64,000 nucleotides of DNA. Source: Pirellulales bacterium. GTDB lineage: Bacteria; Planctomycetota; Planctomycetia; Pirellulales; JAEUIK01. The position numbers and the translations under genes are program-made. How positions within the stretch are numbered: the first letter of the stretch is position 1; every line of letters starts with the position of its first letter. The stretch spans positions 16,501 to 80,500 of the forward strand of contig JAIBBY010000019.1 in NCBI GenBank assembly GCA_019694455.1. Direction: 5' to 3'. Of this stretch, positions 1-64,000 are shown piece by piece. Under the pieces are notes generated by a model. The model was not told the origin of the DNA. It did not search any database and was given only the letters and a program-made list of their open reading frames with translations.

Positions 1-413
1 TCGCTGGGGATCGCGAGCAGCGGCGCCGGGCTGGCCTCCGGTTCGCCCATTGCGGCCGGCAAATCGCCTAGGGTAATGGTCAGGTCACTCAATTCGCCCG
101 GCGTTCCCGAGTCGCCGCCCGCGGGTTCCTGGGCCAGCGCCACCTCGAGCACGCGGCCGACATGGCCGTTGCTCGCGGTGAGAAACGTAAACCCGAGTCC
201 AATGACCAATACTGCGTGCAACGTGGCGCTCACCAGCCAGCCGGGCGCTTGCTCGCGCAGCAGGCTCAGCCAAGGCGTTGCCTGGCTGGCCGCGTCCGCG
301 TCTGTTGATTCCACGGAGAAGTCGCGCGCCGTGTTAGCGCCAACGGCTCCCCCAAGTTCGGCCACGCTATCGCGCAGACGCAGCAATTCGTCTTTGGCCG
401 AGTGATGCGACAT
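1..413 (-). CDS. hypothetical membrane protein, 5' part only (ORF runs off the left edge)
   Basis: ATG at 413-411 opens a minus-strand frame with no stop down to position 1. It is absent from the ORF track because it is truncated. Strong GC3 bias. The translation MSHHSAKDELLRLRDSVAELGG...WLVSATLHAVLVIGLGFTFL contains one TM-like helix. Confidence 0.4.
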   Translation of the reverse strand, partial: MSHHSAKDELLRLRDSVAELGGAVGANTARDFSVESTDADAASQATPWLSLLREQAPGWLVSATLHAVLVIGLGFTFLTASNGHVGRVLEVALAQEPAGGDSGTPGELSDLTITLGDLPAAMGEPEASPAPLLAIPS

Positions 414-533
414 TCGTTCAACCAGGAAACAAGCGAAGGTTGGCGGCGCGATCATCGGCCGCTGATCCCCTCATTACCTATACCCGCCGGCAACAAGCAG
501 GGTCAATGAAAAGCTCAAAATGGCGCCGAATTG

Positions 534-1574
534 TTACTGGGTAGCTGCGTCGGCAGCTAGCGCCAGCGCTCCGAAAATCACCATTTCTTCTCCCAACGCG
601 GCGGGTACGACCTGGTATTTGCCGGTAAAGGGGGGAAACACATAGCGCTCGATCTGCTTTCGCACCGGCGCAAAGAACAACTCGTCGCCCAAGAGCGACA
701 CTCCCCCGCCAATGACGACGATCTGTGGCGAAGTGAGCGTGATCGCCTGTGCAATGCCCCAGCCCAGGGCCTGCCAGGCGTGTCGCAGCACGTCTTGAGC
801 AATGCGATTCCCGTCGTGCGCGGCCTGTCCGACAATCTTGGTGGTCAATTGCTCGGGACGCGCGTCGCAGCGGTTCAGCAGATCGGCCACGTCCTCTTCG
901 TCGGCCTCCTCCACCTCGATTAGTCGCTGGCGAACATCCTCAGGCTTGCGCGGCCGTTTGCCTGAGCGGACCTCATCGAGCCGAAACGACATAGGACCAG
1001 CCAGGCGCGCCTGGGCGGCGGCGGCGATTCCCCAACCGGCGGCCAGCGATTCGAGATTCTGCTCGGGCTGCTCCGACTGTAGACCAGGGCGCAAGTGCCC
1101 CAACTCGGCTGCGCCAACGCCGCTGCCAGAGTAGATTTTGCCGCCGACAATCAATCCGCCGCCAATGCCAGTGCCTACGGTCACGTAGAAGACGGGATCG
1201 CGCCCGCGACCGGCGCCAAATCGCGCCTCGGCCAGGCCGGCGGTGTCAGCATCGTTGGCCAGGACCGCGGGCAAATTCAAGGCGCGAGCGCACCATTCGA
1301 CCAGGGGAAAATCGGTCCAGCCGGCAATATGGTGGCTTTTGACCACGCGCCCCGTGCGCACGTCGACCGGTCCTCCGAAGCCAATGCCGACGCCGCGCGC
1401 GCGATGCTTGCGCGCCAGCGGCAACGCCATGCGCTCGATCTGATTCAAGATGCCAACGGCGCCTTGCGCCGGATTGACTTCGGCGCGCTCCAGCGCGATG
1501 AGCTTTGCATCGTCGCCGCGGCCGACTCCGACCTGAAGCTTGGTGCCGCCGATCTCAACGCCCAGAAACATCAA
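534..1574 (-). CDS. ROK-family sugar kinase-like protein (glucokinase-like)
   Basis: N-terminal LGVEIGGTK phosphate-1 motif and VTVGTGIGGGLIV glycine loop, with overall ROK/ASKHA layout. The classic ROK CxCGxxGCxE zinc motif is not present; the sequence at that position is AELGHLRPG. Confidence 0.75.
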   Translation of the reverse strand: MMFLGVEIGGTKLQVGVGRGDDAKLIALERAEVNPAQGAVGILNQIERMALPLARKHRARGVGIGFGGPVDVRTGRVVKSHHIAGWTDFPLVEWCARALNLPAVLANDADTAGLAEARFGAGRGRDPVFYVTVGTGIGGGLIVGGKIYSGSGVGAAELGHLRPGLQSEQPEQNLESLAAGWGIAAAAQARLAGPMSFRLDEVRSGKRPRKPEDVRQRLIEVEEADEEDVADLLNRCDARPEQLTTKIVGQAAHDGNRIAQDVLRHAWQALGWGIAQAITLTSPQIVVIGGGVSLLGDELFFAPVRKQIERYVFPPFTGKYQVVPAALGEEMVIFGALALAADAATQ

Positions 1575-1654
1575 TCGTGATTGCGCAATAGGTGACTCGG
1601 CTCCGGCTATAGTCGCGGCGCGCCGTGCGAGAAATCATAACTGCTCGCGTCGGT

Positions 1655-2281
1655 TCATGCGCGGGCAGGCTCCGACTTGGCGTAGCGTCCCTCGTGATTG
1701 ATGCGGGCAAAGACGTCGTTCAGCACCCAATGAAACAAGCACAGGTGAATGCTCTCGACCATGCCCATGTCGGTGAGCGGCACATGCAAGCCGGCCTGGG
1801 CCATTTGTCGCAGTTTGCCGCCCGAGTAGCCGGTAAGGCCAAATGTTTTCAGTCCGTGCCGATTGGCCCAATCGACGGCGTTGAGGACATTGGGGCTATT
1901 GCCCGAACCACTGATGGCGATAACCAGATCGCCGGCGCTGCCGTAGTTCATGAGTTGTTGGACGAAAATCTGGTCGTAGGCCAAGTCGTTGCCGACGGCC
2001 ATGATCCAGCCGAGGTTGTCGGTGAGGCTCATCACCTTGAGGCGCTTCTTCGATTCGTCGTGCAGGTCCTTCTCACGTAGGCTGCTCTTGCCGAGATCTT
2101 CGCTCATATGCGTGGCGGTGGTGCCGGAGCCGCCATTGCCGAAGATGTAGACGAACTTCTCGTTCTCCCAGGCCTCGTAGATCAGGTCGGCCATCTGCTG
2201 AATTTCGGCGTGTTCGACGCGATCTAGCTCCTGATGCAGGCGGCTCATGTATTCGGGAATGGCAAGTGTGGCGCCGAGCAT
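1655..2281 (-). CDS. SIS-domain protein, phosphoheptose isomerase (GmhA/DiaA)-like
   Basis: YIFGNGGSGTTATHMSEDLGK and VIAISGSGNSPNVL are SIS-domain signatures. Start moved to the ATG at 2281, which has GGAG about 12 nt upstream; the ORF track starts at 2308. Confidence 0.8.
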   Translation of the reverse strand: MLGATLAIPEYMSRLHQELDRVEHAEIQQMADLIYEAWENEKFVYIFGNGGSGTTATHMSEDLGKSSLREKDLHDESKKRLKVMSLTDNLGWIMAVGNDLAYDQIFVQQLMNYGSAGDLVIAISGSGNSPNVLNAVDWANRHGLKTFGLTGYSGGKLRQMAQAGLHVPLTDMGMVESIHLCLFHWVLNDVFARINHEGRYAKSEPARA

Positions 2282-2375
2282 GGAAATCGATCTCCGAAGT
2301 GTGGGCAAACTCGTTGGGCTAGAACCTTATTGTAACGAAACGTTGCCCCGGCAAGGACGGCGGCAAAGGGCGATT

Positions 2376-3674
2376 TCAGGCCTTGCCGGCCTGCTGCTTT
2401 CCGCGCTGGATGTTCACCGGAGTGATTAGCGCCCAGCCGACGACAAAGAAAATCAATAGGCTCACAATCGCAATGTGGGCGCTGCCGGTGAAGTAGTTGG
2501 TGATGCCGAAAACCATGGGGCCGAGCATGCTGACCGCGCGGCCAGAGAGATTGAAAAATCCCATGAATTCGCCGGCATGCTTTTCGGGGGTCATGAAGCC
2601 CATAATCGCGCGGCTGACCGACTGCGCGCCCCCCATGACCAGCGCCAAAATGGCGGCCATGATCCAAAACTGCTCGCGTGTATTGACGAAGAACGCCGAG
2701 ATGACCAAGGCCACCCAGATAGCGAGATTGATGTGCAGCGTGGTTTTGGCGCCGATCCAATCGGAGAGTTTGCCGACCAAGAGCGCGCCCGGGAGTGAGA
2801 CAAACTGCACCATCAAGATGACTTTGATGAGCTCGTCAGTTTCCATTTTCAGCACATCTTGGGCGAAGACGGAAGCCTGCGTGATGACCGTCTGCATGCC
2901 ATCGTTGTAAAAGAGAAATCCCAAGAGAAAGAGGGACAGAGTGCCATAGCGCCGCAGGTTGAGGAGAGTCTGCCATACCTTGGCCATGGCGGCCGCGGCT
3001 TCGGCGCGCACCGAGCGGGGCGCCATGGTCGGCGTCAACTTGTCTCGCAAGATCAAGAACGCAGGCAGCGAAAAGACGAACCACCAGACGCCCATCGAGG
3101 CGATCGCCAACCGTGCGGCGTCGGACTTGGAGAGCCCCAGCGCAGCGGGGTTGAGCACGATCACCAGCGCCACGATCAAGGCGAGCGCGCCCCCCACGTA
3201 GCCGAAGGCGAAACCCCAGGCCGAAACGCGATTCATCGATTGGTCGTCGGCGATCTCTGGCAGAAAGCCATTGTAGATGCCCCAGCAAAGCTCGAAACCA
3301 AAATTGGTCAGAAAGAAAAATGCGGCCACCAACCAAGGCCACTCAGTGGGTGTCGCGCCCATCAAGATCGCCGAACCTGCGCCAAGACAGGTCGCGGCGA
3401 TCAGCCACGAGCGTTTGTTCGCCCGCGCGTCGGCCAGGGCGCCGATGATCGGCGACAGTATCGCCGCAAAGAACATGGTGATGCTGATGCCGAGCGAATA
3501 AACCAGCGGACCTTCTCGGCCGGGGATGACGGCGCCCGTCAGGTAACTGACCACCACGGTGATCTGTAGGGTGGACCAGGCACTGCTGGCCCAGTCGTAC
3601 ATGGCCCAGGCAAGCTCCTCGCGACGCGTGCCGCGCTGATTGGTGGGCGAAGGAGCTGATGCGGAGGCGCTCAT
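2376..3674 (-). CDS. MFS transporter (UMF1/Atg22-like)
   Basis: About 12 hydrophobic helices. The N-terminal ELAWAMYDWASSAWST motif is typical of UMF1-type MFS. Start taken at the internal ATG at 3674 (MSASASAP...); the ORF track starts at 3758. Confidence 0.8.
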   Translation of the reverse strand: MSASASAPSPTNQRGTRREELAWAMYDWASSAWSTLQITVVVSYLTGAVIPGREGPLVYSLGISITMFFAAILSPIIGALADARANKRSWLIAATCLGAGSAILMGATPTEWPWLVAAFFFLTNFGFELCWGIYNGFLPEIADDQSMNRVSAWGFAFGYVGGALALIVALVIVLNPAALGLSKSDAARLAIASMGVWWFVFSLPAFLILRDKLTPTMAPRSVRAEAAAAMAKVWQTLLNLRRYGTLSLFLLGFLFYNDGMQTVITQASVFAQDVLKMETDELIKVILMVQFVSLPGALLVGKLSDWIGAKTTLHINLAIWVALVISAFFVNTREQFWIMAAILALVMGGAQSVSRAIMGFMTPEKHAGEFMGFFNLSGRAVSMLGPMVFGITNYFTGSAHIAIVSLLIFFVVGWALITPVNIQRGKQQAGKA

Positions 3675-3859
3675 ACGGGCCTTGCTGGGGGACGATGGTT
3701 GGTGCGGCGCCGCATTATCAATAAGGCGTGGGTGGGCCACAAGGCGAGTTAGGCACACGGCTTACCTCGCCGGCCGTTGACTCGCGCCCCGGTGACCGGT
3801 AGTTTCTCTGCCAAGTCGGCCACTACCGCGTTCCCCTCTCGAATCGGCACAAAATCGTC

Positions 3860-5494
3860 ATGGCCACGGCATCTACCAAGGCGCGCCGCGCCCTGCGACA
3901 AGTGTTGTCTAGCCGGCTCGATTGCGCCTCGGCGCTTTACCAGGCCAATCGGACGCACTCGCTGGCCAAGCTCGAAGAACTAGAAAAGCTGCTCGCGGCG
4001 GGCCGAATGGGCGGGGGCGAAAAATACGTCAAGCGCCATCACGAGCGCGGCAAACTGTTGCCGCGCGAGCGCATTGAACTGCTGCTTGACCCCGATTCTC
4101 CCTTTCTCGAACTGCAAGCCACGGCGGCCGCCGGCACCGAGTATCCCGTGGGAGGCTCGGGCTGCGGCGGCATTGGCGTGGTTAATGGCGTGGAATGTGT
4201 GATCACGGCCAACGATCCGACCGTGCGCGGCGGCTCGGTGAATCCCTTCACGCTCAATAAGACGCTCCGCGCGATGGAGATCGCGCGGATCAATCGGCTG
4301 CCGCTGTTCTTCCTGGTCGAATCGGGGGGCGCCGACCTGCCGAAGCAGGCGGAGATCTTTGTCCCTGGCGGCGGCGTGTTCCGTGCGATGACGCAACTCT
4401 CGGCGCAAGGCGTGCCGACCATTGCGCTGGTGTTTGGCAACTCGACGGCCGGCGGCGCCTATAACCCGGCGATGTGCGATTACTCAGTGTTCGTCAAGGA
4501 TCGCGCCAAGGTTTTTTTGGGGGGTCCGCCGCTGGTGAAGATGGCCACCGGCGAGGAATCGACCGACGAAGAGTTGGGGGGCGCCGAGATGCACGCGCGC
4601 GTCTCCGGCCTGGCCGACTACCTGGCGGTGGACGAACGCGACGCGCTGCGTATTGGCCGCGAGATCGTGGCCAATCTCAATTGGCGCAAGCAGGGACCAG
4701 CGCCAGCGGCCGACTACGCCGAGCCGATCTACGACGCGGAAGAGCTATTGGGATTGGCGCCCGCCGATCTCAAGCAACCGGTCGACATTCGCGAGGTGCT
4801 GGCGCGGATTGTGGATGGCTCGGAGTTCGACGAGTTCAAGCCAAACTACGGCACGAGCCTGGTCACGGGCTGGGCCTCGATTCATGGCTACCCAGTCGGC
4901 GTTTTGGCGAACGCGCAAGGGGTGCTCTTCTCCGACGAGTCGCAGAAGGCGGCGCAGTTCATTCAGCTCGCCAATCGCAACGATGTGCCGTTGATCTTTG
5001 TGCAGAACGTGACCGGCTACATGGTGGGGCGCGAGTACGAACAGCGCGGCATCATCAAGCATGGAGCGATGATGATCAACGCGGTGTCGAACAGCACGGT
5101 GCCGCACATTACGCTGCAAATTGGCGCGTCGTACGGCGCCGGCAACTACGGCATGTGCGGTCGCGCTTACAATCCACGCTTTTTGTTCATCTGGCCCAAC
5201 AGCAAGACCGCCGTGATGGGGCCGCAACAACTGGCGGGAGTGATGTCGCTGGTGATGCGCGCTTCCGCCGAAGCGGCGGGCAAGCCGTTCAACGAGGAAG
5301 AAGACGCCATGCGCCGCGCCTTTGTCGAACATCAGATCGAAAGCGAGTCGCTGGCCACCTACACCAGCGCACGGCTTTACGACGATGGCATCATCGACCC
5401 GCGCGACAGCCGCACCGTGCTGGGCATGGCGCTTTCGGCCTGCTGCTCAGCGCCGGTCGCGGGCACGCGCAATTTCGGCGTCTTCCGCCTGTAA
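3860..5494 (+). CDS. acyl-CoA carboxylase carboxyltransferase (beta) subunit, methylcrotonyl-/geranyl-CoA carboxylase type
   Basis: RHHERGKLLPRERIELLLDPDSPFLEL, GGSVNPFT and GNSTAGGAYNPAM, at 544 aa, are typical of MccB/AtuC/PccB-family carboxyltransferases. Confidence 0.9.
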   Translation: MATASTKARRALRQVLSSRLDCASALYQANRTHSLAKLEELEKLLAAGRMGGGEKYVKRHHERGKLLPRERIELLLDPDSPFLELQATAAAGTEYPVGGSGCGGIGVVNGVECVITANDPTVRGGSVNPFTLNKTLRAMEIARINRLPLFFLVESGGADLPKQAEIFVPGGGVFRAMTQLSAQGVPTIALVFGNSTAGGAYNPAMCDYSVFVKDRAKVFLGGPPLVKMATGEESTDEELGGAEMHARVSGLADYLAVDERDALRIGREIVANLNWRKQGPAPAADYAEPIYDAEELLGLAPADLKQPVDIREVLARIVDGSEFDEFKPNYGTSLVTGWASIHGYPVGVLANAQGVLFSDESQKAAQFIQLANRNDVPLIFVQNVTGYMVGREYEQRGIIKHGAMMINAVSNSTVPHITLQIGASYGAGNYGMCGRAYNPRFLFIWPNSKTAVMGPQQLAGVMSLVMRASAEAAGKPFNEEEDAMRRAFVEHQIESESLATYTSARLYDDGIIDPRDSRTVLGMALSACCSAPVAGTRNFGVFRL

Positions 5495-5512
5495 CTTTCC
5501 GAAACCAAGAGC

Positions 5513-7486
5513 ATGAAAAAAATCTTGATCGCCAATCGCGGGGAGATCGCCCGCCGGGTGATGCGAACCTGCCGGGCGATGGGCATCCACACGGTGGCCG
5601 TGTTCTCCGAGCCGGATCGCCGCGCGCTGTTCGTGGACGAGGCGGATGAGGCGGTGGCGATTGGTGGAGCGACGCCAGCGGAGTCGTATCTCAGGGCGGA
5701 CGCGATTCTTGAGGCGGCGAGCCAGACGGGCGCCGACGGCATTCACCCAGGCTATGGGTTTCTCTCGGAGAACGCCGCCTTTGCCGCGGCCTGCGCCGCG
5801 GCGGGCATTCAGTTCGTGGGTCCGCCTGCCGAGGCGATCGCGGCGATGGGATCGAAGATCGAGGCCAAGCGGCGGATGCAGGCGGCCGGCGTGCCGGTGC
5901 TGGCCAGCGTGAACGTGTCCGGCCAATCGGCCGCGGAACTGGAGCGGCAAGTCGAACCGCTGGGCCTGCCGCTACTCATCAAAGCCTCCGCCGGCGGCGG
6001 CGGACGTGGCATGCGCATCGTGCGCTCGCGGGGCGAACTGGCAGCGGCGCTCGATGCCGCCAGGCGCGAGTCGAAGTCGGCGTTTGGCGATGACACCGTT
6101 TTCATTGAGCCGTATGTCGAGGCGCCGCGACACGTGGAGGTGCAGATCTTCGGCGACGCGCACGGCAACGTCGTCCACCTGTTTGAGCGCGAATGTTCGA
6201 TTCAGAGGCGCCACCAAAAGATTGTCGAAGAATCGCCCTCCCCTGCCCTGAACGACGAATTGCGCGCGCGGATGGGCGAGGCGGCTGTGCAGGCGGGCAA
6301 GGCGATCGGCTATCAGAACGCCGGCACGGTGGAGTTTTTGCTCAAGGCAGATAGCCAGTTTTTCTTTCTGGAGGTGAACACCCGTTTGCAGGTGGAACAC
6401 CCGGTGACCGAGGCCATCACAGGGCTTGACCTGGTGCGCTTGCAGATTGAAGTGGCGCGCGGGGCGCCGCTTTCTGCCGCGGCGCGAAATGCCACGATCA
6501 ACGGACACGCGATCGAAGTGCGGTTGTATGCCGAAGATCCGCGGCGCGAATTTATGCCGGTCACCGGCATGCTGGACCGGTTCGAGTTTCCGGCGTGGAG
6601 CGACGCGCGGGTCGACTCGGGCATTCAGACGGGGTCTGAAGTCAGCCCATTCTACGATCCCTTGTTGGCCAAGGTGATCGTCCATGCGCCAACAAGGGCC
6701 GAAGCCGCGGCGCGCCTCGCGGAAACTCTGGCGCGAGCGCAAATCCACGGACTGCGCACCAATCGCGAATTATTGGTGCGACTGCTCGAGCATCCTGAAT
6801 TCTTAGCTGGCCAGACCGACACTCACTTCTTGGAGCGCCACGCACCTGTTGAGCTGGGTCGGCCTTTAGGGGACGCTGCGGCGACTCGACTGCATGCCGT
6901 GGCCGCGGCGCTAGCGATGCAAGCCCGCAATCGGCAGGCCGCGCCGGTGTTGGCCCGCATTCCTTCTGGTTGGAGGAACAATCCGGCCGGCTTGCAGAGC
7001 GTGACGTTCGATGCCGATGGCGAGGAGATTGTTGTCGAATATCGACTACAACACGAGACGGCGATGGCGCGCGTGGGAGGGGAGGAAATTTCGGCGCGGG
7101 TCGATGAGTGCACCGCCGAGCGAGTCGCGTTGGAGGTCGGCGGAGTTCGCCGCGGCTTTGAAGTGCAGCTTACGGGGGATCGCGTCTATGTCGACAGCGC
7201 GCTGGGATGCAGCGAATTTGCAGTGCGCCCCCGTTTCAGTCGTCCCGACGAAGCCACGGCCGCCGGTTCGCTGGTAGCGCCGCTGCCGGGCGTGGTGAGC
7301 GAAGTCAAGGTGGCGGTGGGAGACGAGGTGGCGCCCGGCCAGGTGCTACTGGTGATCGAGTCGATGAAGATGTTGCATCCCATCGCCGCGCCGGTGGGGG
7401 GACGCGTCAGCGAGTTGCGTGTGCAAGCGGCCAGTCAGGTGCAGGCTGGCGTGGTGCTGGCCGTGATCGATGAAGCCAACGACTAA
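5513..7486 (+). CDS. acyl-CoA carboxylase alpha subunit (biotin carboxylase + BCCP domain)
   Basis: MKKILIANRGEIARRV N-terminus, ATP-grasp core (KASAGGGGRGMR, EVNTRLQVEHPVTE) and C-terminal biotinylation motif VIESMKMLHPI. Confidence 0.92.
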   Translation: MKKILIANRGEIARRVMRTCRAMGIHTVAVFSEPDRRALFVDEADEAVAIGGATPAESYLRADAILEAASQTGADGIHPGYGFLSENAAFAAACAAAGIQFVGPPAEAIAAMGSKIEAKRRMQAAGVPVLASVNVSGQSAAELERQVEPLGLPLLIKASAGGGGRGMRIVRSRGELAAALDAARRESKSAFGDDTVFIEPYVEAPRHVEVQIFGDAHGNVVHLFERECSIQRRHQKIVEESPSPALNDELRARMGEAAVQAGKAIGYQNAGTVEFLLKADSQFFFLEVNTRLQVEHPVTEAITGLDLVRLQIEVARGAPLSAAARNATINGHAIEVRLYAEDPRREFMPVTGMLDRFEFPAWSDARVDSGIQTGSEVSPFYDPLLAKVIVHAPTRAEAAARLAETLARAQIHGLRTNRELLVRLLEHPEFLAGQTDTHFLERHAPVELGRPLGDAAATRLHAVAAALAMQARNRQAAPVLARIPSGWRNNPAGLQSVTFDADGEEIVVEYRLQHETAMARVGGEEISARVDECTAERVALEVGGVRRGFEVQLTGDRVYVDSALGCSEFAVRPRFSRPDEATAAGSLVAPLPGVVSEVKVAVGDEVAPGQVLLVIESMKMLHPIAAPVGGRVSELRVQAASQVQAGVVLAVIDEAND

Positions 7487-7509
7487 CGATCTATTCCAAC
7501 GAGGCAGTC

Positions 7510-9285
7510 ATGTCGCGCGACAAACCCTTGCGCATCGCGAATTGCTCCGGCTTCTACGGCGACCGCCTGGCGGCGGCGCGGGAGATGGTTGAGGGGGGGC
7601 CGATCGACTTTCTCACCGGCGATTATCTCGCCGAGCTGACGATGATGATTCTGTGGAAGTCGAAGCAGAAGGACGCGAGCAAGGGATACGCGACCACATT
7701 TCTCAAGCAAATGCAGGAGATCCTCGCGCCGGCGCTGGCCAAGGGAATCAAGATTGTCGTCAACGCCGGGGGACTAAACCCGGCGGGACTCGCCCAGGAG
7801 CTGCGCACACTGTGCGACAAGCTCGGTACGCGAGCAAACATCGCGCACATTGAGGGGGATGATCTGCTCACGCGCCTGCCAGAATTGCAGGCAGCGGGGC
7901 AAGCGCTAAAGCATCTCGACACCGGCCGGCCGCTTGCGGAGCTCAACGCCATGACAGTAAGCGCCAACGCTTATCTGGGCGCTTGGGGCATTGTCGAGGC
8001 GCTGAATCGGGGCGCCGATGTCGTCATATGTCCGCGCGTTACCGACGCCGCGCTAGTCATGGGGCCGGCGGCCTGGCGCTTTGGCTGGCGGCGCGACGAT
8101 TGGGACCAACTGGCCGGGGCGCTGGTGGCTGGCCATGTGCTAGAGTGCGGCGCCCAGACCACGGGGGGCAACTACGCCTTCTTTCGCGAGGTTCCGGGGC
8201 TATCGCATGTTGGCTTTCCGATTGCCGAGATGCACGCCGACGGCAGTTCGGTCATTACCAAGCATCCTGGCACGGGCGGTTTAGTCTCGGTCGGCACGGT
8301 CACCGCGCAACTGCTCTATGAGATTGACTCCCCACGCTACGCCAACCCCGACGTGGTCGCCCGTTTTGACACGATTGACATCGAGCAGCTTGGCCCCGAC
8401 CGCGTGCGGCTGAGCGGCATCCGGGGCGAGCCGGCGCCGGGCAGCATGAAGGTGTGCATCAATTATCTCGGGGGCTTTCGCAATTCGATGACCTTTGTCC
8501 TCACGGGACTCGACATTGAGGAAAAAGCGCGCGTCACGCGCGAAGCGCTGTTGCAGGCATTGGGGGGCGAACAACCATTCTCGTCGATTGAGTTCGACTT
8601 GATTCGGGGCGACCGCGCCGACGCCTGTACCAACTCCGAGGCCAGCGCGCTGTTGCGTGTGACCGTCAAGAGCCCCGATCCGCAGCGCGTAGGACGGGCG
8701 TTTTCTGGCGCTGTGGTCGAGATGGCGCTGGCCAGCTATCCCGGCTTTTACGCCACCACGCTGCCAGGCGAAGGGAGCCCGGTGGGCGTCTATTGGCCGG
8801 CGCTGGTCGACGCTTCGCTGGTTCAGCAAGAGGTGGTGCTGGCCGATGGGACGCGTGTGCCAGTCGCGCCCACGCCGAGCGCGGCGCCGATTGAGGTGAC
8901 GGCGCCGACGGCCGAACTGCCCGCGGCGCCCGCAGGGCTATCGCAGCGAATGCCGCTAGGCACGGTGTTCGGCGCTCGCTCGGGAGACAAGGGGGGCAAC
9001 GCCAATGTCGGCATTTGGGCCCGCAGCGCAGCAGGTTATGCGTGGCTGCGCGACTTTCTCACGGTGGAAGCATTTCAACAACTGATTCCCGAGTCGGCCG
9101 CGCTGGAGGTGCGTCGCTACGAATTGCCAAATCTCTGGGCACTCAACTTTGTGGTGGTGGGACTGTTGGGCGAAGGTGTGTCGTCGTCCACGCGCTTTGA
9201 TCCGCAGGCGAAGAGCCTGGGCGAGTATTTGCGTAGCCGATTAGTCGACCTGCCCGAGGCGCTGTTGGCCGACGCGCCCTATTGA
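7510..9285 (+). CDS. AtuA-like / DUF1446 family protein (acyclic terpene utilisation family)
   Basis: The N-terminus LRIANCSGFYGDRL...DFLTGDYLAELTMMIL matches my recollection of the DUF1446/AtuA pattern. At 591 aa the length is comparable to AtuA. It lies 23 nt after the carboxylase alpha gene. Confidence 0.7.
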   Translation: MSRDKPLRIANCSGFYGDRLAAAREMVEGGPIDFLTGDYLAELTMMILWKSKQKDASKGYATTFLKQMQEILAPALAKGIKIVVNAGGLNPAGLAQELRTLCDKLGTRANIAHIEGDDLLTRLPELQAAGQALKHLDTGRPLAELNAMTVSANAYLGAWGIVEALNRGADVVICPRVTDAALVMGPAAWRFGWRRDDWDQLAGALVAGHVLECGAQTTGGNYAFFREVPGLSHVGFPIAEMHADGSSVITKHPGTGGLVSVGTVTAQLLYEIDSPRYANPDVVARFDTIDIEQLGPDRVRLSGIRGEPAPGSMKVCINYLGGFRNSMTFVLTGLDIEEKARVTREALLQALGGEQPFSSIEFDLIRGDRADACTNSEASALLRVTVKSPDPQRVGRAFSGAVVEMALASYPGFYATTLPGEGSPVGVYWPALVDASLVQQEVVLADGTRVPVAPTPSAAPIEVTAPTAELPAAPAGLSQRMPLGTVFGARSGDKGGNANVGIWARSAAGYAWLRDFLTVEAFQQLIPESAALEVRRYELPNLWALNFVVVGLLGEGVSSSTRFDPQAKSLGEYLRSRLVDLPEALLADAPY

Positions 9286-9310
9286 CGCCATTCGCGATGA
9301 ACGGCCTGGT

Positions 9311-9661
9311 TCAAGCCCACTCGACTGGCGGCTCGATCTGATCGGCAGGGCGCTTGCCCGCATCGGCTCGGCCACTGCCGGCCAGGCGGCTGATGGCTCG
9401 CACGGTCATGTCGTGATCGCAAGCGATCTGGCAACTCAGCCGCACACCGGCCAAACCGCGCGCGGCGAGGACGTCGCGCTCGGCCACGGTCATACGGTCG
9501 GGTTGGCCCGACACGAATTCGACGCGGCAGGTCGTGCAGCGGGCATGTCCGCCGCAGGCGTGCAACTGGTCGATGCCCGCCTCGTCTTCCAGGGCGAGCA
9601 CAAGCCGCTTGCCAGCAGGCACTTCGTAGACGCCAACGCCATCGACCGAGAGTTTTGGCAT
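9311..9661 (-). CDS. 2Fe-2S ferredoxin-like protein
   Basis: Cys cluster ACGGHARCTTCRVE plus the distal LSCQ cysteine. Small size at 116 aa. Confidence 0.7.
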   Translation of the reverse strand: MPKLSVDGVGVYEVPAGKRLVLALEDEAGIDQLHACGGHARCTTCRVEFVSGQPDRMTVAERDVLAARGLAGVRLSCQIACDHDMTVRAISRLAGSGRADAGKRPADQIEPPVEWA

Positions 9662-9814
9662 GATTTTCCAGTGTGTTTGAAATCGTTTGCGGTGACGGGC
9701 GGCATTATTTCATCGTGGCACGGGCGCTGCAACGGCCTGAGATTGGCCGAATGAGAATGTTTGACCCAAACGGGCGGCTCGTCGTCTAATACCAGGGGCC
9801 ATAAGGAAAAGTCC

Positions 9815-10177
9815 ATGGATACGTTCACAGCCTGCGAACTTAGCTCCAAGAAGTGTCAGCCGTGCGAAGGGGGCGTGCCGCCGGCCACGCTCGATGAGGC
9901 GCGCGAGCAGCTTAAGAAACTAGGTGGCTGGAAGCTGACCGCGGATCATCGGCGGATTCGCAAAGAATGGATCGCCAAGAATTTCATGGCGGCTATGGAG
10001 TTCTTCAACCATGTGGCGGAACTGGCCGAGGCCGAAGGGCACCATCCCGATCTGCATCTGACCAGTTACCGGAACGTGGCCATCGAACTGTGGACGCATG
10101 CGATTGGCGGGCTGTCGGAGAACGACTTCATTCTGGCGGCCAAGATCGACGAATTGCCGATCCGGCTCAAAAGTTAG
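9815..10177 (+). CDS. pterin-4-alpha-carbinolamine dehydratase (PCD/DCoH)
   Basis: EAEGHHPDL...VAIELWTH signature. Start moved to the ATG at 9815, which is preceded by AAGGAAAAG; the ORF track starts at 9761. Confidence 0.85.
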   Translation: MDTFTACELSSKKCQPCEGGVPPATLDEAREQLKKLGGWKLTADHRRIRKEWIAKNFMAAMEFFNHVAELAEAEGHHPDLHLTSYRNVAIELWTHAIGGLSENDFILAAKIDELPIRLKS

Positions 10178-10189
10178 CGACTAGAAGCG

Positions 10190-11236
10190 CTACCAGATGC
10201 TGCGGCCGGAGTGCCAGGGCCAGTAGCTTTTGTGCATGCCGCCAAAACGGAACTCGGCGCCAAAGGTGAGCTGGGTGTCGTGCAGCATACCCATATCCAG
10301 GCCATCGCCAAAGCCGATGTTGTCGATGAACTCCATGCGGAACGCAACATGTCGATCGAAGAGGAACTTCATGCCGACGCCAATGTTGCCCGCCGCGATG
10401 ATGTTGTCGACTTCGTTGCCGTAGTTGGTGATGAACTTATAGGTTTGCAGGCCCAGGCCGAAGCGGAAGAAGGGGCGAAACCGCGCATCTTGCAATGGGT
10501 AGAGCAGCGTGCTCACGTCGAACAGCCCCAACTTGGTGTTTCGCGGATCATGCGGCGGCAGGATATTGAACGTGTCGATCACCGAGTACCCAAAGCGAAC
10601 TTCGTAGCCGTGCCAATTGGTGTGGTCCCACCCCAGGGTGAGCATCACTAATTTGCCACTCGAAGAATCGACTTGATCGTCGAGCAGTTCGCCTCCCCAG
10701 ATGCCGCCCGCTTCGAACCCAATGCTGAGGGGTCGCGAGAGCCAGCTTTGTCCTTGCATGGGTTCGCTGATCGTCTCGACGAAGCGGCACAGCTTGCCCT
10801 TTGCATGATGCTTGCTCGTACAGGTGTTGGGAGAACCAAAGTACTCCTCCTCCGGCAACTCGATCGGCGGCTTGGGTTCGGCGGAGAGTTCTTCTATGGG
10901 CGAAGAGAGATATGGTGAATCTGCCAGGTCCTCTTGATGCTGCGCTTGCCGAACCGGCGCTGGCGTTTTGGGATTGGGCGCGGCAGCCTTTTTGCTTGGC
11001 GTCTTGACCGGAGTCGATGGCGAGGTCTGTTTTGGAACCGAAGACTTCTTCTTGGGCGCAGCGGACGCCGACGGTCGGGCAGGCGCCTGATTGCCGGCAG
11101 TGGGTTTGACCTCCAGCGAAGTCCGCTTTTTCGACAACTGGTCGAACACCGTTCCTTGACCGCGCGCGGAGATTGTCGGCGCGCAAATCAAGAGCGCAGC
11201 GAGCGCTAGCCCGAGTTGTGCCCGGCCGTCTGGCAT
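10190..11236 (-). CDS. secreted protein with Pro/Lys/Ala-rich linker and C-terminal beta-barrel-like (OMP-like) domain
   Basis: The internal ATG at 11236 gives the signal peptide MPDGRAQLGLALAALLICAPTISARGQG. A low-complexity APKKKSSVPKQTSPSTPVKTPSKKAAAPNPKTPAP segment follows. The C-terminal 200 aa has alternating aromatic/Gly beta-strand patterning (YEVRFGYSV, FRFGLGLQTY, VGMKFLF, FRMEFIDN, TFGAEFRFG). The longer track ORF (to 11542) adds an implausible N-terminus. Confidence 0.55.
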   Translation of the reverse strand: MPDGRAQLGLALAALLICAPTISARGQGTVFDQLSKKRTSLEVKPTAGNQAPARPSASAAPKKKSSVPKQTSPSTPVKTPSKKAAAPNPKTPAPVRQAQHQEDLADSPYLSSPIEELSAEPKPPIELPEEEYFGSPNTCTSKHHAKGKLCRFVETISEPMQGQSWLSRPLSIGFEAGGIWGGELLDDQVDSSSGKLVMLTLGWDHTNWHGYEVRFGYSVIDTFNILPPHDPRNTKLGLFDVSTLLYPLQDARFRPFFRFGLGLQTYKFITNYGNEVDNIIAAGNIGVGMKFLFDRHVAFRMEFIDNIGFGDGLDMGMLHDTQLTFGAEFRFGGMHKSYWPWHSGRSIW

Positions 11237-11532
11237 GTGAGCGATTCGACCTTTGCTGTGGAACCCTGCTGATCGCAACCGTAAGGCACAAACGGCGAAC
11301 GGCGCGCAGCGGACCCGGCAGAGACCTGTCGACAGTTGGGGCGGGATCATGTCGCAGGCCGCCAGCGGTGTCAATGCGAAGCGCGCCGCGGCGCGCGAAA
11401 CTGGGCAACCTGCGAAAGAAGCCGCGAATTTGCGATAAAAATCTCGCTCTGGATCAGCGGCCGCGGTGATCGCTATACTCCCCGCCCCTTCAATCGTCCG
11501 GCTCCACCGGGCAAGTCCTTCCGACAAAGAAA

Positions 11533-12564
11533 GTGAGATCAAGGATGATCACGCTGGCGCGCACGAGTATTGTTGCGATGTGTTTGGCGATCGCTCTATC
11601 GTGGGGCACGCCTTCGCTGGGATTCGACCCCACAGCAGGTGGCTGCACACGAGTGCGCCAGCAGCGAGCGCAGGCCTGCGCACAGGGACTAAACAGCGAT
11701 GCCGGTCTGTGCGGCAAGATCGTGCTTGATTGTCCGCGGCAAAGCGACTGTGAAGCGACGGCCTGCGAGCAAGGGGAAACTGCTTGCGAGTCGGCAGCCG
11801 CGATCCATTGCGCTCAATCCGTGGCAAGCGGCTGCACCGCGCTCTCGGCCAAGCACTGCAACGCCGGAGCTTGCACCGCCGCCATTAAGTGCGACTGCGA
11901 GTCGGAGACGACCTATGCGAACCCTGGCGAACTAGCCGACGCGTGCGCCGCGGCTACGAAGCACGAGTGCAAAACCAACGCAGAGCAGGCGGCGCAGACC
12001 GACGGTTTAGGCGCCGCCTGTGCCACTAAGCAGCACCCATGCGACTCCGTGTGCGAATCGGGAAAAACGCGCTGCGCTTCACAAGCCTGCGCCGCGCGTC
12101 AGGCGGAAGCGGCCTGCGAGCCGCAGAGTCAGGCGGCGCGCGACATCATGCGCTTGATGGACTCGCTACAAGCACATGGCGGCGAGGGGATTCATTGCCC
12201 AGGGCTAACCGTTGACGAAACGGTGACCGAGCAGCGCGAAGTAAACGCGCGGCGCGCCCAATTGATTCAAGTACTCGAGAATCTGAGCGAAGCCGATCGG
12301 CCCGAGAGCGAGACGTTGCCCGTGGAGTTGGAAGAACTGGCGCCAGGCGAAGAGGTGACGGAAGAAGTTGAATACACAGACACGGCGCCGGCGGTTCAAA
12401 CCGAGGCGCTGCGCTATTCGAGCGCGAGTCTGGAGCACACCGCCGCTGAACTGGAAGCGGCCGAATTGTATGAAGACGCTGACCTGGTGCGCGAAATCGC
12501 TGGGCAGATGCGACACAAGGCGCGGCGCGTGGCGGGACGGCAACTGCGCCGGTCGACGTACTAA
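11533..12564 (+). CDS. hypothetical secreted Cys-rich protein with acidic C-terminal half
   Basis: Signal-like N-terminus ITLARTSIVAMCLAIALSWG, with more than 25 Cys in the first ~200 aa followed by a Glu/Asp-rich tail. GC3 is coding-like. The start may be the GTG at 11533 or the ATG at 11545. No family recognised. Confidence 0.5.
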   Translation: MRSRMITLARTSIVAMCLAIALSWGTPSLGFDPTAGGCTRVRQQRAQACAQGLNSDAGLCGKIVLDCPRQSDCEATACEQGETACESAAAIHCAQSVASGCTALSAKHCNAGACTAAIKCDCESETTYANPGELADACAAATKHECKTNAEQAAQTDGLGAACATKQHPCDSVCESGKTRCASQACAARQAEAACEPQSQAARDIMRLMDSLQAHGGEGIHCPGLTVDETVTEQREVNARRAQLIQVLENLSEADRPESETLPVELEELAPGEEVTEEVEYTDTAPAVQTEALRYSSASLEHTAAELEAAELYEDADLVREIAGQMRHKARRVAGRQLRRSTY

Positions 12565-12587
12565 GCGACCTTCCAGGCTGACTTCAT

Positions 12588-12617
12588 GCTGACTGGCCGC
12601 TGCGGCGGCCGGTCAGC
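12588..12617 (+). terminator. GC-rich hairpin 23 nt after the stop of the Cys-rich protein gene
   Basis: gctgactggccg / cggccggtcagc form a 12-bp stem with one mismatch and a 6-nt loop. The downstream T tract is weak. Confidence 0.35.
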
Positions 12618-12637
12618 AAATCTTCTTGGCGCTCCGC

Positions 12638-12665
12638 AAACCATGGCGATCGCCATGGTTTTGCG
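12638..12665 (+). terminator. 24-bp perfect palindrome followed by a T run (candidate rho-independent terminator)
   Basis: AAACCATGGCGATCGCCATGGTTT (12638-12661) is perfectly self-complementary and is followed by TTGCGCTTATTT. Confidence 0.45.
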
Positions 12666-13155
12666 CTTATTTAACAGCAGCCAGTCGCGATGGCGGGAAT
12701 CGCCGTCCGGCTCTCACAGCCAACGCCCCCATTCGCCGCCCTGACCCCCTCCAACAAGGGGGAAGCCGTCTGTTCTGGCCGGCGCAATCGCGCCAACAGG
12801 ACCGCCATCATTGGGGGTTGGCCGCGTGACGCCGCGGCGAATTGACACCCCCAACAAGCGGCGGTAGTCTGAGAAACTGTGCTACCATCGGGAGTTATGC
12901 GCTTGCAGGCGCCCGACTGGCGGCGCCCCAACTGTCGAAAGCTTGAATCGGATTCATTCGACCGGCTGCGCGAGTGCAGGCGGTAGGCGATGATGCTGTT
13001 CAGGTTTGCGCTCGCCGACCGGGAGAGAAGAGGCCCTCACCTGGAAGACGCGGTTAGACAGTTGGCTTGTCGTTTTTATCTATTCGTCGATAACCGCAGT
13101 TTCTTGATTCCCAGGCATTATCTGGGTTGTTGTCCGTTGAATTGAGACGCGCGCA

Positions 13156-14862
13156 ATGGCCACCAGCATGACGAATTTCACTGACATCCTCATTCGTCAA
13201 AAGGTTATCAGCGCCGACCAACTGGCCGAAGCCGAACAGATGGCGCGCTCGAGCCGTTCCAGCGTCGGCGACGCGCTGGTGCGTCTCGGCTACGCCACCG
13301 GCGACGAAGTGATGCGCGCCATGGCGCGGTCCCACGGTCTCGACTTCGTGAACCTGTCGGAGGTGGTGATCCCCCCATCGGTGGTCGAACTGGTGCCTGA
13401 GTCAATCGCCCGCGAGAACGCGGTGCTGCCGATGGCGGAGGAGGATGGCGCGATCAAGGTGATCGTCAGCGATCCGCTGGATTACGACACCCAAGAGAAG
13501 CTGCGGTTCATACTGAATCGCGAGGTCAAGATCGCGCTCGCCCCGCGCGAGAACATTCTGGAAGCGATCAACCGCTACTACGGGCAGACTGACGGCGAAA
13601 GCGCCGACTCCATGCTGCAGGAGTTCACCGATACGGCGATCGACTTCACCGAGACGGAAACTCAGGCCGCTGGCGACGACGATTCGGACGAGAGCGCCGC
13701 GCCGATCGTGCGGTTGGTGAATTTGATTATCCAAGAGGCGGTGCAACTCCGCGCCTCGGACATTCACATCGAGCCGTTCGAAGACCGGGTGCGGGTGCGG
13801 TACCGCATCGACGGCGTGCTAGTCGAACGCGACAGCCCACCGCGCCGCTTGCTCGCCGCCATGCTGTCGCGCCTCAAAATCATGGCCAAGATGGACATCG
13901 CCGAGCGCCGCCGTCCACAGGACGGTCGCATCAAGGTGAGCACCGCCAACAAAGAACTCGACCTGCGGGTGAGCGTGCTGCCGACCAATCACGGCCAATC
14001 GGTGGTGATGCGGCTATTGGACAAGGACAGCATCAAGGTCAGCCTCAAACAACTCGGCATGGCGGAAGACGTCTTCCGCACCTTCCAGGGACTGATTCGC
14101 CGTCCCAATGGCATCATCTTGGTGACCGGTCCCACCGGTTCGGGCAAGACGACCACGCTGTACGCCGGCCTGAACGACTTGAATCGGCCCGATCGCAAGA
14201 TCATCACCGCCGAAGACCCCGTGGAGTACTACCTGCCGGGCATCAACCAGGTGGAGGTGAAGCACAACATCGGGCTCGACTTTGCCCGCATTATTCGCTC
14301 GATGTTGCGGCAGGCGCCCAATGTGATTCTGGTGGGCGAGATGCGCGATCAAGAAACGGCCGAGATGGGCATTCAGGCCTCGCTCACGGGCCACTTGGTG
14401 TTCAGCACACTGCATACCAACGACGCGCCGGGCGCTGTCACCCGATTGATCGACATGGGCGTGCCTCCGTACCTGGTGGCGTCCAGCGTCATCGCCATCG
14501 TGGCGCAGCGACTGGTGCGCGTGATCTGCACCAAATGCAAACAGCCATTTACTCCCAGCGACGCGCAGCTCGAGGCCGCGGGCATTCCGCCCGAACTGGC
14601 CGCCAAAGGCAACTTCATGCGCGGAAAAGGGTGCGGCAACTGCCAAAAGAGCGGATATCGCGGCCGCATGGGCATCTATGAGTTGATGATGATGAACTCA
14701 AAGGTCCGCGAGCTCTCATTCCAGCGCGCGTCGACACAAGAGATTCGCAAGGCCGCCGTGGCGCAAGGCATGCGGGGGTTGTATCAAGACGGCATCATCA
14801 AGGTCCTCAAGGGGCTGACCACGCTCGACGAGGTCTTCCGGGTCGCCAAGCGGGGCGACTGA
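13156..14862 (+). CDS. GspE/PilB-family type IV filament assembly ATPase (copy 1)
   Basis: T2SSE N-terminal domain, Walker A GPTGSGKTTT, Asp box/Walker B ILVGEMRD, His box FSTLHTNDA, and tetracysteine CTKC...CGNC. Confidence 0.92.
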   Translation: MATSMTNFTDILIRQKVISADQLAEAEQMARSSRSSVGDALVRLGYATGDEVMRAMARSHGLDFVNLSEVVIPPSVVELVPESIARENAVLPMAEEDGAIKVIVSDPLDYDTQEKLRFILNREVKIALAPRENILEAINRYYGQTDGESADSMLQEFTDTAIDFTETETQAAGDDDSDESAAPIVRLVNLIIQEAVQLRASDIHIEPFEDRVRVRYRIDGVLVERDSPPRRLLAAMLSRLKIMAKMDIAERRRPQDGRIKVSTANKELDLRVSVLPTNHGQSVVMRLLDKDSIKVSLKQLGMAEDVFRTFQGLIRRPNGIILVTGPTGSGKTTTLYAGLNDLNRPDRKIITAEDPVEYYLPGINQVEVKHNIGLDFARIIRSMLRQAPNVILVGEMRDQETAEMGIQASLTGHLVFSTLHTNDAPGAVTRLIDMGVPPYLVASSVIAIVAQRLVRVICTKCKQPFTPSDAQLEAAGIPPELAAKGNFMRGKGCGNCQKSGYRGRMGIYELMMMNSKVRELSFQRASTQEIRKAAVAQGMRGLYQDGIIKVLKGLTTLDEVFRVAKRGD

Positions 14863-14912
14863 TCGTGAACTCAATCACCACTTCGCAACGCTACCGTGTA
14901 AGGGACTGACAC

Positions 14913-16052
14913 GTGGGTACGCTGCTCATCGACAAGCTGCTGCAGACCGTCATCAACCAGAAGGCGAGCGATCTGCATATTTCCTGCGGACAACCGCCGT
15001 GTATTCGCCTGGATGGGCGGATGCGGCGTTTGGAAACCAAGACGCTGGAGCCCGACGACACGGTGGCGCTGATGAAGAGCATCACGCCGGAGCGGTGTCA
15101 GCAGGAATTGCAGGAGGTGGGAGGGACCGACTTTGGCTTCGCGTTTGGCGAGCAGGCGCGGTTTCGGGTGGCGGTCTTCAAACAAAAGGGGACCGTCGGC
15201 CTGGTGCTACGGCGGATTCCCAACGAGTTTATGACCTTTGAGCAGCTTGGCCTGCCGAAGGTGTGCGCCGAACTCATCATGCGGCCGCGCGGCTTGTTCC
15301 TGGTGACGGGGCCAACCGGCTCGGGCAAGAGCACCAGCTTGGCCAGCATGATCAATCACATCAATCACAGCGTCGACCATCACATCATCACGATCGAGGA
15401 CCCGATCGAATTCTATCACAAGCACCAGCGTTCCACGGTGAACCAACGCGAGATCGGCGTCGACGTGCCAAGCTTTCCAGAAGCGATACGCCGCGCGCTG
15501 CGTATGGATCCCGATGTGATTCTGGTGGGCGAAATGCGCGATCTGGAAACGATTGAGGCCGCCATCACCGCGGCCGAAACGGGGCACGTGGTCTTTGGCA
15601 CGCTGCACACCACCGGCGCGGAAGGAACGGTGAACCGCATCATCGACGTCTTCCCCACTACGCAGCAAGAACAGATCCGCGTGCAGCTTTCGACTTCGAT
15701 CATTGGCGTGTTGTCGCAGCAATTGCTGCCAAAGATCGGCGGCGGTCGCGTCGCCGCGCACGAGATGCTGGTGGTCACGCCCGGCATCGCCAACCTGATT
15801 CGCGAGAACAAGACGTTTCGCATCACGTCGTCGATTCAAACGGGCGCCAAGTACGGCATGCAGCTCATGGACGACACGCTGTTCAGACTCTGGAAGAACG
15901 GCACCTGCGCCAAGGAAGACGTGATGGTCAAATCGAACAAGCCCGACGAGTTGGCGATGCGGATTGCCAAGGCGGAGGGGGGCATGTTCGACGACGAGCA
16001 GGATTTGCAGGAGAAAAAAGGGGACGGCAAGGCGCCGGCCAAGGGACATTAA
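14913..16052 (+). CDS. pilT: PilT-family retraction ATPase
   Basis: 379 aa with no N-terminal T2SSE_N domain. Walker A GPTGSGKST, ILVGEMRD, FGTLHTT, and the PilT-specific AIxNLIRE-type motif GIANLIRENK. GTG start. Confidence 0.9.
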   Translation: MGTLLIDKLLQTVINQKASDLHISCGQPPCIRLDGRMRRLETKTLEPDDTVALMKSITPERCQQELQEVGGTDFGFAFGEQARFRVAVFKQKGTVGLVLRRIPNEFMTFEQLGLPKVCAELIMRPRGLFLVTGPTGSGKSTSLASMINHINHSVDHHIITIEDPIEFYHKHQRSTVNQREIGVDVPSFPEAIRRALRMDPDVILVGEMRDLETIEAAITAAETGHVVFGTLHTTGAEGTVNRIIDVFPTTQQEQIRVQLSTSIIGVLSQQLLPKIGGGRVAAHEMLVVTPGIANLIRENKTFRITSSIQTGAKYGMQLMDDTLFRLWKNGTCAKEDVMVKSNKPDELAMRIAKAEGGMFDDEQDLQEKKGDGKAPAKGH

Positions 16053-16109
16053 CGGCGGCGTGGTCCGCCAGACTTTTCACGCACAACTTTCGTTACTGAG
16101 ATCACTTCG

Positions 16110-17828
16110 ATGGCGATGCGACGGCTTGGCCAGATTCTCGTCGATCTGGGCTTCATCACCGATGAACAGCTTGAAATGCTGCTGGAGGAGCAGCAAAACC
16201 GCCCCGGCGAACTGATCGGCAAGGTGGCCGAGAGCATGGGGCTGATCAACGACGATCAGTTGGCGCAGGGGCTGGCCGAGCAGATGGGGCTGAAGGTGAT
16301 CAGCCTGGCGGACACGGCCATTCCGCAGGACGTGCTCAACTACGTCACCGAGCCGATGGCGCAGCTTTATCGCATTGTGCCGGTCGCCTTCCGCGACAAC
16401 ACCTTGACGATCGCCATGTGCGATCCGCAAAAGCTGTCGGTCGTCGACGAGCTGCGCAATTTCCTGGGCTACGACATCCGCACCGTGGTCGCCACGGAGA
16501 AGGACGTCAAGGGCGCGCTGGAGCGATACTACGCCGCCGAGGGAGAGAGCGTCGAGAAGATCGTCCACGACATGGAGGAGGACAAAGAGCTCAACGCCGC
16601 CGCCGCCGCGCTCGACAAGGACGGGCCGATCGACCTGACCAGCGTCGAGGCGCTGGCCGACAGCGCACCGGTCCGCAAGCTGCTCAACATGGTGCTCTTG
16701 ATGGCCATCAAGGACCATGCCAGCGACTTGCACTTTGAGCCATTCGAAGACGAATTCAAGATTCGCATCAAGGCCGACGGCGTGCTCTTTGAGATGGTGC
16801 CGCCGCCGCGCCACCTGGCCTTCGCCATCACCACGCGCATCAAGGTGATGGCCAACCTCGACATCGCCGAACGCCGGTTGCCGCAAGACGGCCGCATTGA
16901 GCTGAACGTGGGCGGCCACCCGGTCGATCTGCGGGTGAGCGTGCTGCCGACCATGTTCGGCGAGAGCGTGGTCATGCGGGTGCTCGACCGCTCGGTGGTC
17001 AACCTCGATCTGGCTGCGGTCGGCATGAACGCCAGCACGCTACAAGCGTTTCGCGAGGTGATCGAACACCCCAACGGCATCGTGCTGGTGACCGGCCCCA
17101 CTGGGTCGGGCAAGACCACCACCCTGTATTCGGCCCTGTCCGAGCTGAACTCGGTGGACGACAAGATCATCACCACCGAGGATCCCATCGAGTACGACAT
17201 CGACGGCATCGTGCAGTGCCCCATCGACCACTCGATCGGCAACACTTTCGCGGCTTGTTTGCGGGCCATTTTGCGGCAAGATCCAGATATTATTCTGGTG
17301 GGGGAGATTCGCGACCTGGAGACGGCCGAGATCGCCGTCCAAGCCTCGCTGACGGGTCACATGGTCTTTAGCACGCTGCACACCAACGACGCCCCCAGCA
17401 CGATCACGCGCTTGCGCGACATGGGGGTGGAACCGTTTATGATCACCGCCACCGTGGAGGCGATACTTGCCCAGCGGCTGGTGCGCAAGATCTGCTCCGG
17501 CTGCCGAGAGGAGATCAAGCCCACCCAAGACATGCTGGCCGAACTGCAATTGGCCGCCGGCGATGTGGCAGGGAGGCAATTCTTTCGCGGCAAAGGTTGC
17601 GACGTTTGCAACAACACGGGTTATAAAGGACGCATCGGCCTGTTCGAGTTGATGGTGATGAACAACGACCTGCGCGAGATGATCGTACGCAATTGCACCA
17701 GCGACGAGTTGCGCGTGGCCGCGCGGCGCTACGGCATGGTGACCTTGCGCGACGCCGGCATGGATTACGTGTATCAAGGCAAAACGACGCTGGAAGAAGT
17801 CGTCCGCGAAACGATTGTAGACGGGTAA
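16110..17828 (+). CDS. GspE/PilB-family assembly ATPase (copy 2) with MshEN-type N-terminus
   Basis: Walker A GPTGSGKTTT, ILVGEIRD, FSTLHTNDA and CSGC...CDVC. The N-terminus RLGQILVDLGFITDEQLEMLLEEQ matches the 24-residue MshEN c-di-GMP-binding motif. Confidence 0.92.
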   Translation: MAMRRLGQILVDLGFITDEQLEMLLEEQQNRPGELIGKVAESMGLINDDQLAQGLAEQMGLKVISLADTAIPQDVLNYVTEPMAQLYRIVPVAFRDNTLTIAMCDPQKLSVVDELRNFLGYDIRTVVATEKDVKGALERYYAAEGESVEKIVHDMEEDKELNAAAAALDKDGPIDLTSVEALADSAPVRKLLNMVLLMAIKDHASDLHFEPFEDEFKIRIKADGVLFEMVPPPRHLAFAITTRIKVMANLDIAERRLPQDGRIELNVGGHPVDLRVSVLPTMFGESVVMRVLDRSVVNLDLAAVGMNASTLQAFREVIEHPNGIVLVTGPTGSGKTTTLYSALSELNSVDDKIITTEDPIEYDIDGIVQCPIDHSIGNTFAACLRAILRQDPDIILVGEIRDLETAEIAVQASLTGHMVFSTLHTNDAPSTITRLRDMGVEPFMITATVEAILAQRLVRKICSGCREEIKPTQDMLAELQLAAGDVAGRQFFRGKGCDVCNNTGYKGRIGLFELMVMNNDLREMIVRNCTSDELRVAARRYGMVTLRDAGMDYVYQGKTTLEEVVRETIVDG

Positions 17829-17923
17829 CCACGGCCGCGACGGCGGCCCCAACCACAGAGCAGCGCAGCACAGGGCGAAGGGAAACCGGCCGCGAGCCGT
17901 GAGGATCGCGGAGGAGAGCACGT

Positions 17924-19255
17924 ATGCCGACGTACCAATTCGAAGCGATGGACGCCACCGGCGCCGAGATCAAGGACGAGATCGACGCCGTCAGCGAGGA
18001 AGAAGCGCAGGCGACAATTCGCCAGATGGGCTACTTCGTCACGAAGCTGTCCGTCAAGAAAGCGCGCAAGTCGGCCGCCGAAAAGAAAAAGAAAGGTAAA
18101 GGGGGCAAGACCTTCGCCATTGGCGGCGTGAGCACCAAGCTGCTCACCACGTTCACGCGCCAACTCTCCATTTTGCAGGACGCCGGTCTGCCGATCTTGC
18201 GCAGCCTGAGAATCCTGGAAGGACAATCGAAGCCGGGCCGGCTGAAAAACTCGCTGATCGACGTCTGCGACGAGATCGAGGCGGGCGCCACGCTCTCGGA
18301 GGCGATGTCCAAGAGCCCCAAATGCTTCGACCGCCTGTACGTGAACATGATCAAAGCGGGCGAGGCGGGCGGCGCCTTGGAAGTCATCTTGCGCCGCCTG
18401 GCCGAGTTCCAAGAAAAAGCCCAGGCCCTCAAGCGCAAAGTCAAGGGGGCGATGGTCTACCCGGTTGTCGTCGTCATGATCGCCACCGTTATTCTGGTGG
18501 CGATCATGAAGTTCATTGTGCCGAAGTTCAAACAGATCTTCGACGACTTCGACAGCGAGCTGCCCGCGATGACCGAGTGGCTCATCTGGGTGTCCGACAT
18601 CGTCATCAATTACTTCTTCCTGCTGCCCTTGATTCCCGTGGGCATCTGGTTGTTCGTCAAGCTCGTGCGCAAGTTCGAGTATGGCCGCTACGGCTGGGAC
18701 TTGTTCACGCTCAAGGTGCCGGTGTTCGGCCAATTGATCGAAAAGAACATCATGGCTCGCACCAGCCGCACACTCGGCACGCTGGTGGCGTCGGGCGTGC
18801 CGATCTTGGAGGCCTTGTTCATCGCCAAGGAGACCAGCGGCAACGCCGTGTTCGAAAACCTATACGGCAAGATTTACGACGCGATTCGCGAGGGAGAATC
18901 GATTGCCCGGCCGATGAAGGAAAACTCCAAGCCCGGCTTCCATCCGGTGTCGGCCTTCTTCTGGTTCGCCTTTGTGGGGGGGCCGATTGGGCTATTGATG
19001 TACATGCTGCGGCTCAACGACCGCATCGTCGACGATCTGGTGATCAACATGATCGACGTGGGGGAAGAGACGGGCGAGCTCGACACCATGCTCTATAAAG
19101 TGGCCGATACCTACGACGAAGAGGTGGCGGTGCTCACCGAAAGCCTCGTGAGCCTGCTGGAACCGCTGTTGATCGTGGTGCTCGGCGGCATGGTCGGCTT
19201 CATCGTGATCGCCCTGTTCTTGCCGCTCATCAAGCTGATCGGCGACCTGAGCTAA
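17924..19255 (+). CDS. GspF/PilC-family inner-membrane platform protein
   Basis: MPTYQFEAMDATGAEIKDEIDA N-terminus, a duplicated T2SSF-type domain, three TM segments, and a GGAGGAG RBS upstream. Confidence 0.92.
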   Translation: MPTYQFEAMDATGAEIKDEIDAVSEEEAQATIRQMGYFVTKLSVKKARKSAAEKKKKGKGGKTFAIGGVSTKLLTTFTRQLSILQDAGLPILRSLRILEGQSKPGRLKNSLIDVCDEIEAGATLSEAMSKSPKCFDRLYVNMIKAGEAGGALEVILRRLAEFQEKAQALKRKVKGAMVYPVVVVMIATVILVAIMKFIVPKFKQIFDDFDSELPAMTEWLIWVSDIVINYFFLLPLIPVGIWLFVKLVRKFEYGRYGWDLFTLKVPVFGQLIEKNIMARTSRTLGTLVASGVPILEALFIAKETSGNAVFENLYGKIYDAIREGESIARPMKENSKPGFHPVSAFFWFAFVGGPIGLLMYMLRLNDRIVDDLVINMIDVGEETGELDTMLYKVADTYDEEVAVLTESLVSLLEPLLIVVLGGMVGFIVIALFLPLIKLIGDLS

Positions 19256-19545
19256 GAGAGGTATTTTTCCGCTTGGCGACGACCGCCCCGGCAGGCTGGC
19301 GATGCGTAGGAAATTGGTCTCGGGCGCGCGGAGCAATTCGTTCGCCTGCGAATCAACCAGCAGCCAGATTGCGTTTGCTAGCAGCTCTGGCCCACAACTT
19401 GCAACTTATTGTCCCTAGCCAGTTTTCGCTCGGTTTTGCGTATACAATCGCAACAGGCGGCGCGAGGCCGCTGTACGATTTTGCGCCACGTCTCATTGCG
19501 AGACGCGAACAGGCCGCCCGAGAACCCGCGAGAAAGCACCAAGAT

Positions 19546-20718
19546 ATGACACGAAGTCGAGAAAACTACCGTTCTCCGCTGTATGCCGCTGGCTCCGATG
19601 CAGGGGCCGCTGGCCTTGCTTCTTCACCTCGTGCCCGCTGCCGCCGGCCCCTACATGGTTTCACGCTCGTCGAACTGCTGATGGTGATCGTCATCATCGG
19701 CGTCTTGGCCGGGCTGCTTTTGTTCGCCGTGGGCGGCGGCACGAAGAAGGCTAAGAACGCGGCGGTGCTCAGCGAGATCGAGCAGATTCAATCCGCGATC
19801 GAGTCCTACCGCACCGAACGGGGCAGCTACCCGCCCACCCTCGGCATTTTCGTCGGCGACCAAAAGCTCTCGCCGGCGCCGATGGGGAGCATGGTCCCGC
19901 AGGTGCAGCAGCAGCGCATTACGCGGCACATCGCCAAGGCGTTTCCACGTTACATCGCCAACTACAACGACATGCGACTGCACATCTCCGACGCCACGAA
20001 GTTCGTCTCCGTGTCGAACAACGCGGCCAAGTACATGGGTAATGCCGGAAACGGGCTTGATCTCGAGAATCTCGATCCGGCGGAGGCGCTCGTGTTTTTC
20101 CTTGGGGGGCTGCCGAACTCCAACGCCGAGACCAAACTGGCGCCGTTTCGCTTGGACCCGGCCAATCCTTTTTTTGGCACGGGCGCTTCGGCCGCCGATC
20201 CGTATCCGGGTCAGCGCGGCAAGGTGTTCTTTCCGTTCGATGCGCGGCGACTGGTCGATTATGACGGCGATGGCTGGTGGGAGTACTTGCCGCCGGGTGG
20301 AACGCAGGAAGGCAACACGCCGCCGTATGTCTACTTCGACAGCAACATCTATAAATCGGGCCCGGCCTATCCGTATCCGTCGCAGGCGGCCGGTGTGTTA
20401 AGCGTCAGCGCGCCGGGCTTTCAAGGCCCCAACAATGAGTCACTGTGGGGCAACAGCATCCCGTACGCGGCCGATCCGGCGCCGACCGGTACGCAGCCGC
20501 TGAAGTTCATGAACTCGCAAAAATTCCAGATCATCGCCCCTGGCATCGACACCAAATACCACAAGCAATTGTTGGCCAGCGACGTTTTGTCTGGTGGCAC
20601 GCCGTGGTGGTTCGCTGCGGATTTCTTCCCATCGACCGCATCGGCACAGGTCGATGACCAGGACAACCTGACCAATTTCGCCGGGGGCACGTTGGCCGAT
20701 TCGGCGCCCACTCCATGA
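19546..20718 (+). CDS. GspG-like major pseudopilin/pilin with large C-terminal extension (390 aa)
   Basis: Prepilin site HG|[20 protein letters not shown] with Glu+5. GspG-like helix [30 protein letters not shown], a DYDGDG loop, and C-terminal IIAPGID...DDQDNLTNF resembling the GspG SxGxDG...DDITNW end. The nearest in-frame start upstream of the site is the ATG at 19546, giving a 38-aa leader. The track ORF start at 19273 is rejected. Confidence 0.8.
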
Positions 20719-21845
20719 CACATCGCACGCTCGCACAACACGGACGCCGCACGATGCAGCAGGAGGGCCGATTCGCTCTCCTGTTTGCGTCTGGCGGCTA
20801 CGCGCGGCGAGATGGTCGGCGTGGCTTCACGCTGATCGAGCTTTTGGTCGTGATCACGATCATCGCCATTCTGGCGGGCATGGCGCTGGGCGCGTTGTAC
20901 CAGGCGCAAGAGGCCGCTCGGCTGTCGCGCACGCGTTCGCTGATCACCAAGTTGAACGCCGCCATGCAAGAACGCTGGGAGAGCTATCGCACCCGGCGCT
21001 TGCCGGTCGACCTGAACCAGACCAGCGGCGACGGACGCCAGTTCGCGCTGTGCCAACTGTTGGCGCGGCGGCAACTGATGCGGATGGAACTGCCCGACCG
21101 CTGGAGCGACATCAATATCACGGCGCTTTCTCCCACGCAAGACAAGGCGTTCGGCACCGACACGTCGACTGGGCGCACGGAGCGCAGTGATTGGGCAACC
21201 GCGCTGGGCTTGCCGAAGACCGAGTTTCAAACAATCGGCATACCGCTCGCCACGCCGATCAACGTGCCCTACTCGGCGCTCTTTTACGCCTACCAGCGAC
21301 GGCTAGCGCAGATCGGCAGTCCCACGCCCGCGTATCAAGGCGCCGAGTGCTTGTACCTGATCCTGACCACGGGCATGGGGGACGAGTCGGCCACCGACAT
21401 GGCGATATCGCCGCGCGACGTGGGAGACTTTGACAACGACGGCGCCAAGGAATTCATCGACGGCTGGGGGCGCCCCATCTCGTTTCTGCGCTGGGCGCCT
21501 GGCTTCCTCTCCGACTTGCAGCCCGGCAATCCCACCGCCACCAATCCGTTCGACGCGCGCGACTTGCGGGCAAATCACGATCCATTCGATCCGGCGGGCA
21601 TCGACCCGCTGGCGTTTGAAATGCATCCGCTGATTTTCTCGGCCGGTTCGGACGGCGTATACCGCATCGCCACGGTCGAGAACTCGCCGAACAAGACGCC
21701 GGATCAAAACGATCCATACGCTCCCACCGATCCCGGCGCCAGTCAGTTGAGTTGGCGCGGCCAGGTGACGGCCCTCCAGCCCGAGGATGGCGACGGCGGA
21801 CCAGAGGACAACATCCACAACCACTTGCTCGACATCAGGCGTTAA
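20715..21845 (+). CDS. prepilin-type pseudopilin, GspG-fold-like (376 aa)
   Basis: RRG|[41 protein letters not shown] (compare the GspG DxDxDG / DPWGxPY region), and IFSAGSDG...DNIHNH. Its ATGA overlaps the stop of the upstream gene. Confidence 0.8.
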
Positions 21846-21846
21846 C

Positions 21847-22968
21847 GTGCGGAAGTTGTTTCCACATTTCGAGATCACCGGCGCTTTGTGCAGCAACCGC
21901 GGCGCCGGTCGGCGCGGCGGCTTCACGCTGGTCGAGCTATTGGTGGTGATACTGATCGTCGGCATCCTGGCGGGCATCGCGCTGCCAGTGATCTTGCCGA
22001 CGCTCGACACGCGACGGCTGCGCGAGGCGTCGCGCACGGTGACCAGTTATCTGAACGGGGCCCGCGACACGGCAATGCGCAACGGCCGTCCGGTGGGGGT
22101 GATGTTCGAGCGGTTCAGCGTGACCGACGACGGCGGCACGACGCGGCAGCAGCCGAAGATGTCGATCGTGCTGCGGCAGGTGGAAGTGCCGCCCCCCTAC
22201 GCGGGAGACACGATTGCGTCGCGGGCGTTGATCGGCGGCGGTCAAATAGTTGGGCTCGGCGGCGTGACTCTGAATATGGGCGTGCTGACTGTGACCGGCC
22301 CAGACTACGGGGTGACGCGGCTGGTCAAGCCCGGCGATCTGATACGGTTCAATTATCAGGGGGCCTATTTTCAGATCGCCAGCGGCACGGCGGACACCAT
22401 CGACAATCGTTACCTCAAACCGCCGACGCCAACAGAACCTTGGACGATTTCGTCGCTCGGCGTGATCCCCGTGCATATCCAGGCGGCGACGGTGGCCGCT
22501 CCGATTGCCCTGCCGTATCAGATCATCCGCCAGCCGGTGAAGTCGGCCAACCCCGCGATGCAACTGCCGGAGTCGCTGGTGATCGACATGGAGTATTCGG
22601 GCGTGGGCGGAACTGGCTCTGAGTTTTCCAGTCTCAATGGCAATGCGCCGGTGGTGGTGATGTTCGCGCCGGACGGCACGGCATCGCACATTTACTACAA
22701 CTACATGCGAGCCTCGGTCGGCAGCGCGATTCACCTGTTGCTCGGCAAGCGCGAGCGGTTGGACAACACCTGGGCCGCGAGTCAGACAGGCGACGATATG
22801 TCGAACCTGCAAGACCTGGAGAATTTTTGGATCTCGATCCAACCGCAGAGTGGGCTGATCACGTCGAGCAATGTGGGCGCGATCAACGCCGCGACGACTC
22901 AGCCGGCCGACGCGCTCAAGCAGTCGCGAGTGTTCGCCGAATCGGCCCAAGCATTGGGAGGCAGGTGA
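21847..22968 (+). CDS. GspH/FimT-like minor pseudopilin (about 373 aa)
   Basis: GG|FTLVELLVVILIVGILAGIALP, followed by RRLREASRTVTSYLNGARDTAMRNGRPVGV, which is the GspH/FimT-type helix pattern. Start assigned to the GTG at 21847, 1 nt after the upstream stop. In-frame TTG alternatives lie downstream, and the ORF track starts at 21787, overlapping the previous gene. Confidence 0.7.
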   Translation: MRKLFPHFEITGALCSNRGAGRRGGFTLVELLVVILIVGILAGIALPVILPTLDTRRLREASRTVTSYLNGARDTAMRNGRPVGVMFERFSVTDDGGTTRQQPKMSIVLRQVEVPPPYAGDTIASRALIGGGQIVGLGGVTLNMGVLTVTGPDYGVTRLVKPGDLIRFNYQGAYFQIASGTADTIDNRYLKPPTPTEPWTISSLGVIPVHIQAATVAAPIALPYQIIRQPVKSANPAMQLPESLVIDMEYSGVGGTGSEFSSLNGNAPVVVMFAPDGTASHIYYNYMRASVGSAIHLLLGKRERLDNTWAASQTGDDMSNLQDLENFWISIQPQSGLITSSNVGAINAATTQPADALKQSRVFAESAQALGGR

Positions 22969-24335
22969 TGCGCGGTATTCTTCCCCTCATCCGGCCTGCG
23001 GCCCGCACTGGCAAAGCCGGTGGCACACGGGAAAATACGCCCCCTCACCCGGCCTGCGGCCGGTCTCTCCCCCTGCTGCGCGGGGGCGAGGCGAAAAAAC
23101 ACACTGGCCCGGCCACTGGCCTGCAAAGGCGCACGCCGCGCGGCATCACGCTGATGGAGGTGCTGATCTCGATCTTCGTCGCTTCGGTCGGGCTGATGGG
23201 ACTGGCAGCGCTGATCCCCGTCGGGCGGCATTATGTGGTCGAGGCGAGCAAGCAGGAACGCGGCAACGCGGTGGGCCGGGCGGCGTTTCGCGAGATCAAA
23301 GTCCGTGGCTGGCTCAAGCCTGAGAATCTTTGGGGCTCGGGAGGAGCGGTGACAGGCGCCGACCTGACCAAGCCATTTTGCATCGACCCCTTGTTCGTCG
23401 CGTACCCGGCCAATAGCGCGGCGGGCGGCGCGATGACGATCATGCCAGGTACGCTGCCTTGGAACGATGGCACTGGCTGGTTGTTCCCGACCAAACTAAC
23501 CAACGAGTTGGGCGCGGGCGTGACCGCCACGGCGCGCATGCCACGCGCGACTTTGAAGGGTTGGAGCGGCGCCACCATTCCCATGACCAATCCATCGGTG
23601 GAGCGGATGTTCCGCTCGGAAGATGATCTGGTGTTTGAGCAACCCAGCGACGAGACGAAGCGGCCCAACGTGGTGTGGGGTTCGGACGACCGGATCCAGT
23701 CGGCCGGCGACTACACCTGGCTGGCGACGGTGGTCCCGTCGCCGTGGCCCTACCCGGTCACGCCCGCGCCGATCGCGGCGCCCAAGGCGTTCAGCGTGTC
23801 GGTGGCGGTGTGCTACAAGCGCTCGCCGTTGGCGCCGCTGCCGGCAATCGCCAATCGGGGAGACGGCCCGCCGAGCGAACGCGTGCTGTATGCCGACTTC
23901 ATCTCGGGGGGCGTCGGCTATGGCGGCGGCGACGTGCTGTTGCGACTGCCGATCAAATCGGGCGATCCGAACAGCGACCCGGCCAACGTGGAGAAGAGCG
24001 ATTTTCCCAAGGTGCGGCCAGGACAATGGATCATGCTGGGCGGCTGGACGCAGCCGGCGGCGCCGATTCAGCCGCACGAGGTCTATCATTGGTATCGCGT
24101 GGTGGCGACGGGGGGCGACCCCAGCTATGCCGATAGCGGCACGAACCCGGCCAGCGCCTCGGGCAACCCGGAGTGGTACCTCGAAGCGACGCTCGCCGGC
24201 CCCGACTGGGCGGCCGACTCGACGATGTATCAAGACGCCGACGGGGCAGGCGGCTTGACGCTCTATGCCACGGTGATCGATGGCGTGGTGGGGGTTTACA
24301 CCAAGACGATCGAGGTCGATAGCTGGGCTCAGTGA
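22968..24335 (+). CDS. PilV/GspI-like minor pseudopilin (455 aa)
   Basis: RG|ITLMEVLISIFVASVGLMGLAALIP is the PilV/GspI-type N-terminus. Its ATG overlaps the upstream TGA (gTGATG). The apparent 59-aa leader contains the GC-rich repeats. A CTG at 23121 would give an 8-aa leader, (M)QRRTPRG. Confidence 0.7.
   Translation: MRGILPLIRPAARTGKAGGTRENTPPHPACGRSLPLLRGGEAKKHTGPATGLQRRTPRGITLMEVLISIFVASVGLMGLAALIPVGRHYVVEASKQERGNAVGRAAFREIKVRGWLKPENLWGSGGAVTGADLTKPFCIDPLFVAYPANSAAGGAMTIMPGTLPWNDGTGWLFPTKLTNELGAGVTATARMPRATLKGWSGATIPMTNPSVERMFRSEDDLVFEQPSDETKRPNVVWGSDDRIQSAGDYTWLATVVPSPWPYPVTPAPIAAPKAFSVSVAVCYKRSPLAPLPAIANRGDGPPSERVLYADFISGGVGYGGGDVLLRLPIKSGDPNSDPANVEKSDFPKVRPGQWIMLGGWTQPAAPIQPHEVYHWYRVVATGGDPSYADSGTNPASASGNPEWYLEATLAGPDWAADSTMYQDADGAGGLTLYATVIDGVVGVYTKTIEVDSWAQ
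22983..23090. repeat. GC-rich palindromic repeat element (family 1) inside the 5' end of the PilV-like gene
   Basis: 21-mer CCCCTCATCCGGCCTGCGGCC at 22983-23003. A one-mismatch copy at 23041-23061 is followed by an imperfect hairpin ctctccccc-N8-gggggcgag. Confidence 0.8.
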
Positions 24336-27300
24336 TGGGTCCGGCCAAGTTCACAATACAGGAAACGGGGCAACCGCAGGGGCTCTGCGGCGGAGTGAGT
24401 GAGATGGCGGCGAACGAATTGAATCGACAACTCGAGAATAACGGCTCCAAGCCGGGCTACCCCCTCATCCGGCCTGCGGCCCGCGCTACCGGGGCCAGCA
24501 GCACACGGTTCGAAGCTGGCGAGCAGTGGATCAGTGGAGCAGCTGAGCAAGTCCCCCTCATCCGGCCTGCGGCCACCTTCTCCCCGCAAGCGGGGCGAAG
24601 GCCGAAATACACCAGTCTCGCCGCGGCCACTGCTACGATCCGCAATGGTGCACGGGGGACTAAGCGGCGGGGCATCATACTGCTGTTTATCCTGGGGCTT
24701 TTGGCGCTTTTTTCGCTGGTCACGGTCACGTTTGTGGTCGTCGCACGTACGCACAAGCGGGGCGCGGCGATTCACGCGCAGATCGAACGCACCGGGGACT
24801 CGCCCGAGCAGCTTACCAAGACCGCTTTGTTGCAGGTGCTGCGCGGCACGAACAACGCCGCCTCCACCTTGCGCGCGCACAGCCTGCTGGAAGACATGTA
24901 CGGCAGCGACGGACTGGTGGGCAAGATGGTCGATCCGTCCACGCTGCCAGCGGATCAGTTCAATAAGCAATTCATTCCTTTGGGGACGCTGGCCAGCGAT
25001 GTGACGTTTCCAACGCTGCAATGGGCCCCCGCGCCCCTGCTGAGTCAGGTGGCCAGTTACTACACCGGGCGCGTGCTGACGATGATCGAGGGGCCGTGCG
25101 CCGGCGAGAGCGTGCGGATCGTGGATTACACCTATGCGAGCGGGACCGGCGTGTTTTGGGTGATGCCGTTCAAGCAGGGGCGCCCGCTCCAAGGCAACCG
25201 CTTCGTCGTCAACGGGGCGCCGTTCAACGGGACGGGCTTTGGCTTCAACCTGCAAACGTATCAGAACAACCCCGCGCTGCCGCTGTTGAATTTTCCGAAC
25301 GCGGTGACTGGCGTGCAGGCCTTCGCGCCCAATCATCAGACGTTTATTCCCTCCATGCCGGGCTATCCCGATCCGGCTGGCCTGGGCGGAGCCGATGAAG
25401 ATTATGACGCGGCCGACTATCAAAACCTGCTCTTGGCGCTGCGGGCCATCACCAGCAACACCAGCAGCCCTTACTATCCCAGCCAGGTGGTATTGCCGTC
25501 GCTGCACCGGCCCGACCTGGTGAGCTTTGTGCTGGCCAATCAGAACACACCGATTCCCTGGACCAATTGGAACACGGCCGCGGCGACGATTCCGCTGCGC
25601 AGCGTCATGCTGCGGCCCGTGGGCGGATTCGTTGGCGCCGATCATCCGAACTTCAGTGGCAGCAATCCCAGCTTCCATCCCGTGACGGGGCCGTGGGACA
25701 TCGACAACGACAACGACGGCAAGCCCGACAGCGTCTGGGTCGATCTGGGCCTGCCGGTGCAGACCACACCCGATGGCCGCACCTACAAGCCGCTGTTCGC
25801 CATCTTGTGCGAAGACCTGGATGGCCGCCTGAACCTCAACGCGCACGGCAACGCCAACCAATTGGTGATGCCAACCAGCGTGGAAGCGGGGGCCGGCGTC
25901 GCCGCCACCGGCACGACCAAGGCGCAAGCCCCGACCGCCGGCAGCGACTCGGCGGGGGGGACTGTCGCCAAGTTGCCGGTCGGCCAGGGGTATGGTCCCG
26001 CCGAGGTCAACCTGGGCATCTTCTTCAACCAAACGACTAACAACACGGTTTCATTTGACGAGTTCGACAACCTGCTGTTCGGCGTCAAGACGGGGGGCGT
26101 GTTCACCGACTCGGTGATTAGCGTGACCTTTGGCCTGCCAACGGCTCTCCCATCGCTGACCAACGAACTGCTACTGGGGCGCTACGGCGAACTTGACGTG
26201 CCGCTGAGCGAGGCGCCGGCGGCGGGGCGCACCGACGAGGGCGCCAACGGCATCGATCCGACCATGGATATGTCTGCGTGGTGGAAGATGTCCGACTTTG
26301 CCGCGTACAACTCCAAGATCGGCACGCCATCGAACTACGGCACACGGTCTGACCTGGACGGCGACGGCGTGCTGGCGGTCGATCCGTCGGGCAATCTGGT
26401 GTTCCCGAATTTCGCGCAGAACGAATCGACCGGCATGCACGGCATGGGCGAGCGCTGGGAGACGCGCAATAGCGCTTACGACCTGGACCTGTCGCGAAAC
26501 GCCCCACGCACCGGCCTGCCGAACAGCAAGATTCCGTACACCATCGACGCGCCGTTTCAGCCGACCGAGCTGGAGCGGATTTTGCGCTACAACGATCTCG
26601 ACGCGCCGAGCCTGCCCGACCGATTGCTGCGCCTGGCGCCATTCATGTTCACGGGCCGATCGTCGATGGGGAGCGACCTGCCGGGCAACGCCGAGTATCG
26701 CCGCCGATTGGTGACAACCGAAAGCTGGGACTTGCCGATTCCGTCGCTCGGCCCTTCGGCCGATGTGCTGGCCCCAGGGGCGTATTTGAATCAAACCTTG
26801 TACGCCAGCGCCGCGCCGGCGAGCGCCACCCTGCTCGACCGGATCGCGACGATCACGCCGACGAGCGTGAACCGCGCGATCGTGTTGAACCATCTGGGGG
26901 GCGAGTTGTCGCGGGGGCTCCAGTTCGACATTAACCGCCCGTTTGGCGACGGCATCGACAACGACGGCGATTGGCTGGTGGACGAGCCCGACGAAGCCAC
27001 TGAGTACGCCTGGCCGCAGTACTACGGAAGCACAGTGCAATTCAAACACAACACTTCCCTGGGCGGCACGACCCTCGACCGGGAGCAATACGCCCGCAGC
27101 CTGTACATGTTGGTGATGATGCTGATGGACCAGCAGTTTGTCGATCGGGAGTATCCGGCGAGCAACCCCGCCAAGCGGATGCGACTGGCGACGCAGGTGG
27201 CGCAGTGGGCGGTGAACGTGACCGACTTCCGCGACAGCGATTCGATCATGACCGGCTTCGAGTTCGACGCGGCGCCGTTCACGGATGAGAACAGCGACGG

Positions 27301-29842
27301 CGACCCGTGGGACGTGAATGGCGACCTGATGCCCAACGAAGTCGCCGCCGTTCGCCGCGGCGTGGTGTGGGGTTGCGAGCGGCCGGAGCTTTTGCTGACC
27401 GAGACCTTGGCGCTGCACGATCGCCGCGCCGAAGACACCAACCAGGACACCGACGGACCGCAGAAAACGACCGGTCCCACTATGTCCCCGCCGCCCGACG
27501 ACGACTTCGATCAGAAGGAGTCGCCGCAGGGGTCGTTGTTTGTCGAGGTTTACAATCCGTGGTCGGTGGCGACGCCGGCCTCGCCCGCCTTTCTGGCGCC
27601 CTCTGGCTCGCCGACGACGCCGCCCAACCCCGCTCAGGGTGTTCCGCTGGGTAAGCTCAGCGGCGCGACGGGGGGCTCCGCGGTTTGGCGAATGCTCATC
27701 ACGCAGACCGACGAGGCGCCAGACAAGATCGACATTGGCGGCACGTTCACCAACACCAAGGCCGAGGGAGTGGTTTACTTCACCGCCCTGGCCGGCGCGC
27801 CGAGCGACAGCAGCATCGCCAACCCCAATCTGGTGAAGTATTACGCCAACGTGACCGCGCCGGTGCTGCCCGGTGGTTATGCGGTGGTGGGGCCGCCCGG
27901 CACGACCGAACTGGGTAGCTCGTCGACCGACCGCAAGGCGGTCATGCCGGCGGTGAACATGACGCAGCCCTTCACGGTGCACGACAGCACGGGGACGGCG
28001 ATCTTGCCGTACAACACCATCGCGACGATGAATCCCACGGTGAAGTCGGCGCTGGCGGTGCCGGTGCCGCCGGGGGGAACCGGCAACAACACGCGTTTCA
28101 GCATCTCGGAGCCGTACAACGGCTACACCATGGCGCCGGGGACGGTGTACGACACGCCGAAGGACAAGATCCGCGCCGACCTGTCGAATCCGCGCACGCT
28201 GTGGGTGAACGCCACGCTGCCGGCGTATCGGCATGTGCATTTGCAGCGGCTGGCCGACCCCACACGGCCGTGGAACGTCGACACCAATCCGTATCTCACC
28301 ATCGACTCGCTGCCGATCGACCTGACGGTGTTCAACAGCAAGCCGGGGAACGAGACGACCACCAGCGATCCGGTGGCCAACGGCGTGCAGAACTTCAACA
28401 GTCGTGAGCGCACTGGTCAGCCCATTGAAGAGAATGGCGCCACGGATTTCCTGTTCAACCTGTGGTCGCAATCGAGCCGGCAATCGACGATCACGACCGG
28501 CGGCACACCGGCGATCGGCAACCCGACCGTGGTCGCTCGCACCAGCGCCACGAATCACACTCTTGGCTTTCTCAACGAAAGCTATCAAAAGCCCCCCACG
28601 GTCACCACCAGCCAGCGGCGACTGGGGTCGTCGGACTACGGCGGGGGATATGTCGGACTGGCCGAGTTGACTCCATTTCCGCTGCTGAACTGGCCCAATC
28701 GGCCTTACATCAGCGTGATGGAGTTGTTGCAGGCGCCGGCGTACTCGTCGTCGCGTTTGCTACAGGCGCACTGGCTGCAATCCGGCGTGGCGCCAAACCA
28801 CTACAAGTCGACTGCCACGGCCAAGCTGCCGCTGCCGAACATGAGCACGGCCGATCCGCTGCGCGTGAAAGACGTTGTGTTCCGGCATCAGATTCCGTGG
28901 CTCTTGACAAGCGTGCCCACGGGCACTGGGCCGCCGATGGGCCCGCATATTTATCGGGCGTTCGATTATCTGCATGTGCCGAGCCGCTATGCGGGGACCG
29001 ACACCTATTTGAACGCGCAACAGTTCGCTAGCAGCGTCAATGCTTGGAACCCGCCGTTCAATAAGATTTCGCGCTATCGGGAGCCGGGCAAGATCAACAT
29101 CAACACCATCTGTGACGATGGTTTGACGTGGAAGGCGCTGACCAACAACTATGAGGTGCAGGCGGCCGCCACGGGCGACCCGGCGAACTCGGACCAGCTT
29201 TGGCAATTGGTGGCGCAGAGCCGCCGCGGTTGGCAACCGAATCAGGGCGCGTCGAGCCTGGTGCACGAATCGGCGCCGATGCCGTTCATCGGTACCCAAA
29301 ACTGGCCGAATACCGTGGCGACGCTGATCGCCAATCCGTTCCGTGGCTCGTCGGGCAACGTGTTGGTGCCAACCGAACCGCTGCGGCAAGACATGCTGGG
29401 CAACCCGCGCGCTGGCATTGAATCGACCCTATTGCGTTCGCGTCCGGAAGGGACCGGACGGCCGCTGTTCGCCATCAGCAACGACCTGACGCCGGGCACC
29501 ACAGCGCTGCCGCCGGCGGCGGCCACCAACACCAGCCGCAACTCGATGTTCCACTACCAGCTTTTGACCAAGCTGGGGAACCTGGTCACCACGCGCTCGA
29601 ACGTGTACGCGGTGTGGGTGACGGTGGGCTACTTTGAGGTAAACCGCGTGCAGCCCAATGCGGCCGATCCCGGTTTTTGCCCAGACGGCTGGCAGTTGGG
29701 CCGCGAGCTCGGCGCCGATACGGGAGAGATCAAGCGCCATCGGGCGTTCTTCTTGATTGATCGGACGATTCCGGTCGGCTTTTTGCGCGGCGAAGACCTG
29801 AACGTCGAGGAGTGCGTGCTGCTGGAGCGCTACATCGAGTAG
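24335..29842 (+). CDS. giant (1835 aa) GspK-like pseudopilin / putative filament-tip protein
   Basis: Uninterrupted 5.5-kb ORF with strong GC3 bias. Pseudopilin-like N-terminal anchor KRRG|IILLFILGLLALFSLV lacks Glu+5, as in GspK. GKININT (29087-29107) resembles the GspK xNxNTA motif. The C-terminal TTRSNVYAVWVTVGYFEV...HRAFFLIDR resembles the terminal beta-strands of GspK/PilX-type proteins. At least four Asp-rich DxDxDG loops are present. The start is the ATG at 24335, overlapping the upstream TGA; the ATG at 24404, which has GGAG upstream, is the alternative. Confidence 0.8.
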   Translation: MGPAKFTIQETGQPQGLCGGVSEMAANELNRQLENNGSKPGYPLIRPAARATGASSTRFEAGEQWISGAAEQVPLIRPAATFSPQAGRRPKYTSLAAATATIRNGARGTKRRGIILLFILGLLALFSLVTVTFVVVARTHKRGAAIHAQIERTGDSPEQLTKTALLQVLRGTNNAASTLRAHSLLEDMYGSDGLVGKMVDPSTLPADQFNKQFIPLGTLASDVTFPTLQWAPAPLLSQVASYYTGRVLTMIEGPCAGESVRIVDYTYASGTGVFWVMPFKQGRPLQGNRFVVNGAPFNGTGFGFNLQTYQNNPALPLLNFPNAVTGVQAFAPNHQTFIPSMPGYPDPAGLGGADEDYDAADYQNLLLALRAITSNTSSPYYPSQVVLPSLHRPDLVSFVLANQNTPIPWTNWNTAAATIPLRSVMLRPVGGFVGADHPNFSGSNPSFHPVTGPWDIDNDNDGKPDSVWVDLGLPVQTTPDGRTYKPLFAILCEDLDGRLNLNAHGNANQLVMPTSVEAGAGVAATGTTKAQAPTAGSDSAGGTVAKLPVGQGYGPAEVNLGIFFNQTTNNTVSFDEFDNLLFGVKTGGVFTDSVISVTFGLPTALPSLTNELLLGRYGELDVPLSEAPAAGRTDEGANGIDPTMDMSAWWKMSDFAAYNSKIGTPSNYGTRSDLDGDGVLAVDPSGNLVFPNFAQNESTGMHGMGERWETRNSAYDLDLSRNAPRTGLPNSKIPYTIDAPFQPTELERILRYNDLDAPSLPDRLLRLAPFMFTGRSSMGSDLPGNAEYRRRLVTTESWDLPIPSLGPSADVLAPGAYLNQTLYASAAPASATLLDRIATITPTSVNRAIVLNHLGGELSRGLQFDINRPFGDGIDNDGDWLVDEPDEATEYAWPQYYGSTVQFKHNTSLGGTTLDREQYARSLYMLVMMLMDQQFVDREYPASNPAKRMRLATQVAQWAVNVTDFRDSDSIMTGFEFDAAPFTDENSDGDPWDVNGDLMPNEVAAVRRGVVWGCERPELLLTETLALHDRRAEDTNQDTDGPQKTTGPTMSPPPDDDFDQKESPQGSLFVEVYNPWSVATPASPAFLAPSGSPTTPPNPAQGVPLGKLSGATGGSAVWRMLITQTDEAPDKIDIGGTFTNTKAEGVVYFTALAGAPSDSSIANPNLVKYYANVTAPVLPGGYAVVGPPGTTELGSSSTDRKAVMPAVNMTQPFTVHDSTGTAILPYNTIATMNPTVKSALAVPVPPGGTGNNTRFSISEPYNGYTMAPGTVYDTPKDKIRADLSNPRTLWVNATLPAYRHVHLQRLADPTRPWNVDTNPYLTIDSLPIDLTVFNSKPGNETTTSDPVANGVQNFNSRERTGQPIEENGATDFLFNLWSQSSRQSTITTGGTPAIGNPTVVARTSATNHTLGFLNESYQKPPTVTTSQRRLGSSDYGGGYVGLAELTPFPLLNWPNRPYISVMELLQAPAYSSSRLLQAHWLQSGVAPNHYKSTATAKLPLPNMSTADPLRVKDVVFRHQIPWLLTSVPTGTGPPMGPHIYRAFDYLHVPSRYAGTDTYLNAQQFASSVNAWNPPFNKISRYREPGKININTICDDGLTWKALTNNYEVQAAATGDPANSDQLWQLVAQSRRGWQPNQGASSLVHESAPMPFIGTQNWPNTVATLIANPFRGSSGNVLVPTEPLRQDMLGNPRAGIESTLLRSRPEGTGRPLFAISNDLTPGTTALPPAAATNTSRNSMFHYQLLTKLGNLVTTRSNVYAVWVTVGYFEVNRVQPNAADPGFCPDGWQLGRELGADTGEIKRHRAFFLIDRTIPVGFLRGEDLNVEECVLLERYIE
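24461..24602. repeat. GC-rich palindromic repeat element (family 1) inside the 5' end of the giant gene
   Basis: Exact 21-mer CCCCTCATCCGGCCTGCGGCC at 24461-24481 and 24554-24574. The second copy is followed by the hairpin ccttctccccgc-aa-gcggggcgaagg, which has one mismatch. Confidence 0.8.
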
Positions 29843-29967
29843 CCTGGGCGTTCGCGCGATAGAACGACGCCGAGTCTGTCTTCCAGCCGTCCCCTGGGGC
29901 GGGGCGCGGCGGGCGTCTATAATTGGCGGACGTTTGTTCGCTTTTCGCTATTCGATCTGGGCCACTG

Positions 29968-30834
29968 ATGCGCGTCTCCGCTGCCTACGCACCCGGCAAG
30001 CTCGTGATCTCGTTCGAGCTGTTTCCGCCCAAGACTCCCGAGGGAGAAACCGACCTGTTTCGCCATGTCGCGGAATTGGCGCGGTACTCGCCCGACTTCA
30101 TCACCTGCACCTACGGGGCGGGGGGCTCGACTCGCGACAAGACCTTGTCGATCGTCGAACGGGTGCGGCGCGAGTTTGGCGTGGCGACCGCCGCGCATCT
30201 GACCTGCGTTGGATCGACGGTGGAGCAACTGCGCGGCTATCTGCGCGATGCGCGCGAGCAGGGGGTGGAAAACATCGTGGCGCTGCGGGGCGACCCCCCG
30301 CGCGGCGAGACGGCGTTTCGCCCCATTGAGGGGGGATTTTGCTACGCCAATGAACTGGTGGCTTTGATCCGCGGCGAGTTTCCGGAGTTTGGCATCGCCG
30401 TGGCGGGCTATCCGGAGAAGCATGTCGAGGCGCCGAGCCTGGAGGTCGATCTCGACAATCTACAGCGCAAAGTCGCCGCCGGCGCCGACGTGGTGCTGAC
30501 GCAGCTTTTTTACGACAACGCCGACTTCTTTCGCTTTCGCGCGCTGTGCCACGAGCGCGGCGTGACCGCGCCGATTGTGCCGGGCCTGTTGCCGGTGACC
30601 AACTTGGCGCAAGTGCGGCGGATCACCTCGCTGTGCGGCGCGCGGTTGCCGGCCAGCTTTTTGCAGGCGTTGGAAGGGGCCGGCGACGACGCCGAGGCGC
30701 AGTTCGAGATCGGCGTGGCCCAGGCCACGCGCCAGGCGCAGGAACTGATCGACGGCGGTGTGCCGGGCATCCACTTTTATGTGCTTAACAAGTCGCAGGC
30801 CGCCGCCCGGGTGCTGAGCGCGGTGCGCGGGTGA
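29968..30834 (+). CDS. metF: 5,10-methylenetetrahydrofolate reductase
   Basis: ISFELFPPKT, TCTYGAGGSTR and HLTCVG motifs. Start moved to the ATG at 29968; the ORF track starts at 29923. Confidence 0.85.
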   Translation: MRVSAAYAPGKLVISFELFPPKTPEGETDLFRHVAELARYSPDFITCTYGAGGSTRDKTLSIVERVRREFGVATAAHLTCVGSTVEQLRGYLRDAREQGVENIVALRGDPPRGETAFRPIEGGFCYANELVALIRGEFPEFGIAVAGYPEKHVEAPSLEVDLDNLQRKVAAGADVVLTQLFYDNADFFRFRALCHERGVTAPIVPGLLPVTNLAQVRRITSLCGARLPASFLQALEGAGDDAEAQFEIGVAQATRQAQELIDGGVPGIHFYVLNKSQAAARVLSAVRG

Positions 30835-31024
30835 TGGGGATACGCCGACCCTTATTTTGATCTTTCGGCCTTTTTTGGCAAACTTGCGTCCTGTTTTTTT
30901 CTGTGCGATATTCGCTGAGTTCCGATCACGAAACCAGCGCCGCGCGGCCGTCCGCCAAGTTCGGCCGATAGGCGACACGCAATAAACGCCCGCCCTGGAT
31001 TGGGTCGGGGAGGACGCCAACGCA

Positions 31025-31777
31025 ATGCAGATTTGGCCGGCGATCGACCTGCGCGGCGGCAAGTGCGTGCGCCTGGTGCAGGGAGACTACGACCGCGAGA
31101 CGGTCTTTGGCGAAGACCCCGCGTGGATGGCGCGGCAGTTTGTCGCGCAAGGGGGCGAGCATCTGCATCTGGTCGATCTCGACGGTGCCCGCGAGGGCCG
31201 ACCCAAGAATCTTGATTCGATCCGCGCGATTCGCGCGGCGGTCGACATTCCGATCGAACTCGGCGGCGGCATTCGCGATGAGGCGGCGATTCGCCAATTG
31301 GTCGAACTGGGCATCAACCGCTGCGTGATCGGCACCAAGGCGATCAAAGAGCCTAACTGGCTGAGAGACATGTGCCGCCTGTTCCCGGGCCGCATCGTGC
31401 TGGGCATCGACGCGCGGGACGGAATGGTGGCCACCGATGGCTGGCTGGAGACGAGCGGCGTGCGCGCGACCGATTTGGCGCGGCGACTCAAAGACTTGCC
31501 GCTGGCGGCGATCGTCTTCACCGACATTGCCACCGACGGCATGTTGTCGGGCCCCAACTTCGACGCGCTGGCCGAGATGCAGGCCGCAACCCGATTGCCG
31601 ATTGTGGCCTCTGGCGGCGTGACCACTGCCGAGCAAGTGGCGCGGCTGGCTGAACTGAAGTTGGCCGGCGCGATCATTGGTCGCGCGCTGTACGAAGGCG
31701 CCATATCACTGCCCGACGCCTTGGCGGCCGCGCGCGGCGCGACGCCGAGCGACCCTGTATCACCGCGCCAAGGATGA
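31025..31777 (+). CDS. hisA: phosphoribosylformimino-5-aminoimidazole carboxamide ribotide isomerase
   Basis: MQIWPAIDLRGGKCVRLVQGDY, HLVDLDGA and VASGGV are HisA/HisF-fold signatures. 250 aa. Confidence 0.9.
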   Translation: MQIWPAIDLRGGKCVRLVQGDYDRETVFGEDPAWMARQFVAQGGEHLHLVDLDGAREGRPKNLDSIRAIRAAVDIPIELGGGIRDEAAIRQLVELGINRCVIGTKAIKEPNWLRDMCRLFPGRIVLGIDARDGMVATDGWLETSGVRATDLARRLKDLPLAAIVFTDIATDGMLSGPNFDALAEMQAATRLPIVASGGVTTAEQVARLAELKLAGAIIGRALYEGAISLPDALAAARGATPSDPVSPRQG

Positions 31778-31900
31778 GCGAACCCATGAACGCGGCTGGC
31801 AATTTTTTCAATTCAACTCAAACACCGATCGTCCCAGACATGACCTTCTGACACGCGCATCTCGACGATCGGTTTCCTCTGGTGGAAAAGGAATCGTTGC

Positions 31901-34000
31901 ATGGCGAAGCATTCGGTCGACAAAATCCGCAACATTGCCCTTTGCGGCCACGGCTCCAGCGGCAAGACCACGCTGATCGATCATCTGCTGCACAAGGCCG
32001 GCGCCGTCAACCGCACAGGCAGCGTGGACGACAACACCAGCATTTGCGACTTCGACGAGGTGGAGAAGGCGCACAAGTACACCATCGAGGCCAAGGTCGC
32101 CCACTTCGAGCGCGACGGCCTGCACTTCAACGTGCTCGACACGCCGGGTTATCCCGACTTCATCGGGCAGACGATTGGCGCCTTGCACGCCGTCGACACC
32201 GCCGTGATCGTGATCAACGCCCACTCGGGCATTGAAGTGAACACGCGGCGGGTGTTTCAGGAGGCGGGCAAGCTGGGGCTGGGCCGGATGATCCTGATCA
32301 ACAAGATGGACACCGACAACATCGACTTCCCGCGACTGGTCAGCAATATTCGCGAGACCTTCGGCAAGGCGTGCGTGCTGCTCAATGTGCCGCTGGGGAG
32401 CGGCGCCGACTTCAAGGGGGTGGCCAGCATCTTAAAGCCCAGCGGCAGCACAGCCGGCGCGCTGATCGACCCGGCCGAAGTACACGACTCGCTGATCGAG
32501 GCTATTGTTGAAGTCGATGAAGAAGCGACGCAAAAATACTTCGACGGAGAGGAGCCGACCGGCGACGAACTGGTGCGCCTGGTCGACGAATCGCTGATGG
32601 CCGGCACGTTGATCCCGATCGTCTGCGCCTCGGCCAAGACCGATGTGGGCGTGCCGGAGTTTCTCGACGCGCTGGCGCTGTGCGCGCTGCCGTCGGGCGA
32701 CATTCATCGCAAGGCGATTGGCGCCGATGGCGCGGAGATCGACATCGATCCCGATCCCAACGGGCCGCTGGTGGCGCAGGTGTTCAAGACTCGCATCGAC
32801 CCCTTTGTGCAAAAGCTCAGTTATCTGCGGGTGTTCTCGGGCACGCTGCACAAAGACAGCACAGTGCATGCCTCTGGGGCGCGTAAAGGGATCAAGATCA
32901 GCCAACTTTTGGAAGTGCAGGCCAACGAAACGCATCCGATCGACGCCGCCGGGCCGGGGTCGATCATCGCCATCGCCAAGGCGGAAGACCTGCACACCGG
33001 CGTAACGCTGGGCGATCTGGTCATGCCGCCGTTGGCGTTTCCCACTCCGATGGCCGGTCTGGCGGTGAGCCCCAAGAGCCGCAACGACGAGGCCAAATTG
33101 TCTGGCGCGCTGCACAAGATCGTCGAGGAAGACCCCACGCTGCATCTGGACCGCGACTCGCAGACCAAAGAACTGGTGATGACCGGCATGAGCGAGTTGC
33201 ACCTGCATGTGGTGCAGGAAAAACTCAAGCGCCGCGACAAGGTCGACATCGAAACCAAGGAGCCGAAGATCCCTTATCGCGAAACGGTGCAGACCGATGC
33301 CGAAGGGAGCTACCGGCACAAGAAGCAGACGGGCGGGCGCGGCCAGTTTGGCGAGGTGCATATTCGCATCTATCCGTTCCCCGCCAATGTCAAGCCGGAG
33401 GAGTTCATCACCAAGGACAAGTTCCCTTCGATGCGGACGCACCACTTCGATCCGCAGTACAACTTTTTATGGATCGATTCGATCGTCGGCGGCAGCATTC
33501 CGAACAACTTTTTGCCCGCCGTGGAGAAGGGCTTCAAAGAGCGCTTGGAGCGGGGGGTTATCGCCGGGCATCGCATTCAGAATGTGGCGGTGGAGGTCTT
33601 TTTCGGCAAGCACCACCCGGTCGACAGCTCGGAAGCGGCCTTCAAGACGGCGGGATCGATGGCGTTTCGCAACGTGTTTCAGCAGGCGCGGCCGGCGCTG
33701 TTGGAGCCAGTCGTCAAGTTGCATGTCACCGTCCCCAGCGAGAAGGTGGGGGACGTGAACAGCGACATGTCGGGACGCCGCGGCCGCGTGCAAGGTCTGG
33801 AATCGGCGGGCGGCGACTTTCAGACCGTCACCGTCGAGGTGCCGCTGTCGGAAGTGACGACCTACGCCCGCACGCTGTCGAGCATGACGGGGGGACAAGG
33901 AAGCTTCAATATGGAGTTTAGCCACTACGACGTGGTGCCCGGCAACGTGCAAAAGGAAATCATCGAGAAGGCGCAGATCAAAGAAGAGGAAGACGAATAG
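31901..34000 (+). CDS. elongation factor G paralogue (EF-G-like GTPase)
   Basis: 699 aa with five-domain EF-G length. G1 GHGSSGKTT, DTPGYPDF and NKMD motifs. G1 differs from the canonical AHIDAGKTT. Confidence 0.88.
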   Translation: MAKHSVDKIRNIALCGHGSSGKTTLIDHLLHKAGAVNRTGSVDDNTSICDFDEVEKAHKYTIEAKVAHFERDGLHFNVLDTPGYPDFIGQTIGALHAVDTAVIVINAHSGIEVNTRRVFQEAGKLGLGRMILINKMDTDNIDFPRLVSNIRETFGKACVLLNVPLGSGADFKGVASILKPSGSTAGALIDPAEVHDSLIEAIVEVDEEATQKYFDGEEPTGDELVRLVDESLMAGTLIPIVCASAKTDVGVPEFLDALALCALPSGDIHRKAIGADGAEIDIDPDPNGPLVAQVFKTRIDPFVQKLSYLRVFSGTLHKDSTVHASGARKGIKISQLLEVQANETHPIDAAGPGSIIAIAKAEDLHTGVTLGDLVMPPLAFPTPMAGLAVSPKSRNDEAKLSGALHKIVEEDPTLHLDRDSQTKELVMTGMSELHLHVVQEKLKRRDKVDIETKEPKIPYRETVQTDAEGSYRHKKQTGGRGQFGEVHIRIYPFPANVKPEEFITKDKFPSMRTHHFDPQYNFLWIDSIVGGSIPNNFLPAVEKGFKERLERGVIAGHRIQNVAVEVFFGKHHPVDSSEAAFKTAGSMAFRNVFQQARPALLEPVVKLHVTVPSEKVGDVNSDMSGRRGRVQGLESAGGDFQTVTVEVPLSEVTTYARTLSSMTGGQGSFNMEFSHYDVVPGNVQKEIIEKAQIKEEEDE

Positions 34001-34040
34001 GCGCCAGCGCACGTTGTCTCTTGCGCGGCGAATTTGACCC

Positions 34041-34868
34041 ATGACCGATGCGACCACGCGCCGCGCGCTGGCGGGGATGTACGACCGTGTATGGGACCTG
34101 CACGCGCCGAGCGCGCTTCCGCTGCTCGATGAACCGCTGGCATGTTACCCGCCAGAAATGCTCTTCGACCGGGCGGCCGCGCTCGGCATCGACGCCAGTT
34201 GGAAGGTGCTCGACGCGGGCTGCGGACGAGGGGACAAAACCGTCGAACTAGCCAGCAGATTTGGCGCCTCGATTGTGGCCATTGATCTGCTGTCGGCCAA
34301 TTTGGAGCGCGCCAAGGGGCTGGTCGAGGAGGCCGGCTTGGGCGGTCGAATCGCCCTGTGCCAGGGGTCGATCAACGCCCTGCCGGCGGGCAACGACACG
34401 TTCCACCTCGTCTGGTGCCGCGACATGCTGGAGCATGTGGCCCATCTGCCCGCCGCCTTGGCCGAATGCCGGCGGGTGCTCAAGCCGACCGGACAGATGT
34501 TGCTGCTTTCGGCATTTGCCACCGAGCGCATGCCGCCGCAGGAACTGGCGCCCCTCTGCGGCCCGCTGTGCCTGGTGCGCGAGAACCTCAACCAGCGCAG
34601 AGTGGAGGCGGCGCTGACCGGCGCGGGGCTCACCATTTGCGAGCGGTTGGAGGTGGGCGGCGACTTCGCCGAGATCTTTGAGCAGCGGAGCGGGAACGCC
34701 GGCCGCGAGTTGATGCGCCTGTCGCGTTTGATTCGGCGCCCGGCCATGTTCGAGGCGGCGTACGGCCGCGAGACGTGCGACCTGGCCGCCGCGCTGTACG
34801 CTTGGCTATTGCATCAGTTGCTCGGCAAGGTGTCGTTCTGGCTCTATCATCTGCGGCGCGGCGCGTGA
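34041..34868 (+). CDS. class I SAM-dependent methyltransferase
   Basis: Motif I VLDAGCGRGDKTVELA, and a post-I/II region consistent with the Methyltransf_11/25 fold. Confidence 0.75.
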   Translation: MTDATTRRALAGMYDRVWDLHAPSALPLLDEPLACYPPEMLFDRAAALGIDASWKVLDAGCGRGDKTVELASRFGASIVAIDLLSANLERAKGLVEEAGLGGRIALCQGSINALPAGNDTFHLVWCRDMLEHVAHLPAALAECRRVLKPTGQMLLLSAFATERMPPQELAPLCGPLCLVRENLNQRRVEAALTGAGLTICERLEVGGDFAEIFEQRSGNAGRELMRLSRLIRRPAMFEAAYGRETCDLAAALYAWLLHQLLGKVSFWLYHLRRGA

Positions 34869-35063
34869 ATCTGCCGCGACGAGAGGCACAACCGGCGCAG
34901 CTTCACACCGGGCGCGGCGGATTGGTCGCGGCCGGCGCAGGCCGGTTACATGCGCCGCCGCGCGCGGGCCGAAATAGCTACTAGCGCACGGCGGCGCGGG
35001 GAATGGACGCCTGCCGCCGAAGTCGCGCCCACTCGGGGGCCGAGCAAAGCGAGGGACCGCCGC

Positions 35064-35858
35064 TTGAACCACCGGTTGACCGCCATCGCGTGTGCTTGCG
35101 TGCTAGCTGCCGGCGCGCAGGTCCTGGGCAATGACCTGATTCGCGAGACGACCGAGTTTGGCATCACGGTCTCGCCGCGGCAACTCTTCGACGCCATCCA
35201 CGAAACACAAGAATACTGGCCGCCGGTGCGCCGCCACATCACCAGCGAGCGCTTCGACGAGGCCGACCTGGCCACGCGCAAGCAAGCGGCCGAGTTCATC
35301 CGGCAGGTCAACAATCGGCTGGCCGACCAGATGTTCGGCGGCGACGAGGCGGCCTCGCTCGATCTGCTCGACTACATCGCCGCGCGAATCCGGTTGATGA
35401 GCATCTACCGCGAACTGCGCGGGGAGATCGACGCCGACGAGTTGACGTTGGCGGTCAAGGAACGCTGGGAACAGGACATTCGCGCGCTGCACCCCCTCTC
35501 CAAGGAAGAGCGCGCCGCGCGACTGGCGGCCGACGACGCCGAGTTGCACGCGGTCTACCACAAACTGGGGCTGTGCGACGCGCACTGCCAGGCGTGCGCG
35601 GACCTGTGGCGGCGCGCGGCGCCGGTGGCCATGCGACTGCACGACACCCAGGCCGGCGCGATGATGCTGGAGTACGAGCGCACGCTAGAGCAAGGCGATC
35701 CGCAGGTATTCGCGCTATTGCGTCAGGTGGTGATCGCCTCGGATTGGGCCACGATCACCAAGAGCGACGAGCGCACGCTGCGACGCGCCGATTTTGAACG
35801 GGCGTGGGCCGATCTGGAGCGGCTGCGCGGCGAACGCACCGCGCGCGCTGGTCAATAA
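35064..35858 (+). CDS. hypothetical secreted/anchored protein
   Basis: Coding-like GC3. A TTG at 35064, with GAGGGA upstream, gives the signal-like N-terminus (M)NHRLTAIACACVLAAGAQVLG. The ORF track starts at 34950 with an Arg-rich extension. No family recognised. Confidence 0.4.
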   Translation: MNHRLTAIACACVLAAGAQVLGNDLIRETTEFGITVSPRQLFDAIHETQEYWPPVRRHITSERFDEADLATRKQAAEFIRQVNNRLADQMFGGDEAASLDLLDYIAARIRLMSIYRELRGEIDADELTLAVKERWEQDIRALHPLSKEERAARLAADDAELHAVYHKLGLCDAHCQACADLWRRAAPVAMRLHDTQAGAMMLEYERTLEQGDPQVFALLRQVVIASDWATITKSDERTLRRADFERAWADLERLRGERTARAGQ

Positions 35859-35903
35859 CGCGCCTGGAGCGGATGGGCAAATCTCCCAGCGCCGCGCGAT
35901 TCA

Positions 35904-36953
35904 TCATGCCGGCGGCACGTATCCGTATGCAGTCGGCTGGCCGCTGATCATCAGGTAGGCGACCGCCATCGACAAGAAAAAGAAGGCATAGGCAAAGAGC
36001 GCCCCCACGCAGAGCGCGATGGCGCCGGCCATCACGAGCAGAATATTGACCAGAATCAGCGCAATGAGCGTGAGCCTGTTGATGCGCACCAACTCCCACG
36101 TGGCGCGCAGCGCCTCGATGGGCCCTAGATTACGATCGATGATCGTGTACGGCAGGATCGACGCAAAGGCGCCGAACACCATCATCGCCGGCGCCAACGC
36201 CACGGCGCCGACAATAAGCGCCACTGCGGGAATTGTGGCTTCATTGAACACCGCCAACGCAATGATGCCCGGCAACATGCACACCAGGACGAGGGGCACT
36301 ACGATCAACATCATGAGCAGCACGGCGCCGATCATGCTCAGCAAATAGCTCCCGCCGGCCAACAGGTCGGCGGCGGAGGCGGCGGCGCCACGAGCGGTTT
36401 TCAACAGGAAGATCGCGAGGCCCAACTGCAGCCACATGTTCACGAATTGCTGGACGAACGAAATCAGCGCGCTGAACAGGGCGCCGGCCGTTTCGCCAGC
36501 CAACTGCGCAACAACCATAACAAGGATCTGCGTCGCGATGCCAATCGCCATGCCGATCACGATCATCAACAAGGCCACTCCGATCAGCGACATGACATTC
36601 GGCTTGTAGATTTGCCAGGTGCGATTGAGGATCTCACCGGTCATTACGGCCCGCGGCCGCCAGACACCGGGCGCCGTACCGTAGTGCGGCTGCACACCTC
36701 CATAGGCGGCCGGAGCGGCATAGGGGTTCGTCGGGTCGGCGAAGGGACTGCCCTGCGGCAACTGAGCGGCAAAGGGGTTGGCGCCGGGCGATCTGGGTGG
36801 CGGACCGGCAAATGGGCTGCTGGCCGCTTGCGCCGTGCTCGCGGCGGGAATTGTTTGCACGTTCTCGCACTGCGGACAGCGTGATTGCTTGCCTCCGGCA
36901 TCGGCCGGCGCCCGCAACAATTTGCCGCACTTTTCGCAACGATAGTCGATCAT
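35904..36953 (-). CDS. zinc-ribbon membrane protein (N-terminal CxxC...CxxC, C-terminal polytopic domain)
   Basis: MIDYRCEKCGKLLRAPADAGGKQSRCPQCENV, followed by a Pro/Ala/Gly linker and about 6 TM helices. Start at the ATG at 36953; the ORF track starts at 37013. Confidence 0.6.
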   Translation of the reverse strand: MIDYRCEKCGKLLRAPADAGGKQSRCPQCENVQTIPAASTAQAASSPFAGPPPRSPGANPFAAQLPQGSPFADPTNPYAAPAAYGGVQPHYGTAPGVWRPRAVMTGEILNRTWQIYKPNVMSLIGVALLMIVIGMAIGIATQILVMVVAQLAGETAGALFSALISFVQQFVNMWLQLGLAIFLLKTARGAAASAADLLAGGSYLLSMIGAVLLMMLIVVPLVLVCMLPGIIALAVFNEATIPAVALIVGAVALAPAMMVFGAFASILPYTIIDRNLGPIEALRATWELVRINRLTLIALILVNILLVMAGAIALCVGALFAYAFFFLSMAVAYLMISGQPTAYGYVPPA

Positions 36954-37094
36954 AATACGGTGCCCTTCGATGGTCGGTCGGACTCCCACGCGCGAACTTG
37001 CCTGCGATCGCATCGCAACGACGCCAAAGCGTAGCAGATGGATCGAGGAACGGCCAAATCAGAATGGTGAGAAAACTGTGCGCCCTCAGGGGCA

Positions 37095-37601
37095 CTAGCC
37101 GCCCGCCATTTGGCCGCGAATCGCGGTGAGCAACTCGCGCAGGTTGCGCGGGTTTTGCCCCAAGTCTCCCTTGCCGACCCGCGATTGCGACTCGGCGGTG
37201 ATGCGACCACCTCCTCCCTGCCCTGTGGCGGGCGCGACGCGAACGGTGATGTCGTCCTTGAATCGCATGAGCGGTGTGGTGCGCACGAAGCGCAGTTCGA
37301 TCGCCTCGCCGTCCGGATTGCGTCCGGCCGCCTGCCAGCGCGGCAAGGTGGCGGCGGCGCGCTCGACCAAGTCGGCCGCCGCCGAGACGGTGAGCGCCGT
37401 GGCGATGGGGCGCAGCGATTCGTCGGCCGCATCGGCGGAGGTGGCCGCGTGGTTGGTCGTGAGATCGCGGCGCCAATCGTCGATATACATGGCCAATAGC
37501 ACAAAGATCGCCAGCAAGATGAGAACAACCGTTGTGGCGGCGGAGCTGAGCATGCTGCGACGTTTGGTTGGCGGCGGGGTAGTCATGGAACGACTCAACA
37601 C
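37095..37601 (-). CDS. DUF1499-like membrane-anchored protein
   Basis: N-terminal TM segment. MRFKDDITVRV...ESQSRVGKGDLGQNPRNLRELL resembles the DUF1499 pattern as I recall it. Confidence 0.55.
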   Translation of the reverse strand: MLSRSMTTPPPTKRRSMLSSAATTVVLILLAIFVLLAMYIDDWRRDLTTNHAATSADAADESLRPIATALTVSAAADLVERAAATLPRWQAAGRNPDGEAIELRFVRTTPLMRFKDDITVRVAPATGQGGGGRITAESQSRVGKGDLGQNPRNLRELLTAIRGQMAGG

Positions 37602-37611
37602 ATGTGGACCG

Positions 37612-39246
37612 CTAGAATCTGGCGCTTGGCAAGGCTACGTCTGCCCGCGCCCAGGACTTGTCGAACTGTTTTCGCGCTTGGGACGCTTCGTCGGGTTTGC
37701 CAGCGGCGGCGAGGCTATCGGCCAATCCCGAGAGCGACCAGCCATTGTGCGGGTAGCGCTTGAGGTCTTGCTGAAACGCCTCGGCGGCTTCGGCCGGTCG
37801 GCCGGCCGCAATCAGCACCGCTCCCAGGTTTTGCCGCACCGGCAAGTGCCAGGTTGCTGGCTCGTCGTAACGAAGCGCGTCTTCTAGCGCGACGGCGGCC
37901 TGCAGCTCGCCAATCGCCTCGTCGTAGCGCTGTTCGGCGGCGGCCAACTCGCCCGCCACCACCTTGGCCGCGATCTGCAGCAAGGCGCCAGTCGTGTTGG
38001 CATCCCAGATCTTGAGGTTGGCCAGATCGGGGTCGGCGGCCAGTTCGCGCAGCTTGGTCAACTCGACGCGGGCGCCGTCCAAATCGCCGCTACGCAACAA
38101 GGCCATCGCGCGGGCGTAGTGCCAAACGCCGCGGGGATACTTCAAATCGGCGGCCGGTTGTTCGGTGGCCAAAATGTCGTCCCACTTGCCGAACCGCACC
38201 TGCACATACAACGGCCAGATCCAATAGTGCTGGAGGCTGGCCATCCCCTCTTCGCGCATCAGCTTGTGGTCTTGCCGCTTTGACATGTGCATCGCCGCTT
38301 CCAACGCTTGCCGGCTACGCCCCTCCATGGTAGCCGCGGCGGACAAGAAGTGGTGATTGTGCGCCGCGTACGCCAACGGATAGAGCCCCTGGGCGTGACA
38401 CTGGGCAATGTATTCGTCGTCGGCGTCGATCGCCTTTTCGTTGGCAATGGTGGCGTCTTGATAGCGCCCCACTCGGATGTAGATATGCGACGGCATATGC
38501 ACCAGATGCCCGGCGGCTGGCGCCAAAGTCGCCAACCGCTGGGCGGCGGCCAATGCTCGTTCGGGCGTGGGAGAGGCCTCGACCGCATGAATGTACAGAT
38601 GATTGGCGCCGGGATGATTGGGATCGCGCCGGAGCACCGACTCGATCAGCGCCACGAACTCGCTGGTCCAGGGTTGAGGCTCGCCCGCGTCGGTCCAGTA
38701 GTCCCAAGGGTGCAGATCCATGAGCGCCTCGGCCAAGAGCGTGGCCGCGTCGAGATCGTCGGGATATTGCTCAACGAGGCGGCGCATCGCGTCGGCGTAG
38801 GCCTGGTTGAGCTCGGCGCGATCCTCGACAGGTTCGGGTCCGTAGCGCTTGGAGAGCGCATCGAGATAGGCGCGTTCGCGCGGGCTGGCATGATCGGCCA
38901 GCGCCAAGCCTTTATGCAGCGCCTCGTGAGCGCGGGGCACGGCGTCGGGCATCATCGGGGCGTTGATATTGGGCCCTAGCACCAGCGCCACGCCCCACCA
39001 CGCCATTGCGCACTGTGGATCGCGCTGGGTCACCTCGCGGAAGGAGCGCTCCGCTTCGGCATGATTGAAGGCGTACGAGAGCATCAACCCCTGGTCGAAA
39101 TATCGCTGCGCGACCGGGTCTTGGGTGGTGACGGGATGCGAGTGTTTGCCTAGGCCGTCCAAGAGCGGCGCCGAACGGGTTTCTTCATCGGCGGCCAGAG
39201 TGGGCAGACAGCACAGGCCGCAGGCTAATGCAATAAGGCAACGCAT
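37612..39246 (-). CDS. secreted TPR-repeat protein
   Basis: Signal peptide MRCLIALACGLCCLPTLAADEE from the internal ATG at 39246. Repeated TPR-like helices follow (AxxxYxxAL...). Confidence 0.65.
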   Translation of the reverse strand: MRCLIALACGLCCLPTLAADEETRSAPLLDGLGKHSHPVTTQDPVAQRYFDQGLMLSYAFNHAEAERSFREVTQRDPQCAMAWWGVALVLGPNINAPMMPDAVPRAHEALHKGLALADHASPRERAYLDALSKRYGPEPVEDRAELNQAYADAMRRLVEQYPDDLDAATLLAEALMDLHPWDYWTDAGEPQPWTSEFVALIESVLRRDPNHPGANHLYIHAVEASPTPERALAAAQRLATLAPAAGHLVHMPSHIYIRVGRYQDATIANEKAIDADDEYIAQCHAQGLYPLAYAAHNHHFLSAAATMEGRSRQALEAAMHMSKRQDHKLMREEGMASLQHYWIWPLYVQVRFGKWDDILATEQPAADLKYPRGVWHYARAMALLRSGDLDGARVELTKLRELAADPDLANLKIWDANTTGALLQIAAKVVAGELAAAEQRYDEAIGELQAAVALEDALRYDEPATWHLPVRQNLGAVLIAAGRPAEAAEAFQQDLKRYPHNGWSLSGLADSLAAAGKPDEASQARKQFDKSWARADVALPSARF

Positions 39247-39332
39247 GATCGGACCCTCGTTTTGCTCATTCCCCCCGCTGGCGCGCCTTAGCGTACGGCG
39301 CTCGCGCGAGGGGTGCAACGAGGTGGCGCAAT

Positions 39333-40421
39333 TTAGGGGCGAGCAATGCCGCCCAGCGCCGGCAGCCAGGTGAACATGTAATAGGCGCGCGGCGAAGTCA
39401 GATCGAGCAGTTGCGAGAGGCCCAGGCCGGTCAGCGACGACCGAGCCTGAGCGTCGGGGCCCATGAGCAGTTGCTCGAACAGCCCCAGTTGCGGTTTGAG
39501 CTCCACAACTTTGGTCTTTTTCTTATCGAGCTTGGCCAACTCCAGCGCGCGCTCGATGGCCTCCTCGATGTAGCCAATTTCGTCGACCAAGCCATGCTCT
39601 TTCGCCTGTTTGGCCGTGTAGACCTGGCCCGTGGCGACCGCATCGAGTTGGTCTGGATGCTCAGCAAAGCGGGGCCTGCCCGATTTGACCACCTCCTTGA
39701 ATTGGTCAAAGCCGTCATCGACTAGACCTTGCAACAGGGCGCGTTCTTCTTCGGTCATTGGCTTGGTGACGCTGCCAATCGCCTTGAGCCGATGGCTCTT
39801 GATCGAGTCCTCGCTCACCTTGTATTCGGAGAGGAGTCCGGAGAAATCGTAGTGCGGAATGATCACGCCAATCGAGCCGGTCCAGGTTGAGGGCTCGGCA
39901 AAGATGGTTCCGGGCGTGTCGCCCACCGCCATCGAGATGTAGTATCCGCCGCTGGCCGCGATGCCTCCCATGCTGACGACGATCGGAATCTCGCGCTCTT
40001 TGGCCAGCTCGCTGAGGTGATGATAAATGTAGTCGCTAGCGCTGACCGTGCCGCCGGGCGAATCGACTCGCAGCACCACCGCTTTGATGTGCTTGTCGTC
40101 CTTGGCGGCGTCGATGGCCCGTTTGGTCGAGTCGCCATCCATGATCGGACCCGCGACTTCGATGATCGCCACTTTGTCACGCCCAAAGCGCGCGAGCGAA
40201 TGATACTTTTGTGTGACCTGCGAGTCGGATGAGGTGAAGCTCTCCGACGAACTGAGCGCGAAGTTAAGCAGTAGCGACAACACGAGTCCGGCGCCGAGAA
40301 TCAGCGCCAGGCAGCCATAACTGCGCCGCGGCGGGCGCGGCGGCGGAGGGGCCGGGCGCTCGGGGACCATCGTTGGTACGACGATTTCTGATGGTGGCAC
40401 GGGCTGTGGTTGCGGGTCCAT
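39333..40421 (-). CDS. sppA: signal peptide peptidase SppA (36K type, S49 family)
   Basis: N-terminal anchor, VVLRVDSPGGTVSAS, and nucleophile region GGIAASGGYYISMA. Confidence 0.85.
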   Translation of the reverse strand: MDPQPQPVPPSEIVVPTMVPERPAPPPPRPPRRSYGCLALILGAGLVLSLLLNFALSSSESFTSSDSQVTQKYHSLARFGRDKVAIIEVAGPIMDGDSTKRAIDAAKDDKHIKAVVLRVDSPGGTVSASDYIYHHLSELAKEREIPIVVSMGGIAASGGYYISMAVGDTPGTIFAEPSTWTGSIGVIIPHYDFSGLLSEYKVSEDSIKSHRLKAIGSVTKPMTEEERALLQGLVDDGFDQFKEVVKSGRPRFAEHPDQLDAVATGQVYTAKQAKEHGLVDEIGYIEEAIERALELAKLDKKKTKVVELKPQLGLFEQLLMGPDAQARSSLTGLGLSQLLDLTSPRAYYMFTWLPALGGIARP

Positions 40422-40540
40422 GGCGCTCTCTGGCGGTTACTGGCCTGGAAGTCGGCGACGCGGACAGGGCCGCGACCATTGCGGAATTGTAGGGCCACGG
40501 CGGGCTTGGGAAAACGCATGCGCAGCGCGCATCCCCACGG

Positions 40541-40867
40541 TTACGCCGCCTCGGGCTTGCCCTTCTTCGGCTTGGAATCGCTGCTCTTGGCGCCGCTGGG
40601 CTTGGACTCGGACGATTTGGCGTCGCCAGACGATTTGCTCTCGGACGCGCTCTTGTCCGCCGCCGCTTGTTTCTTATACGAGTCGCTGCGGTAGTCGGTT
40701 TTGTAGAAGCCCGAGCCTTTAAAAACGATCGCGGCGCCGGGGCCGATCAAGCGACGGAGTTTCTTCTTCTTGCATTCGGGGCACTTGGTTTCGGCATCGG
40801 CGGTGATCGATTGAAACAGCTCGAACTGATGGCCGCAGGCGTCGCACTTGTAATCGTATGTGGGCAT
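40541..40867 (-). CDS. FmdB-family zinc-ribbon protein
   Basis: MPTYDYKCDACGHQFELFQSI...KCPECK (CxxC...CxxC) with a low-complexity Ser/Lys tail. Confidence 0.8.
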   Translation of the reverse strand: MPTYDYKCDACGHQFELFQSITADAETKCPECKKKKLRRLIGPGAAIVFKGSGFYKTDYRSDSYKKQAAADKSASESKSSGDAKSSESKPSGAKSSDSKPKKGKPEAA

Positions 40868-40905
40868 CTGGCGATTCCCCCAGAAAGTCTGGCGAGGCTA
40901 GTGGA

Positions 40906-41427
40906 TTATGGCGATTTCGAGACGATAACCTGAGTGGGCCGCACCACGCGATCGTGCAGTTTGTACCCTTCTTGCGCCACGCCGACCACGGTGTTCTCGT
41001 CATGTTCGGTCGTGGGCTGCTGCAAAATGGCCTGGTGCAAATGCGGATCGAACGGCTGGTGCAGCGCTTCGATGCGTCGGCAACCAAAGCGGGCAAGCGC
41101 GTCTTCTAGCTGCTTACCGATCATTTGCACGCCGGTCAGCAGGCCTTGCACATCGTGGGTCTTTTCGGCGGACTCCACGGCGCGACTAATGTTGTCGAGC
41201 ACCGGCAGCAGATCTTTGAGCAGCGGCATGTTGGCGTAACGGCGCTCGTCGTCCATCTCGCGCTGGGCGCGTTTACGGTAGTTCTCCAGGTCGGCCTGCG
41301 CGCGCAATGCGCGGTTGGTCGCTTCGGTCAGGTCGTCGCGCAATTGATTCAAATCGTCGGCGCTGGACAGTTCGTTTTCGGCCTCGTTGTTCGGCCGGGA
41401 TGGATCCTGGGGTTGAGCATCAGCCAC
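40906..41427 (-). CDS. grpE: nucleotide exchange factor GrpE
   Basis: LRAQADLENYRKRAQRE and the C-terminal GYKLHDRVVRPTQV motif. Confidence 0.9.
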   Translation of the reverse strand: MADAQPQDPSRPNNEAENELSSADDLNQLRDDLTEATNRALRAQADLENYRKRAQREMDDERRYANMPLLKDLLPVLDNISRAVESAEKTHDVQGLLTGVQMIGKQLEDALARFGCRRIEALHQPFDPHLHQAILQQPTTEHDENTVVGVAQEGYKLHDRVVRPTQVIVSKSP

Positions 41428-41429
41428 GG

Positions 41430-42590
41430 TTAGTTCTCCTGGCGGTCGGCTTCGTCGCTCACGAAGTATTCGCGCAACCGCTCCATGAAAGTTTTACGGT
41501 GGGCACTCACGTTCGTTTGTTCTTCGTCGGCCAACTCGCGGAGCAGCTCTTCCTGACGCTCGGTGAGCTTCTTCGGAACCTCGAGATGCACCTGCACCAG
41601 CAAGTCGCCGACGCCGCGGTGACGGCTGGGGTCGGGCATGCCGCGCCCGCGCAGCTTGAACACTTCGGCCGGCTGCGTGCCGGGTGGGATTGTCAGTTCT
41701 TCGCGGCCGTCGAGCGTGGGCACCTCAATCTCGGCGCCAAGCGCGGCCTGGGCGTACGTGATCGGCACGCGCAGAATCAAGTGCTGCCCTTCGCGCTGAA
41801 ACAGCGAGTGCTCGCGCACCTGGATGACGCAATAGCAGTCGCCGCGCGGTCCGCCCTGCGGGCTGGGCTCGCCTTCGCCCTCCAAGCGCAGCCGGGTATC
41901 GCTGTCGACCCCCGCCGGGATGCGCACCTCGCGTTTGACGCGGCCGGCGCGAAAACCGGCGCCACGACACTCTCGACACGGGTTTTTGATCATCACCCCG
42001 GCGCCCTGACAAGAAGGGCATGTGGTTTGAATGCGAAACACGCCGCTCGACTGCAACACCTGGCCGCGTCCGCCGCAATAAGCGCACGGCTCCGGCTTGG
42101 AGCCGCGCTGACAGCCAGAACCGCTGCACTCCTCGCATGCTTCGTGGCGGTCGAACTCGATGATTTTGGTGACGCCACGCGCCGCTTCCAAAAGATCGAG
42201 CGTGACCCGGCAATGCACGTCGGCGCCGCGTCGGGCGCGGCCGCGACGTCCGCTCCGGCCAAACACGTCTCCAAAAGCGCTGTCGCCAAAGATGTCGCCA
42301 AAGGCCTCGAAGATGTCGTTGATGTCGCCAAAGTGTCCCGCGCCATGCTGGGCGTCGACGCCAGCATGGCCATAGCGGTCGTAGCGGGCGCGCTTTTCGC
42401 GATCGTTGAGAATCTCGAAAGCCTCGGCGCACTCCTTGAAGCGCGCAACCGCCTCTTCGTCCCCCGGATTGCGATCGGGATGGTACTTGAGCGCGAGTTT
42501 CCGATAGCTATCGGAAATCTCTTTCGCCGAGGAGGTGCGGACTACGCCCAGCACCTCGTAGTAACAACGCTTTGTGGCCATGGGCTCCAT
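41430..42590 (-). CDS. dnaJ: molecular chaperone DnaJ
   Basis: J domain YYEVLGV...KYHPDRNPG. Four CxxCxGxG zinc-finger repeats (CEECSGSG, CAYCGGRG, CPSCQGAG, CRECRGAG). The true start may be the ATG at 42581. Confidence 0.95.
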   Translation of the reverse strand: MEPMATKRCYYEVLGVVRTSSAKEISDSYRKLALKYHPDRNPGDEEAVARFKECAEAFEILNDREKRARYDRYGHAGVDAQHGAGHFGDINDIFEAFGDIFGDSAFGDVFGRSGRRGRARRGADVHCRVTLDLLEAARGVTKIIEFDRHEACEECSGSGCQRGSKPEPCAYCGGRGQVLQSSGVFRIQTTCPSCQGAGVMIKNPCRECRGAGFRAGRVKREVRIPAGVDSDTRLRLEGEGEPSPQGGPRGDCYCVIQVREHSLFQREGQHLILRVPITYAQAALGAEIEVPTLDGREELTIPPGTQPAEVFKLRGRGMPDPSRHRGVGDLLVQVHLEVPKKLTERQEELLRELADEEQTNVSAHRKTFMERLREYFVSDEADRQEN

Positions 42591-42693
42591 AATGGCGACT
42601 GGCGAGATCGATCCTGCTCAAGGAATTATAAGCCACGGCTCCATTTGGCCAGCCGGGGGGATTCGGGACGCAAATTGACGCGTGGGACTGGCA

Positions 42694-42728
42694 AAACGGG
42701 CCACTTCGACTAGCGAAGCGGCCCGTTT
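42694..42728 (-). terminator. hairpin terminator candidate downstream of groEL copy 2
   Basis: aaacgggccacttcg-actag-cgaagcggcccgttt forms a stem of about 15 bp with one mismatch, 28 nt after the groEL stop. On the minus strand it ends in GTTTTG. Confidence 0.5.
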
Positions 42729-42755
42729 GCTGTTTGCCATCGGTCTACCGGCGAG

Positions 42756-44375
<1,620 letters not shown>

Positions 44376-44432
44376 GTTTGCGGCTCCTTACAGGTTCGCT
44401 ATTTGGTTATGCGTGGGTCGCAGCCGATTCGA

Positions 44433-44738
44433 CTAGCTGACGACCTTGGCCAGAATGTCGGACTCGCGGAGGATCTTGACGTCGCGGCCACTGACTTCGA
44501 TGTCGGTGCCCGAGTACTTGCCAAAGATCACCTCGTCTCCCACCGCAACAGACAACGCTCCGCGGTCACCGCTATCGAGCACCTTGCCGGGACCTGTCGC
44601 CAGGACCATGCCACGCTGGGGACGCTCTTTGGCCGAGTCGGGCAGCACGATGCCGCCGGCGGTCATCTCTTCAGCTTCGAGCGGTTCGACAACGACGCGG
44701 TCGTCCAGGGGGCGGATATTGATGTTGTTTTTGGCCAT
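44433..44738 (-). CDS. groES: co-chaperonin GroES
   Basis: [38 protein letters not shown]. Start at the ATG at 44738; the ORF track starts at 44771. Confidence 0.95.
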
Positions 44739-44821
44739 CGATGATTTGTCCTTCTGTCTGTTTATCTGCAAGTGAATTCAATAGTCGCATGTATCAAACG
44801 GCTGCTTGAAACCAGGGGCGA

Positions 44822-46516
<1,695 letters not shown>

Positions 46517-46771
46517 AGTGATTTCTCCTCGAAATGCCTATGCGGTCGTAATGGCAATGTTTGTGTGTGATGTAGGCGGCGATTGCTCGCGCCGCATGTC
46601 TAGAACGCGAGCGCCACAAATGGCAGCCAACGCGCCGGGTGTGTACAGATAGCAAGCTCGATGCCGTTGACGCATCACAAGCCACAAGCATTTGTCGCTA
46701 AATGACTTGCTGCCTGACACCGAGGCAACACGGCAATTGCGGCACAATCCGCCAAATTGGCAGGCACACCA

Positions 46772-47830
46772 TTACGGCGTGATATCCACGTCCGCCGACA
46801 CGCCAACCAGAAACTGCGCCAACAGCTCCGCGGCATGGTCGATGTCGTCCAGGGAAATCGTCTCCACCGGGCTGTGCATGTAGCGATTTGGAATGCTTAC
46901 CAGACCGGTGGCGACGCCCGCGCGATTGATTTGAATGGGGTTCGCGTCGGTGCCGGTGGGGCGGCTCGCGGCGGCCAATTGAAACGGAATGGAGGCGGCG
47001 CCCGCCACATCGATCAAGCGATCGACAATGCGCGGATTCATGTTGGGCCCGCGATAAATCACCGGTCCCTTGCCCAGCGCCACGTCTCCCTCTTGCTTTT
47101 TGTCGATGGTGGGGCAATCGGTGGCGTGGGTCACGTCGATGGCGATGCCGATCTGCGGATCAATACCATAGGCGCTAGTTTGCGCGCCGCGGAGACCAAT
47201 TTCTTCCTGCACGGTCGAAACCGCATAGGCGGCGCAGTTCAACTTGTGCTTGCCCGCGCGGCGCAGCGCCTCTATTGCCACCCAGAGCCCCACTTTGTTG
47301 TCCATTCCGGGCGCGTAGGAAAGGTTGTTGCGCAGTTCGCGATAGCCGAGATCGAGAGTCACGGGGTCCCCTACTCGGATCAACTCACTCGCCTCGGCGC
47401 GATCTTTGGCTCCGATGTCGATCCAAAGGTCCTTGAGCTTGACGACCTGCTTGCGCTCCTCTTCGGTGAGCAGGTGAATCGCCTTTCGCGAGATGACGCC
47501 CGGCACAGGTCCTTTGGCGGTCCACACGGTCATCCTCTGCCCCACTAGCATCTGCGGATCCCAGCCACCAATTGGCTGCACCCATAGATACCCCTGTTCG
47601 TCAATGTGCTGCACTAAAAGCCCGATCTGATCGCAGTGGCCAGCCAGCATCACCCGTAGGCCGGCGGCGGGGTTTTTCACGGCAATCACGTTGCCGTGCA
47701 GATCGGTGCGCACTTCGTCGGCAAAGTCGCCAACGTACTGGCGAACCAAGTCTTGCACCGGCCGCTCATAACCCGAGGGGCTGGGCGTTTCCAGGATGCG
47801 CTTCAAGAAATCCTTGGCCGCAATGTCCAT
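46772..47830 (-). CDS. M42-family metallopeptidase (FrvX/glutamyl aminopeptidase-like)
   Basis: LKRILETPSPSGYERPV, MLAGHCDQIG, PGMDNKVG and VQEEIGLRGA are M42 signatures. Confidence 0.85.
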   Translation of the reverse strand: MDIAAKDFLKRILETPSPSGYERPVQDLVRQYVGDFADEVRTDLHGNVIAVKNPAAGLRVMLAGHCDQIGLLVQHIDEQGYLWVQPIGGWDPQMLVGQRMTVWTAKGPVPGVISRKAIHLLTEEERKQVVKLKDLWIDIGAKDRAEASELIRVGDPVTLDLGYRELRNNLSYAPGMDNKVGLWVAIEALRRAGKHKLNCAAYAVSTVQEEIGLRGAQTSAYGIDPQIGIAIDVTHATDCPTIDKKQEGDVALGKGPVIYRGPNMNPRIVDRLIDVAGAASIPFQLAAASRPTGTDANPIQINRAGVATGLVSIPNRYMHSPVETISLDDIDHAAELLAQFLVGVSADVDITP

Positions 47831-47998
47831 ATTTGCTCTCGCTCGAAGTTCCTGTTGTGGAGCGCATCAGGCTAACGCCCCAGAGCGCCCGGCCGCAAGG
47901 TCGGGACTGGTGAAGCGCGGCCCGCTTCGATTAAGCTAATTCGTCTTTCAGTCGCTACTTAGGATCGGCGGGCATGTACCCGCCATGAGAATCGCGGA

Positions 47999-49297
47999 AT
48001 GGAAAAAACCAAGGTTGCCATTGTGGGCATGGGCACCGTCGGCACGGGCGTCGCGCGCTTGCTGCTGGACTATGGCGACCGCACCGCGCGCCACGCGGGA
48101 CGCACTCTCTGGCTGGAGAAGGTGGTCGTTAGCGATGTCAACAAGCCGCGCGACATCGATTTGCCACAGGGTTTGCTGACCGCTGACCTGGAACAGGTGA
48201 CCAAAAACCGCGAGATCAGCGTGGTCGCCCACTTGGTCGGCGGCCTGGAACCTGCCCGCAGCATCATGCTCAAGCTGCTTGAGAGCGGCAAAGACGTCGT
48301 CACCGCCAACAAAGCGCTATTGGCGGAGTATGGGCCAGAGCTGTTCGATCGAGCCCGAGAATTGGGGCGCACCATTTCATTCGAAGCGGCTGTGGCCGGC
48401 GGCATCCCGATCATCGCCAATATCAGTCAATGTCTGACCGCCAATCAGATCACGCAACTCGACGCCATTCTCAACGGCACCAGCAACTTCATCCTCACCC
48501 ACATGGAAGAGCGCGGCTGGAGCTATGCGCAAGCGCTCGCCGAGGCACAGCGACTGGGCTACGCCGAGGCCGATCCCACGATGGATGTCGACGGCACCGA
48601 CACCGCGCAAAAGCTGGCCATCCTGGCGCACCTGGCCTTTGGCGCTCGCGTGCGCTGGAGCGAAATTCCGCGTATCGGCATCGACAAACTCAACTTGGCC
48701 GACATGAGCTATGCCAAGGAACTAGGCTACCGAATCAAGTTGTTGGCCATAGCGCAGCTTGTGCCGGAAGGGTTGGAACTGCACGTTTCGCCCACCTTGG
48801 TGCGGATGGGAACGCCACTGGCGGAAGTGCGCGGCGCGTACAACGCCATCCGCGTGGTGGGCGACGCCGTGGGGCCGGTATTCTTTCATGGGCTTGGCGC
48901 CGGGCAGATGCCTACCGCGTCGGCCGTGGCGGCCGACCTGATCGATACGGTCGTCGGCCGGGCGGCGCTGACCTTTCGCATCTTGCAACTTTGGAGCGAC
49001 CGCTTCGCCAAGGCGCCGGCGCGCGATCACGCCAAAGTGCCGGGGCGTTTTTATCTGCGCTTTGATGTTGAGGATCGGCCGGGTGTGATGGCTGATATCA
49101 CAGGAGTTCTGGGGCGGCACGGCGTTTCGATCGCGTCGGTGATTCAACATGAACAAAGCGACCAAATGGCGGGTATCGTGCCGCTGGTCATTATGACGCA
49201 CCAGACGACGGAAGGCGCGTCGCGCGAGGCCAGCGCCGAGATCGATCGCCTATCATGCGTGCGCGCCGGCAGTGTGCGTCTGCGAGTGAAGGACTAA
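47999..49297 (+). CDS. hom: homoserine dehydrogenase (with C-terminal ACT domain)
   Basis: VAIVGMGTVGTGVARLL NAD-binding site, the ILNGTSNFIL motif, and the C-terminal ACT-like segment RFYLRFDVEDRPGVMADITGVLGRHGVSIASV. Confidence 0.9.
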   Translation: MEKTKVAIVGMGTVGTGVARLLLDYGDRTARHAGRTLWLEKVVVSDVNKPRDIDLPQGLLTADLEQVTKNREISVVAHLVGGLEPARSIMLKLLESGKDVVTANKALLAEYGPELFDRARELGRTISFEAAVAGGIPIIANISQCLTANQITQLDAILNGTSNFILTHMEERGWSYAQALAEAQRLGYAEADPTMDVDGTDTAQKLAILAHLAFGARVRWSEIPRIGIDKLNLADMSYAKELGYRIKLLAIAQLVPEGLELHVSPTLVRMGTPLAEVRGAYNAIRVVGDAVGPVFFHGLGAGQMPTASAVAADLIDTVVGRAALTFRILQLWSDRFAKAPARDHAKVPGRFYLRFDVEDRPGVMADITGVLGRHGVSIASVIQHEQSDQMAGIVPLVIMTHQTTEGASREASAEIDRLSCVRAGSVRLRVKD

Positions 49298-49299
49298 CC

Positions 49300-50499
49300 A
49301 TGAAGTACGCGATCATCATTCCCGACGGCTGCGCCGACGAACCGCAGGAATCGCTTGGCGGCAAGACGCCGCTGGAGGCCGCGCGGATACCCGCTATGGA
49401 TGCAATAGCCGCCGCGGGCGTGGTGGGCCGCGCCAACCATGTGCCACCGCACCTACCGGCTGGCTCCGACGTGGCCAACTTAAGTTTGTTGGGTTACGAC
49501 CCGAATCGTTACTTCACCGGCCGCGCGCCGTTGGAGGCCGCGGCCCAAGGCATTGCGCTGGGGCCCGACGATTGGGCCGTGCGCTGCAATCTGGTCACCG
49601 TGCAAGACCAGAAGATGAAGTCTTTTACCGCCGGACAAATCTCCACGGCTGAGGCCACCGAGTTGTTGGCCGCGGCGCAGCAGCGGCTCGGCAATGAGCG
49701 ATTGGAATTTCGTCCCGGAGTAAGCTACCGCAATTTGCTTATCTATCGCGGCAATGGCGCGCCGGCGCCCTTCTCGCCCGACACCCGCACCACGCCGCCG
49801 CACGACTTGACCGACAAATCGGTGCTCGACGACTATCCGCGCGGTCCGGGCAGCGATCTGTTGAATCGCTTGATGAGCGATAGCGTGCCGGTCTTCGCGG
49901 GGCATCCGGTGAACGCCGCGAGGCTGTCGCGGAGCGAATCTCCCGCTACCAACATTTGGCTATGGGGACTTGGCAAGGCGCCGGCGCTGGAACCATTCAG
50001 CCAGGTATACGGCAAGCGCGGCGCCATGCTCACCGCGGTCGACCTGCTGCGCGGCCTGGCCGTGCTGATGGGTTGGGAGAATATCGAGGTCCCAGGCGCC
50101 ACCAGCTATCTCGACACCGACTACACCGAAACCGGTCGTTACGCCATCAACGCGCTCGACCAGACCGACATTGTCTGCGTGCATGTCGAGGCCACCGACG
50201 AGGCGTCGCACGAAGGCAACTGCGCAGCCAAGATCAGCGCGCTGGAGCAGATCGACGAGCAGATCGTAGCGCCGCTGCACGCTGCACTCCAGAAGCGGGG
50301 CGACTATCGTATCCTCGTTTCGCCTGACCACCCCACGCCACTGCGCACCAAGACGCATAGCCACGGCTTTGTGCCACTGGCGGTTTGCGGATCGGGAATC
50401 AAACCAGACTCCGCGCGAACCTACAACGAGAAATCAGCGGGCGAATCGCCGCTTTCTTTCGCTGACGGCTGGAAATCGATGGGCTGGTTTTTGGGCTGA
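49300..50499 (+). CDS. cofactor-independent phosphoglycerate mutase (ApgM, archaeal-type) family protein; candidate alternative homoserine kinase
   Basis: MKYAIIIPDGCADEP and a metalloenzyme-superfamily layout (HVEATDEASHEG, SPDHPTP). The start is 3 nt after the hom stop. See the corresponding finding. Confidence 0.8.
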   Translation: MKYAIIIPDGCADEPQESLGGKTPLEAARIPAMDAIAAAGVVGRANHVPPHLPAGSDVANLSLLGYDPNRYFTGRAPLEAAAQGIALGPDDWAVRCNLVTVQDQKMKSFTAGQISTAEATELLAAAQQRLGNERLEFRPGVSYRNLLIYRGNGAPAPFSPDTRTTPPHDLTDKSVLDDYPRGPGSDLLNRLMSDSVPVFAGHPVNAARLSRSESPATNIWLWGLGKAPALEPFSQVYGKRGAMLTAVDLLRGLAVLMGWENIEVPGATSYLDTDYTETGRYAINALDQTDIVCVHVEATDEASHEGNCAAKISALEQIDEQIVAPLHAALQKRGDYRILVSPDHPTPLRTKTHSHGFVPLAVCGSGIKPDSARTYNEKSAGESPLSFADGWKSMGWFLG

Positions 50500-50547
50500 C
50501 ATGCCGTCAGCGCGCGTCACTCGGAATTGGAGAAATTGAACAACGCC

Positions 50548-52323
50548 ATGCCTCTTATTGTCCAAAAATTCGGTGGCACCAGCGTCGCCGATCCCAGCAA
50601 GATTCTCTCCGCCGCGCGCAAGGCGATTCGAGCCCATCAGGCTGGCAGCCAGGTGGTCGTAGTGGTCAGCGCCATGGGCAAGAACACCGACGCCTTGATC
50701 GCGCTGGCACATGAACTGACCGATCGCCCCTCTGCCCGCGAAATGGACATGCTCCTTTCGACCGGCGAACAAGTGAGCGTGGCCCTGATGGCGATGGCGA
50801 TTCAGTCGCTCGGCAACAAGGCGGTCAGCCTGACGGGCGCCCAAATCGGCATCAAGACCGACAGCACGCACACCAAGGCCCGCATTCGCTCGATCTCCAC
50901 CGAGCGGATGAAGCAATTGCTCGACGCCGGCAACATCGTCATCGCCGCCGGTTTTCAAGGGAGCGATGAAGACTTCAACATCACCACGCTCGGCCGTGGA
51001 GGGAGCGACACCACCGCAGTCGCGCTGGCCGCCGTGCTCAAGGCCGATTCGTGTGAAATCTACACCGACGTTGACGGCGTCTACACCACCGATCCGCGCC
51101 AACTGCCTGAAGCGCGGATGCTGCGGCAAGTGAGCTACGACGAGATGCTGGAGCTTGCCAGCCTCGGCGCCGGTGTGATGCACAGCCGGGCGATCGAGTT
51201 CGGCAAGAAGTTTGGCGTGCCGATCCATGTGCGCAGCAGCTTCACCGATCGCGCCGGCACCATGATCGTGGCCGAGCCGGAATCGCCCGATCTGGCGGTG
51301 AGCGGCGCGGCCTTGGTAAAGAACGAGGCCCTGGTCACCGTGCAAGGCGTGCCCGACCGCCCCGGCACCAGCTATGCCATCTTCTCCAAGATCGCCGCTC
51401 GGGCGGTGGCGGTCGACATGATCGTGCAGAACGTGGGAGTCGGCGGCAAAGCGGACATCAGCTTCACCGTGCCACGCATCGACCTGCCGGCCACGATCGA
51501 GGCGGTGCAAGAGGCGGTGATTGAGTTGGGCGCCGCCGGTTGGACCGAGGACGACAGTGTGTCGAAGTTGTCGGCGGTGGGGCTAGGCATGGCGCGGCAA
51601 ACCGGCGTCGCGCAGCGAATGTTCCGCGCGCTGGCCGAGGCGGGCGTGAACATCAAGATGATCACCACCAGCGAAATCAAAATCTCGGTGCTGGTCGACG
51701 CCGCGCACGGATTGCCAGCGCTGCGCTGCGTGCATCAGAACTTTGAGCTGCAACAAGAATCCAAGCACAGCCGCGCCGGAAAGATCGAGAGCGCCAAGAC
51801 AGTCAACGGCGACGCGCTAGCGGTGATCGCGCGCCTGCAAGGTATGGAAGACCTGGCGATTGGCGACATCACGCTCGACGACTCGCAAGCCCGGGTCACC
51901 ATCGAAGGGGTGCCCGACCAGCCGGGCGTGGCGGCTCGTGTGTTTGAGCGCATTGGCGAAGAGGGGATCTTTGTCGACATGATTGTGCAAGGCTTCGGTC
52001 CTGGTGGCGCCGCGAATCTTAGTTTCTCCGTGCCGCAAGACAGCCTGTCCAAGGCGGTCGACGTGGTGGGGCGCATCGCGCGTGAACTCGGTTGTCGCCA
52101 AGTGACGCAGAGCCCGAAGATCGCCAAACTCTCGGTTTCCGGAATTGGCCTGCGCAGCCATACCGGCGTGGCGATTCGCATGTTTCAGGCGCTCTGCGAG
52201 GCGGGCATCAACGTCGAGATGATCAACACCAGCGAGGTGCGGGTGAATGTTGTTGTCGATGGCGCCAAGGGCCCCGCGGCGCTTGCCGCGCTGCAGCAGG
52301 CGTTTCGGGATGTGCGGCAATAG
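50548..52323 (+). CDS. lysC: aspartate kinase with duplicated ACT regulatory region (about 591 aa)
   Basis: IVQKFGGTSVADP, VVVSAMG and LGRGGSDTTA form the kinase core. Two tandem ACT pairs follow and are visible as internal repeats. Start at the ATG at 50548; the ORF track starts at the TTG at 50527. Confidence 0.9.
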   Translation: MPLIVQKFGGTSVADPSKILSAARKAIRAHQAGSQVVVVVSAMGKNTDALIALAHELTDRPSAREMDMLLSTGEQVSVALMAMAIQSLGNKAVSLTGAQIGIKTDSTHTKARIRSISTERMKQLLDAGNIVIAAGFQGSDEDFNITTLGRGGSDTTAVALAAVLKADSCEIYTDVDGVYTTDPRQLPEARMLRQVSYDEMLELASLGAGVMHSRAIEFGKKFGVPIHVRSSFTDRAGTMIVAEPESPDLAVSGAALVKNEALVTVQGVPDRPGTSYAIFSKIAARAVAVDMIVQNVGVGGKADISFTVPRIDLPATIEAVQEAVIELGAAGWTEDDSVSKLSAVGLGMARQTGVAQRMFRALAEAGVNIKMITTSEIKISVLVDAAHGLPALRCVHQNFELQQESKHSRAGKIESAKTVNGDALAVIARLQGMEDLAIGDITLDDSQARVTIEGVPDQPGVAARVFERIGEEGIFVDMIVQGFGPGGAANLSFSVPQDSLSKAVDVVGRIARELGCRQVTQSPKIAKLSVSGIGLRSHTGVAIRMFQALCEAGINVEMINTSEVRVNVVVDGAKGPAALAALQQAFRDVRQ

Positions 52324-52340
52324 GCGCGATATCAAGTTGT

Positions 52341-52490
52341 CAAATAGCCAAGGGCTGACGCCCCTTGGCTATGTACTTTCCGCCCCGTTGGGGCGGGTTG
52401 GCGATCTTCTCAGCCGCAAAGCGGCGCAAGCGAATTGCGATGGGCGCCAGCCCATCGGATGAATGGCGGAGCGATGCGAATCGCGATGGC
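52341..52490. repeat. REP-like hairpin cluster (family 2) 5' of the Y1 transposase gene
   Basis: Hairpin A is atagccaaggg-N7-cccttggctat (52344-52372). Hairpin B is cgcccc-gtt-ggggcg (52381-52395). Unit C is cagccgcaaagcggcgcaagcgaattgcgatgggcgccagcccatcg (to 52457), with stems gccgc/gcggc and cgatgggc/gcccatcg. A partial extra copy follows. Confidence 0.85.
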
Positions 52491-52525
52491 CCACAATTCC
52501 CTGGACCATGTAGATAGGTTCACCC

Positions 52526-52975
52526 GTGCCGCAATCGTTCGCTTCGCTTCATTGCCACATCGTGTTTAGCACCAAGCACCGGCAGCCGGTGATCGAGCGC
52601 AACGTCCAACCGCGCTTGTTTGAATACATCGGGGGAGTATTGCGCAACGCTTCGTGCCGATTGATCGCCGCCGGCGGAATGCCAGACCATGTGCATCTGC
52701 TGACCTCTTTGAGCCGGACAATCACGGTGGCTGATGCGGTTCGACTCATCAAAGCCAACTCGTCGCGCTGGATGCATGATGAGTTGGCCGTTGACAATTT
52801 TTGGTGGCAGGACGGCTACGGCGCGTTTGCAGTGAGCTATTCCAATATCGAACAGGTAAAGGCGTACCTGGCCAATCAAGAAGCGCATCATCGCACCGCA
52901 ACTTACCAAGAAGAGTTTCGCGACTTCCTGCGGCGGAACGAACTCGAATGGGATGAACGATATGTTTGGGATTGA
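52526..52975 (+). CDS. IS200/IS605-family Y1 (HUH) transposase, REP-associated (RAYT)-like
   Basis: 149 aa. HIVFSTKHRQP, the HUH motif DHVHLL, and the catalytic Tyr region AYLANQEAHH. Confidence 0.9.
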   Translation: MPQSFASLHCHIVFSTKHRQPVIERNVQPRLFEYIGGVLRNASCRLIAAGGMPDHVHLLTSLSRTITVADAVRLIKANSSRWMHDELAVDNFWWQDGYGAFAVSYSNIEQVKAYLANQEAHHRTATYQEEFRDFLRRNELEWDERYVWD

Positions 52976-53002
52976 TTCCAGGACGACTCGTCCCAATCCC
53001 AT

Positions 53003-53207
53003 CAAATAGCCAGGGGCTGACGTCCCTTGGCTATGTACCGGCGCCCCGTTGGGGCGCAAAGAAAGTAGCCGCAAAAAGGCGACAGACAATTGCGATGGAT
53101 GCTGGCCCATCGAACAAATGGATCACAGCACTCCCCTTTGGGGCGGGTTGGCGATCTTCTCAGCCGCAAAGCGGCGCAAGCGAATTGCGATGGGCGTCAG
53201 CCCATCG
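53003..53207. repeat. REP-like hairpin cluster (family 2) 3' of the Y1 transposase gene
   Basis: Hairpin A copy (53006-53034), hairpin B copy (53041-53057), a diverged unit C (53058-53111), and a near-exact B+C copy (about 53133-53207). Confidence 0.85.
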
Positions 53208-53254
53208 AAGAAAATAGCACTCGCGCCGCCAACGGATCAGGACCAAGCTGCCCT

Positions 53255-54919
53255 CTATTCTTGGGCAAACTGCTTCTTCAGCCGCTCGGTGTCGTCAGCG
53301 TCCCAGTCTGGTGGCTGCGTCACTTCGACCCAGGCGTCGATATAGCTCTCCGCCGCGTAGTTATGTCCATAACCAAACGGCACGCTGGTGGCCATTGGCA
53401 GGTCGAATCCGGTCTGCAGGAACGTGACAATCGGAAACCACTGCAAATATGGCGACACGTCGGGCCCGCGCTCGCCCACCAGCCAGGCGGGGCGTCGATA
53501 CAACGACTCGGGCGAGAAGAACGTCATTGGGTCGCTGGCATGCTGGATAAACACAAATCGCATCGGTCCCCAGCGATTGCCAGATTCTTGCAGCGAACAC
53601 TCGCGCCCGGTGAAGCGCAGCATACTGCCATCGCGCACCCGTGGCAGCCACATCGGAGAGTCGGGATTGCGCTCGTGCGTCGTCTTGGACCACACCGAAC
53701 TTGGAAACGGCGGCCCGCTCCATACGCCTCCCTGGATCGGATCCTCGAACACGGTGAACAGGTCGGTGCTGGCGGCCGAACCCAGCGCTCCGAGGCTCAG
53801 GCCATGCACGTACAACTTGGGCCGGCTCTCCTTGGGCAGTTTGGTCCAGTATTCGTAGACTTCATCGAACAATGCAGCGGCCGAATCGCGCGACCGCGCT
53901 GGATCGACGAGAATCGTGATCCAGCTCGGTAGATACGAATACTGCATGCTCACGATCGCCGTATCGCCGCCATGCAGATACTCCAGGGTGTCGACCGCTC
54001 CCGGATCGAGCCAGCCGGTGCCAGTCGGCGTGGCCACCACCAAGAGCGACCGCTGGAAACCGCCCACGCGGACGAGTTCGTTCAGCGCAAGTTTGGCTCT
54101 GTCAGCATTCGTTGATCTTGACCCCAGCCCCACGTACACACGCAGCGGCGCTTGCGCGTCTTTTCCCGAGAACTCGGCGATGCTCTCCCTGGTGGGCCCG
54201 AGAGTGATGAATTGCTTACCCCAGCGTCCGATGGTGTTCCAATCGACCAGCGATTCGGCGCTGCCCGAGGCGGTGGTCAGCCGCGGCTGCTCGACGCCGT
54301 CGTCGATCACCTGATCGAGTTCCGAAAAAACCTTGTCCGCGGCGCCCAGCGCCAATCGAGCGACGACTTTGTTGGCGAGCAAAAACAGCGCCGCGATCAC
54401 CAGCACGGTGCTCACCACCTGCGACACGCGGCGCGGAACCACCTGCTTGATCCGGTTGTTGACTTGCCGCCACATGGCGCCGACGCCGCGCGCGGCGATA
54501 ATCAATGTGACGCCAACCAACAAGGCAATAGCGCCAAGCCGATACGGGTAGGCCGTCTCCACCGGCGGCATCTCCATTCGCTCGCGAATCGAATTCTGCC
54601 ACACCGTCGCCCACCACAAGAACAGCACCGCCACCACCAACACGGCCGCGGTGGTGATGCGCTTGCTGACGCGCTGCGTTCTGGCCCCGAAGTCGGGGAT
54701 CTCCATAAAGTGCCACAGCCATACCACAAACACGCCCACGCCATAACCGGCGGCGAGCGAAACGCCGCACAGCACCCCTTGCACGGCGAAGTGCCTTGGC
54801 AACAGCGAAGGCGTCAGCGAGGCGGCGGCAAACAACGTGGCCAGCGCCAGCCCCACATAGGTGAACGACGCCCAAAGCCGTGCCAGCACATTTTGCAATC
54901 GCATGGTGAGATTCCACAT
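53255..54919 (-). CDS. membrane-anchored alpha/beta-hydrolase family protein (Abhydrolase_9-like)
   Basis: N-terminal polytopic region with the SLTPSLLPRHFAVQG motif, and a C-terminal hydrolase domain with nucleophile elbow HGLSLGALG. Start trimmed to the ATG at 54919 (or 54904), because the track ORF start at 55057 lies inside a REP copy. Confidence 0.7.
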   Translation of the reverse strand: MWNLTMRLQNVLARLWASFTYVGLALATLFAAASLTPSLLPRHFAVQGVLCGVSLAAGYGVGVFVVWLWHFMEIPDFGARTQRVSKRITTAAVLVVAVLFLWWATVWQNSIRERMEMPPVETAYPYRLGAIALLVGVTLIIAARGVGAMWRQVNNRIKQVVPRRVSQVVSTVLVIAALFLLANKVVARLALGAADKVFSELDQVIDDGVEQPRLTTASGSAESLVDWNTIGRWGKQFITLGPTRESIAEFSGKDAQAPLRVYVGLGSRSTNADRAKLALNELVRVGGFQRSLLVVATPTGTGWLDPGAVDTLEYLHGGDTAIVSMQYSYLPSWITILVDPARSRDSAAALFDEVYEYWTKLPKESRPKLYVHGLSLGALGSAASTDLFTVFEDPIQGGVWSGPPFPSSVWSKTTHERNPDSPMWLPRVRDGSMLRFTGRECSLQESGNRWGPMRFVFIQHASDPMTFFSPESLYRRPAWLVGERGPDVSPYLQWFPIVTFLQTGFDLPMATSVPFGYGHNYAAESYIDAWVEVTQPPDWDADDTERLKKQFAQE

Positions 54920-54974
54920 GGGGGGCATTATCGGGCGAATTGCCGGTGTGGGAAGATCTGATTGAAAACTTGCT

Positions 54975-55080
54975 CGCGCCCCGGGGCTATGTTCTGTCGC
55001 CCCATTGAGTCGCCATGTATTTAGCCGTGTACTCAGCCGCAAAGCGGCGCAAGCCAATTGCGATGGGCGCTAGCCCATTG
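54975..55080. repeat. REP-like element (family 2), degenerate A/B part plus unit C
   Basis: ctcagccgcaaagcggcgcaagccaattgcgatgggcgctagcccattg (55032-55080), preceded by degenerate matches to hairpins A and B. Confidence 0.75.
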
Positions 55081-55166
55081 AGATATTTGCAATAGGCGAC
55101 AGCCCACCGACACCGGACTACAATACCCCGGCGCAAACCATTCACACTCATCGGTAGGGGAAACTC

Positions 55167-56963
55167 ATGTTCACACGGTCGCACCTGTCTGGCATTGTTA
55201 TGCTCGCGCTGGGCGGACTCCTGGGGTACATCGCGGCAACCTCCGATCTTGGCCGCGCGCCGGCCGACGCCGCCTTGGCGCCAGCGCCACTCGGCGCTTC
55301 CCCGACCGAGAGCCCAACGCCGGCCTGTTGCCAGATTGGCGCCGAGCGCGGCGACCTGTTGGCCCTGGCCGATGGACGCCGTCGCGGCGCCGTCGGCAAC
55401 AACTCGACCGCCAAGAAGCCAAATATCCTCGTCCTCTTCGGCGACGACATCGGCATCAGCAACATCAGCGCCTATAGCGACGGCCTGATGGGCTACACCA
55501 CGCCCAACATCGATCGGCTGGCCAGAGAAGGCTTGCGCTTTCTCCACTACTACGGCGAACAAAGCTGCACCGCCGGGCGCGCGGCCTTCATCACCGGCCA
55601 GCACGGCATCCGCACCGGCCTTACCAAGGTCGGATTTCCTGGCGCGCCGATGGGCATGAATCAACTCGACCCCACCATCGCCGGCATGCTCAAGCAGTTG
55701 GGCTACCACACCGGCCAGTTTGGCAAGAACCACTTGGGCGACCGCAACGAGACGCTGCCAACCGTCAACGGATTCGACGAATTCTTTGGCAACCTCTATC
55801 ACCTGAACGCCGAGGAAGAGCCGGAGCTGCCCGACTACCCTAACGATCCGGCGTTCAAGGCCAAGTTTGGCCCGCGCGGCGTGCTGAAGTGCGCCGCCAG
55901 CGATCGGGACGATCCCACCGTCGATCCGCGATTTGGCAAAGTGGGCAAACAAGTCATCGAAGACAGCGGCCCCTTGACCAGAAAGCGGATGGAGACGATC
56001 GACGACGAGACCTCCGCCGCCGCCATCGACTACATCAAGCGACAAGCTGCGGACGACAAGCCCTTCTTCTGCTGGTGGAACAGCACCCGCATGCACCTGC
56101 GCACCCATGTGCGGCCGGAGCATCGCGGCAAGTTCCAACATGGCGACAGCGAATACATCGACGGCATGATTGAGCACGACGCGACGGTCGGCGCGATCCT
56201 CAAGACGCTCGACGACCTTGGCATCGCGGACGACACCATCGTCCTTTACACCACCGACAATGGCCCACACGCCAACACCTGGCCTGATGGCGCCACCACC
56301 CCTTTTCGCTCGGAAAAGAACACCAATTGGGAGGGCGCCTTCCGCGTCCCCTGCATCATCCGCTGGCCCGGCGTGGTCAAGCCGTCGATGGTCACCGATC
56401 AAATCATGAGCCACAACGATTGGCTGCCCACCTTCTGCTCGATCGCGGGCGAGCCCGAAATCGTCAGCAAGCTCAAGCAGGGTTACACGGCCAATGGCAA
56501 GGAGTACAAAGTCCACCTGGACGGCTACGACCAAGCGGCGTTTTTGCGCGGTGAGTCACCCACCAGCGCGCGGAGCAAATTCTTCTACTGCGACGACGAC
56601 GGCGATTTGGTCGCGGTGCGCGTGAAGCAGTGGAAGGGGGTTTTTCAGGAACAGCGCGCCCCAGGCACGATGCAAGTCTGGGCAGAGCCCTTCACCAAAC
56701 TGCGGCTGCAGAAGTTCTACAACCTGTTCACCGATCCCTATGAGCGCGCGGACATCACCTCCAACACCTATTGGGACTGGTGGATGAACCACGCGTTTCT
56801 CAGCTACTACGGCATGGACGAGGTGGGCAAGTTCGCGGCGACGCTGAGGGAGTTTCCACCTCGCGCGCTGCCGCAGAGCTTCACTCCGACGGGACTCATG
56901 GAAGAGACCAAGGAGGAGATCAAAGCGGCCCGCCGCGCGGCCGAGCAGGCGGAATCAGAGTGA
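55167..56963 (+). CDS. arylsulfatase (Cys-type, formylglycine-dependent)
   Basis: NILVLFGDDIG, the FGly motif SCTAGRAAFITGQ (C-x-A-x-R), GKNHLGD and YTTDNGP. N-terminal anchor/signal. Confidence 0.9.
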   Translation: MFTRSHLSGIVMLALGGLLGYIAATSDLGRAPADAALAPAPLGASPTESPTPACCQIGAERGDLLALADGRRRGAVGNNSTAKKPNILVLFGDDIGISNISAYSDGLMGYTTPNIDRLAREGLRFLHYYGEQSCTAGRAAFITGQHGIRTGLTKVGFPGAPMGMNQLDPTIAGMLKQLGYHTGQFGKNHLGDRNETLPTVNGFDEFFGNLYHLNAEEEPELPDYPNDPAFKAKFGPRGVLKCAASDRDDPTVDPRFGKVGKQVIEDSGPLTRKRMETIDDETSAAAIDYIKRQAADDKPFFCWWNSTRMHLRTHVRPEHRGKFQHGDSEYIDGMIEHDATVGAILKTLDDLGIADDTIVLYTTDNGPHANTWPDGATTPFRSEKNTNWEGAFRVPCIIRWPGVVKPSMVTDQIMSHNDWLPTFCSIAGEPEIVSKLKQGYTANGKEYKVHLDGYDQAAFLRGESPTSARSKFFYCDDDGDLVAVRVKQWKGVFQEQRAPGTMQVWAEPFTKLRLQKFYNLFTDPYERADITSNTYWDWWMNHAFLSYYGMDEVGKFAATLREFPPRALPQSFTPTGLMEETKEEIKAARRAAEQAESE

Positions 56964-56971
56964 AATCGTGT

Positions 56972-57021
56972 GGTCAGCCGCAACGCGGCGAACGTCCATT
57001 GCGATGGGCGCTAGCCCATTG
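56972..57021. repeat. REP-like element (family 2), unit C copy
   Basis: ggtcagccgcaacgcggcgaacgtccattgcgatgggcgctagcccattg lies between the convergent sulfatase and nuclease-family genes. Confidence 0.75.
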
Positions 57022-57026
57022 ATGTT

Positions 57027-57431
57027 CTACTCTCCCAGCACGTCGTCGAGCACTTCCTCGTTCACGTAGATCGGCAATTGCGGTTCGCAGGTCACGGCCA
57101 CGGCGATCGCGTCGGACGGCCGCGCGTCGATCTCGATCAACTCCCCTTCGTGTCGCAATCGCAGCCGCGCGTAATAGGTGTGCTCCTTGAGCTCGCTAAT
57201 CACCACGTCTTGAAACTCGGCGCCCATCTGCTCGGCCATGTTCACGATCAGGTCGTGCGTCAGCGGCCGCGGCGAGATGAACCCCTTCACCCGCCGGTCG
57301 ATGCTCGTCGCCTCGAAGATGCCGATCAAGATGGGGAACGTCCGCTGTCCTTCCACTTCCTTCAAGTAAATCACCTGCTGGTCGGCGATCTCGCTGATGA
57401 TGATCCGCGACAACTGCATCGGAACAGGCAT
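57027..57431 (-). CDS. bifunctional nuclease (BFN/DUF151) family protein
   Basis: QVIYLKEVEGQRTFPILIGIFEATSIDR...RPLTHDL...ARPSDAIAVAV matches the BFN domain pattern. Confidence 0.8.
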   Translation of the reverse strand: MPVPMQLSRIIISEIADQQVIYLKEVEGQRTFPILIGIFEATSIDRRVKGFISPRPLTHDLIVNMAEQMGAEFQDVVISELKEHTYYARLRLRHEGELIEIDARPSDAIAVAVTCEPQLPIYVNEEVLDDVLGE

Positions 57432-57738
57432 GACGATTCCTTGGGCGAGCGGCTGGCTGCTGTGTTATGGATGTACGACGCGCGGCGCTGGCCCGAGTCG
57501 ACCTTCGCCACGCTGACCGCGCCAGCACGCGTTGGGTCGCGTGGGGCGCGATCGGAGATGATCTTTCGATTATAGAAAGCCGATCGGCGCCAAGGCCAGC
57601 GGCCCGCGAATCTCGGCGAAAACCGAGCGTCCGGCCGGCGCAAATTTGCCCGCTGACGCGCTTGACAAACGCCACGCCATGCTGGCGGCTTTGTTACAAT
57701 CGCAGCGTCGTTTACCCCGCTATCGCGCGAGATCCGCC

Positions 57739-58542
57739 ATGACCACCGGTTACGTCCGCACCGAAATCGAAGACGCCATTCTGCATGTGCGATTGGCGCG
57801 ACCCGAGAAGCGCAACGCGCTGACGCCCGACATGATCCGCGAGATTGGCGCCGCCGTGGCCACGGCCGACGAACAGCCGGCAATCCGCGCGGTGATCGTC
57901 TCGGCCGAGGGGCCCTTGTTCTCGGCGGGCATCGACATCATGTCGCTTGCCCAGAGCAAGGGGGAGGCGGGCGACCAGAATCCCGCGCGCTGGCTGCGAC
58001 GATTGGCCAGCGACTTGCAACTGGCGCTCGATCAGATCGAACGGGTCGAGGCGCCAGTGATCGGCGCGCTGCAAGGGCAGGTGATCGGCCTGGGGCTCGA
58101 ACTGGCGTTGGCCTTCGATCTGCGGGTGGCGAGCGACGACTTGAAGCTGAGCATCCCCGAAGCGCGAATGGGCCTGGTGGCCGATGTGGGGGGGACGACG
58201 CGGTTGTCGCGCGTGGTCGGCCCCAGCCGCGCCAAGGACATGCTGATGACCGCGCGCTCGGTCGACGCGCAAGAGGCGTTGTCCTGGGGACTGGTGAACC
58301 GCGTGGTTCCGGCCGCGCAGCTTATGGAGGCCACGCGCAAGCTGACCAGCGAGATCACCGCCAACGCGCCCCTGGCGGTGGGACTGGCCAAGTTGATCGT
58401 CGATCAGGGGGACGGGCTCGACAAGCACACGCAACTTGCCATCGAGCGCTGGGCGCAGAGCCAGCTCATCACCACCGAGGATGTGGGCGAGGCGATGACG
58501 GCGTTTTTTGAGAAACGCCCCCCGCGTTTCAAAGGCCGCTAA
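57739..58542 (+). CDS. enoyl-CoA hydratase/isomerase (crotonase) family protein
   Basis: LARPEKRNALT, FSAGIDI and GLGLELALAFDLRVAS are crotonase motifs. Start moved to the ATG at 57739; the ORF track starts at 57646. Confidence 0.85.
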   Translation: MTTGYVRTEIEDAILHVRLARPEKRNALTPDMIREIGAAVATADEQPAIRAVIVSAEGPLFSAGIDIMSLAQSKGEAGDQNPARWLRRLASDLQLALDQIERVEAPVIGALQGQVIGLGLELALAFDLRVASDDLKLSIPEARMGLVADVGGTTRLSRVVGPSRAKDMLMTARSVDAQEALSWGLVNRVVPAAQLMEATRKLTSEITANAPLAVGLAKLIVDQGDGLDKHTQLAIERWAQSQLITTEDVGEAMTAFFEKRPPRFKGR

Positions 58543-58575
58543 TCAACACGGGCGCCGCCATCGCAGGAGCCGCAA

Positions 58576-58920
58576 ATGCCGCAGATCACTCCCATCGGCA
58601 AGATGACCGCCTTTTACATTCCGTCGCACAAGCTCGATTCGCCCCGCTACTTCCGCGAAAATTCAACCCGCGCCCACATCCACGAGTTCCTCATCCAGCA
58701 CTACAAGGCGTATACGCAGACCCCTTCGCCCGTGAAGGGTTATTGGATCAGCAGCGGCGGCGAACTGACGCACGACGTGACCGAGCGATTCGAGGTGTCG
58801 TTCGAGGCGGAATCCGATTTCGACAAACTGATCGCTTTCCTGGCTGAGCTGTGCCAGGCGCTGGAGGAGGACACGATTTACCTCACTCGCGGCGACGAGA
58901 GCTTTTTGGTGAGCCAGTAG
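58576..58920 (+). CDS. hypothetical protein (114 aa)
   Basis: Clean ORF with coding-like codon bias, 33 nt downstream of the crotonase gene. No family recognised. Confidence 0.45.
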   Translation: MPQITPIGKMTAFYIPSHKLDSPRYFRENSTRAHIHEFLIQHYKAYTQTPSPVKGYWISSGGELTHDVTERFEVSFEAESDFDKLIAFLAELCQALEEDTIYLTRGDESFLVSQ

Positions 58921-59002
58921 CGGCGCAGGGTGAATTGCCCGTGCCGGCAACTGGTGGACCCGACCGCGACAAGCATGCGTCAACCTCGCGGCGCATTAAA
59001 AA

Positions 59003-59075
59003 TGCCCCCTGATGGACTCGAACCATCAACCCTCTGATTAAGAGTCAGATGCTCTGCCAATTGAGCTAAGGGGGC
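59003..59075 (-). tRNA. tRNA-Lys (anticodon CUU)
   Basis: Hand-folded cloverleaf. Acceptor GCCCCCT/AGGGGGC, D arm GCTC-AATTGGCA-GAGC, anticodon arm TCTGA-CTCTTAA-TCAGA, T arm GATGG-TTCGAGT-CCATC, discriminator A. No encoded CCA. 73 nt. Confidence 0.93.
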
Positions 59076-59243
59076 GTTGGCATGCGGTTTGATTCCGCGA
59101 ACCAGTTACCAATCGTATCGGCTGGCGCGAAAGTCTCAAGGGTTATTTCGTAGCCGCGTGCCAAAGTGCCAAAGCCGAGGTAAGTCGACTGCGGACAGCA
59201 GGCGCGCTGTCGCATATTCATGCGCGGCGGTAAGCGCGCGTGA

Positions 59244-60287
59244 TTACCCCAGCCGCGGCTCTTGCTGCGTAATGCAATGGTAGGCGCCAAGTCCCCAGGC
59301 CAGATCGACCGCCGGCAGTCCGATCACCTGTCGATCTGGAAATAGCCGAGCGAGCGTTTGCACTGCTACGGCATCGGCCGGGTCGTTGAACTGCGGAACC
59401 ACCACCACGCCATTGGCGATATAAAAGTTGGCATAGCAGGCGGGCAGCCGCTGCCCGGCATGATGGATCGGCGCCGGCATGGGTAGCGGAATCACATCAA
59501 GCGGTCGTCCATCTTGATCGCGGAAGCCGCGCAGACGGTCGAGGTTGTCTTGCAGGGGAGCGTAGTTTTCGTCGCCCGGATCGGATTCGACCGCGGCGAC
59601 TACCGTGGTCGGATTGACAAAGCGGGCCAGTTCGTCGATATGCCCGTCGGTGTCGTCGCCGACGATGCCGCCCGCGAGCCAGAGGACGTGCGGCGCGGCC
59701 AGATAGTCGGCGAGGTATTGCTCAATTTCGGCGCGCGACAGATTGGGATTGCGATTGGGATTGAGCAAACATTGCTCGGTGGTGAGCAGAGTTCCTTTTC
59801 CGTTCACGTCGACAGCGCCCCCTTCGAGGATGATGCCCGGCGCGAACCGCCGCCGGCCAAGTCGCTGCGCAAGCTCGGTCGGCACACGATTATCGAGATC
59901 AAAAGGGGGATACTTGCCGCCCCAGGCGTTGTATTCCCAATCGACGAGCGCCGGCGCCAACGAGGGCTGTCCGACCAGGAAAGTGGGACCGTGATCGCGC
60001 ATCCAGCAGTCGTTGGTGGGGATGTCGAACAACTCGACGTTTTCGAGGCGACCCACCATGTCACGCGCCTGACGCATCACCTCGGAGCCGCCGGCCAGAA
60101 TGCGGACCCGCTCGTGGCGGGCGAGTGTTTCGACCAGCTTGGCGTAGACGGCGGGGATGGGTTCGAACTTGCCCGGCCAGGTCGCCGGATTGTGCGGCCA
60201 CGAGAGCCACGTGGCGGCGTGCGGTTCCCATTCGGCCGGCATGCGGTAGCCCTGGTCAGCAAGCAAGCCGGGAGTGAACGATCGCAT
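59244..60287 (-). CDS. aguA: agmatine deiminase
   Basis: YRMPAEWEPHAATWLSWPH, the CWMRDHGP region, and the C-terminal catalytic Cys GLGAYHCITQQEP. Start moved to the ATG at 60287; the ORF track starts at 60479. Confidence 0.85.
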   Translation of the reverse strand: MRSFTPGLLADQGYRMPAEWEPHAATWLSWPHNPATWPGKFEPIPAVYAKLVETLARHERVRILAGGSEVMRQARDMVGRLENVELFDIPTNDCWMRDHGPTFLVGQPSLAPALVDWEYNAWGGKYPPFDLDNRVPTELAQRLGRRRFAPGIILEGGAVDVNGKGTLLTTEQCLLNPNRNPNLSRAEIEQYLADYLAAPHVLWLAGGIVGDDTDGHIDELARFVNPTTVVAAVESDPGDENYAPLQDNLDRLRGFRDQDGRPLDVIPLPMPAPIHHAGQRLPACYANFYIANGVVVVPQFNDPADAVAVQTLARLFPDRQVIGLPAVDLAWGLGAYHCITQQEPRLG

Positions 60288-60421
60288 GAGTTGGTCGCAG
60301 CGCGTAACGGGAAAGCGAAAGGAGCATGCGGCGAAGGCCGTCGAAATCACGGCAGCGGCATGATACGCCAGCAGGTCCGGTGATGCCACGGCCTCGCGAT
60401 TGGCGCGCCAACGGGGCTTGG

Positions 60422-61678
60422 CTAGCGCACGCGCAGCGCAAGCAAAGTGCGGTCGTCGCTGACTGGCTGCCCCGCGCAAAACGCGTCCAACTGTTCAACC
60501 AATTTGCTGACTACTTGTTCCGCCGAGGCGTCACCGGCAGCGAGCGACGCATCGAGTCGCGGCACGCCGAACATTTGCCCCTGGGAGTTGAAGGCCTCCG
60601 TGATTCCATCGGTGTAGAACAGTATCAAATCGTTGGTTTCCAGCTTCAATGGTTGGTCTTGAAACTGATGGTCGAAGTCGACGCCGATCGGCAGTCCGGC
60701 CACCTGATCCAGTGGCAGAATCTGCCCGGCGCGCCGTAGTCGCGGGGGATTGTGCCCAGCGCAGGCATAGGTCAGCTCGCGCTTTTGTGGATCGAAGATG
60801 GCGTAGAACGCGGTCACAAAACTGCTCGTCCGACTCATGAAGCGCCCCGTAAGCTTCTGATTGAGAAAATTCAACATCTCGGCGGGGGGCGTAGGCGGCC
60901 CGGGAAAGGCGTGCGCCACCGCGTGCGTAATCGCCATCACCGTGGCGGCCGGCGTGCCGTGACCGCTGACGTCGGCAATGAAAATGCCCCAGCAACCGCC
61001 GGGCAAGGGAAAGAAATCGTAGTAATCCCCGCCAGCGCGGCGCGATGTTTGATAATGCGCGGCCATCTCCAGCCCGTCGATGCGCGGCAATTCTGCAGGC
61101 AACAGCGCGCGTTGAATGTCGCCAACGATCTGGAACTCGTGATCGAGCGCTTCGTAGGCGGTTTTCAATTCGTCCGCCAGCACCAGATTGTAGGTGGCGC
61201 GCCCAAACAGATTGCTGGTCAGCACCATTTCAGGAAAGCGATCTCGCTCGAACGACGCGGGATCTTTGTGCAACGTGATCACCATATTCGTCGCCACTCC
61301 GCCATGAAAATGCGGAATCGCCGAGAGCAGCCGAAAACCTTGCAGATACTCGATGGCCGGCTCGTCGGGGGCGAGGGAGTAATCTTCGAGCAGTCGGGGC
61401 GTCTCTTGATAAATGAGGTCCGCCAGCAAGCCGCCTTTGAACAGTGGTAGTCGGTGCGGTTCCTTCCAAGGATTGACATCTTCCGTCCAGCGAGTGCAGC
61501 GCGTGACTCGAAAGTACGGATACTCCAGTCCGCGACGGCTCAGTGATATCAGGCTGTCGCGATGCACGAGCGATTTCATGCGTTCGCCATAATCGCGCAC
61601 CACTTCTTGCGCGTCGGTCTGACGGCTCATGTTGCGAACGGTTTCGACGATTTGTTCGAGCCGTTGTTGCGTGTCCAT
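60422..61678 (-). CDS. PP2C-type (SpoIIE/RsbU-like) serine phosphatase with N-terminal sensor (GAF-like) domain
   Basis: RAGGDYYDFFPLPGGCWGIFIADVSGHGTPAA and LFYTDGITEA are SpoIIE/PP2C motifs. Start at the ATG at 61678; the ORF track starts at 61726. Confidence 0.8.
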   Translation of the reverse strand: MDTQQRLEQIVETVRNMSRQTDAQEVVRDYGERMKSLVHRDSLISLSRRGLEYPYFRVTRCTRWTEDVNPWKEPHRLPLFKGGLLADLIYQETPRLLEDYSLAPDEPAIEYLQGFRLLSAIPHFHGGVATNMVITLHKDPASFERDRFPEMVLTSNLFGRATYNLVLADELKTAYEALDHEFQIVGDIQRALLPAELPRIDGLEMAAHYQTSRRAGGDYYDFFPLPGGCWGIFIADVSGHGTPAATVMAITHAVAHAFPGPPTPPAEMLNFLNQKLTGRFMSRTSSFVTAFYAIFDPQKRELTYACAGHNPPRLRRAGQILPLDQVAGLPIGVDFDHQFQDQPLKLETNDLILFYTDGITEAFNSQGQMFGVPRLDASLAAGDASAEQVVSKLVEQLDAFCAGQPVSDDRTLLALRVR

Positions 61679-61822
61679 CGGAGGCCTTAAGCGGCAACTG
61701 ATTACGCCTAGGTCGCACGGTCGCATCGCCGGGCAGTGCGTCCATCATACGCGATTACGCCGTGTTGGGCTTGGCGGCGTTTGCCGTGGACGCGCGGAAG
61801 CAGACGCAAGATAGAGCCGTCG

Positions 61823-62170
61823 CTACCGTCGAATACGGTACTGATATTTGCGGCCGTCGAGTTGTCGCGATTCGACGTGATCGGCAAACGCTTCGTAATA
61901 CCCACCTTCGCCCCAGTTGCCGATGTAGCGGGACTGCGTCAACCGGTTGCCGTGATACGACAGATCGCCACCCGGGCGACGCCGAACGGACGGAGTCACC
62001 GCGCTGTCATAACGCAAAATCCGATCCGCTTTGGCGTCGTAGCGATAGACGCGCGCCGTTGGCCGATAGGGGGTGGATCGCGGCGAGCCGGCCTGACAGA
62101 CTTCGGCCGACACCAAGAGCATGCCCAGCGCGCAAGATATGCGGCAGCGCCGCCGCGCACGACCATCCAT
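61823..62170 (-). CDS. hypothetical small secreted protein
   Basis: Signal-like N-terminus RISCALGMLLVSAEVCQA and moderate coding bias. No family recognised. Confidence 0.3.
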   Translation of the reverse strand: MDGRARRRCRISCALGMLLVSAEVCQAGSPRSTPYRPTARVYRYDAKADRILRYDSAVTPSVRRRPGGDLSYHGNRLTQSRYIGNWGEGGYYEAFADHVESRQLDGRKYQYRIRR

Positions 62171-62325
62171 GGAAGATGTTTCCTCTCTGTTCCTGGTCCC
62201 TGTTCCGGCGAGACACTCTAGCAGCCAGCATCCGCATTGGCGAGACGCCGGAGTCAGAATCTGCCGAAACGCCAGGGAACCGGTTACACTGGATGTTTTA
62301 GACGCGTAGCCGGAGATCGACTGGC

Positions 62326-63759
62326 GTGGCCGATTCGCTTGACCATTACGAGAATCCCCTCATCAAGCGCTATGCGTCGCGCGAGATGAGCCGCATCTGG
62401 AGCCCCCAGCAAAAATTTGAAACGTGGAGGCGGCTGTGGGTGGCATTGGCCGAGGCCGAGGCGGAGCTGGGACTGCCGATCAGCGCAGAGCAGGTTGCTG
62501 AACTGCGCGCGCATGTGCATGACATCGATTTTGCCGCTGCCGATCGTTACGAGCGCCAATTGCGCCACGACGTGATGGCGCATGTGCATGCCTATGGCGA
62601 TGCTTGCCCCGTCGCCCGGCCGATCATCCATCTCGGCGCCACAAGCTGCTATGTCACCGACAATACCGATTTGATTCTGCTGCGCGAGTCGCTCGAACTG
62701 GTGCGCTCGCGATTGGCGCGGGTCATTGATCGGCTGGCCGTTTTCGCGGAGCGCTGGGCCGAGTTGCCGTGCCTGGCATTCACACATTTTCAGCCCGCGC
62801 AGCCGACCACCGTGGGCAAGCGGGCCGCGCTGTGGGCCTACGATCTGGTGGAGGATTTGCGCGACCTCGAGCATCGGCTAGCGAGCCTGAAGGCCCTGGG
62901 GGTCAAAGGCACCACCGGCACGCAGGCCAGCTTTTTGGCGCTGTTTGATGGCGACCACGCCAAGGTCGAACGGCTGGAACAATTGGTTTGCCAGAAGTTC
63001 GGATTCGCCGAATGCTATCCAGTGACCGGGCAAACCTATCCCAGAAAGATCGACGCGCAGGTGCTGGCCGTCTTGTCAGGCATTGGTCAGAGCGCGCATA
63101 AGACGGCGACCGACCTACGGTTGCTACAACATTTGCGAGAACTGGAAGAACCGTTTGAAGAGAAGCAAATTGGCTCGTCGGCCATGGCGTACAAGCGCAA
63201 TCCGATGCGGGCGGAGCGAATCTGTAGCTTGGCCCGCTTCGTGATGCATCTGGAAGGCAACGCCGCTAGTACCGCGGCAACGCAGTGGTTCGAGCGGACG
63301 CTGGATGATAGCGCCAATCGGCGGCTATCGTTGCCCCAGGCGTTTTTGGCGATCGATGCCGTGCTGATTCTGTACCAGAACGTTGTCGACGGGCTTGTGG
63401 TGCATCCGACCGTCATTCAGCGGCGTTTGGCGGACGAGTTGCCCTTCATGGCGACAGAAAACTTGTTGATGGCCGCCGTGGCGCGAGGAGGAGATCGTCA
63501 AGAATTGCACGAGCGAATCCGACAGCACAGCATGGCGGCCGCCGCGCGCATGAAGGAACAGGGCGCGTCCAACGACCTGCTGACACGGCTGGCTGGTGAT
63601 TCGGCCTTTGCGGGGATCGACGTTCAAGCTCTGGGAGACGGTCGGCTCTATACGGGGCGAGCGGCGCAGCAGGTTCAGCAATTTATCAACCAAGTCGTCG
63701 CGCCAATCAGAGCGAACCTGGCCGACCAGTTGGTTGGCGATGCTGCTGTGCGGGTGTAG
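62326..63759 (+). CDS. purB: adenylosuccinate lyase
   Basis: [18 protein letters not shown]-terminus and the fumarate-lyase signature [11 protein letters not shown]. 477 aa, GTG start. Confidence 0.92.
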
Positions 63760-64000
63760 CAATTCCGACTGCTAGCAGTTGCGTTGCCATGGAGGGCCAG
63801 GCAAACCCTCTCGACTGAATGGATTCTCATTCCATCCCCCTGTTAGTCGGGTGATGCGAAACCCAGGATATTGGCAAGCCACACAGGCCAATCCGGCGTG
63901 TGGACGCATGTAGTATTTCGGATGTTCGCGCCGTATCACTTGCTGGAGCCACATCAACCACTACATGCAAGTTCCGTCGATACCGAAAGATGCGTTCGAT

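Follow-up and report, generated by a model that had tools for sequence, protein, structure and literature searches.

With regard to pilus motors that bind c-di-GMP directly, MshE from V. cholerae (VcMshE) is among the closest described systems. In this pilus extension ATPase, the N-terminal MshEN domain (PDB 5HTL; Wang et al. 2016, PMC5013675) carries two tandem 24-residue motifs on a four-helix bundle, to which an alpha/beta subdomain is joined on the C-terminal side. In T. thermophilus PilF, three tandem GSPII domains reside in one polypeptide, two of which bind the second messenger while one does not (Neissner et al. 2024, PMC11731258). Motif II of the binding domain GSPII-B (PDB 8PDK) begins with Leu (L196) and for this reason the consensus at the motif start was extended to (R/K/L)LG; Leu at this position goes along with higher affinity, and exchange of the terminal Gln residues for Glu (Q190E/Q218E) abolishes binding (PMC11731258). 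PilB-type ATPases with a c-di-GMP-binding MshEN N-domain are furthermore described for C. perfringens (PilB2), M. xanthus and C. thermophilum. A further PilB paralogue (PilB1) is present in C. perfringens, where surface display of PilA2 is reported to depend on PilB2 and PilC2, i.e., a platform of its own. The same fold with loss of key residues is found in the PilB N-domain of X. citri and P. aeruginosa (PDB 7LKM; PMC8389850) as well as in XpsE from X. campestris (2D27/2D28). These proteins serve as models for copy 1 described below. P. aeruginosa PilB and XpsE do not bind c-di-GMP directly, and c-di-GMP nevertheless controls the PilB proteins with degenerate N-domains in X. citri and P. aeruginosa indirectly via PilZ-FimX. 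For A. baylyi, two extension ATPases, PilB and TfpB, have been proposed to act on one type IV pilus machine that has a single platform and PilT as the opposing motor (PMC11656802); the accessible part of this review does not describe a difference between PilB and TfpB in the c-di-GMP motif.

Little is known about c-di-GMP effectors in the Planctomycetota. Isosphaera pallida is among the organisms with MshEN as the sole recognised c-di-GMP protein receptor, and RB12774 from R. baltica is listed among the MshEN_N domains (Supplementary Fig. 3c / Table 3 in Wang et al. 2016, PMC5013675). In that study RB12774 was catalogued only, and neither its motif-less paralogue nor the conserved operon was discussed. 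In the literature we found neither experimental work on planctomycete pilus motors nor c-di-GMP binding data for any planctomycete protein or for an MshEN unit with a six-residue spacer.

The 64-kb stretch of DNA analysed here (the window) stems from a member of the Pirellulales (Planctomycetota) and contains a conserved type IV pilus-like operon with the order copy 1, pilT, copy 2, pilC, pilin-like genes and a giant open reading frame. Copy 1 (13156..14862, 568 aa, catalytic motifs intact) and copy 2 (16110..17828, 572 aa) are PilB-like assembly ATPases, of which copy 2 is the motif-bearing paralogue. A PilT-family retraction ATPase (14913..16052, 379 aa) is encoded between them; these and all features mentioned below lie on the forward strand. 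RB12774 is orthologous to copy 2 and shares its motifs (RRIGQILVDLGFLTDDQL...GALFGKVAEDMQLVTDQQLIQALAEQ), and a Rhodopirellula locus (L079) exhibits the same copy1-pilT-copy2 order. While the non-binding PilB and EpsE of V. cholerae belong to separate machines, the motif-less paralogue resides here in the same operon as the motif-bearing one; compared with PilF, the two versions are distributed over two paralogous ATPases, and in contrast to C. perfringens a single PilC lies beside both of them. Neither the type of receptor nor its motif is new, and pairs of paralogues of which one binds and another does not are already known as well; what is gained is a well-supported prediction together with a comparative data set rather than a new mechanism or principle. 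If copy 2 binds c-di-GMP, it would concretely link the level of the second messenger to the assembly of pili in a phylum with a life cycle that alternates between attached and swimming cells.

The predicted c-di-GMP site in the two ATPases

Between the stop codon of pilT (16050-16052) and the ATG at 16110 no upstream start codon is present, so that just four residues precede the motif in copy 2, whose N-terminus translates as M1-A-M-R-R5-L-G. Residues 5-28 (16122..16193) read RLGQILVDLGFITDEQLEMLLEEQ and, as stated in the earlier note, fit the MshEN motif: all 11 constrained positions agree with RLGxx(L/V/I)(L/V/I)xxG(L/V/I/F)(L/V/I)xxxxLxxxLxxQ. The Phe at motif position 11, which had been taken as an exception, is none, since the V. 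cholerae motif of Wang et al. allows (I/F) and motif II of VcMshE has F48. VcMshE has the same six key residues in its motif I, and the strict motif occurs a single time in the six-frame translation of the window, compared with 8e-7 occurrences expected by chance. Motif I is followed by the spacer QNRPGE (residues 29-34, 16194..16211), which would form the loop between helices 2 and 3, and by motif II (residues 35-58, 16212..16283; LIGKVAESMGLINDDQLAQGLAEQ) with the key residues L35, I36, G37, L51, L55 and Q58. The spacer and a second, only partly conserved motif copy had been reported before; the second copy is indeed present, but its initial Leu, which corresponds to L196 of PilF GSPII-B and to Arg in VcMshE, lies within (R/K/L)LG. 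The real departures from the published unit are the spacer, with six residues as opposed to five in VcMshE, and A40-E41 at core positions 6-7 of motif II, where VcMshE has L-I and known binders have L/V/I. Five of the six key residues of motif II fit the extended consensus of 2024, the sixth being Ile in place of Leu at position 2, and judged by this consensus every ligand-contact position appears to be kept (G, G, L, L and Q, position 1 being occupied by L). The alpha/beta (N1) subdomain follows at residues 60-146 (16287..16547; Pfam PF05157, with AF2-predicted strands and helices across 73-145) and the ATPase domain at residues 183-566 (16656..17807; Pfam T2SSE), which contains Walker A (GPTGSGKT), Walker B (ILVGEIRD), the His box and CxxC...CxxC.

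The corresponding region of copy 1, a protein 41% identical to copy 2, looks different. In residues 7-30 (13174..13245; NFTDILIRQKVISADQLAEAEQMA) one of the six key residues is found (N-F-T...L...E...A); in agreement with the earlier note, Arg, both Gly and the terminal Gln are missing, and Glu stands where the second contact Leu is expected. The second degenerate motif, residues 36-59 (13261..13332; SVGDALVRLGYATGDEVMRAMARS), has kept the fold core and lost the contact residues, S-V-G...V...M...S occupying the key positions. With reference to VcMshE, copy 1 bears substitutions at positions where the effect of exchanges is known, i.e., Thr at Gly11, Glu at L29 and Ala at Q32; in VcMshE binding is lost upon the exchange G11L and also upon G40I, which correspond to G7 and G37 of copy 2. 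Copy 1 nevertheless stays in the fold family (83.7 bits for PF05157; phmmer to 5HTL, E 4.6e-12). As its contact residues are lost, it should not bind c-di-GMP directly.

An alignment of both N-termini to the MshEN profile, as had been proposed, gives an answer that depends on the profile. Pfam PF05157 ("MshEN") was rejected as a discriminator: it matches residues 60-146 in both copies, off the binding helices, leaves the motif uncovered and therefore cannot separate copy 1 from copy 2. NCBIfam NF053729 (c-di-GMP_motif), a 53-position model covering the motif, does separate them. Residues 5-58 of copy 2 align to profile positions 1-53 of 53 with 45.8 bits and thus exceed the curated cut-off of 38 bits, an annotation threshold rather than a calibrated line between binders and non-binders, whereas copy 1 stays below it with 31.1 bits.

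For the N-domain of copy 2, AF2 predicts (pLDDT 86.5) helices at residues 2-12, 18-30, 36-42 and 48-59 and a loop at 31-35, and the model together with Foldseek points to the four-helix bundle plus alpha/beta subdomain. It superimposes on V. cholerae MshE with c-di-GMP (5HTL) with TM 0.80-0.87, rmsd 1.8-1.9 Å and 34-35% identity and on c-di-GMP-bound PilF GSPII-B with TM 0.75-0.82. The non-binders 9G1W, 2D28 and 7LKM match about equally well, and the fold therefore has no power to discriminate between binders and non-binders.

Conservation across the clade and predicted binding

A strict motif regex proved too narrow as an orthologue classifier, matching four of 80 copy-2 orthologues, because most members of the clade have RIG instead of RLG. 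The comparison was therefore based on per-column counts and the NCBIfam profile. Among the 80 orthologues of copy 2, motif I is characterized by R/K in 76, G(3) in 78, G(10) in 80, L(17) in 76, L/V/I(21) in 78 and Q(24) in 75 sequences. In motif II, G(3), L/I/V(17) and Q(24) are found in all 80 and L(21) in 78, while position 1 is occupied by L (63), K (8), M (6) or R (2). E41 is the commonest residue at its position (48/80), and the spacer has six residues in 75 of 80 sequences (orthologues plus the copy in the window) in which a spacer could be recognised; in the published alignment, too, RB12774 and other members have insertions at the spacer. Apparent matches of 2.5 kb in copy-2 orthologues, considered as a possible intein or insertion, turned out to be the neighboring PilT match merged with the copy-2 match.

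In the 60 orthologues of copy 1, position 1 is never Arg, position 3 is T in 30 and G in nine cases, and position 24 is A, S or G and never Q. Contact positions are the most conserved class in copy 2 (entropy 0.60 bits) and the least conserved one in copy 1 (1.94 bits), whereas the fold core is about equally conserved in both (0.98 vs. 1.02 bits). When 72-aa fragments were compared with NF053729, 75 of 81 copy-2 and three of 61 copy-1 sequences matched at E<=3e-11, and 81 of 81 and 18 of 61, respectively, at the more lenient E<=1e-9. The proposed divergence of the two paralogues at the c-di-GMP site is borne out in that copy 2 passes and copy 1 fails the curated profile and the pattern is conserved in the clade; this divergence is clade-wide rather than a quirk of one genome.

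Copy 1 has probably lost the site, whereas copy 2 is probably a direct c-di-GMP receptor, as predicted from its sequence. Its first 58 residues would fold into a complete MshEN_N four-helix bundle, in which the two half-sites together accommodate a single c-di-GMP molecule in extended form. If the contacts are those of VcMshE, the backbone amides of G7-Q8 and G37-K38 would contact the guanine edges, L6/L51/L55 and I36/L21/L25 would form the Leu/Ile triangles, R5 and L35 would stack on the bases, and Q28 and Q58 would reach ribose and phosphate. Direct binding is predicted at sub-micromolar to low-micromolar affinity. With regard to the mutants suggested in the earlier note, changes equivalent to R5A and Q28A shift the affinity of VcMshE less than fivefold, so that these two would probe the site only weakly. 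Binding would couple pilus extension, or a signalling output of PilB, to cellular c-di-GMP, with precedents in V. cholerae MshE, the PilB proteins of M. xanthus and C. thermophilum, PilB2 of C. perfringens and PilF of T. thermophilus. The activity of copy 2 may be gated by c-di-GMP, while copy 1, a diverged paralogue with the fold retained and an active-looking ATPase, may be independent of it.

Alternatively, the motif of copy 2 could be an inherited relic. PilF GSPII-A with restored consensus still fails to bind c-di-GMP (Neissner et al. 2024, PMC11731258), i.e., a matching motif is not sufficient, and copy 2 has a spacer of unusual length and deviates at two motif II core positions, while its fold matches include non-binders. 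However, with just four residues ahead of R5, copy 2 has no room for the helix extension, stabilised by an N-cap, by which PilF GSPII-A is blocked, and the NF053729 score lies above the cut-off. In addition, the solvent-facing contacts of copy 2 (R/K at I-1, Q at I-24, Q at II-24 and both G-3) surpass the hydrophobic core in conservation, yet drift freely in copy 1 on the same fold, which is hard to explain without selection for a ligand. In view of this, a relic appears unlikely.

A different question is whether both motors respond to c-di-GMP, copy 2 directly and copy 1 via an adaptor docked on its degenerate N-domain in a PilZ-FimX-like manner, in which case the split would be one between direct and indirect sensing and not between sensing and non-sensing. 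Such docking is conceivable, as the PilZ-bound N-domain of X. citri PilB matches the fold (7LKM/7LKO, TM 0.76-0.78), a 2024 PilB review describes PilZ-FimX control of motif-less PilBs, and the bundle core as well as Y46-A47 are strongly conserved in copy-1 orthologues. The X. citri and P. aeruginosa PilBs and XpsE have known partners (PilZ-FimX and XpsL, respectively), but none of these is encoded near copy 1. Pfam searches of 56 of the ORF calls and regex searches in six frames yielded no GGDEF, EAL, HD-GYP or PilZ gene in the 64-kb window, nor does the conserved part of the operon contain a PilZ, FimX or GGDEF/EAL gene; EALxR and PilZ-like regex matches in the window fell into unrelated or non-coding frames. 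The lack of such genes in the window also counts against a c-di-GMP input to copy 2. Judged from the window and the conserved part of the operon, we regard an adaptor for copy 1 as quite improbable and retain loss of direct c-di-GMP binding as the more probable reading. The single representative of the copy-1 lineage in a search of 50%-identity cluster representatives (P0121) is likewise motif-less, and the next relatives (45-52% identity) comprise motif-bearing as well as degenerate PilBs, a mixture that is compatible with secondary loss of the motif, although it does not constitute a phylogeny.

Operon layout, platform and pilin-like genes

Both copies carry the characteristic motifs of the GspE/PilB superfamily, i.e., Walker A, Asp box, Walker B, His box and tetracysteine (GPTGSGKT, EDP(I/V)EY, ILVGE(I/M)RD, LTGH(M/L)VFSTLHTNDA and CxxC...CxxC), and score above 450 bits with Pfam T2SSE (458.6 bits for copy 2, which reaches 72.8 bits with MshEN). 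They remain below the equivalog cut-offs for PilB (TIGR02538, 675.65 bits; copy 2 630.8, copy 1 621.5) and, narrowly, for GspE (TIGR02533, 630.25 bits; copy 1 626.4, copy 2 620.8). Neither is a TfpB orthologue (NF053534, cut-off 850 bits; copy 1 489.9, copy 2 464.8). The closest relatives in the PDB are Geobacter and Myxococcus PilB for copy 2 (about 545 bits) and PilB proteins for copy 1 (about 490 bits), with copy 2 as the more canonical PilB of the pair. Both are nearer to PilB than to GspE structures and are therefore named PilB-like despite their equivalog scores. The protein encoded between them matches Pfam T2SSE and TIGR01420 (pilT_fam) with 450.4 bits, above the cut-off of 319.1. The platform protein of the PilC/GspF family (17924..19255, 443 aa, two Pfam T2SSF repeats) is the sole one in the operon; its top NCBIfam matches are GspF and PilC, each below the equivalog cut-off.

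One PilT and one PilC are thus encoded in the operon, and the order copy1-pilT-copy2-pilC is conserved across 80 related species and kept in 49 complete loci, copy 1 being found in 65 of the 67 loci whose upstream sequence is long enough to hold it. This synteny suggests that both motors may work on the single PilC. Whether they form one pilus machine with two extension motors sharing one platform, c-di-GMP picking the motor that engages or favoring mixed complexes, is doubtful; if so, the locus would be the planctomycete counterpart of A. baylyi PilB/TfpB, with the second-messenger input wired into one motor only and the two genes adjacent in one operon. The conserved combination of a motor with the motif and a motor lacking it, grouped around a single PilT and a single PilC, offers a natural system to address why several extension ATPases exist, a question posed in the 2024 PilB review. 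Alternatively, the two ATPases might serve different machines or outputs, e.g., a pseudopilus resembling that of type II secretion for copy 1 and a retractile pilus for copy 2, or mainly c-di-GMP-dependent signalling by copy 2, as proposed for PilB and exopolysaccharide production in Myxococcus. In favor of this, an extension ATPase as a rule belongs to one particular system, CtPilB and MxPilB have been proposed as regulators of exopolysaccharide, both copies score just below the PilB and GspE cut-offs, PilC matches best to GspF and the pilin-like genes match best to GspG/GspH N-termini. On the other side, there is a single platform gene in an operon of conserved order, both copies are clearly nearer to T4aP PilB than to GspE structures, and PilT sits between them; this alternative is considered highly improbable.

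A terminator-like hairpin with a 14-bp stem (12587..12618) follows an unrelated upstream ORF and probably marks the 5' limit of the pilus operon; the genes upstream of the operon show no synteny in other species. The short gaps between copy 1, pilT, copy 2 and pilC contain no comparable hairpin. A search for a c-di-GMP riboswitch or any other known RNA gave no match across the entire window when gathering thresholds were applied; with E<=1, the region 12500-13300, which includes the gap of about 590 nt upstream of copy 1, was likewise free of matches. The last gene of the module is an ORF of 1836 aa (24332..29842) without Pfam or NCBIfam match, a homologue of which is present downstream in 35 of 35 loci with at least 9 kb of downstream sequence. 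It is preceded by four large pilin/pseudopilin-like genes with prepilin N-methylation motifs and Pfam N_methyl matches (19273..24335; 19273-20718, 20715-21845, 21787-22968 and 22827-24335). NCBIfam assigns IV_pilin_GFxxxE to the first three (19273-22968) and PilV to the fourth (22827-24335), and the real starts of the first and fourth are probably located about 100-125 codons downstream of the called ones.

MshEN motif and profile scores of the two assembly ATPases

Re-translation of the two PilB-like assembly ATPases of the pilus operon, copy 1 (568 aa, 13156-14862, +) and copy 2 (572 aa, 16110-17828, +), returned exactly the residues and coordinates of the earlier note, according to which only copy 2 carries an MshEN motif for c-di-GMP. 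In copy 2, motif I extends from R5 to Q28 (RLGQILVDLGFITDEQLEMLLEEQ, 16122-16193) and is followed by the six-residue spacer QNRPGE and by motif II from L35 to Q58 (LIGKVAESMGLINDDQLAQGLAEQ, 16212-16283); residues 7-30 of copy 1 read NFTDILIRQKVISADQLAEAEQMA. In the six frames of the window, the strict motif is found a single time, compared with 8e-7 occurrences expected by chance. As the copy 2 frame lacks any start codon from the pilT stop to ATG 16110, only four residues precede the motif.

MshEN, the domain at the N-terminus of V. cholerae ATPase MshE, consists of two 24-residue motifs and a five-residue spacer, with six key residues (R, L, G, L, L, Q) per motif. The guanine edge is met by backbone amides of the two glycines, which also permit helix turns, each base is ringed by a triangle of three leucines, and ribose and phosphate are contacted by glutamines (Wang et al., 2016, PMC5013675). 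The phenylalanine at motif position 11, previously listed as an exception, is none because the V. cholerae motif form is written with (I/F) and motif II of MshE contains F48. L35 is also within the consensus since position 1 was widened to R/K/L, the GSPII-B domain of T. thermophilus PilF with K167 and L196 binding 83-fold more tightly than MshEN (Neissner et al., 2024). Copy 2 truly deviates in its six-residue loop and in motif II, where A40-E41 occupy two positions of the bundle core. In MshE numbering, copy 1 exhibits R9N, G11T, G18K, L29E, Q32A, R38S and Q61S, substitutions of the same kinds as in the proven non-binder XpsE, and its N-terminus resembles those of the non-binding PilB proteins from P. 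aeruginosa and V. cholerae. In MshE, G11L and G40I abolished binding and single leucine changes lowered affinity more than 10-fold.

The alignment to an MshEN profile proposed in the earlier note depends on the model chosen. The Pfam MshEN model matches residues 60-146 in both copies and is uninformative here because it covers the C-terminal subdomain only, whereas NF053729 (NCBIfam), which models the binding unit itself over 53 positions and has a cut-off of 38 bits, separates copy 2 (45.8 bits, with residues 5-58 aligned to profile positions 1-53) from copy 1 (31.1 bits, below the cut-off, residues 10-58 to positions 4-52). With 72-aa N-terminal fragments, which score about 5 bits above full-length proteins, NF053729 matched 81/81 copy 2 and 18/61 copy 1 sequences at E<=1e-9, and 75/81 and 3/61, respectively, at E<=3e-11.

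Constraint at ligand-facing positions across related loci

A scan of species-representative genomes yielded 80 loci from Pirellulales, a few of them labelled Planctomycetales or Gemmataceae, with copy 2 orthologues sharing 66-84% identity with the window protein. The order copy1-pilT-copy2-pilC is present in 49 loci, most of the remainder being truncated versions, and copy 1 was found in 65 of the 67 loci with room upstream. In the two others, L070 and L078, pilT-copy2-pilC is present and no copy 1 gene lies within 4.9-9.6 kb upstream, so that at least one sublineage can dispense with copy 1 or carries it elsewhere. Downstream of copy 2, pilC, two or more pilin-like genes and a giant ORF are present in nearly all loci whose sequence extends far enough; genes upstream of the operon are not conserved.

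Per-column counts over 80 copy 2 and 60 copy 1 sequences differ at each half-site. At motif I position 1 (I-1), copy 2 has R (61) or K (15) and copy 1 mostly D (35) and never R; the respective residues are G (78) vs. T (30) or G (9) at I-3, G (80) vs. G (50) at I-10, L/V/I (78) vs. mostly charged or polar residues at I-21, and Q (75) vs. A (45) or S (13), never Q, at I-24. In motif II, position 3 is G (80) vs. G (22), position 21 L (78) vs. L (28) or M (13), and position 24 Q (80) vs. Q (4). Mean column entropy at the 12 ligand-contact positions amounts to 0.60 bits in copy 2 and 1.94 bits in copy 1, and to 0.98 and 1.02 bits, respectively, at ten fold-core positions. Copy 2 is therefore under extra constraint exactly at its ligand-facing residues and copy 1 keeps the fold only, which bears out the suggested divergence of the paralogues at the predicted c-di-GMP site. 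The high variability at the former contact positions of copy 1 likewise speaks against a conserved alternative ligand at this site. The label "textbook" holds for the strict match in window copy 2, which is, however, slightly atypical because the clade consensus is RIG rather than RLG; the strict pattern occurs in only 4/80 orthologues.

A few copy 2 orthologues carry changes in key residues that probably represent secondary losses: I-3 G to E together with I-24 Q to H in L053 and L064 (RRLEQ...EEH), and Q to H in L048 and L051. Key residues are also lost in L016, L074 and L080, RSFGQ being an alternative altered form. L051, L064, L074 and L080 (from a roe-deer colon sample) are labelled Thermoguttaceae, L048 and L053 Planctomycetaceae and L016 Pirellulales. 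These proteins may be natural losses of predicted c-di-GMP binding that could serve as controls.

Predicted fold and proposed role of c-di-GMP

In the AlphaFold2 model (mean pLDDT 86.5), residues 1-152 of copy 2 form helices 2-12, 18-30, 36-42 and 48-59 followed by an alpha/beta subdomain. Foldseek searches of the PDB matched this model to MshE with c-di-GMP (5HTL; TM 0.80-0.87, rmsd 1.8-1.9 Å) and c-di-GMP-bound PilF GSPII-B (TM 0.75-0.82). Since the non-binders PilF GSPII-A and XpsE as well as the X. citri PilB N-domain in its PilZ complex, listed with the non-binders, are also matched, the modeled fold confirms family membership and does not predict binding. GSPII-A does not bind even with restored consensus, owing to an N-cap-stabilized extra turn of helix 1 and inter-subdomain contacts (Neissner et al., 2025). 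Such an N-cap cannot be built in copy 2 because too few residues precede R5; other blocking features are possible.

Beyond the motif, profile match, fold and selective-constraint pattern observed for copy 2, we infer binding, affinity and functional effect. It appears likely that the N-domain of copy 2 binds c-di-GMP, linking it to pilus extension or a PilB signaling output, and that direct binding is absent from copy 1. One extended c-di-GMP would be held between the two half-sites as in MshEN. Its consequences may differ from simple gating: a triple-Leu variant of MshE that fails to bind acted like a constitutively active protein, and c-di-GMP and ADP are mutual allosteric effectors of C. 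thermophilum PilB. By analogy with PilZ-FimX, copy 1 may be under indirect control via an adaptor; c-di-GMP enzymes, PilZ genes and riboswitches were not found within the 64-kb window. The single pilC of the conserved operon suggests that both ATPases may share a platform, for which A. baylyi PilB/TfpB is the closest precedent.

The receptor type is well characterized, with more than 10,000 MshEN proteins and the copy 2 orthologue R. baltica RB12774 printed in a supplementary alignment (Wang et al., PMC5013675), and one binding paralogue among non-binding ones is already known from V. cholerae. Our literature search retrieved no paper that deals with PilB of planctomycetes or with the control of their pili by c-di-GMP. 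New are the clade-wide conservation of the motif-bearing/motif-less pair with its operon and the site-specific constraint pattern.

ATPase relatives and gene content

Walker A and B, Asp box, His box and tetracysteine motif are intact in both copies, which share 41% identity. Both are closer to PilB of Geobacter and Myxococcus (about 545 bits for copy 2, about 490 bits for copy 1) than to GspE (about 420 bits each), which makes copy 2 the more canonical PilB. In NCBIfam, both fall slightly short of the PilB and GspE equivalog cut-offs and far short of that for TfpB. Among 50%-identity representatives, the copy 1 lineage forms one cluster, its representative also lacking the motif, and its next relatives are motif-bearing and degenerate PilBs intermixed, which would fit a secondary loss of the motif in copy 1. 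Many representatives are about 1000 aa long and match the PilB-like query in two stretches (P0122-P0128, P0130, P0133-P0135 and others); they seem to be GspE-family ATPases that are much longer, or are fusions, and whose N-termini are unrelated.

Between the two copies lies a PilT-family ATPase (379 aa, 14913-16052, +) passing its NCBIfam subfamily cut-off. A PilC/GspF platform protein (17924-19255, +) and four large genes that contain prepilin N-methylation motifs (19273-24335, +) follow, the prepilin-like proteins being unusually large (about 340-400 aa). The third matches "Verru_Chthon cassette protein D" below threshold (47 bits, cut-off 70 bits), a hint of a connection with the pilin-like cassettes of Verrucomicrobia, which also belong to the PVC phyla. 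The module ends with a 1836-aa ORF (24332-29842, +) that matches nothing in Pfam or NCBIfam; its product might be an adhesin, a secretin substitute or a tip protein. In 35/35 related loci whose sequence continues for 9 kb or more downstream, a homologue (about 29% identity) is located downstream of copy 2. The gaps between copy 1, pilT, copy 2 and pilC measure 50-95 nt and contain no terminator-like hairpin. A strong terminator-like hairpin (12587-12618) lies at the end of an unrelated upstream gene, and the following ~540 nt up to copy 1 (12619-13155), in which no ORF of at least 100 codons was called and Rfam gave no match up to E<=1, may harbor the operon promoter or leader.

Elsewhere in the window, genes for a carboxyltransferase, a methylcrotonyl-CoA carboxylase-type biotin carboxylase and AtuA lie side by side (3860-9285, +) and resemble a cluster for the catabolism of acyclic terpenes or leucine, with no relation to the pilus operon. 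Two GroEL paralogues (539 and 564 aa) are encoded in tandem (42756-46516, -) with a GroES gene (44433-44771) between them, and a single tRNA gene (59003-59075, -; 73.4 bits) is the sole Rfam match.

Follow-up and report, generated by a model that had tools for sequence, protein, structure and literature searches.

In-frame triplex-motif repeats in the leader-coding stretches of a pseudopilin-type operon in a Pirellulales bacterium

The sequence analysed (the window) is a 64 kb stretch of a metagenome-assembled genome (MAG) of a Pirellulales bacterium. It carries a compact pseudopilin operon of the type IV pilus / type II secretion-like kind, in which repeat units lie in the leader-coding stretches of consecutive genes, i.e. 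between the junction start codon and the prepilin cleavage site, Gly/(F or I)TLxE (the slash marks the cut). A 21-mer, CCCCTCATCCGGCCTGCGGCC, is present on the + strand in three exact copies (22983–23003, 24461–24481 and 24554–24574) and one copy with a single mismatch, T>C (23041–23061). These are the four copies reported in the initial annotation; a search of the 64 kb window at up to three mismatches yielded no others, and the chance expectation is 0.00 (100 dinucleotide shuffles). The host frames also agree with the earlier reading of the exact copies as PLIRPAA, with no stop codon in either leader. The copy with the mismatch falls in a different frame and reads PPHPACG.

The first junction precedes a PilV-like gene. 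A ribosome-binding site, GGGAGG (22956–22961), lies 6 nt ahead of the proposed start, ATG 22968 (together 22956–22970, + strand), which overlaps the stop codon of the preceding pilin gene (TGA 22966–22968). The same GGGAGG-N6-ATG overlap is found in a sister strain (L001) and in the 43%-identical cluster of a distant relative (L129). Module A (22983–23029, + strand) consists of the first 21-mer copy followed by a small hairpin, CACTGGC-AAA-GCCGGTG, and GCACACG (23006–23029), and reads PLIRPAARTGKAGGTR in the host frame. It is kept at the first junction of L001, where the stem is a perfect GCCAGTG. Module C (23040–23094, + strand) comprises the second 21-mer copy, with a GGCC-TGC-GGCC mini-hairpin, and a main hairpin at 23064–23094 with the arms CTCTCCCCC and GGGGGCGAG; it reads PPHPACGRSLPLLRGGEA. 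In L001 this module is located at the second junction. The Gly(-1) codon (23142–23144) and the mature PilV-like minor pilin, G/ITLMEVLISIFVASVGLMGL..., occupy 23142–24335 on the + strand, ending at TGA 24333–24335. Residues 56–103 match the N_methyl and TIGR02523 (PilV) families. From ATG 22968 the leader is 59 aa long, as first estimated. Between this ATG and the Gly(-1) codon at 23142 there is no canonical in-frame start, only CTG (23073, 23076 and 23121) and ATT/ATC.

At the second junction, which precedes a giant gene, the start had likewise been placed at an overlap with the upstream stop. In the window, ATG 24335 does overlap TGA 24333–24335 and opens the frame of the giant gene, but L001 has TGACG at this position, and neither the overlap nor the start is conserved. 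The spacer that follows (24336–24403, + strand) contains a hairpin, CCGCAG-GGGCT-CTGCGG (24374–24390), and GGAG (24392–24395), 8 nt before ATG 24404 and conserved in L001. This ATG and the conserved N-terminal codons MAANELNRQLE (24404–24460, + strand) belong to a block of ~75 nt shared with L001, with 2 mismatches and non-homologous DNA on either side. ATG 24404, with its own ribosome-binding site, is the most likely start of the giant gene, rather than the TGATG overlap. Its leader would then be ~90 aa (90 aa, vs. 113 aa from ATG 24335) instead of the 110 aa proposed at first, and would not be strictly coupled to the upstream stop.

The third 21-mer copy and a degenerate module A-like tail, CGCGCTACCGGGGCCAGCAGCACACGG, lie at 24461–24508 (+ strand), are 81% identical to 22983–23030, and read PLIRPAARATGASSTR. 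A spacer, GGCGAGCAGTGGATCAGTGGA (24518–24538, + strand), read as GEQWISG, is found at the first junction in L001 (9917–9937). Module B (24553–24634, + strand) contains the fourth 21-mer copy (24554–24574), a hairpin at 24576–24601 (CCTTCTCCCC-GCAAGC-GGGGCGAAGG) and a tail (GAAATACACCAG...GGCCACTGCT); it reads PLIRPAATFSPQAGRRPKYTSLAAATA and is 94% identical to L001 positions 11438–11519. Further downstream, ATGGTG at 24646–24651 (+ strand) is one base out of the giant-gene frame (a hand count consistent with the open reading frame list). It is probably the relic of a proximal start, because it matches the in-frame ATGGTG start chosen by the gene caller in the sister strain.

The Gly(-1) codon (24671–24673) and the giant protein, G/IILLFILGLLALFSLVTVTF..., span 24671–29842 on the + strand. 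The N-terminal helix of the protein is pilin-like but lacks Glu5 (orthologues read RRG/VLLLVVL), and comparison with Pfam and NCBIfam gave no match and no pilin family model. For the giant gene this corrects the initial description as pilin-type. Between TTG 24419 and TTG 24701 the giant gene has no canonical in-frame start, only ATC, ATA and CTG. For both genes this codon listing bears out the earlier observation that the stretch from the repeats to the pilin helix is free of in-frame ATG, GTG and TTG codons. The NCBI pipeline avoided the long giant leader, and the start it chose lies inside the membrane helix.

The repeats belong to a family of G/C-rich hairpin and mirror-repeat elements that is dispersed across phyla. 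In species-representative genomes, the exact 21-mer was found in >120 stretches that together cover about ten phyla, nearly always with the matching hairpin directly after it. Variants of the hairpin 5′ arm are each paired with their own reverse complement downstream. On the minus strand the full unit displays a C-rich arm, a loop, a G-rich arm, a GGCC-NNN-GGCC mini-hairpin and a second G-rich block; the last two, reverse-complemented, give the 21-mer. Base triads covary among the copies: canonical third-strand/duplex triads make up 93.2% at a fixed register vs. 47%–57% with the register shifted, and in the triple column 55 copies have (T,T,A), 43 have (C,C,G) and 2 deviate. In the window, the minus strand of module C has 8 of 10 Watson-Crick pairs and 8 of 10 canonical triads; module B has 9 of 10 pairs and 10 of 10 triads. 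The 21-mer and hairpin repeat is therefore not lineage-specific, a possibility raised in the initial annotation.

This layout, and that of module C in particular, is kin to the intrastrand triplex motif known as BoxC, PIT element or TM_ECO (Hoyne et al. 2000, as cited in Holder et al. 2015, PMC4666352), whose loci lie between genes and show unusual rearrangement among closely related strains (Holder et al. 2015). Both have a G/C-rich hairpin of C-arm, loop and G-arm with a second G-rich block mirroring the first, and share the words CCCTCNCCC, GGGNGAGGG and GGGTGAGGGG. Both are multi-copy, occur in both orientations without an associated transposase, and lie at loci strongly rearranged among close strains. 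The repeats described here are a variant in which the second loop is widened to 12–14 nt with its own GGCC-NNN-GGCC mini-hairpin, as opposed to 3 nt. Their first loop can be 8 nt long, and their arms are CCTTCTCCCC or CTCTCCCCC, not strictly CCCTCNCCC. They range far beyond the Proteobacteria, and they lie inside reading frames, in contrast to the motif in E. coli K-12, which is always intergenic. In other phyla, copies of the family avoid the interiors of open reading frames (15 of 87 lie deep inside long ones, vs. 236 of 435 random positions).

The proposal of mobile REP/MITE-like elements in a cleaved leader gains comparative support as regards dispersed repeats tolerated in a leader that is removed, but a strict REP or MITE identity is rejected. 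Like REP/BIME sequences mobilised by RAYT transposases (Di Nocera et al. 2013, PMC3733652), these are short GC-rich hairpins in mosaics or pairs between operon genes, and some REP copies also lie inside open reading frames, especially at N-termini. Unlike them, the repeats lack a GTAG or CGTC tag, have no RAYT gene nearby, and add mirror-repeat (triplex) symmetry to the palindrome; REPs are usually species- or genus-specific, whereas this repeat is near-identical from one phylum to the next. Bacterial MITEs (Correia/NEMIS, ERIC, Nezha and others; PMC10969869) are also small and non-autonomous, can lengthen or fuse reading frames, and give rise to RNA hairpins. The present units are ~50–60 nt, without terminal inverted repeats, and a search of polymorphic insertions and nearby genes revealed neither target-site duplications nor a transposase. 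The Rickettsia palindromic elements, in so far as PMC3733652 describes them, are likewise palindromic in-frame inserts that add a peptide segment to genes that stay functional. According to the same description they are 100–150 bp, AT-rich and Rickettsia-specific, and remain in the mature protein at surface-exposed sites, while the inserts here are in a segment expected to be cleaved off.

The sister strain L001 is ~96% identical to the window in DNA, and its modules are shuffled differently at both junctions. In addition, the leaders of two more of its pilin genes bear minus-orientation copies that are absent from the window. Among strains this similar, repeat units have been inserted, inverted, deleted and swapped between junctions. 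As the source is a MAG and repeats are classic sites of misassembly, repeat-induced misjoins might be suspected, but this is highly improbable. The NCBI MAG, JGI 3300006092 and Logan SRR1027651 agree base for base at the junctions (the latter two match the window at 100% identity across them, for 9.1 and 6.2 kb), though they may share reads. A strain from a separate sample (L123, SRR27901409; 98.2% identity) has the same junction 1, and the sister haplotype is present in three JGI samples.

Refolding placed the hairpins that follow the second 21-mer copy at each locus within 1–4 nt of their earlier coordinates. Positions 23041–23095 form a mini-hairpin (23049–23063) and a main hairpin (23064–23094) with -29.2 kcal/mol; positions 24554–24606 form a mini-hairpin (24564–24574) and a main hairpin (24576–24601) with -23.7 kcal/mol. 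Such stability would fit repeats that are kept for a function, with RNA hairpins or DNA triplex/hairpin structures setting the relative expression of the minor pilins, or a contingency locus in which rearrangements switch or tune the operon between strains. Such a function is compatible with translation through the repeats. Intercistronic REPs of E. coli are known to change mRNA stability (PMC3733652), and triplex-motif loci are hypervariable (PMC4666352). All copies found in the 64 kb window, and all 21-mer copies in 21 kb of L001, sit in the leaders of this one operon.

A function of this kind is nevertheless quite unlikely. Given the GC-rich DNA, the local hairpins stand out from shuffled sequence to a modest degree only (z = -1.3 and -1.8), and the longer regions 22950–23160 and 24320–24690 fold no better than shuffled sequence (z = +0.83 and +0.39). 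The presence, orientation and number of units vary among near-identical strains, with two genes bare in the window and occupied in L001. Elsewhere the family shows no association with pilin genes (only 1 of 120 loci), and studies of BoxC/PIT showed no promoter, terminator or expression effect (PMC4666352).

The earlier suggestion of translation through the repeats, as part of unusually long leaders, gains support from comparison of the strains. Across the two haplotypes, each of the six leader states with repeats is in frame and free of stops when read from the same conserved starts; the other two frames carry 1–5 stops in five of the six. Further support comes from purifying selection on the genes, also within the lineage without a proximal start, and from L129, where the ribosome-binding site and overlapping ATG recur and three pilin genes have no canonical start near the cleavage Gly. 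The openness of the window leader at junction 1 is uninformative, as all three forward frames there are free of stops. Net indels per leader are +195, +108, 0 (+35-4-31) and +138 nt, all multiples of three. The non-coding spacer before ATG 24404 behaves otherwise: changes of +6 and -1 nt relative to L001 leave a net difference of 5 nt, which is not divisible by three. For this handful of frame-conserving events, from which translation is inferred, the rough probability is p ~0.001 from lengths alone and ~1e-5 with stop-freeness included.

On another reading the repeats lie between cistrons and are not translated, the in-frame ATGs ahead of them are incidental, and translation starts downstream at a non-canonical codon, either CTG 23121 in the PilV-like gene, or ATC 24638 or the ATC/ATA/CTG cluster at 24674–24692 in the giant gene. 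CTG 23121–23123 (+ strand) is in frame and is the sole near-cognate codon that would give a classical short leader, the textbook 8-residue LQRRTPRG/ITLMEV. All four genes of L001 also have a canonical start 5–17 codons before Gly(-1) (GTG 7577, GTG 8748, ATG 10001 and ATG 11646), and the gene-caller starts (TTG 7601, GTG 8748, ATG 10001 and ATG 11646) are at or just downstream of these. ATG 10001 arises by a CC>AT change in a repeat tail, a hint that a short leader may be preferred. Orthologue leaders in other lineages have 9–40 residues, and REPs at the N-termini of open reading frames are often truly extragenic (PMC3733652). This reading is unlikely, since it leaves unexplained why stop-free leader states in multiples of three extend from conserved starts that bear ribosome-binding sites, while the one clear spacer departs from multiples of three. 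No purine-rich ribosome-binding site precedes CTG 23121, and initiation at CTG, ATC or ATA is very rare in bacteria. L129 also lacks proximal canonical starts, for 63–72 codons before Gly(-1), in three pilin genes.

The missing proximal start in both window genes, the out-of-frame ATGGTG relic at 24646, and a 1-nt deletion that truncates the PilV-like gene of L123 (albeit near a contig end) could also indicate silencing, where repeat-driven rearrangement removed the proximal starts and left young pseudogenes or phase-off variants. This is very unlikely: the open reading frames are intact over 397 and 1,723 codons, the conserved upstream starts with ribosome-binding sites are still in frame, and dN/dS vs. 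L001 (0.115 for the PilV-like gene, 0.071 for the giant gene) indicates purifying selection. In the mature part, 7 synonymous changes and 1 non-synonymous change separate the two strains with the window-type junction.

It is reasonably probable that the prepilin leaders are translated, tolerate unstable triplex/hairpin repeats and are subsequently removed by cleavage. Hairpin or triplex formation would make the repeat stretches unstable in replication or recombination, and only variants with a reading frame open from the junction start codon would survive, so that ribosomes would initiate at ATG 22968 and ATG 24404 and read through the repeats. The products would be basic, hydrophilic, cytoplasmic leaders of 59 and ~90 residues. 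Prepilin peptidase (no gene for it is present in the window) would cut them after the conserved Gly, leaving the mature proteins unaffected. As neighbouring genes overlap or abut, the leader would be the only dispensable sequence in the operon and a safe harbour for repeats. Unstable repeat DNA thus appears to be parked where harm is small, in a disposable leader-coding stretch. A compact relative whose start directly follows the upstream stop has a 9-codon leader, which fits insertion of the repeats between start codon and cleavage site.

Class III (prepilin) signal peptides (Berry and Pelicic 2015, PMC4471445) similarly have a hydrophilic basic leader ending in Gly, then a hydrophobic helix of ~21 residues; Glu5 is present in the PilV-like product. 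Against this assignment, documented class III leaders, including type IVb and Tad, have 6–26 aa, up to ~30, far below the 59 and ~90 aa proposed for the window and up to 136 aa for L001, and unlike them the present leaders are built mostly from repeat DNA. The class III leader is cytoplasmic before its removal, and the same is expected here: a net charge of +7 to +15, with no membrane-grade hydrophobic stretch, fits a cytoplasmic leader that is cut after Gly (PMC4471445).

The window comes from a Pirellulales metagenome-assembled genome (locus tags K1X71_) and carries a pilus-type operon. Three ATPase genes (13156–19255), two of them PilB-like with an MshEN domain and one short and PilT-like, are followed by a PilC/GspF platform gene and by four prepilin-type genes: one GspG-like, two GspH-like/Verru_Chthon-D-like and one PilV-like. 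The last gene of the operon encodes a giant product of ~1,800 residues, whose N-terminus shows a Gly followed by a hydrophobic helix, without Glu5, and which gave no match to family models. The PilV-like gene displays the class III signal peptide pattern, i.e. ...RTPRG↓ITLMEVLISIFVASVGLMGLAAL, with a Gly end, a hydrophobic stretch and Glu at +5; its N_methyl score is 20.5 bits, slightly below the cut-off of 21.2, and TIGR02523 gives E = 2.3e-6. No prepilin peptidase (peptidase A24) gene was found in the scanned part of the window. Neighboring genes overlap or abut (ATGA, TAAcGTG, TGATG), thus the operon has almost no intergenic DNA.

A GC-rich 21-mer (CCCCTCATCCGGCCTGCGGCC) is present at 22983, 24461 and 24554 as exact copies and at 23041 with one T>C change, in agreement with the initial annotation, and all four copies are on the plus strand. 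A search allowing up to three mismatches yielded no further copies in the 64 kb, and shuffled sequence is expected to yield none. The second copy at each gene junction is followed by a stable hairpin, as had been reported, at 23064–23094 (−29.2 kcal/mol for the unit) and 24576–24601 (−23.7 kcal/mol); within the 21-mer itself, folding shows a mini-hairpin formed by GGCC-TGC-GGCC. The units consisting of the 21-mer and hairpin are termed here module B (24553–24634) and module C (23040–23094). Module copies are absent from the rest of the 64 kb, and 10-mer matches at two places, near 61.4 and 61.9 kb, fall within coding sequence and are coincidental. The longer stretches of the two junctions, for which a structured RNA had been considered, fold no better than shuffled sequence, and a large conserved leader RNA was rejected. 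Rfam searches of positions 21000–26000 (E up to 5) gave nothing except two chance matches far under threshold, and nothing overlapping the element at 18 loci from other phyla. The element is thus not a curated RNA family.

Both junctions have the stop/start overlaps first described, TGA 22966–22968 with ATG 22968 and TGA 24333–24335 with ATG 24335, and in both host genes an open frame runs through the repeats. Between the repeats and the hydrophobic helix there is no in-frame ATG, GTG or TTG; the candidates left are CTG 23121 and a small number of ATC, ATA and CTG codons.

A relative of the PilV-like protein with 97% identity (405 aa, starting MKYPRRG↓ITLMEV) is encoded on a syntenic contig of a sister strain (L001), which has ~96% DNA identity to the window. 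Both junctions of L001 also carry repeats, with module combinations that differ from those of the window: its junction 1 resembles window junction 2, and its junction 2 consists of module B followed by the module C of window junction 1. In addition, the leaders (the segments from the start codon to the Gly of the prepilin cleavage site) of its second and third pilin genes contain copies in minus orientation, and the window has none there. The strain comparison thus shows the elements to be recent, polymorphic and exchanged between neighboring leaders. A search for close relatives in a metagenome contig collection gave 146 pattern matches and no true relatives; the sister contig evidently lies outside that collection. 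One separate difference between the strains is in the GspG-like major pilin gene, where indels of −5 and +8 nt lie 33 nt apart at window positions 19869–19902, in a stretch that is only ~86% identical as opposed to ~96% elsewhere; its origin is either a local frameshift with compensation or the replacement of a segment.

A regulatory role of the hairpins is conceivable, but near-identical strains differ in whether they carry the elements and in which orientation. Conservation of the reading frame points to translation of the repeats. The gene-caller starts in L001 are at or just before the cleavage site. All four L001 genes and the two window genes nevertheless keep an open, in-register frame when read from starts that are shared and conserved. 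These starts are an ATGA overlap (MTHRTLAQ), a GTG one base past the upstream stop ((M)R(K/Q)L(F/Y)PHFEIT), a TGATG overlap (MRGILPLIRPAAR) and an ATG in the arrangement GGAG-N8-ATG (MAANELNRQLE), and the predicted leader peptides include GILPLIRPAAR, SLPLLR, HTGPATGLQR and FEAGEQWISGAAEQVPLIRPAATFSPQAGR. The two alternative frames hold 1–5 stops in five of the six leader states (a leader state is the version of a leader in one haplotype); at window junction 1 none of the three forward frames contains a stop, and thus only its register is informative. A whole-operon alignment shows net length differences of +195, +108, 0 (+35−4−31) and +138 nt for the four leaders, all multiples of three. Were the leaders untranslated, the chance of finding six independent states all in register would be ~(1/3)^6, ~0.001 by a rough estimate, and lower when the lack of stops is included.

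Relative to L001, the segment from the PilV-like stop to ATG 24404 shows changes of +6−1, a net 5 nt, and is therefore a non-coding spacer. With the TGATG overlap absent here in L001, this argues for ATG 24404 as the start of the giant gene rather than the overlap. The initial reading of the repeats as part of long leaders of 59 aa (PilV-like) and ~110 aa (giant) is thus supported for the former, and for the latter the overlap start gives way to ATG 24404; leaders counted from the nearest canonical starts are 59 aa and 85–113 aa. On the evidence of frame conservation, the repeats are apparently translated inside the reading frames, and the main reading made from the sequence was largely right, with corrections to the giant gene start and to the nature of the element.

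Initiation downstream, at CTG 23121, would give the PilV-like protein a classical leader, but this codon has no ribosome-binding site. GGGAGG is present 6 nt upstream of ATG 22968 in both the window and L001, and a syntenic cluster with 43% identity (L129) shows the same arrangement. Three pilin genes of L129 have no canonical start for 63–72 codons preceding the cleavage Gly (stretches 3263–3452, 4448–4715 and 5773–5989), and therefore the gene caller placed their starts within the pilin motif or past it. In two of the L129 leaders there are inverted copies of another 35-nt repeat (3346–3380 and 4566–4600). In a compact relative (L130) the ATG follows straight on the upstream stop and the leader has 9 codons, which would be the state expected before insertion.

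Three annotation pipelines differ in their choice of starts, placing them so as to give a full long leader, at internal positions, or inside the membrane helix. NCBI gives the PilV-like protein the long leader (455 aa), and for the giant gene uses TTG 24701, which lies within the transmembrane helix and yields 1,713 aa; the JGI start is ATG 24335 (1,835 aa), a gap of 122 residues. ATG 24404 (1,812 aa), the start favored by the sister-strain comparison, was picked by no pipeline. Leaders that carry repeats are readily miscalled as intergenic DNA.

The host genes appear to be under purifying constraint. Against L001, the PilV-like gene has a dN/dS of 0.115 and the giant gene one of 0.071, and the two upstream pilin genes have 0.116 and 0.027; these values make a pseudogene reading unlikely. 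A comparison of the mature part of the PilV-like gene with a strain of 98.2% identity that has the same junction 1 (L123, SRR27901409) shows seven synonymous changes and one non-synonymous change. At the site corresponding to window 23363, L123 has one C missing, with a premature stop after PilV-like residue 132; as the contig is 949 nt long and ends ~40 nt away, either an assembly error or true pseudogenization may be the explanation.

All leaders carry a basic charge (+7 to +15) and lack a hydrophobic stretch of membrane grade, as is required of a cytoplasmic prepilin leader. Their length of 59–136 residues, however, departs from that of class III signal peptides, since documented prepilin leaders have 6–26 aa, up to ~30 (PMC4471445). 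Every L001 gene has a canonical start 5–17 codons upstream of the Gly, and one of these, ATG 10001, was created by a CC>AT change in a repeat tail. The window retains an out-of-frame ATGGTG relic at 24646; an assembly error in the G5-run at 24655–24659 is an unlikely cause, as three assemblies agree. The proximal starts of L001, ATG 10001 among them, and this relic together suggest that short leaders may be preferred and have been lost in the window haplotype. If the long leaders are translated, they would be 2–5 times longer than any documented and could be built from repeat DNA, and would inform on the tolerance of SRP/Sec targeting and of prepilin peptidase.

The design of the repeat resembles that of a G/C-rich intrastrand triplex motif, TM_ECO (earlier termed BoxC or PIT), with the pattern CCCTCNCCC N3-6 GGGNGAGGG N3 GGGNGAGGG (Holder et al. 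2015, PMC4666352). In its first part, the C-rich 9-nt stem CCCTCNCCC pairs with the G-rich stem GGGNGAGGG across a 3–6 nt loop. A total of 3,610 copies were counted across 262 proteobacterial genomes; in E. coli K-12 they are always intergenic and without an associated transposase, and TM_ECO loci are rearranged between strains far more than control loci (PMC4666352). Actual triplex formation was demonstrated for the E. coli motif only (PMC4666352). The rearrangement of the leader repeats between window and L001 agrees with the instability reported for this motif.

Module B reads on the minus strand as CCTTCGCCCC-GCTTGC-GGGGAGAAGG-T-GGCCGCAGGCC-GGATGAGGGG, with a 6-nt loop and 9 of 10 pairs, and module C as CCTCGCCCCC-GCGCAGCA-GGGGGAGAG, with an 8-nt loop. 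A second G-rich block is present in both (GGGTGAGGG in module C, GGATGAGGG in module B), and the candidate triplex-forming minus-strand sequence that includes this third block is CCTTCGCCCCGCTTGCGGGGAGAAGGTGGCCGCAGGCCGGATGAGGGG. From the layout of module B, the 21-mer corresponds, in reverse complement, to the mini-hairpin together with the third-strand block. The two modules thus share the BoxC/TM_ECO design but differ in the second loop, which has 12–14 nt instead of 3 nt and is enlarged into a mini-hairpin, GGCC-GCA-GGCC. The strict pattern gave no match in the window. With its different loop and non-intergenic location, the element appears to be a variant of BoxC/TM_ECO rather than a member. 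Its second loop is beyond the 1–6 nt range of the search by Holder et al. (2015), and the subclass may therefore be undescribed.

The proposal of a REP/MITE-like mobile element is supported as far as a dispersed repeat tolerated in a leader is concerned, and does not extend to a REP or MITE in the strict sense. There is no GTAG or CGTC tag beside the hairpins in the window or L001, thus it is not a RAYT-type REP. Filled and empty sites of the ORF2 and ORF3 leaders show ragged boundaries with neither terminal inverted repeats nor a target-site duplication, thus it is not a MITE. No transposase is found among the genes scanned around the operon.

A scan of one genome per species detected the 21-mer, exact but for T or C at position 8, in at least 120 stretches, with ~10 or fewer expected by chance in the whole species collection by rough estimate. 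The matches listed are from Planctomycetota, Verrucomicrobiota, Acidobacteriota, Myxococcota, Alpha- and Gammaproteobacteria, Desulfuromonadales/Geobacteraceae, Firmicutes (Gemmiger isolates), Elusimicrobia, Chloroflexi (Anaerolineales) and Sericytochromatia. Examples, all on the minus strand, are L012 1749–1769, L023 1711–1731 and L034 886–906. Directly after the 21-mer there is almost always ACCTTCTCCCC-loop-GGGGAGAAGG or (G)ACC(C)TCTCCCC-loop-GGGAGAGG(G/T), each hairpin arm variant being paired with its own reverse complement downstream, and GGGGTGAGGGG is often close to the 21-mer in the matches listed. Two 32-nt queries against a plasmid collection gave no match. A link to pilin genes across phyla was rejected, with prepilin motifs near the element in only 1 of the 120 loci listed.

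Stop-to-stop open reading frame length is confounded as a genic/intergenic test, because the element is nearly stop-free, and was dropped for a depth-of-embedding test. By this, copies across phyla avoid the interiors of long open reading frames (15/87 copies deeply embedded vs 236/435 random positions).

Predicted triads of the canonical purine motif (G.G-C, A.A-T, T.A-T) number 10 of 10 in module B and 8 of 10 in the window's module C. For 100 cross-phylum copies, with a fixed arm offset and register, 93.2% of triads between third block and duplex are canonical at the true register vs 47–57% at shifted registers. In the single variable triad column, 55 copies have T-A.A, 43 have C-G.G and 2 deviate, with all three strands co-changing. 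The Fisher p value (9e-28) is overstated, because the copies are phylogenetically non-independent, but the three-strand covariation itself is clear in the aligned copies. The 21-mer, mini-hairpin and hairpin unit is near-identical in ~10 phyla (loci L002–L121, which include Devosia, Arenimonas and Gemmiger isolates). This near-identity, taken with the BoxC-like covariation, widens a puzzle so far known chiefly from Proteobacteria and Cyanobacteria, and provides numerous natural variants with which to ask whether triplex formation is the constraint. A copy neighboring the L023 match has a mini-hairpin GCCC-TTC-GGGC, a compensatory change.

Both a triplex-type repeat and in-frame repeat insertion are already known, and what is found here is a variant form. 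The in-frame insertion, filtered by selection, behaves like Rickettsia palindromic elements (RPE) and REPs in open reading frames (PMC3733652): the repeat lies within a frame, the frame is kept in six of six leader states, and dN/dS is 0.03–0.12, a likeness in behavior. Unlike RPE and open reading frame-borne REPs, the leader inserts are in a segment expected to be discarded. A cleavable signal peptide would provide a clear-cut case of a safe harbor for unstable repeats inside genes, complementary to that of Rickettsia, in which the inserted segment remains part of the mature protein. The flanks of the leader inserts are hypervariable between close strains, as at BoxC/TM_ECO loci, but the inserts lie within frames that are apparently translated, whereas the copies in other phyla avoid the interiors of open reading frames.

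It is rather unlikely, though worth stating, that the leader segments form a maintained hypervariable cassette that tunes the output of minor pilins and the giant protein. A linked possibility is that the unit of 21-mer, mini-hairpin and hairpin forms an undescribed triplex subclass, near-identical in ~10 phyla through a three-strand structural constraint and not through transfer. In such a cassette, triplex/hairpin repeats would be actively retained in the leader-coding segments, repeat recombination would generate strain-specific leader lengths from 9 to >130 residues, and leader length would determine how much is made of the individual minor pilins and the giant tip-like protein. The repeats would then be a contingency mechanism in a cleavable signal peptide, beyond tolerated junk.

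Some metagenome-assembled genomes of Planctomycetales contain tandem arrays of composite units (L021 6048–6804, L045 3927–4193 and L083 405–819). The L021 array has six copies with a period of ~147 nt. The array unit combines several different hairpin modules, as in a BIME-like mosaic.

Orthologues of the giant protein in other Planctomycetota (P0052, P0053, P0054, P0058, P0063 and P0066) include several whose predicted N-termini cross repeat-derived peptides, e.g. HPSSFIPHPSSFILHP, PYPLSPIPYPLSP, KGTVPFCSEDCAKSGQSP and SPHPLPRGRGRR, upstream of the RRG↓VLLLV helix. Thus repeats upstream of or inside leaders may be common in the giant-gene family.
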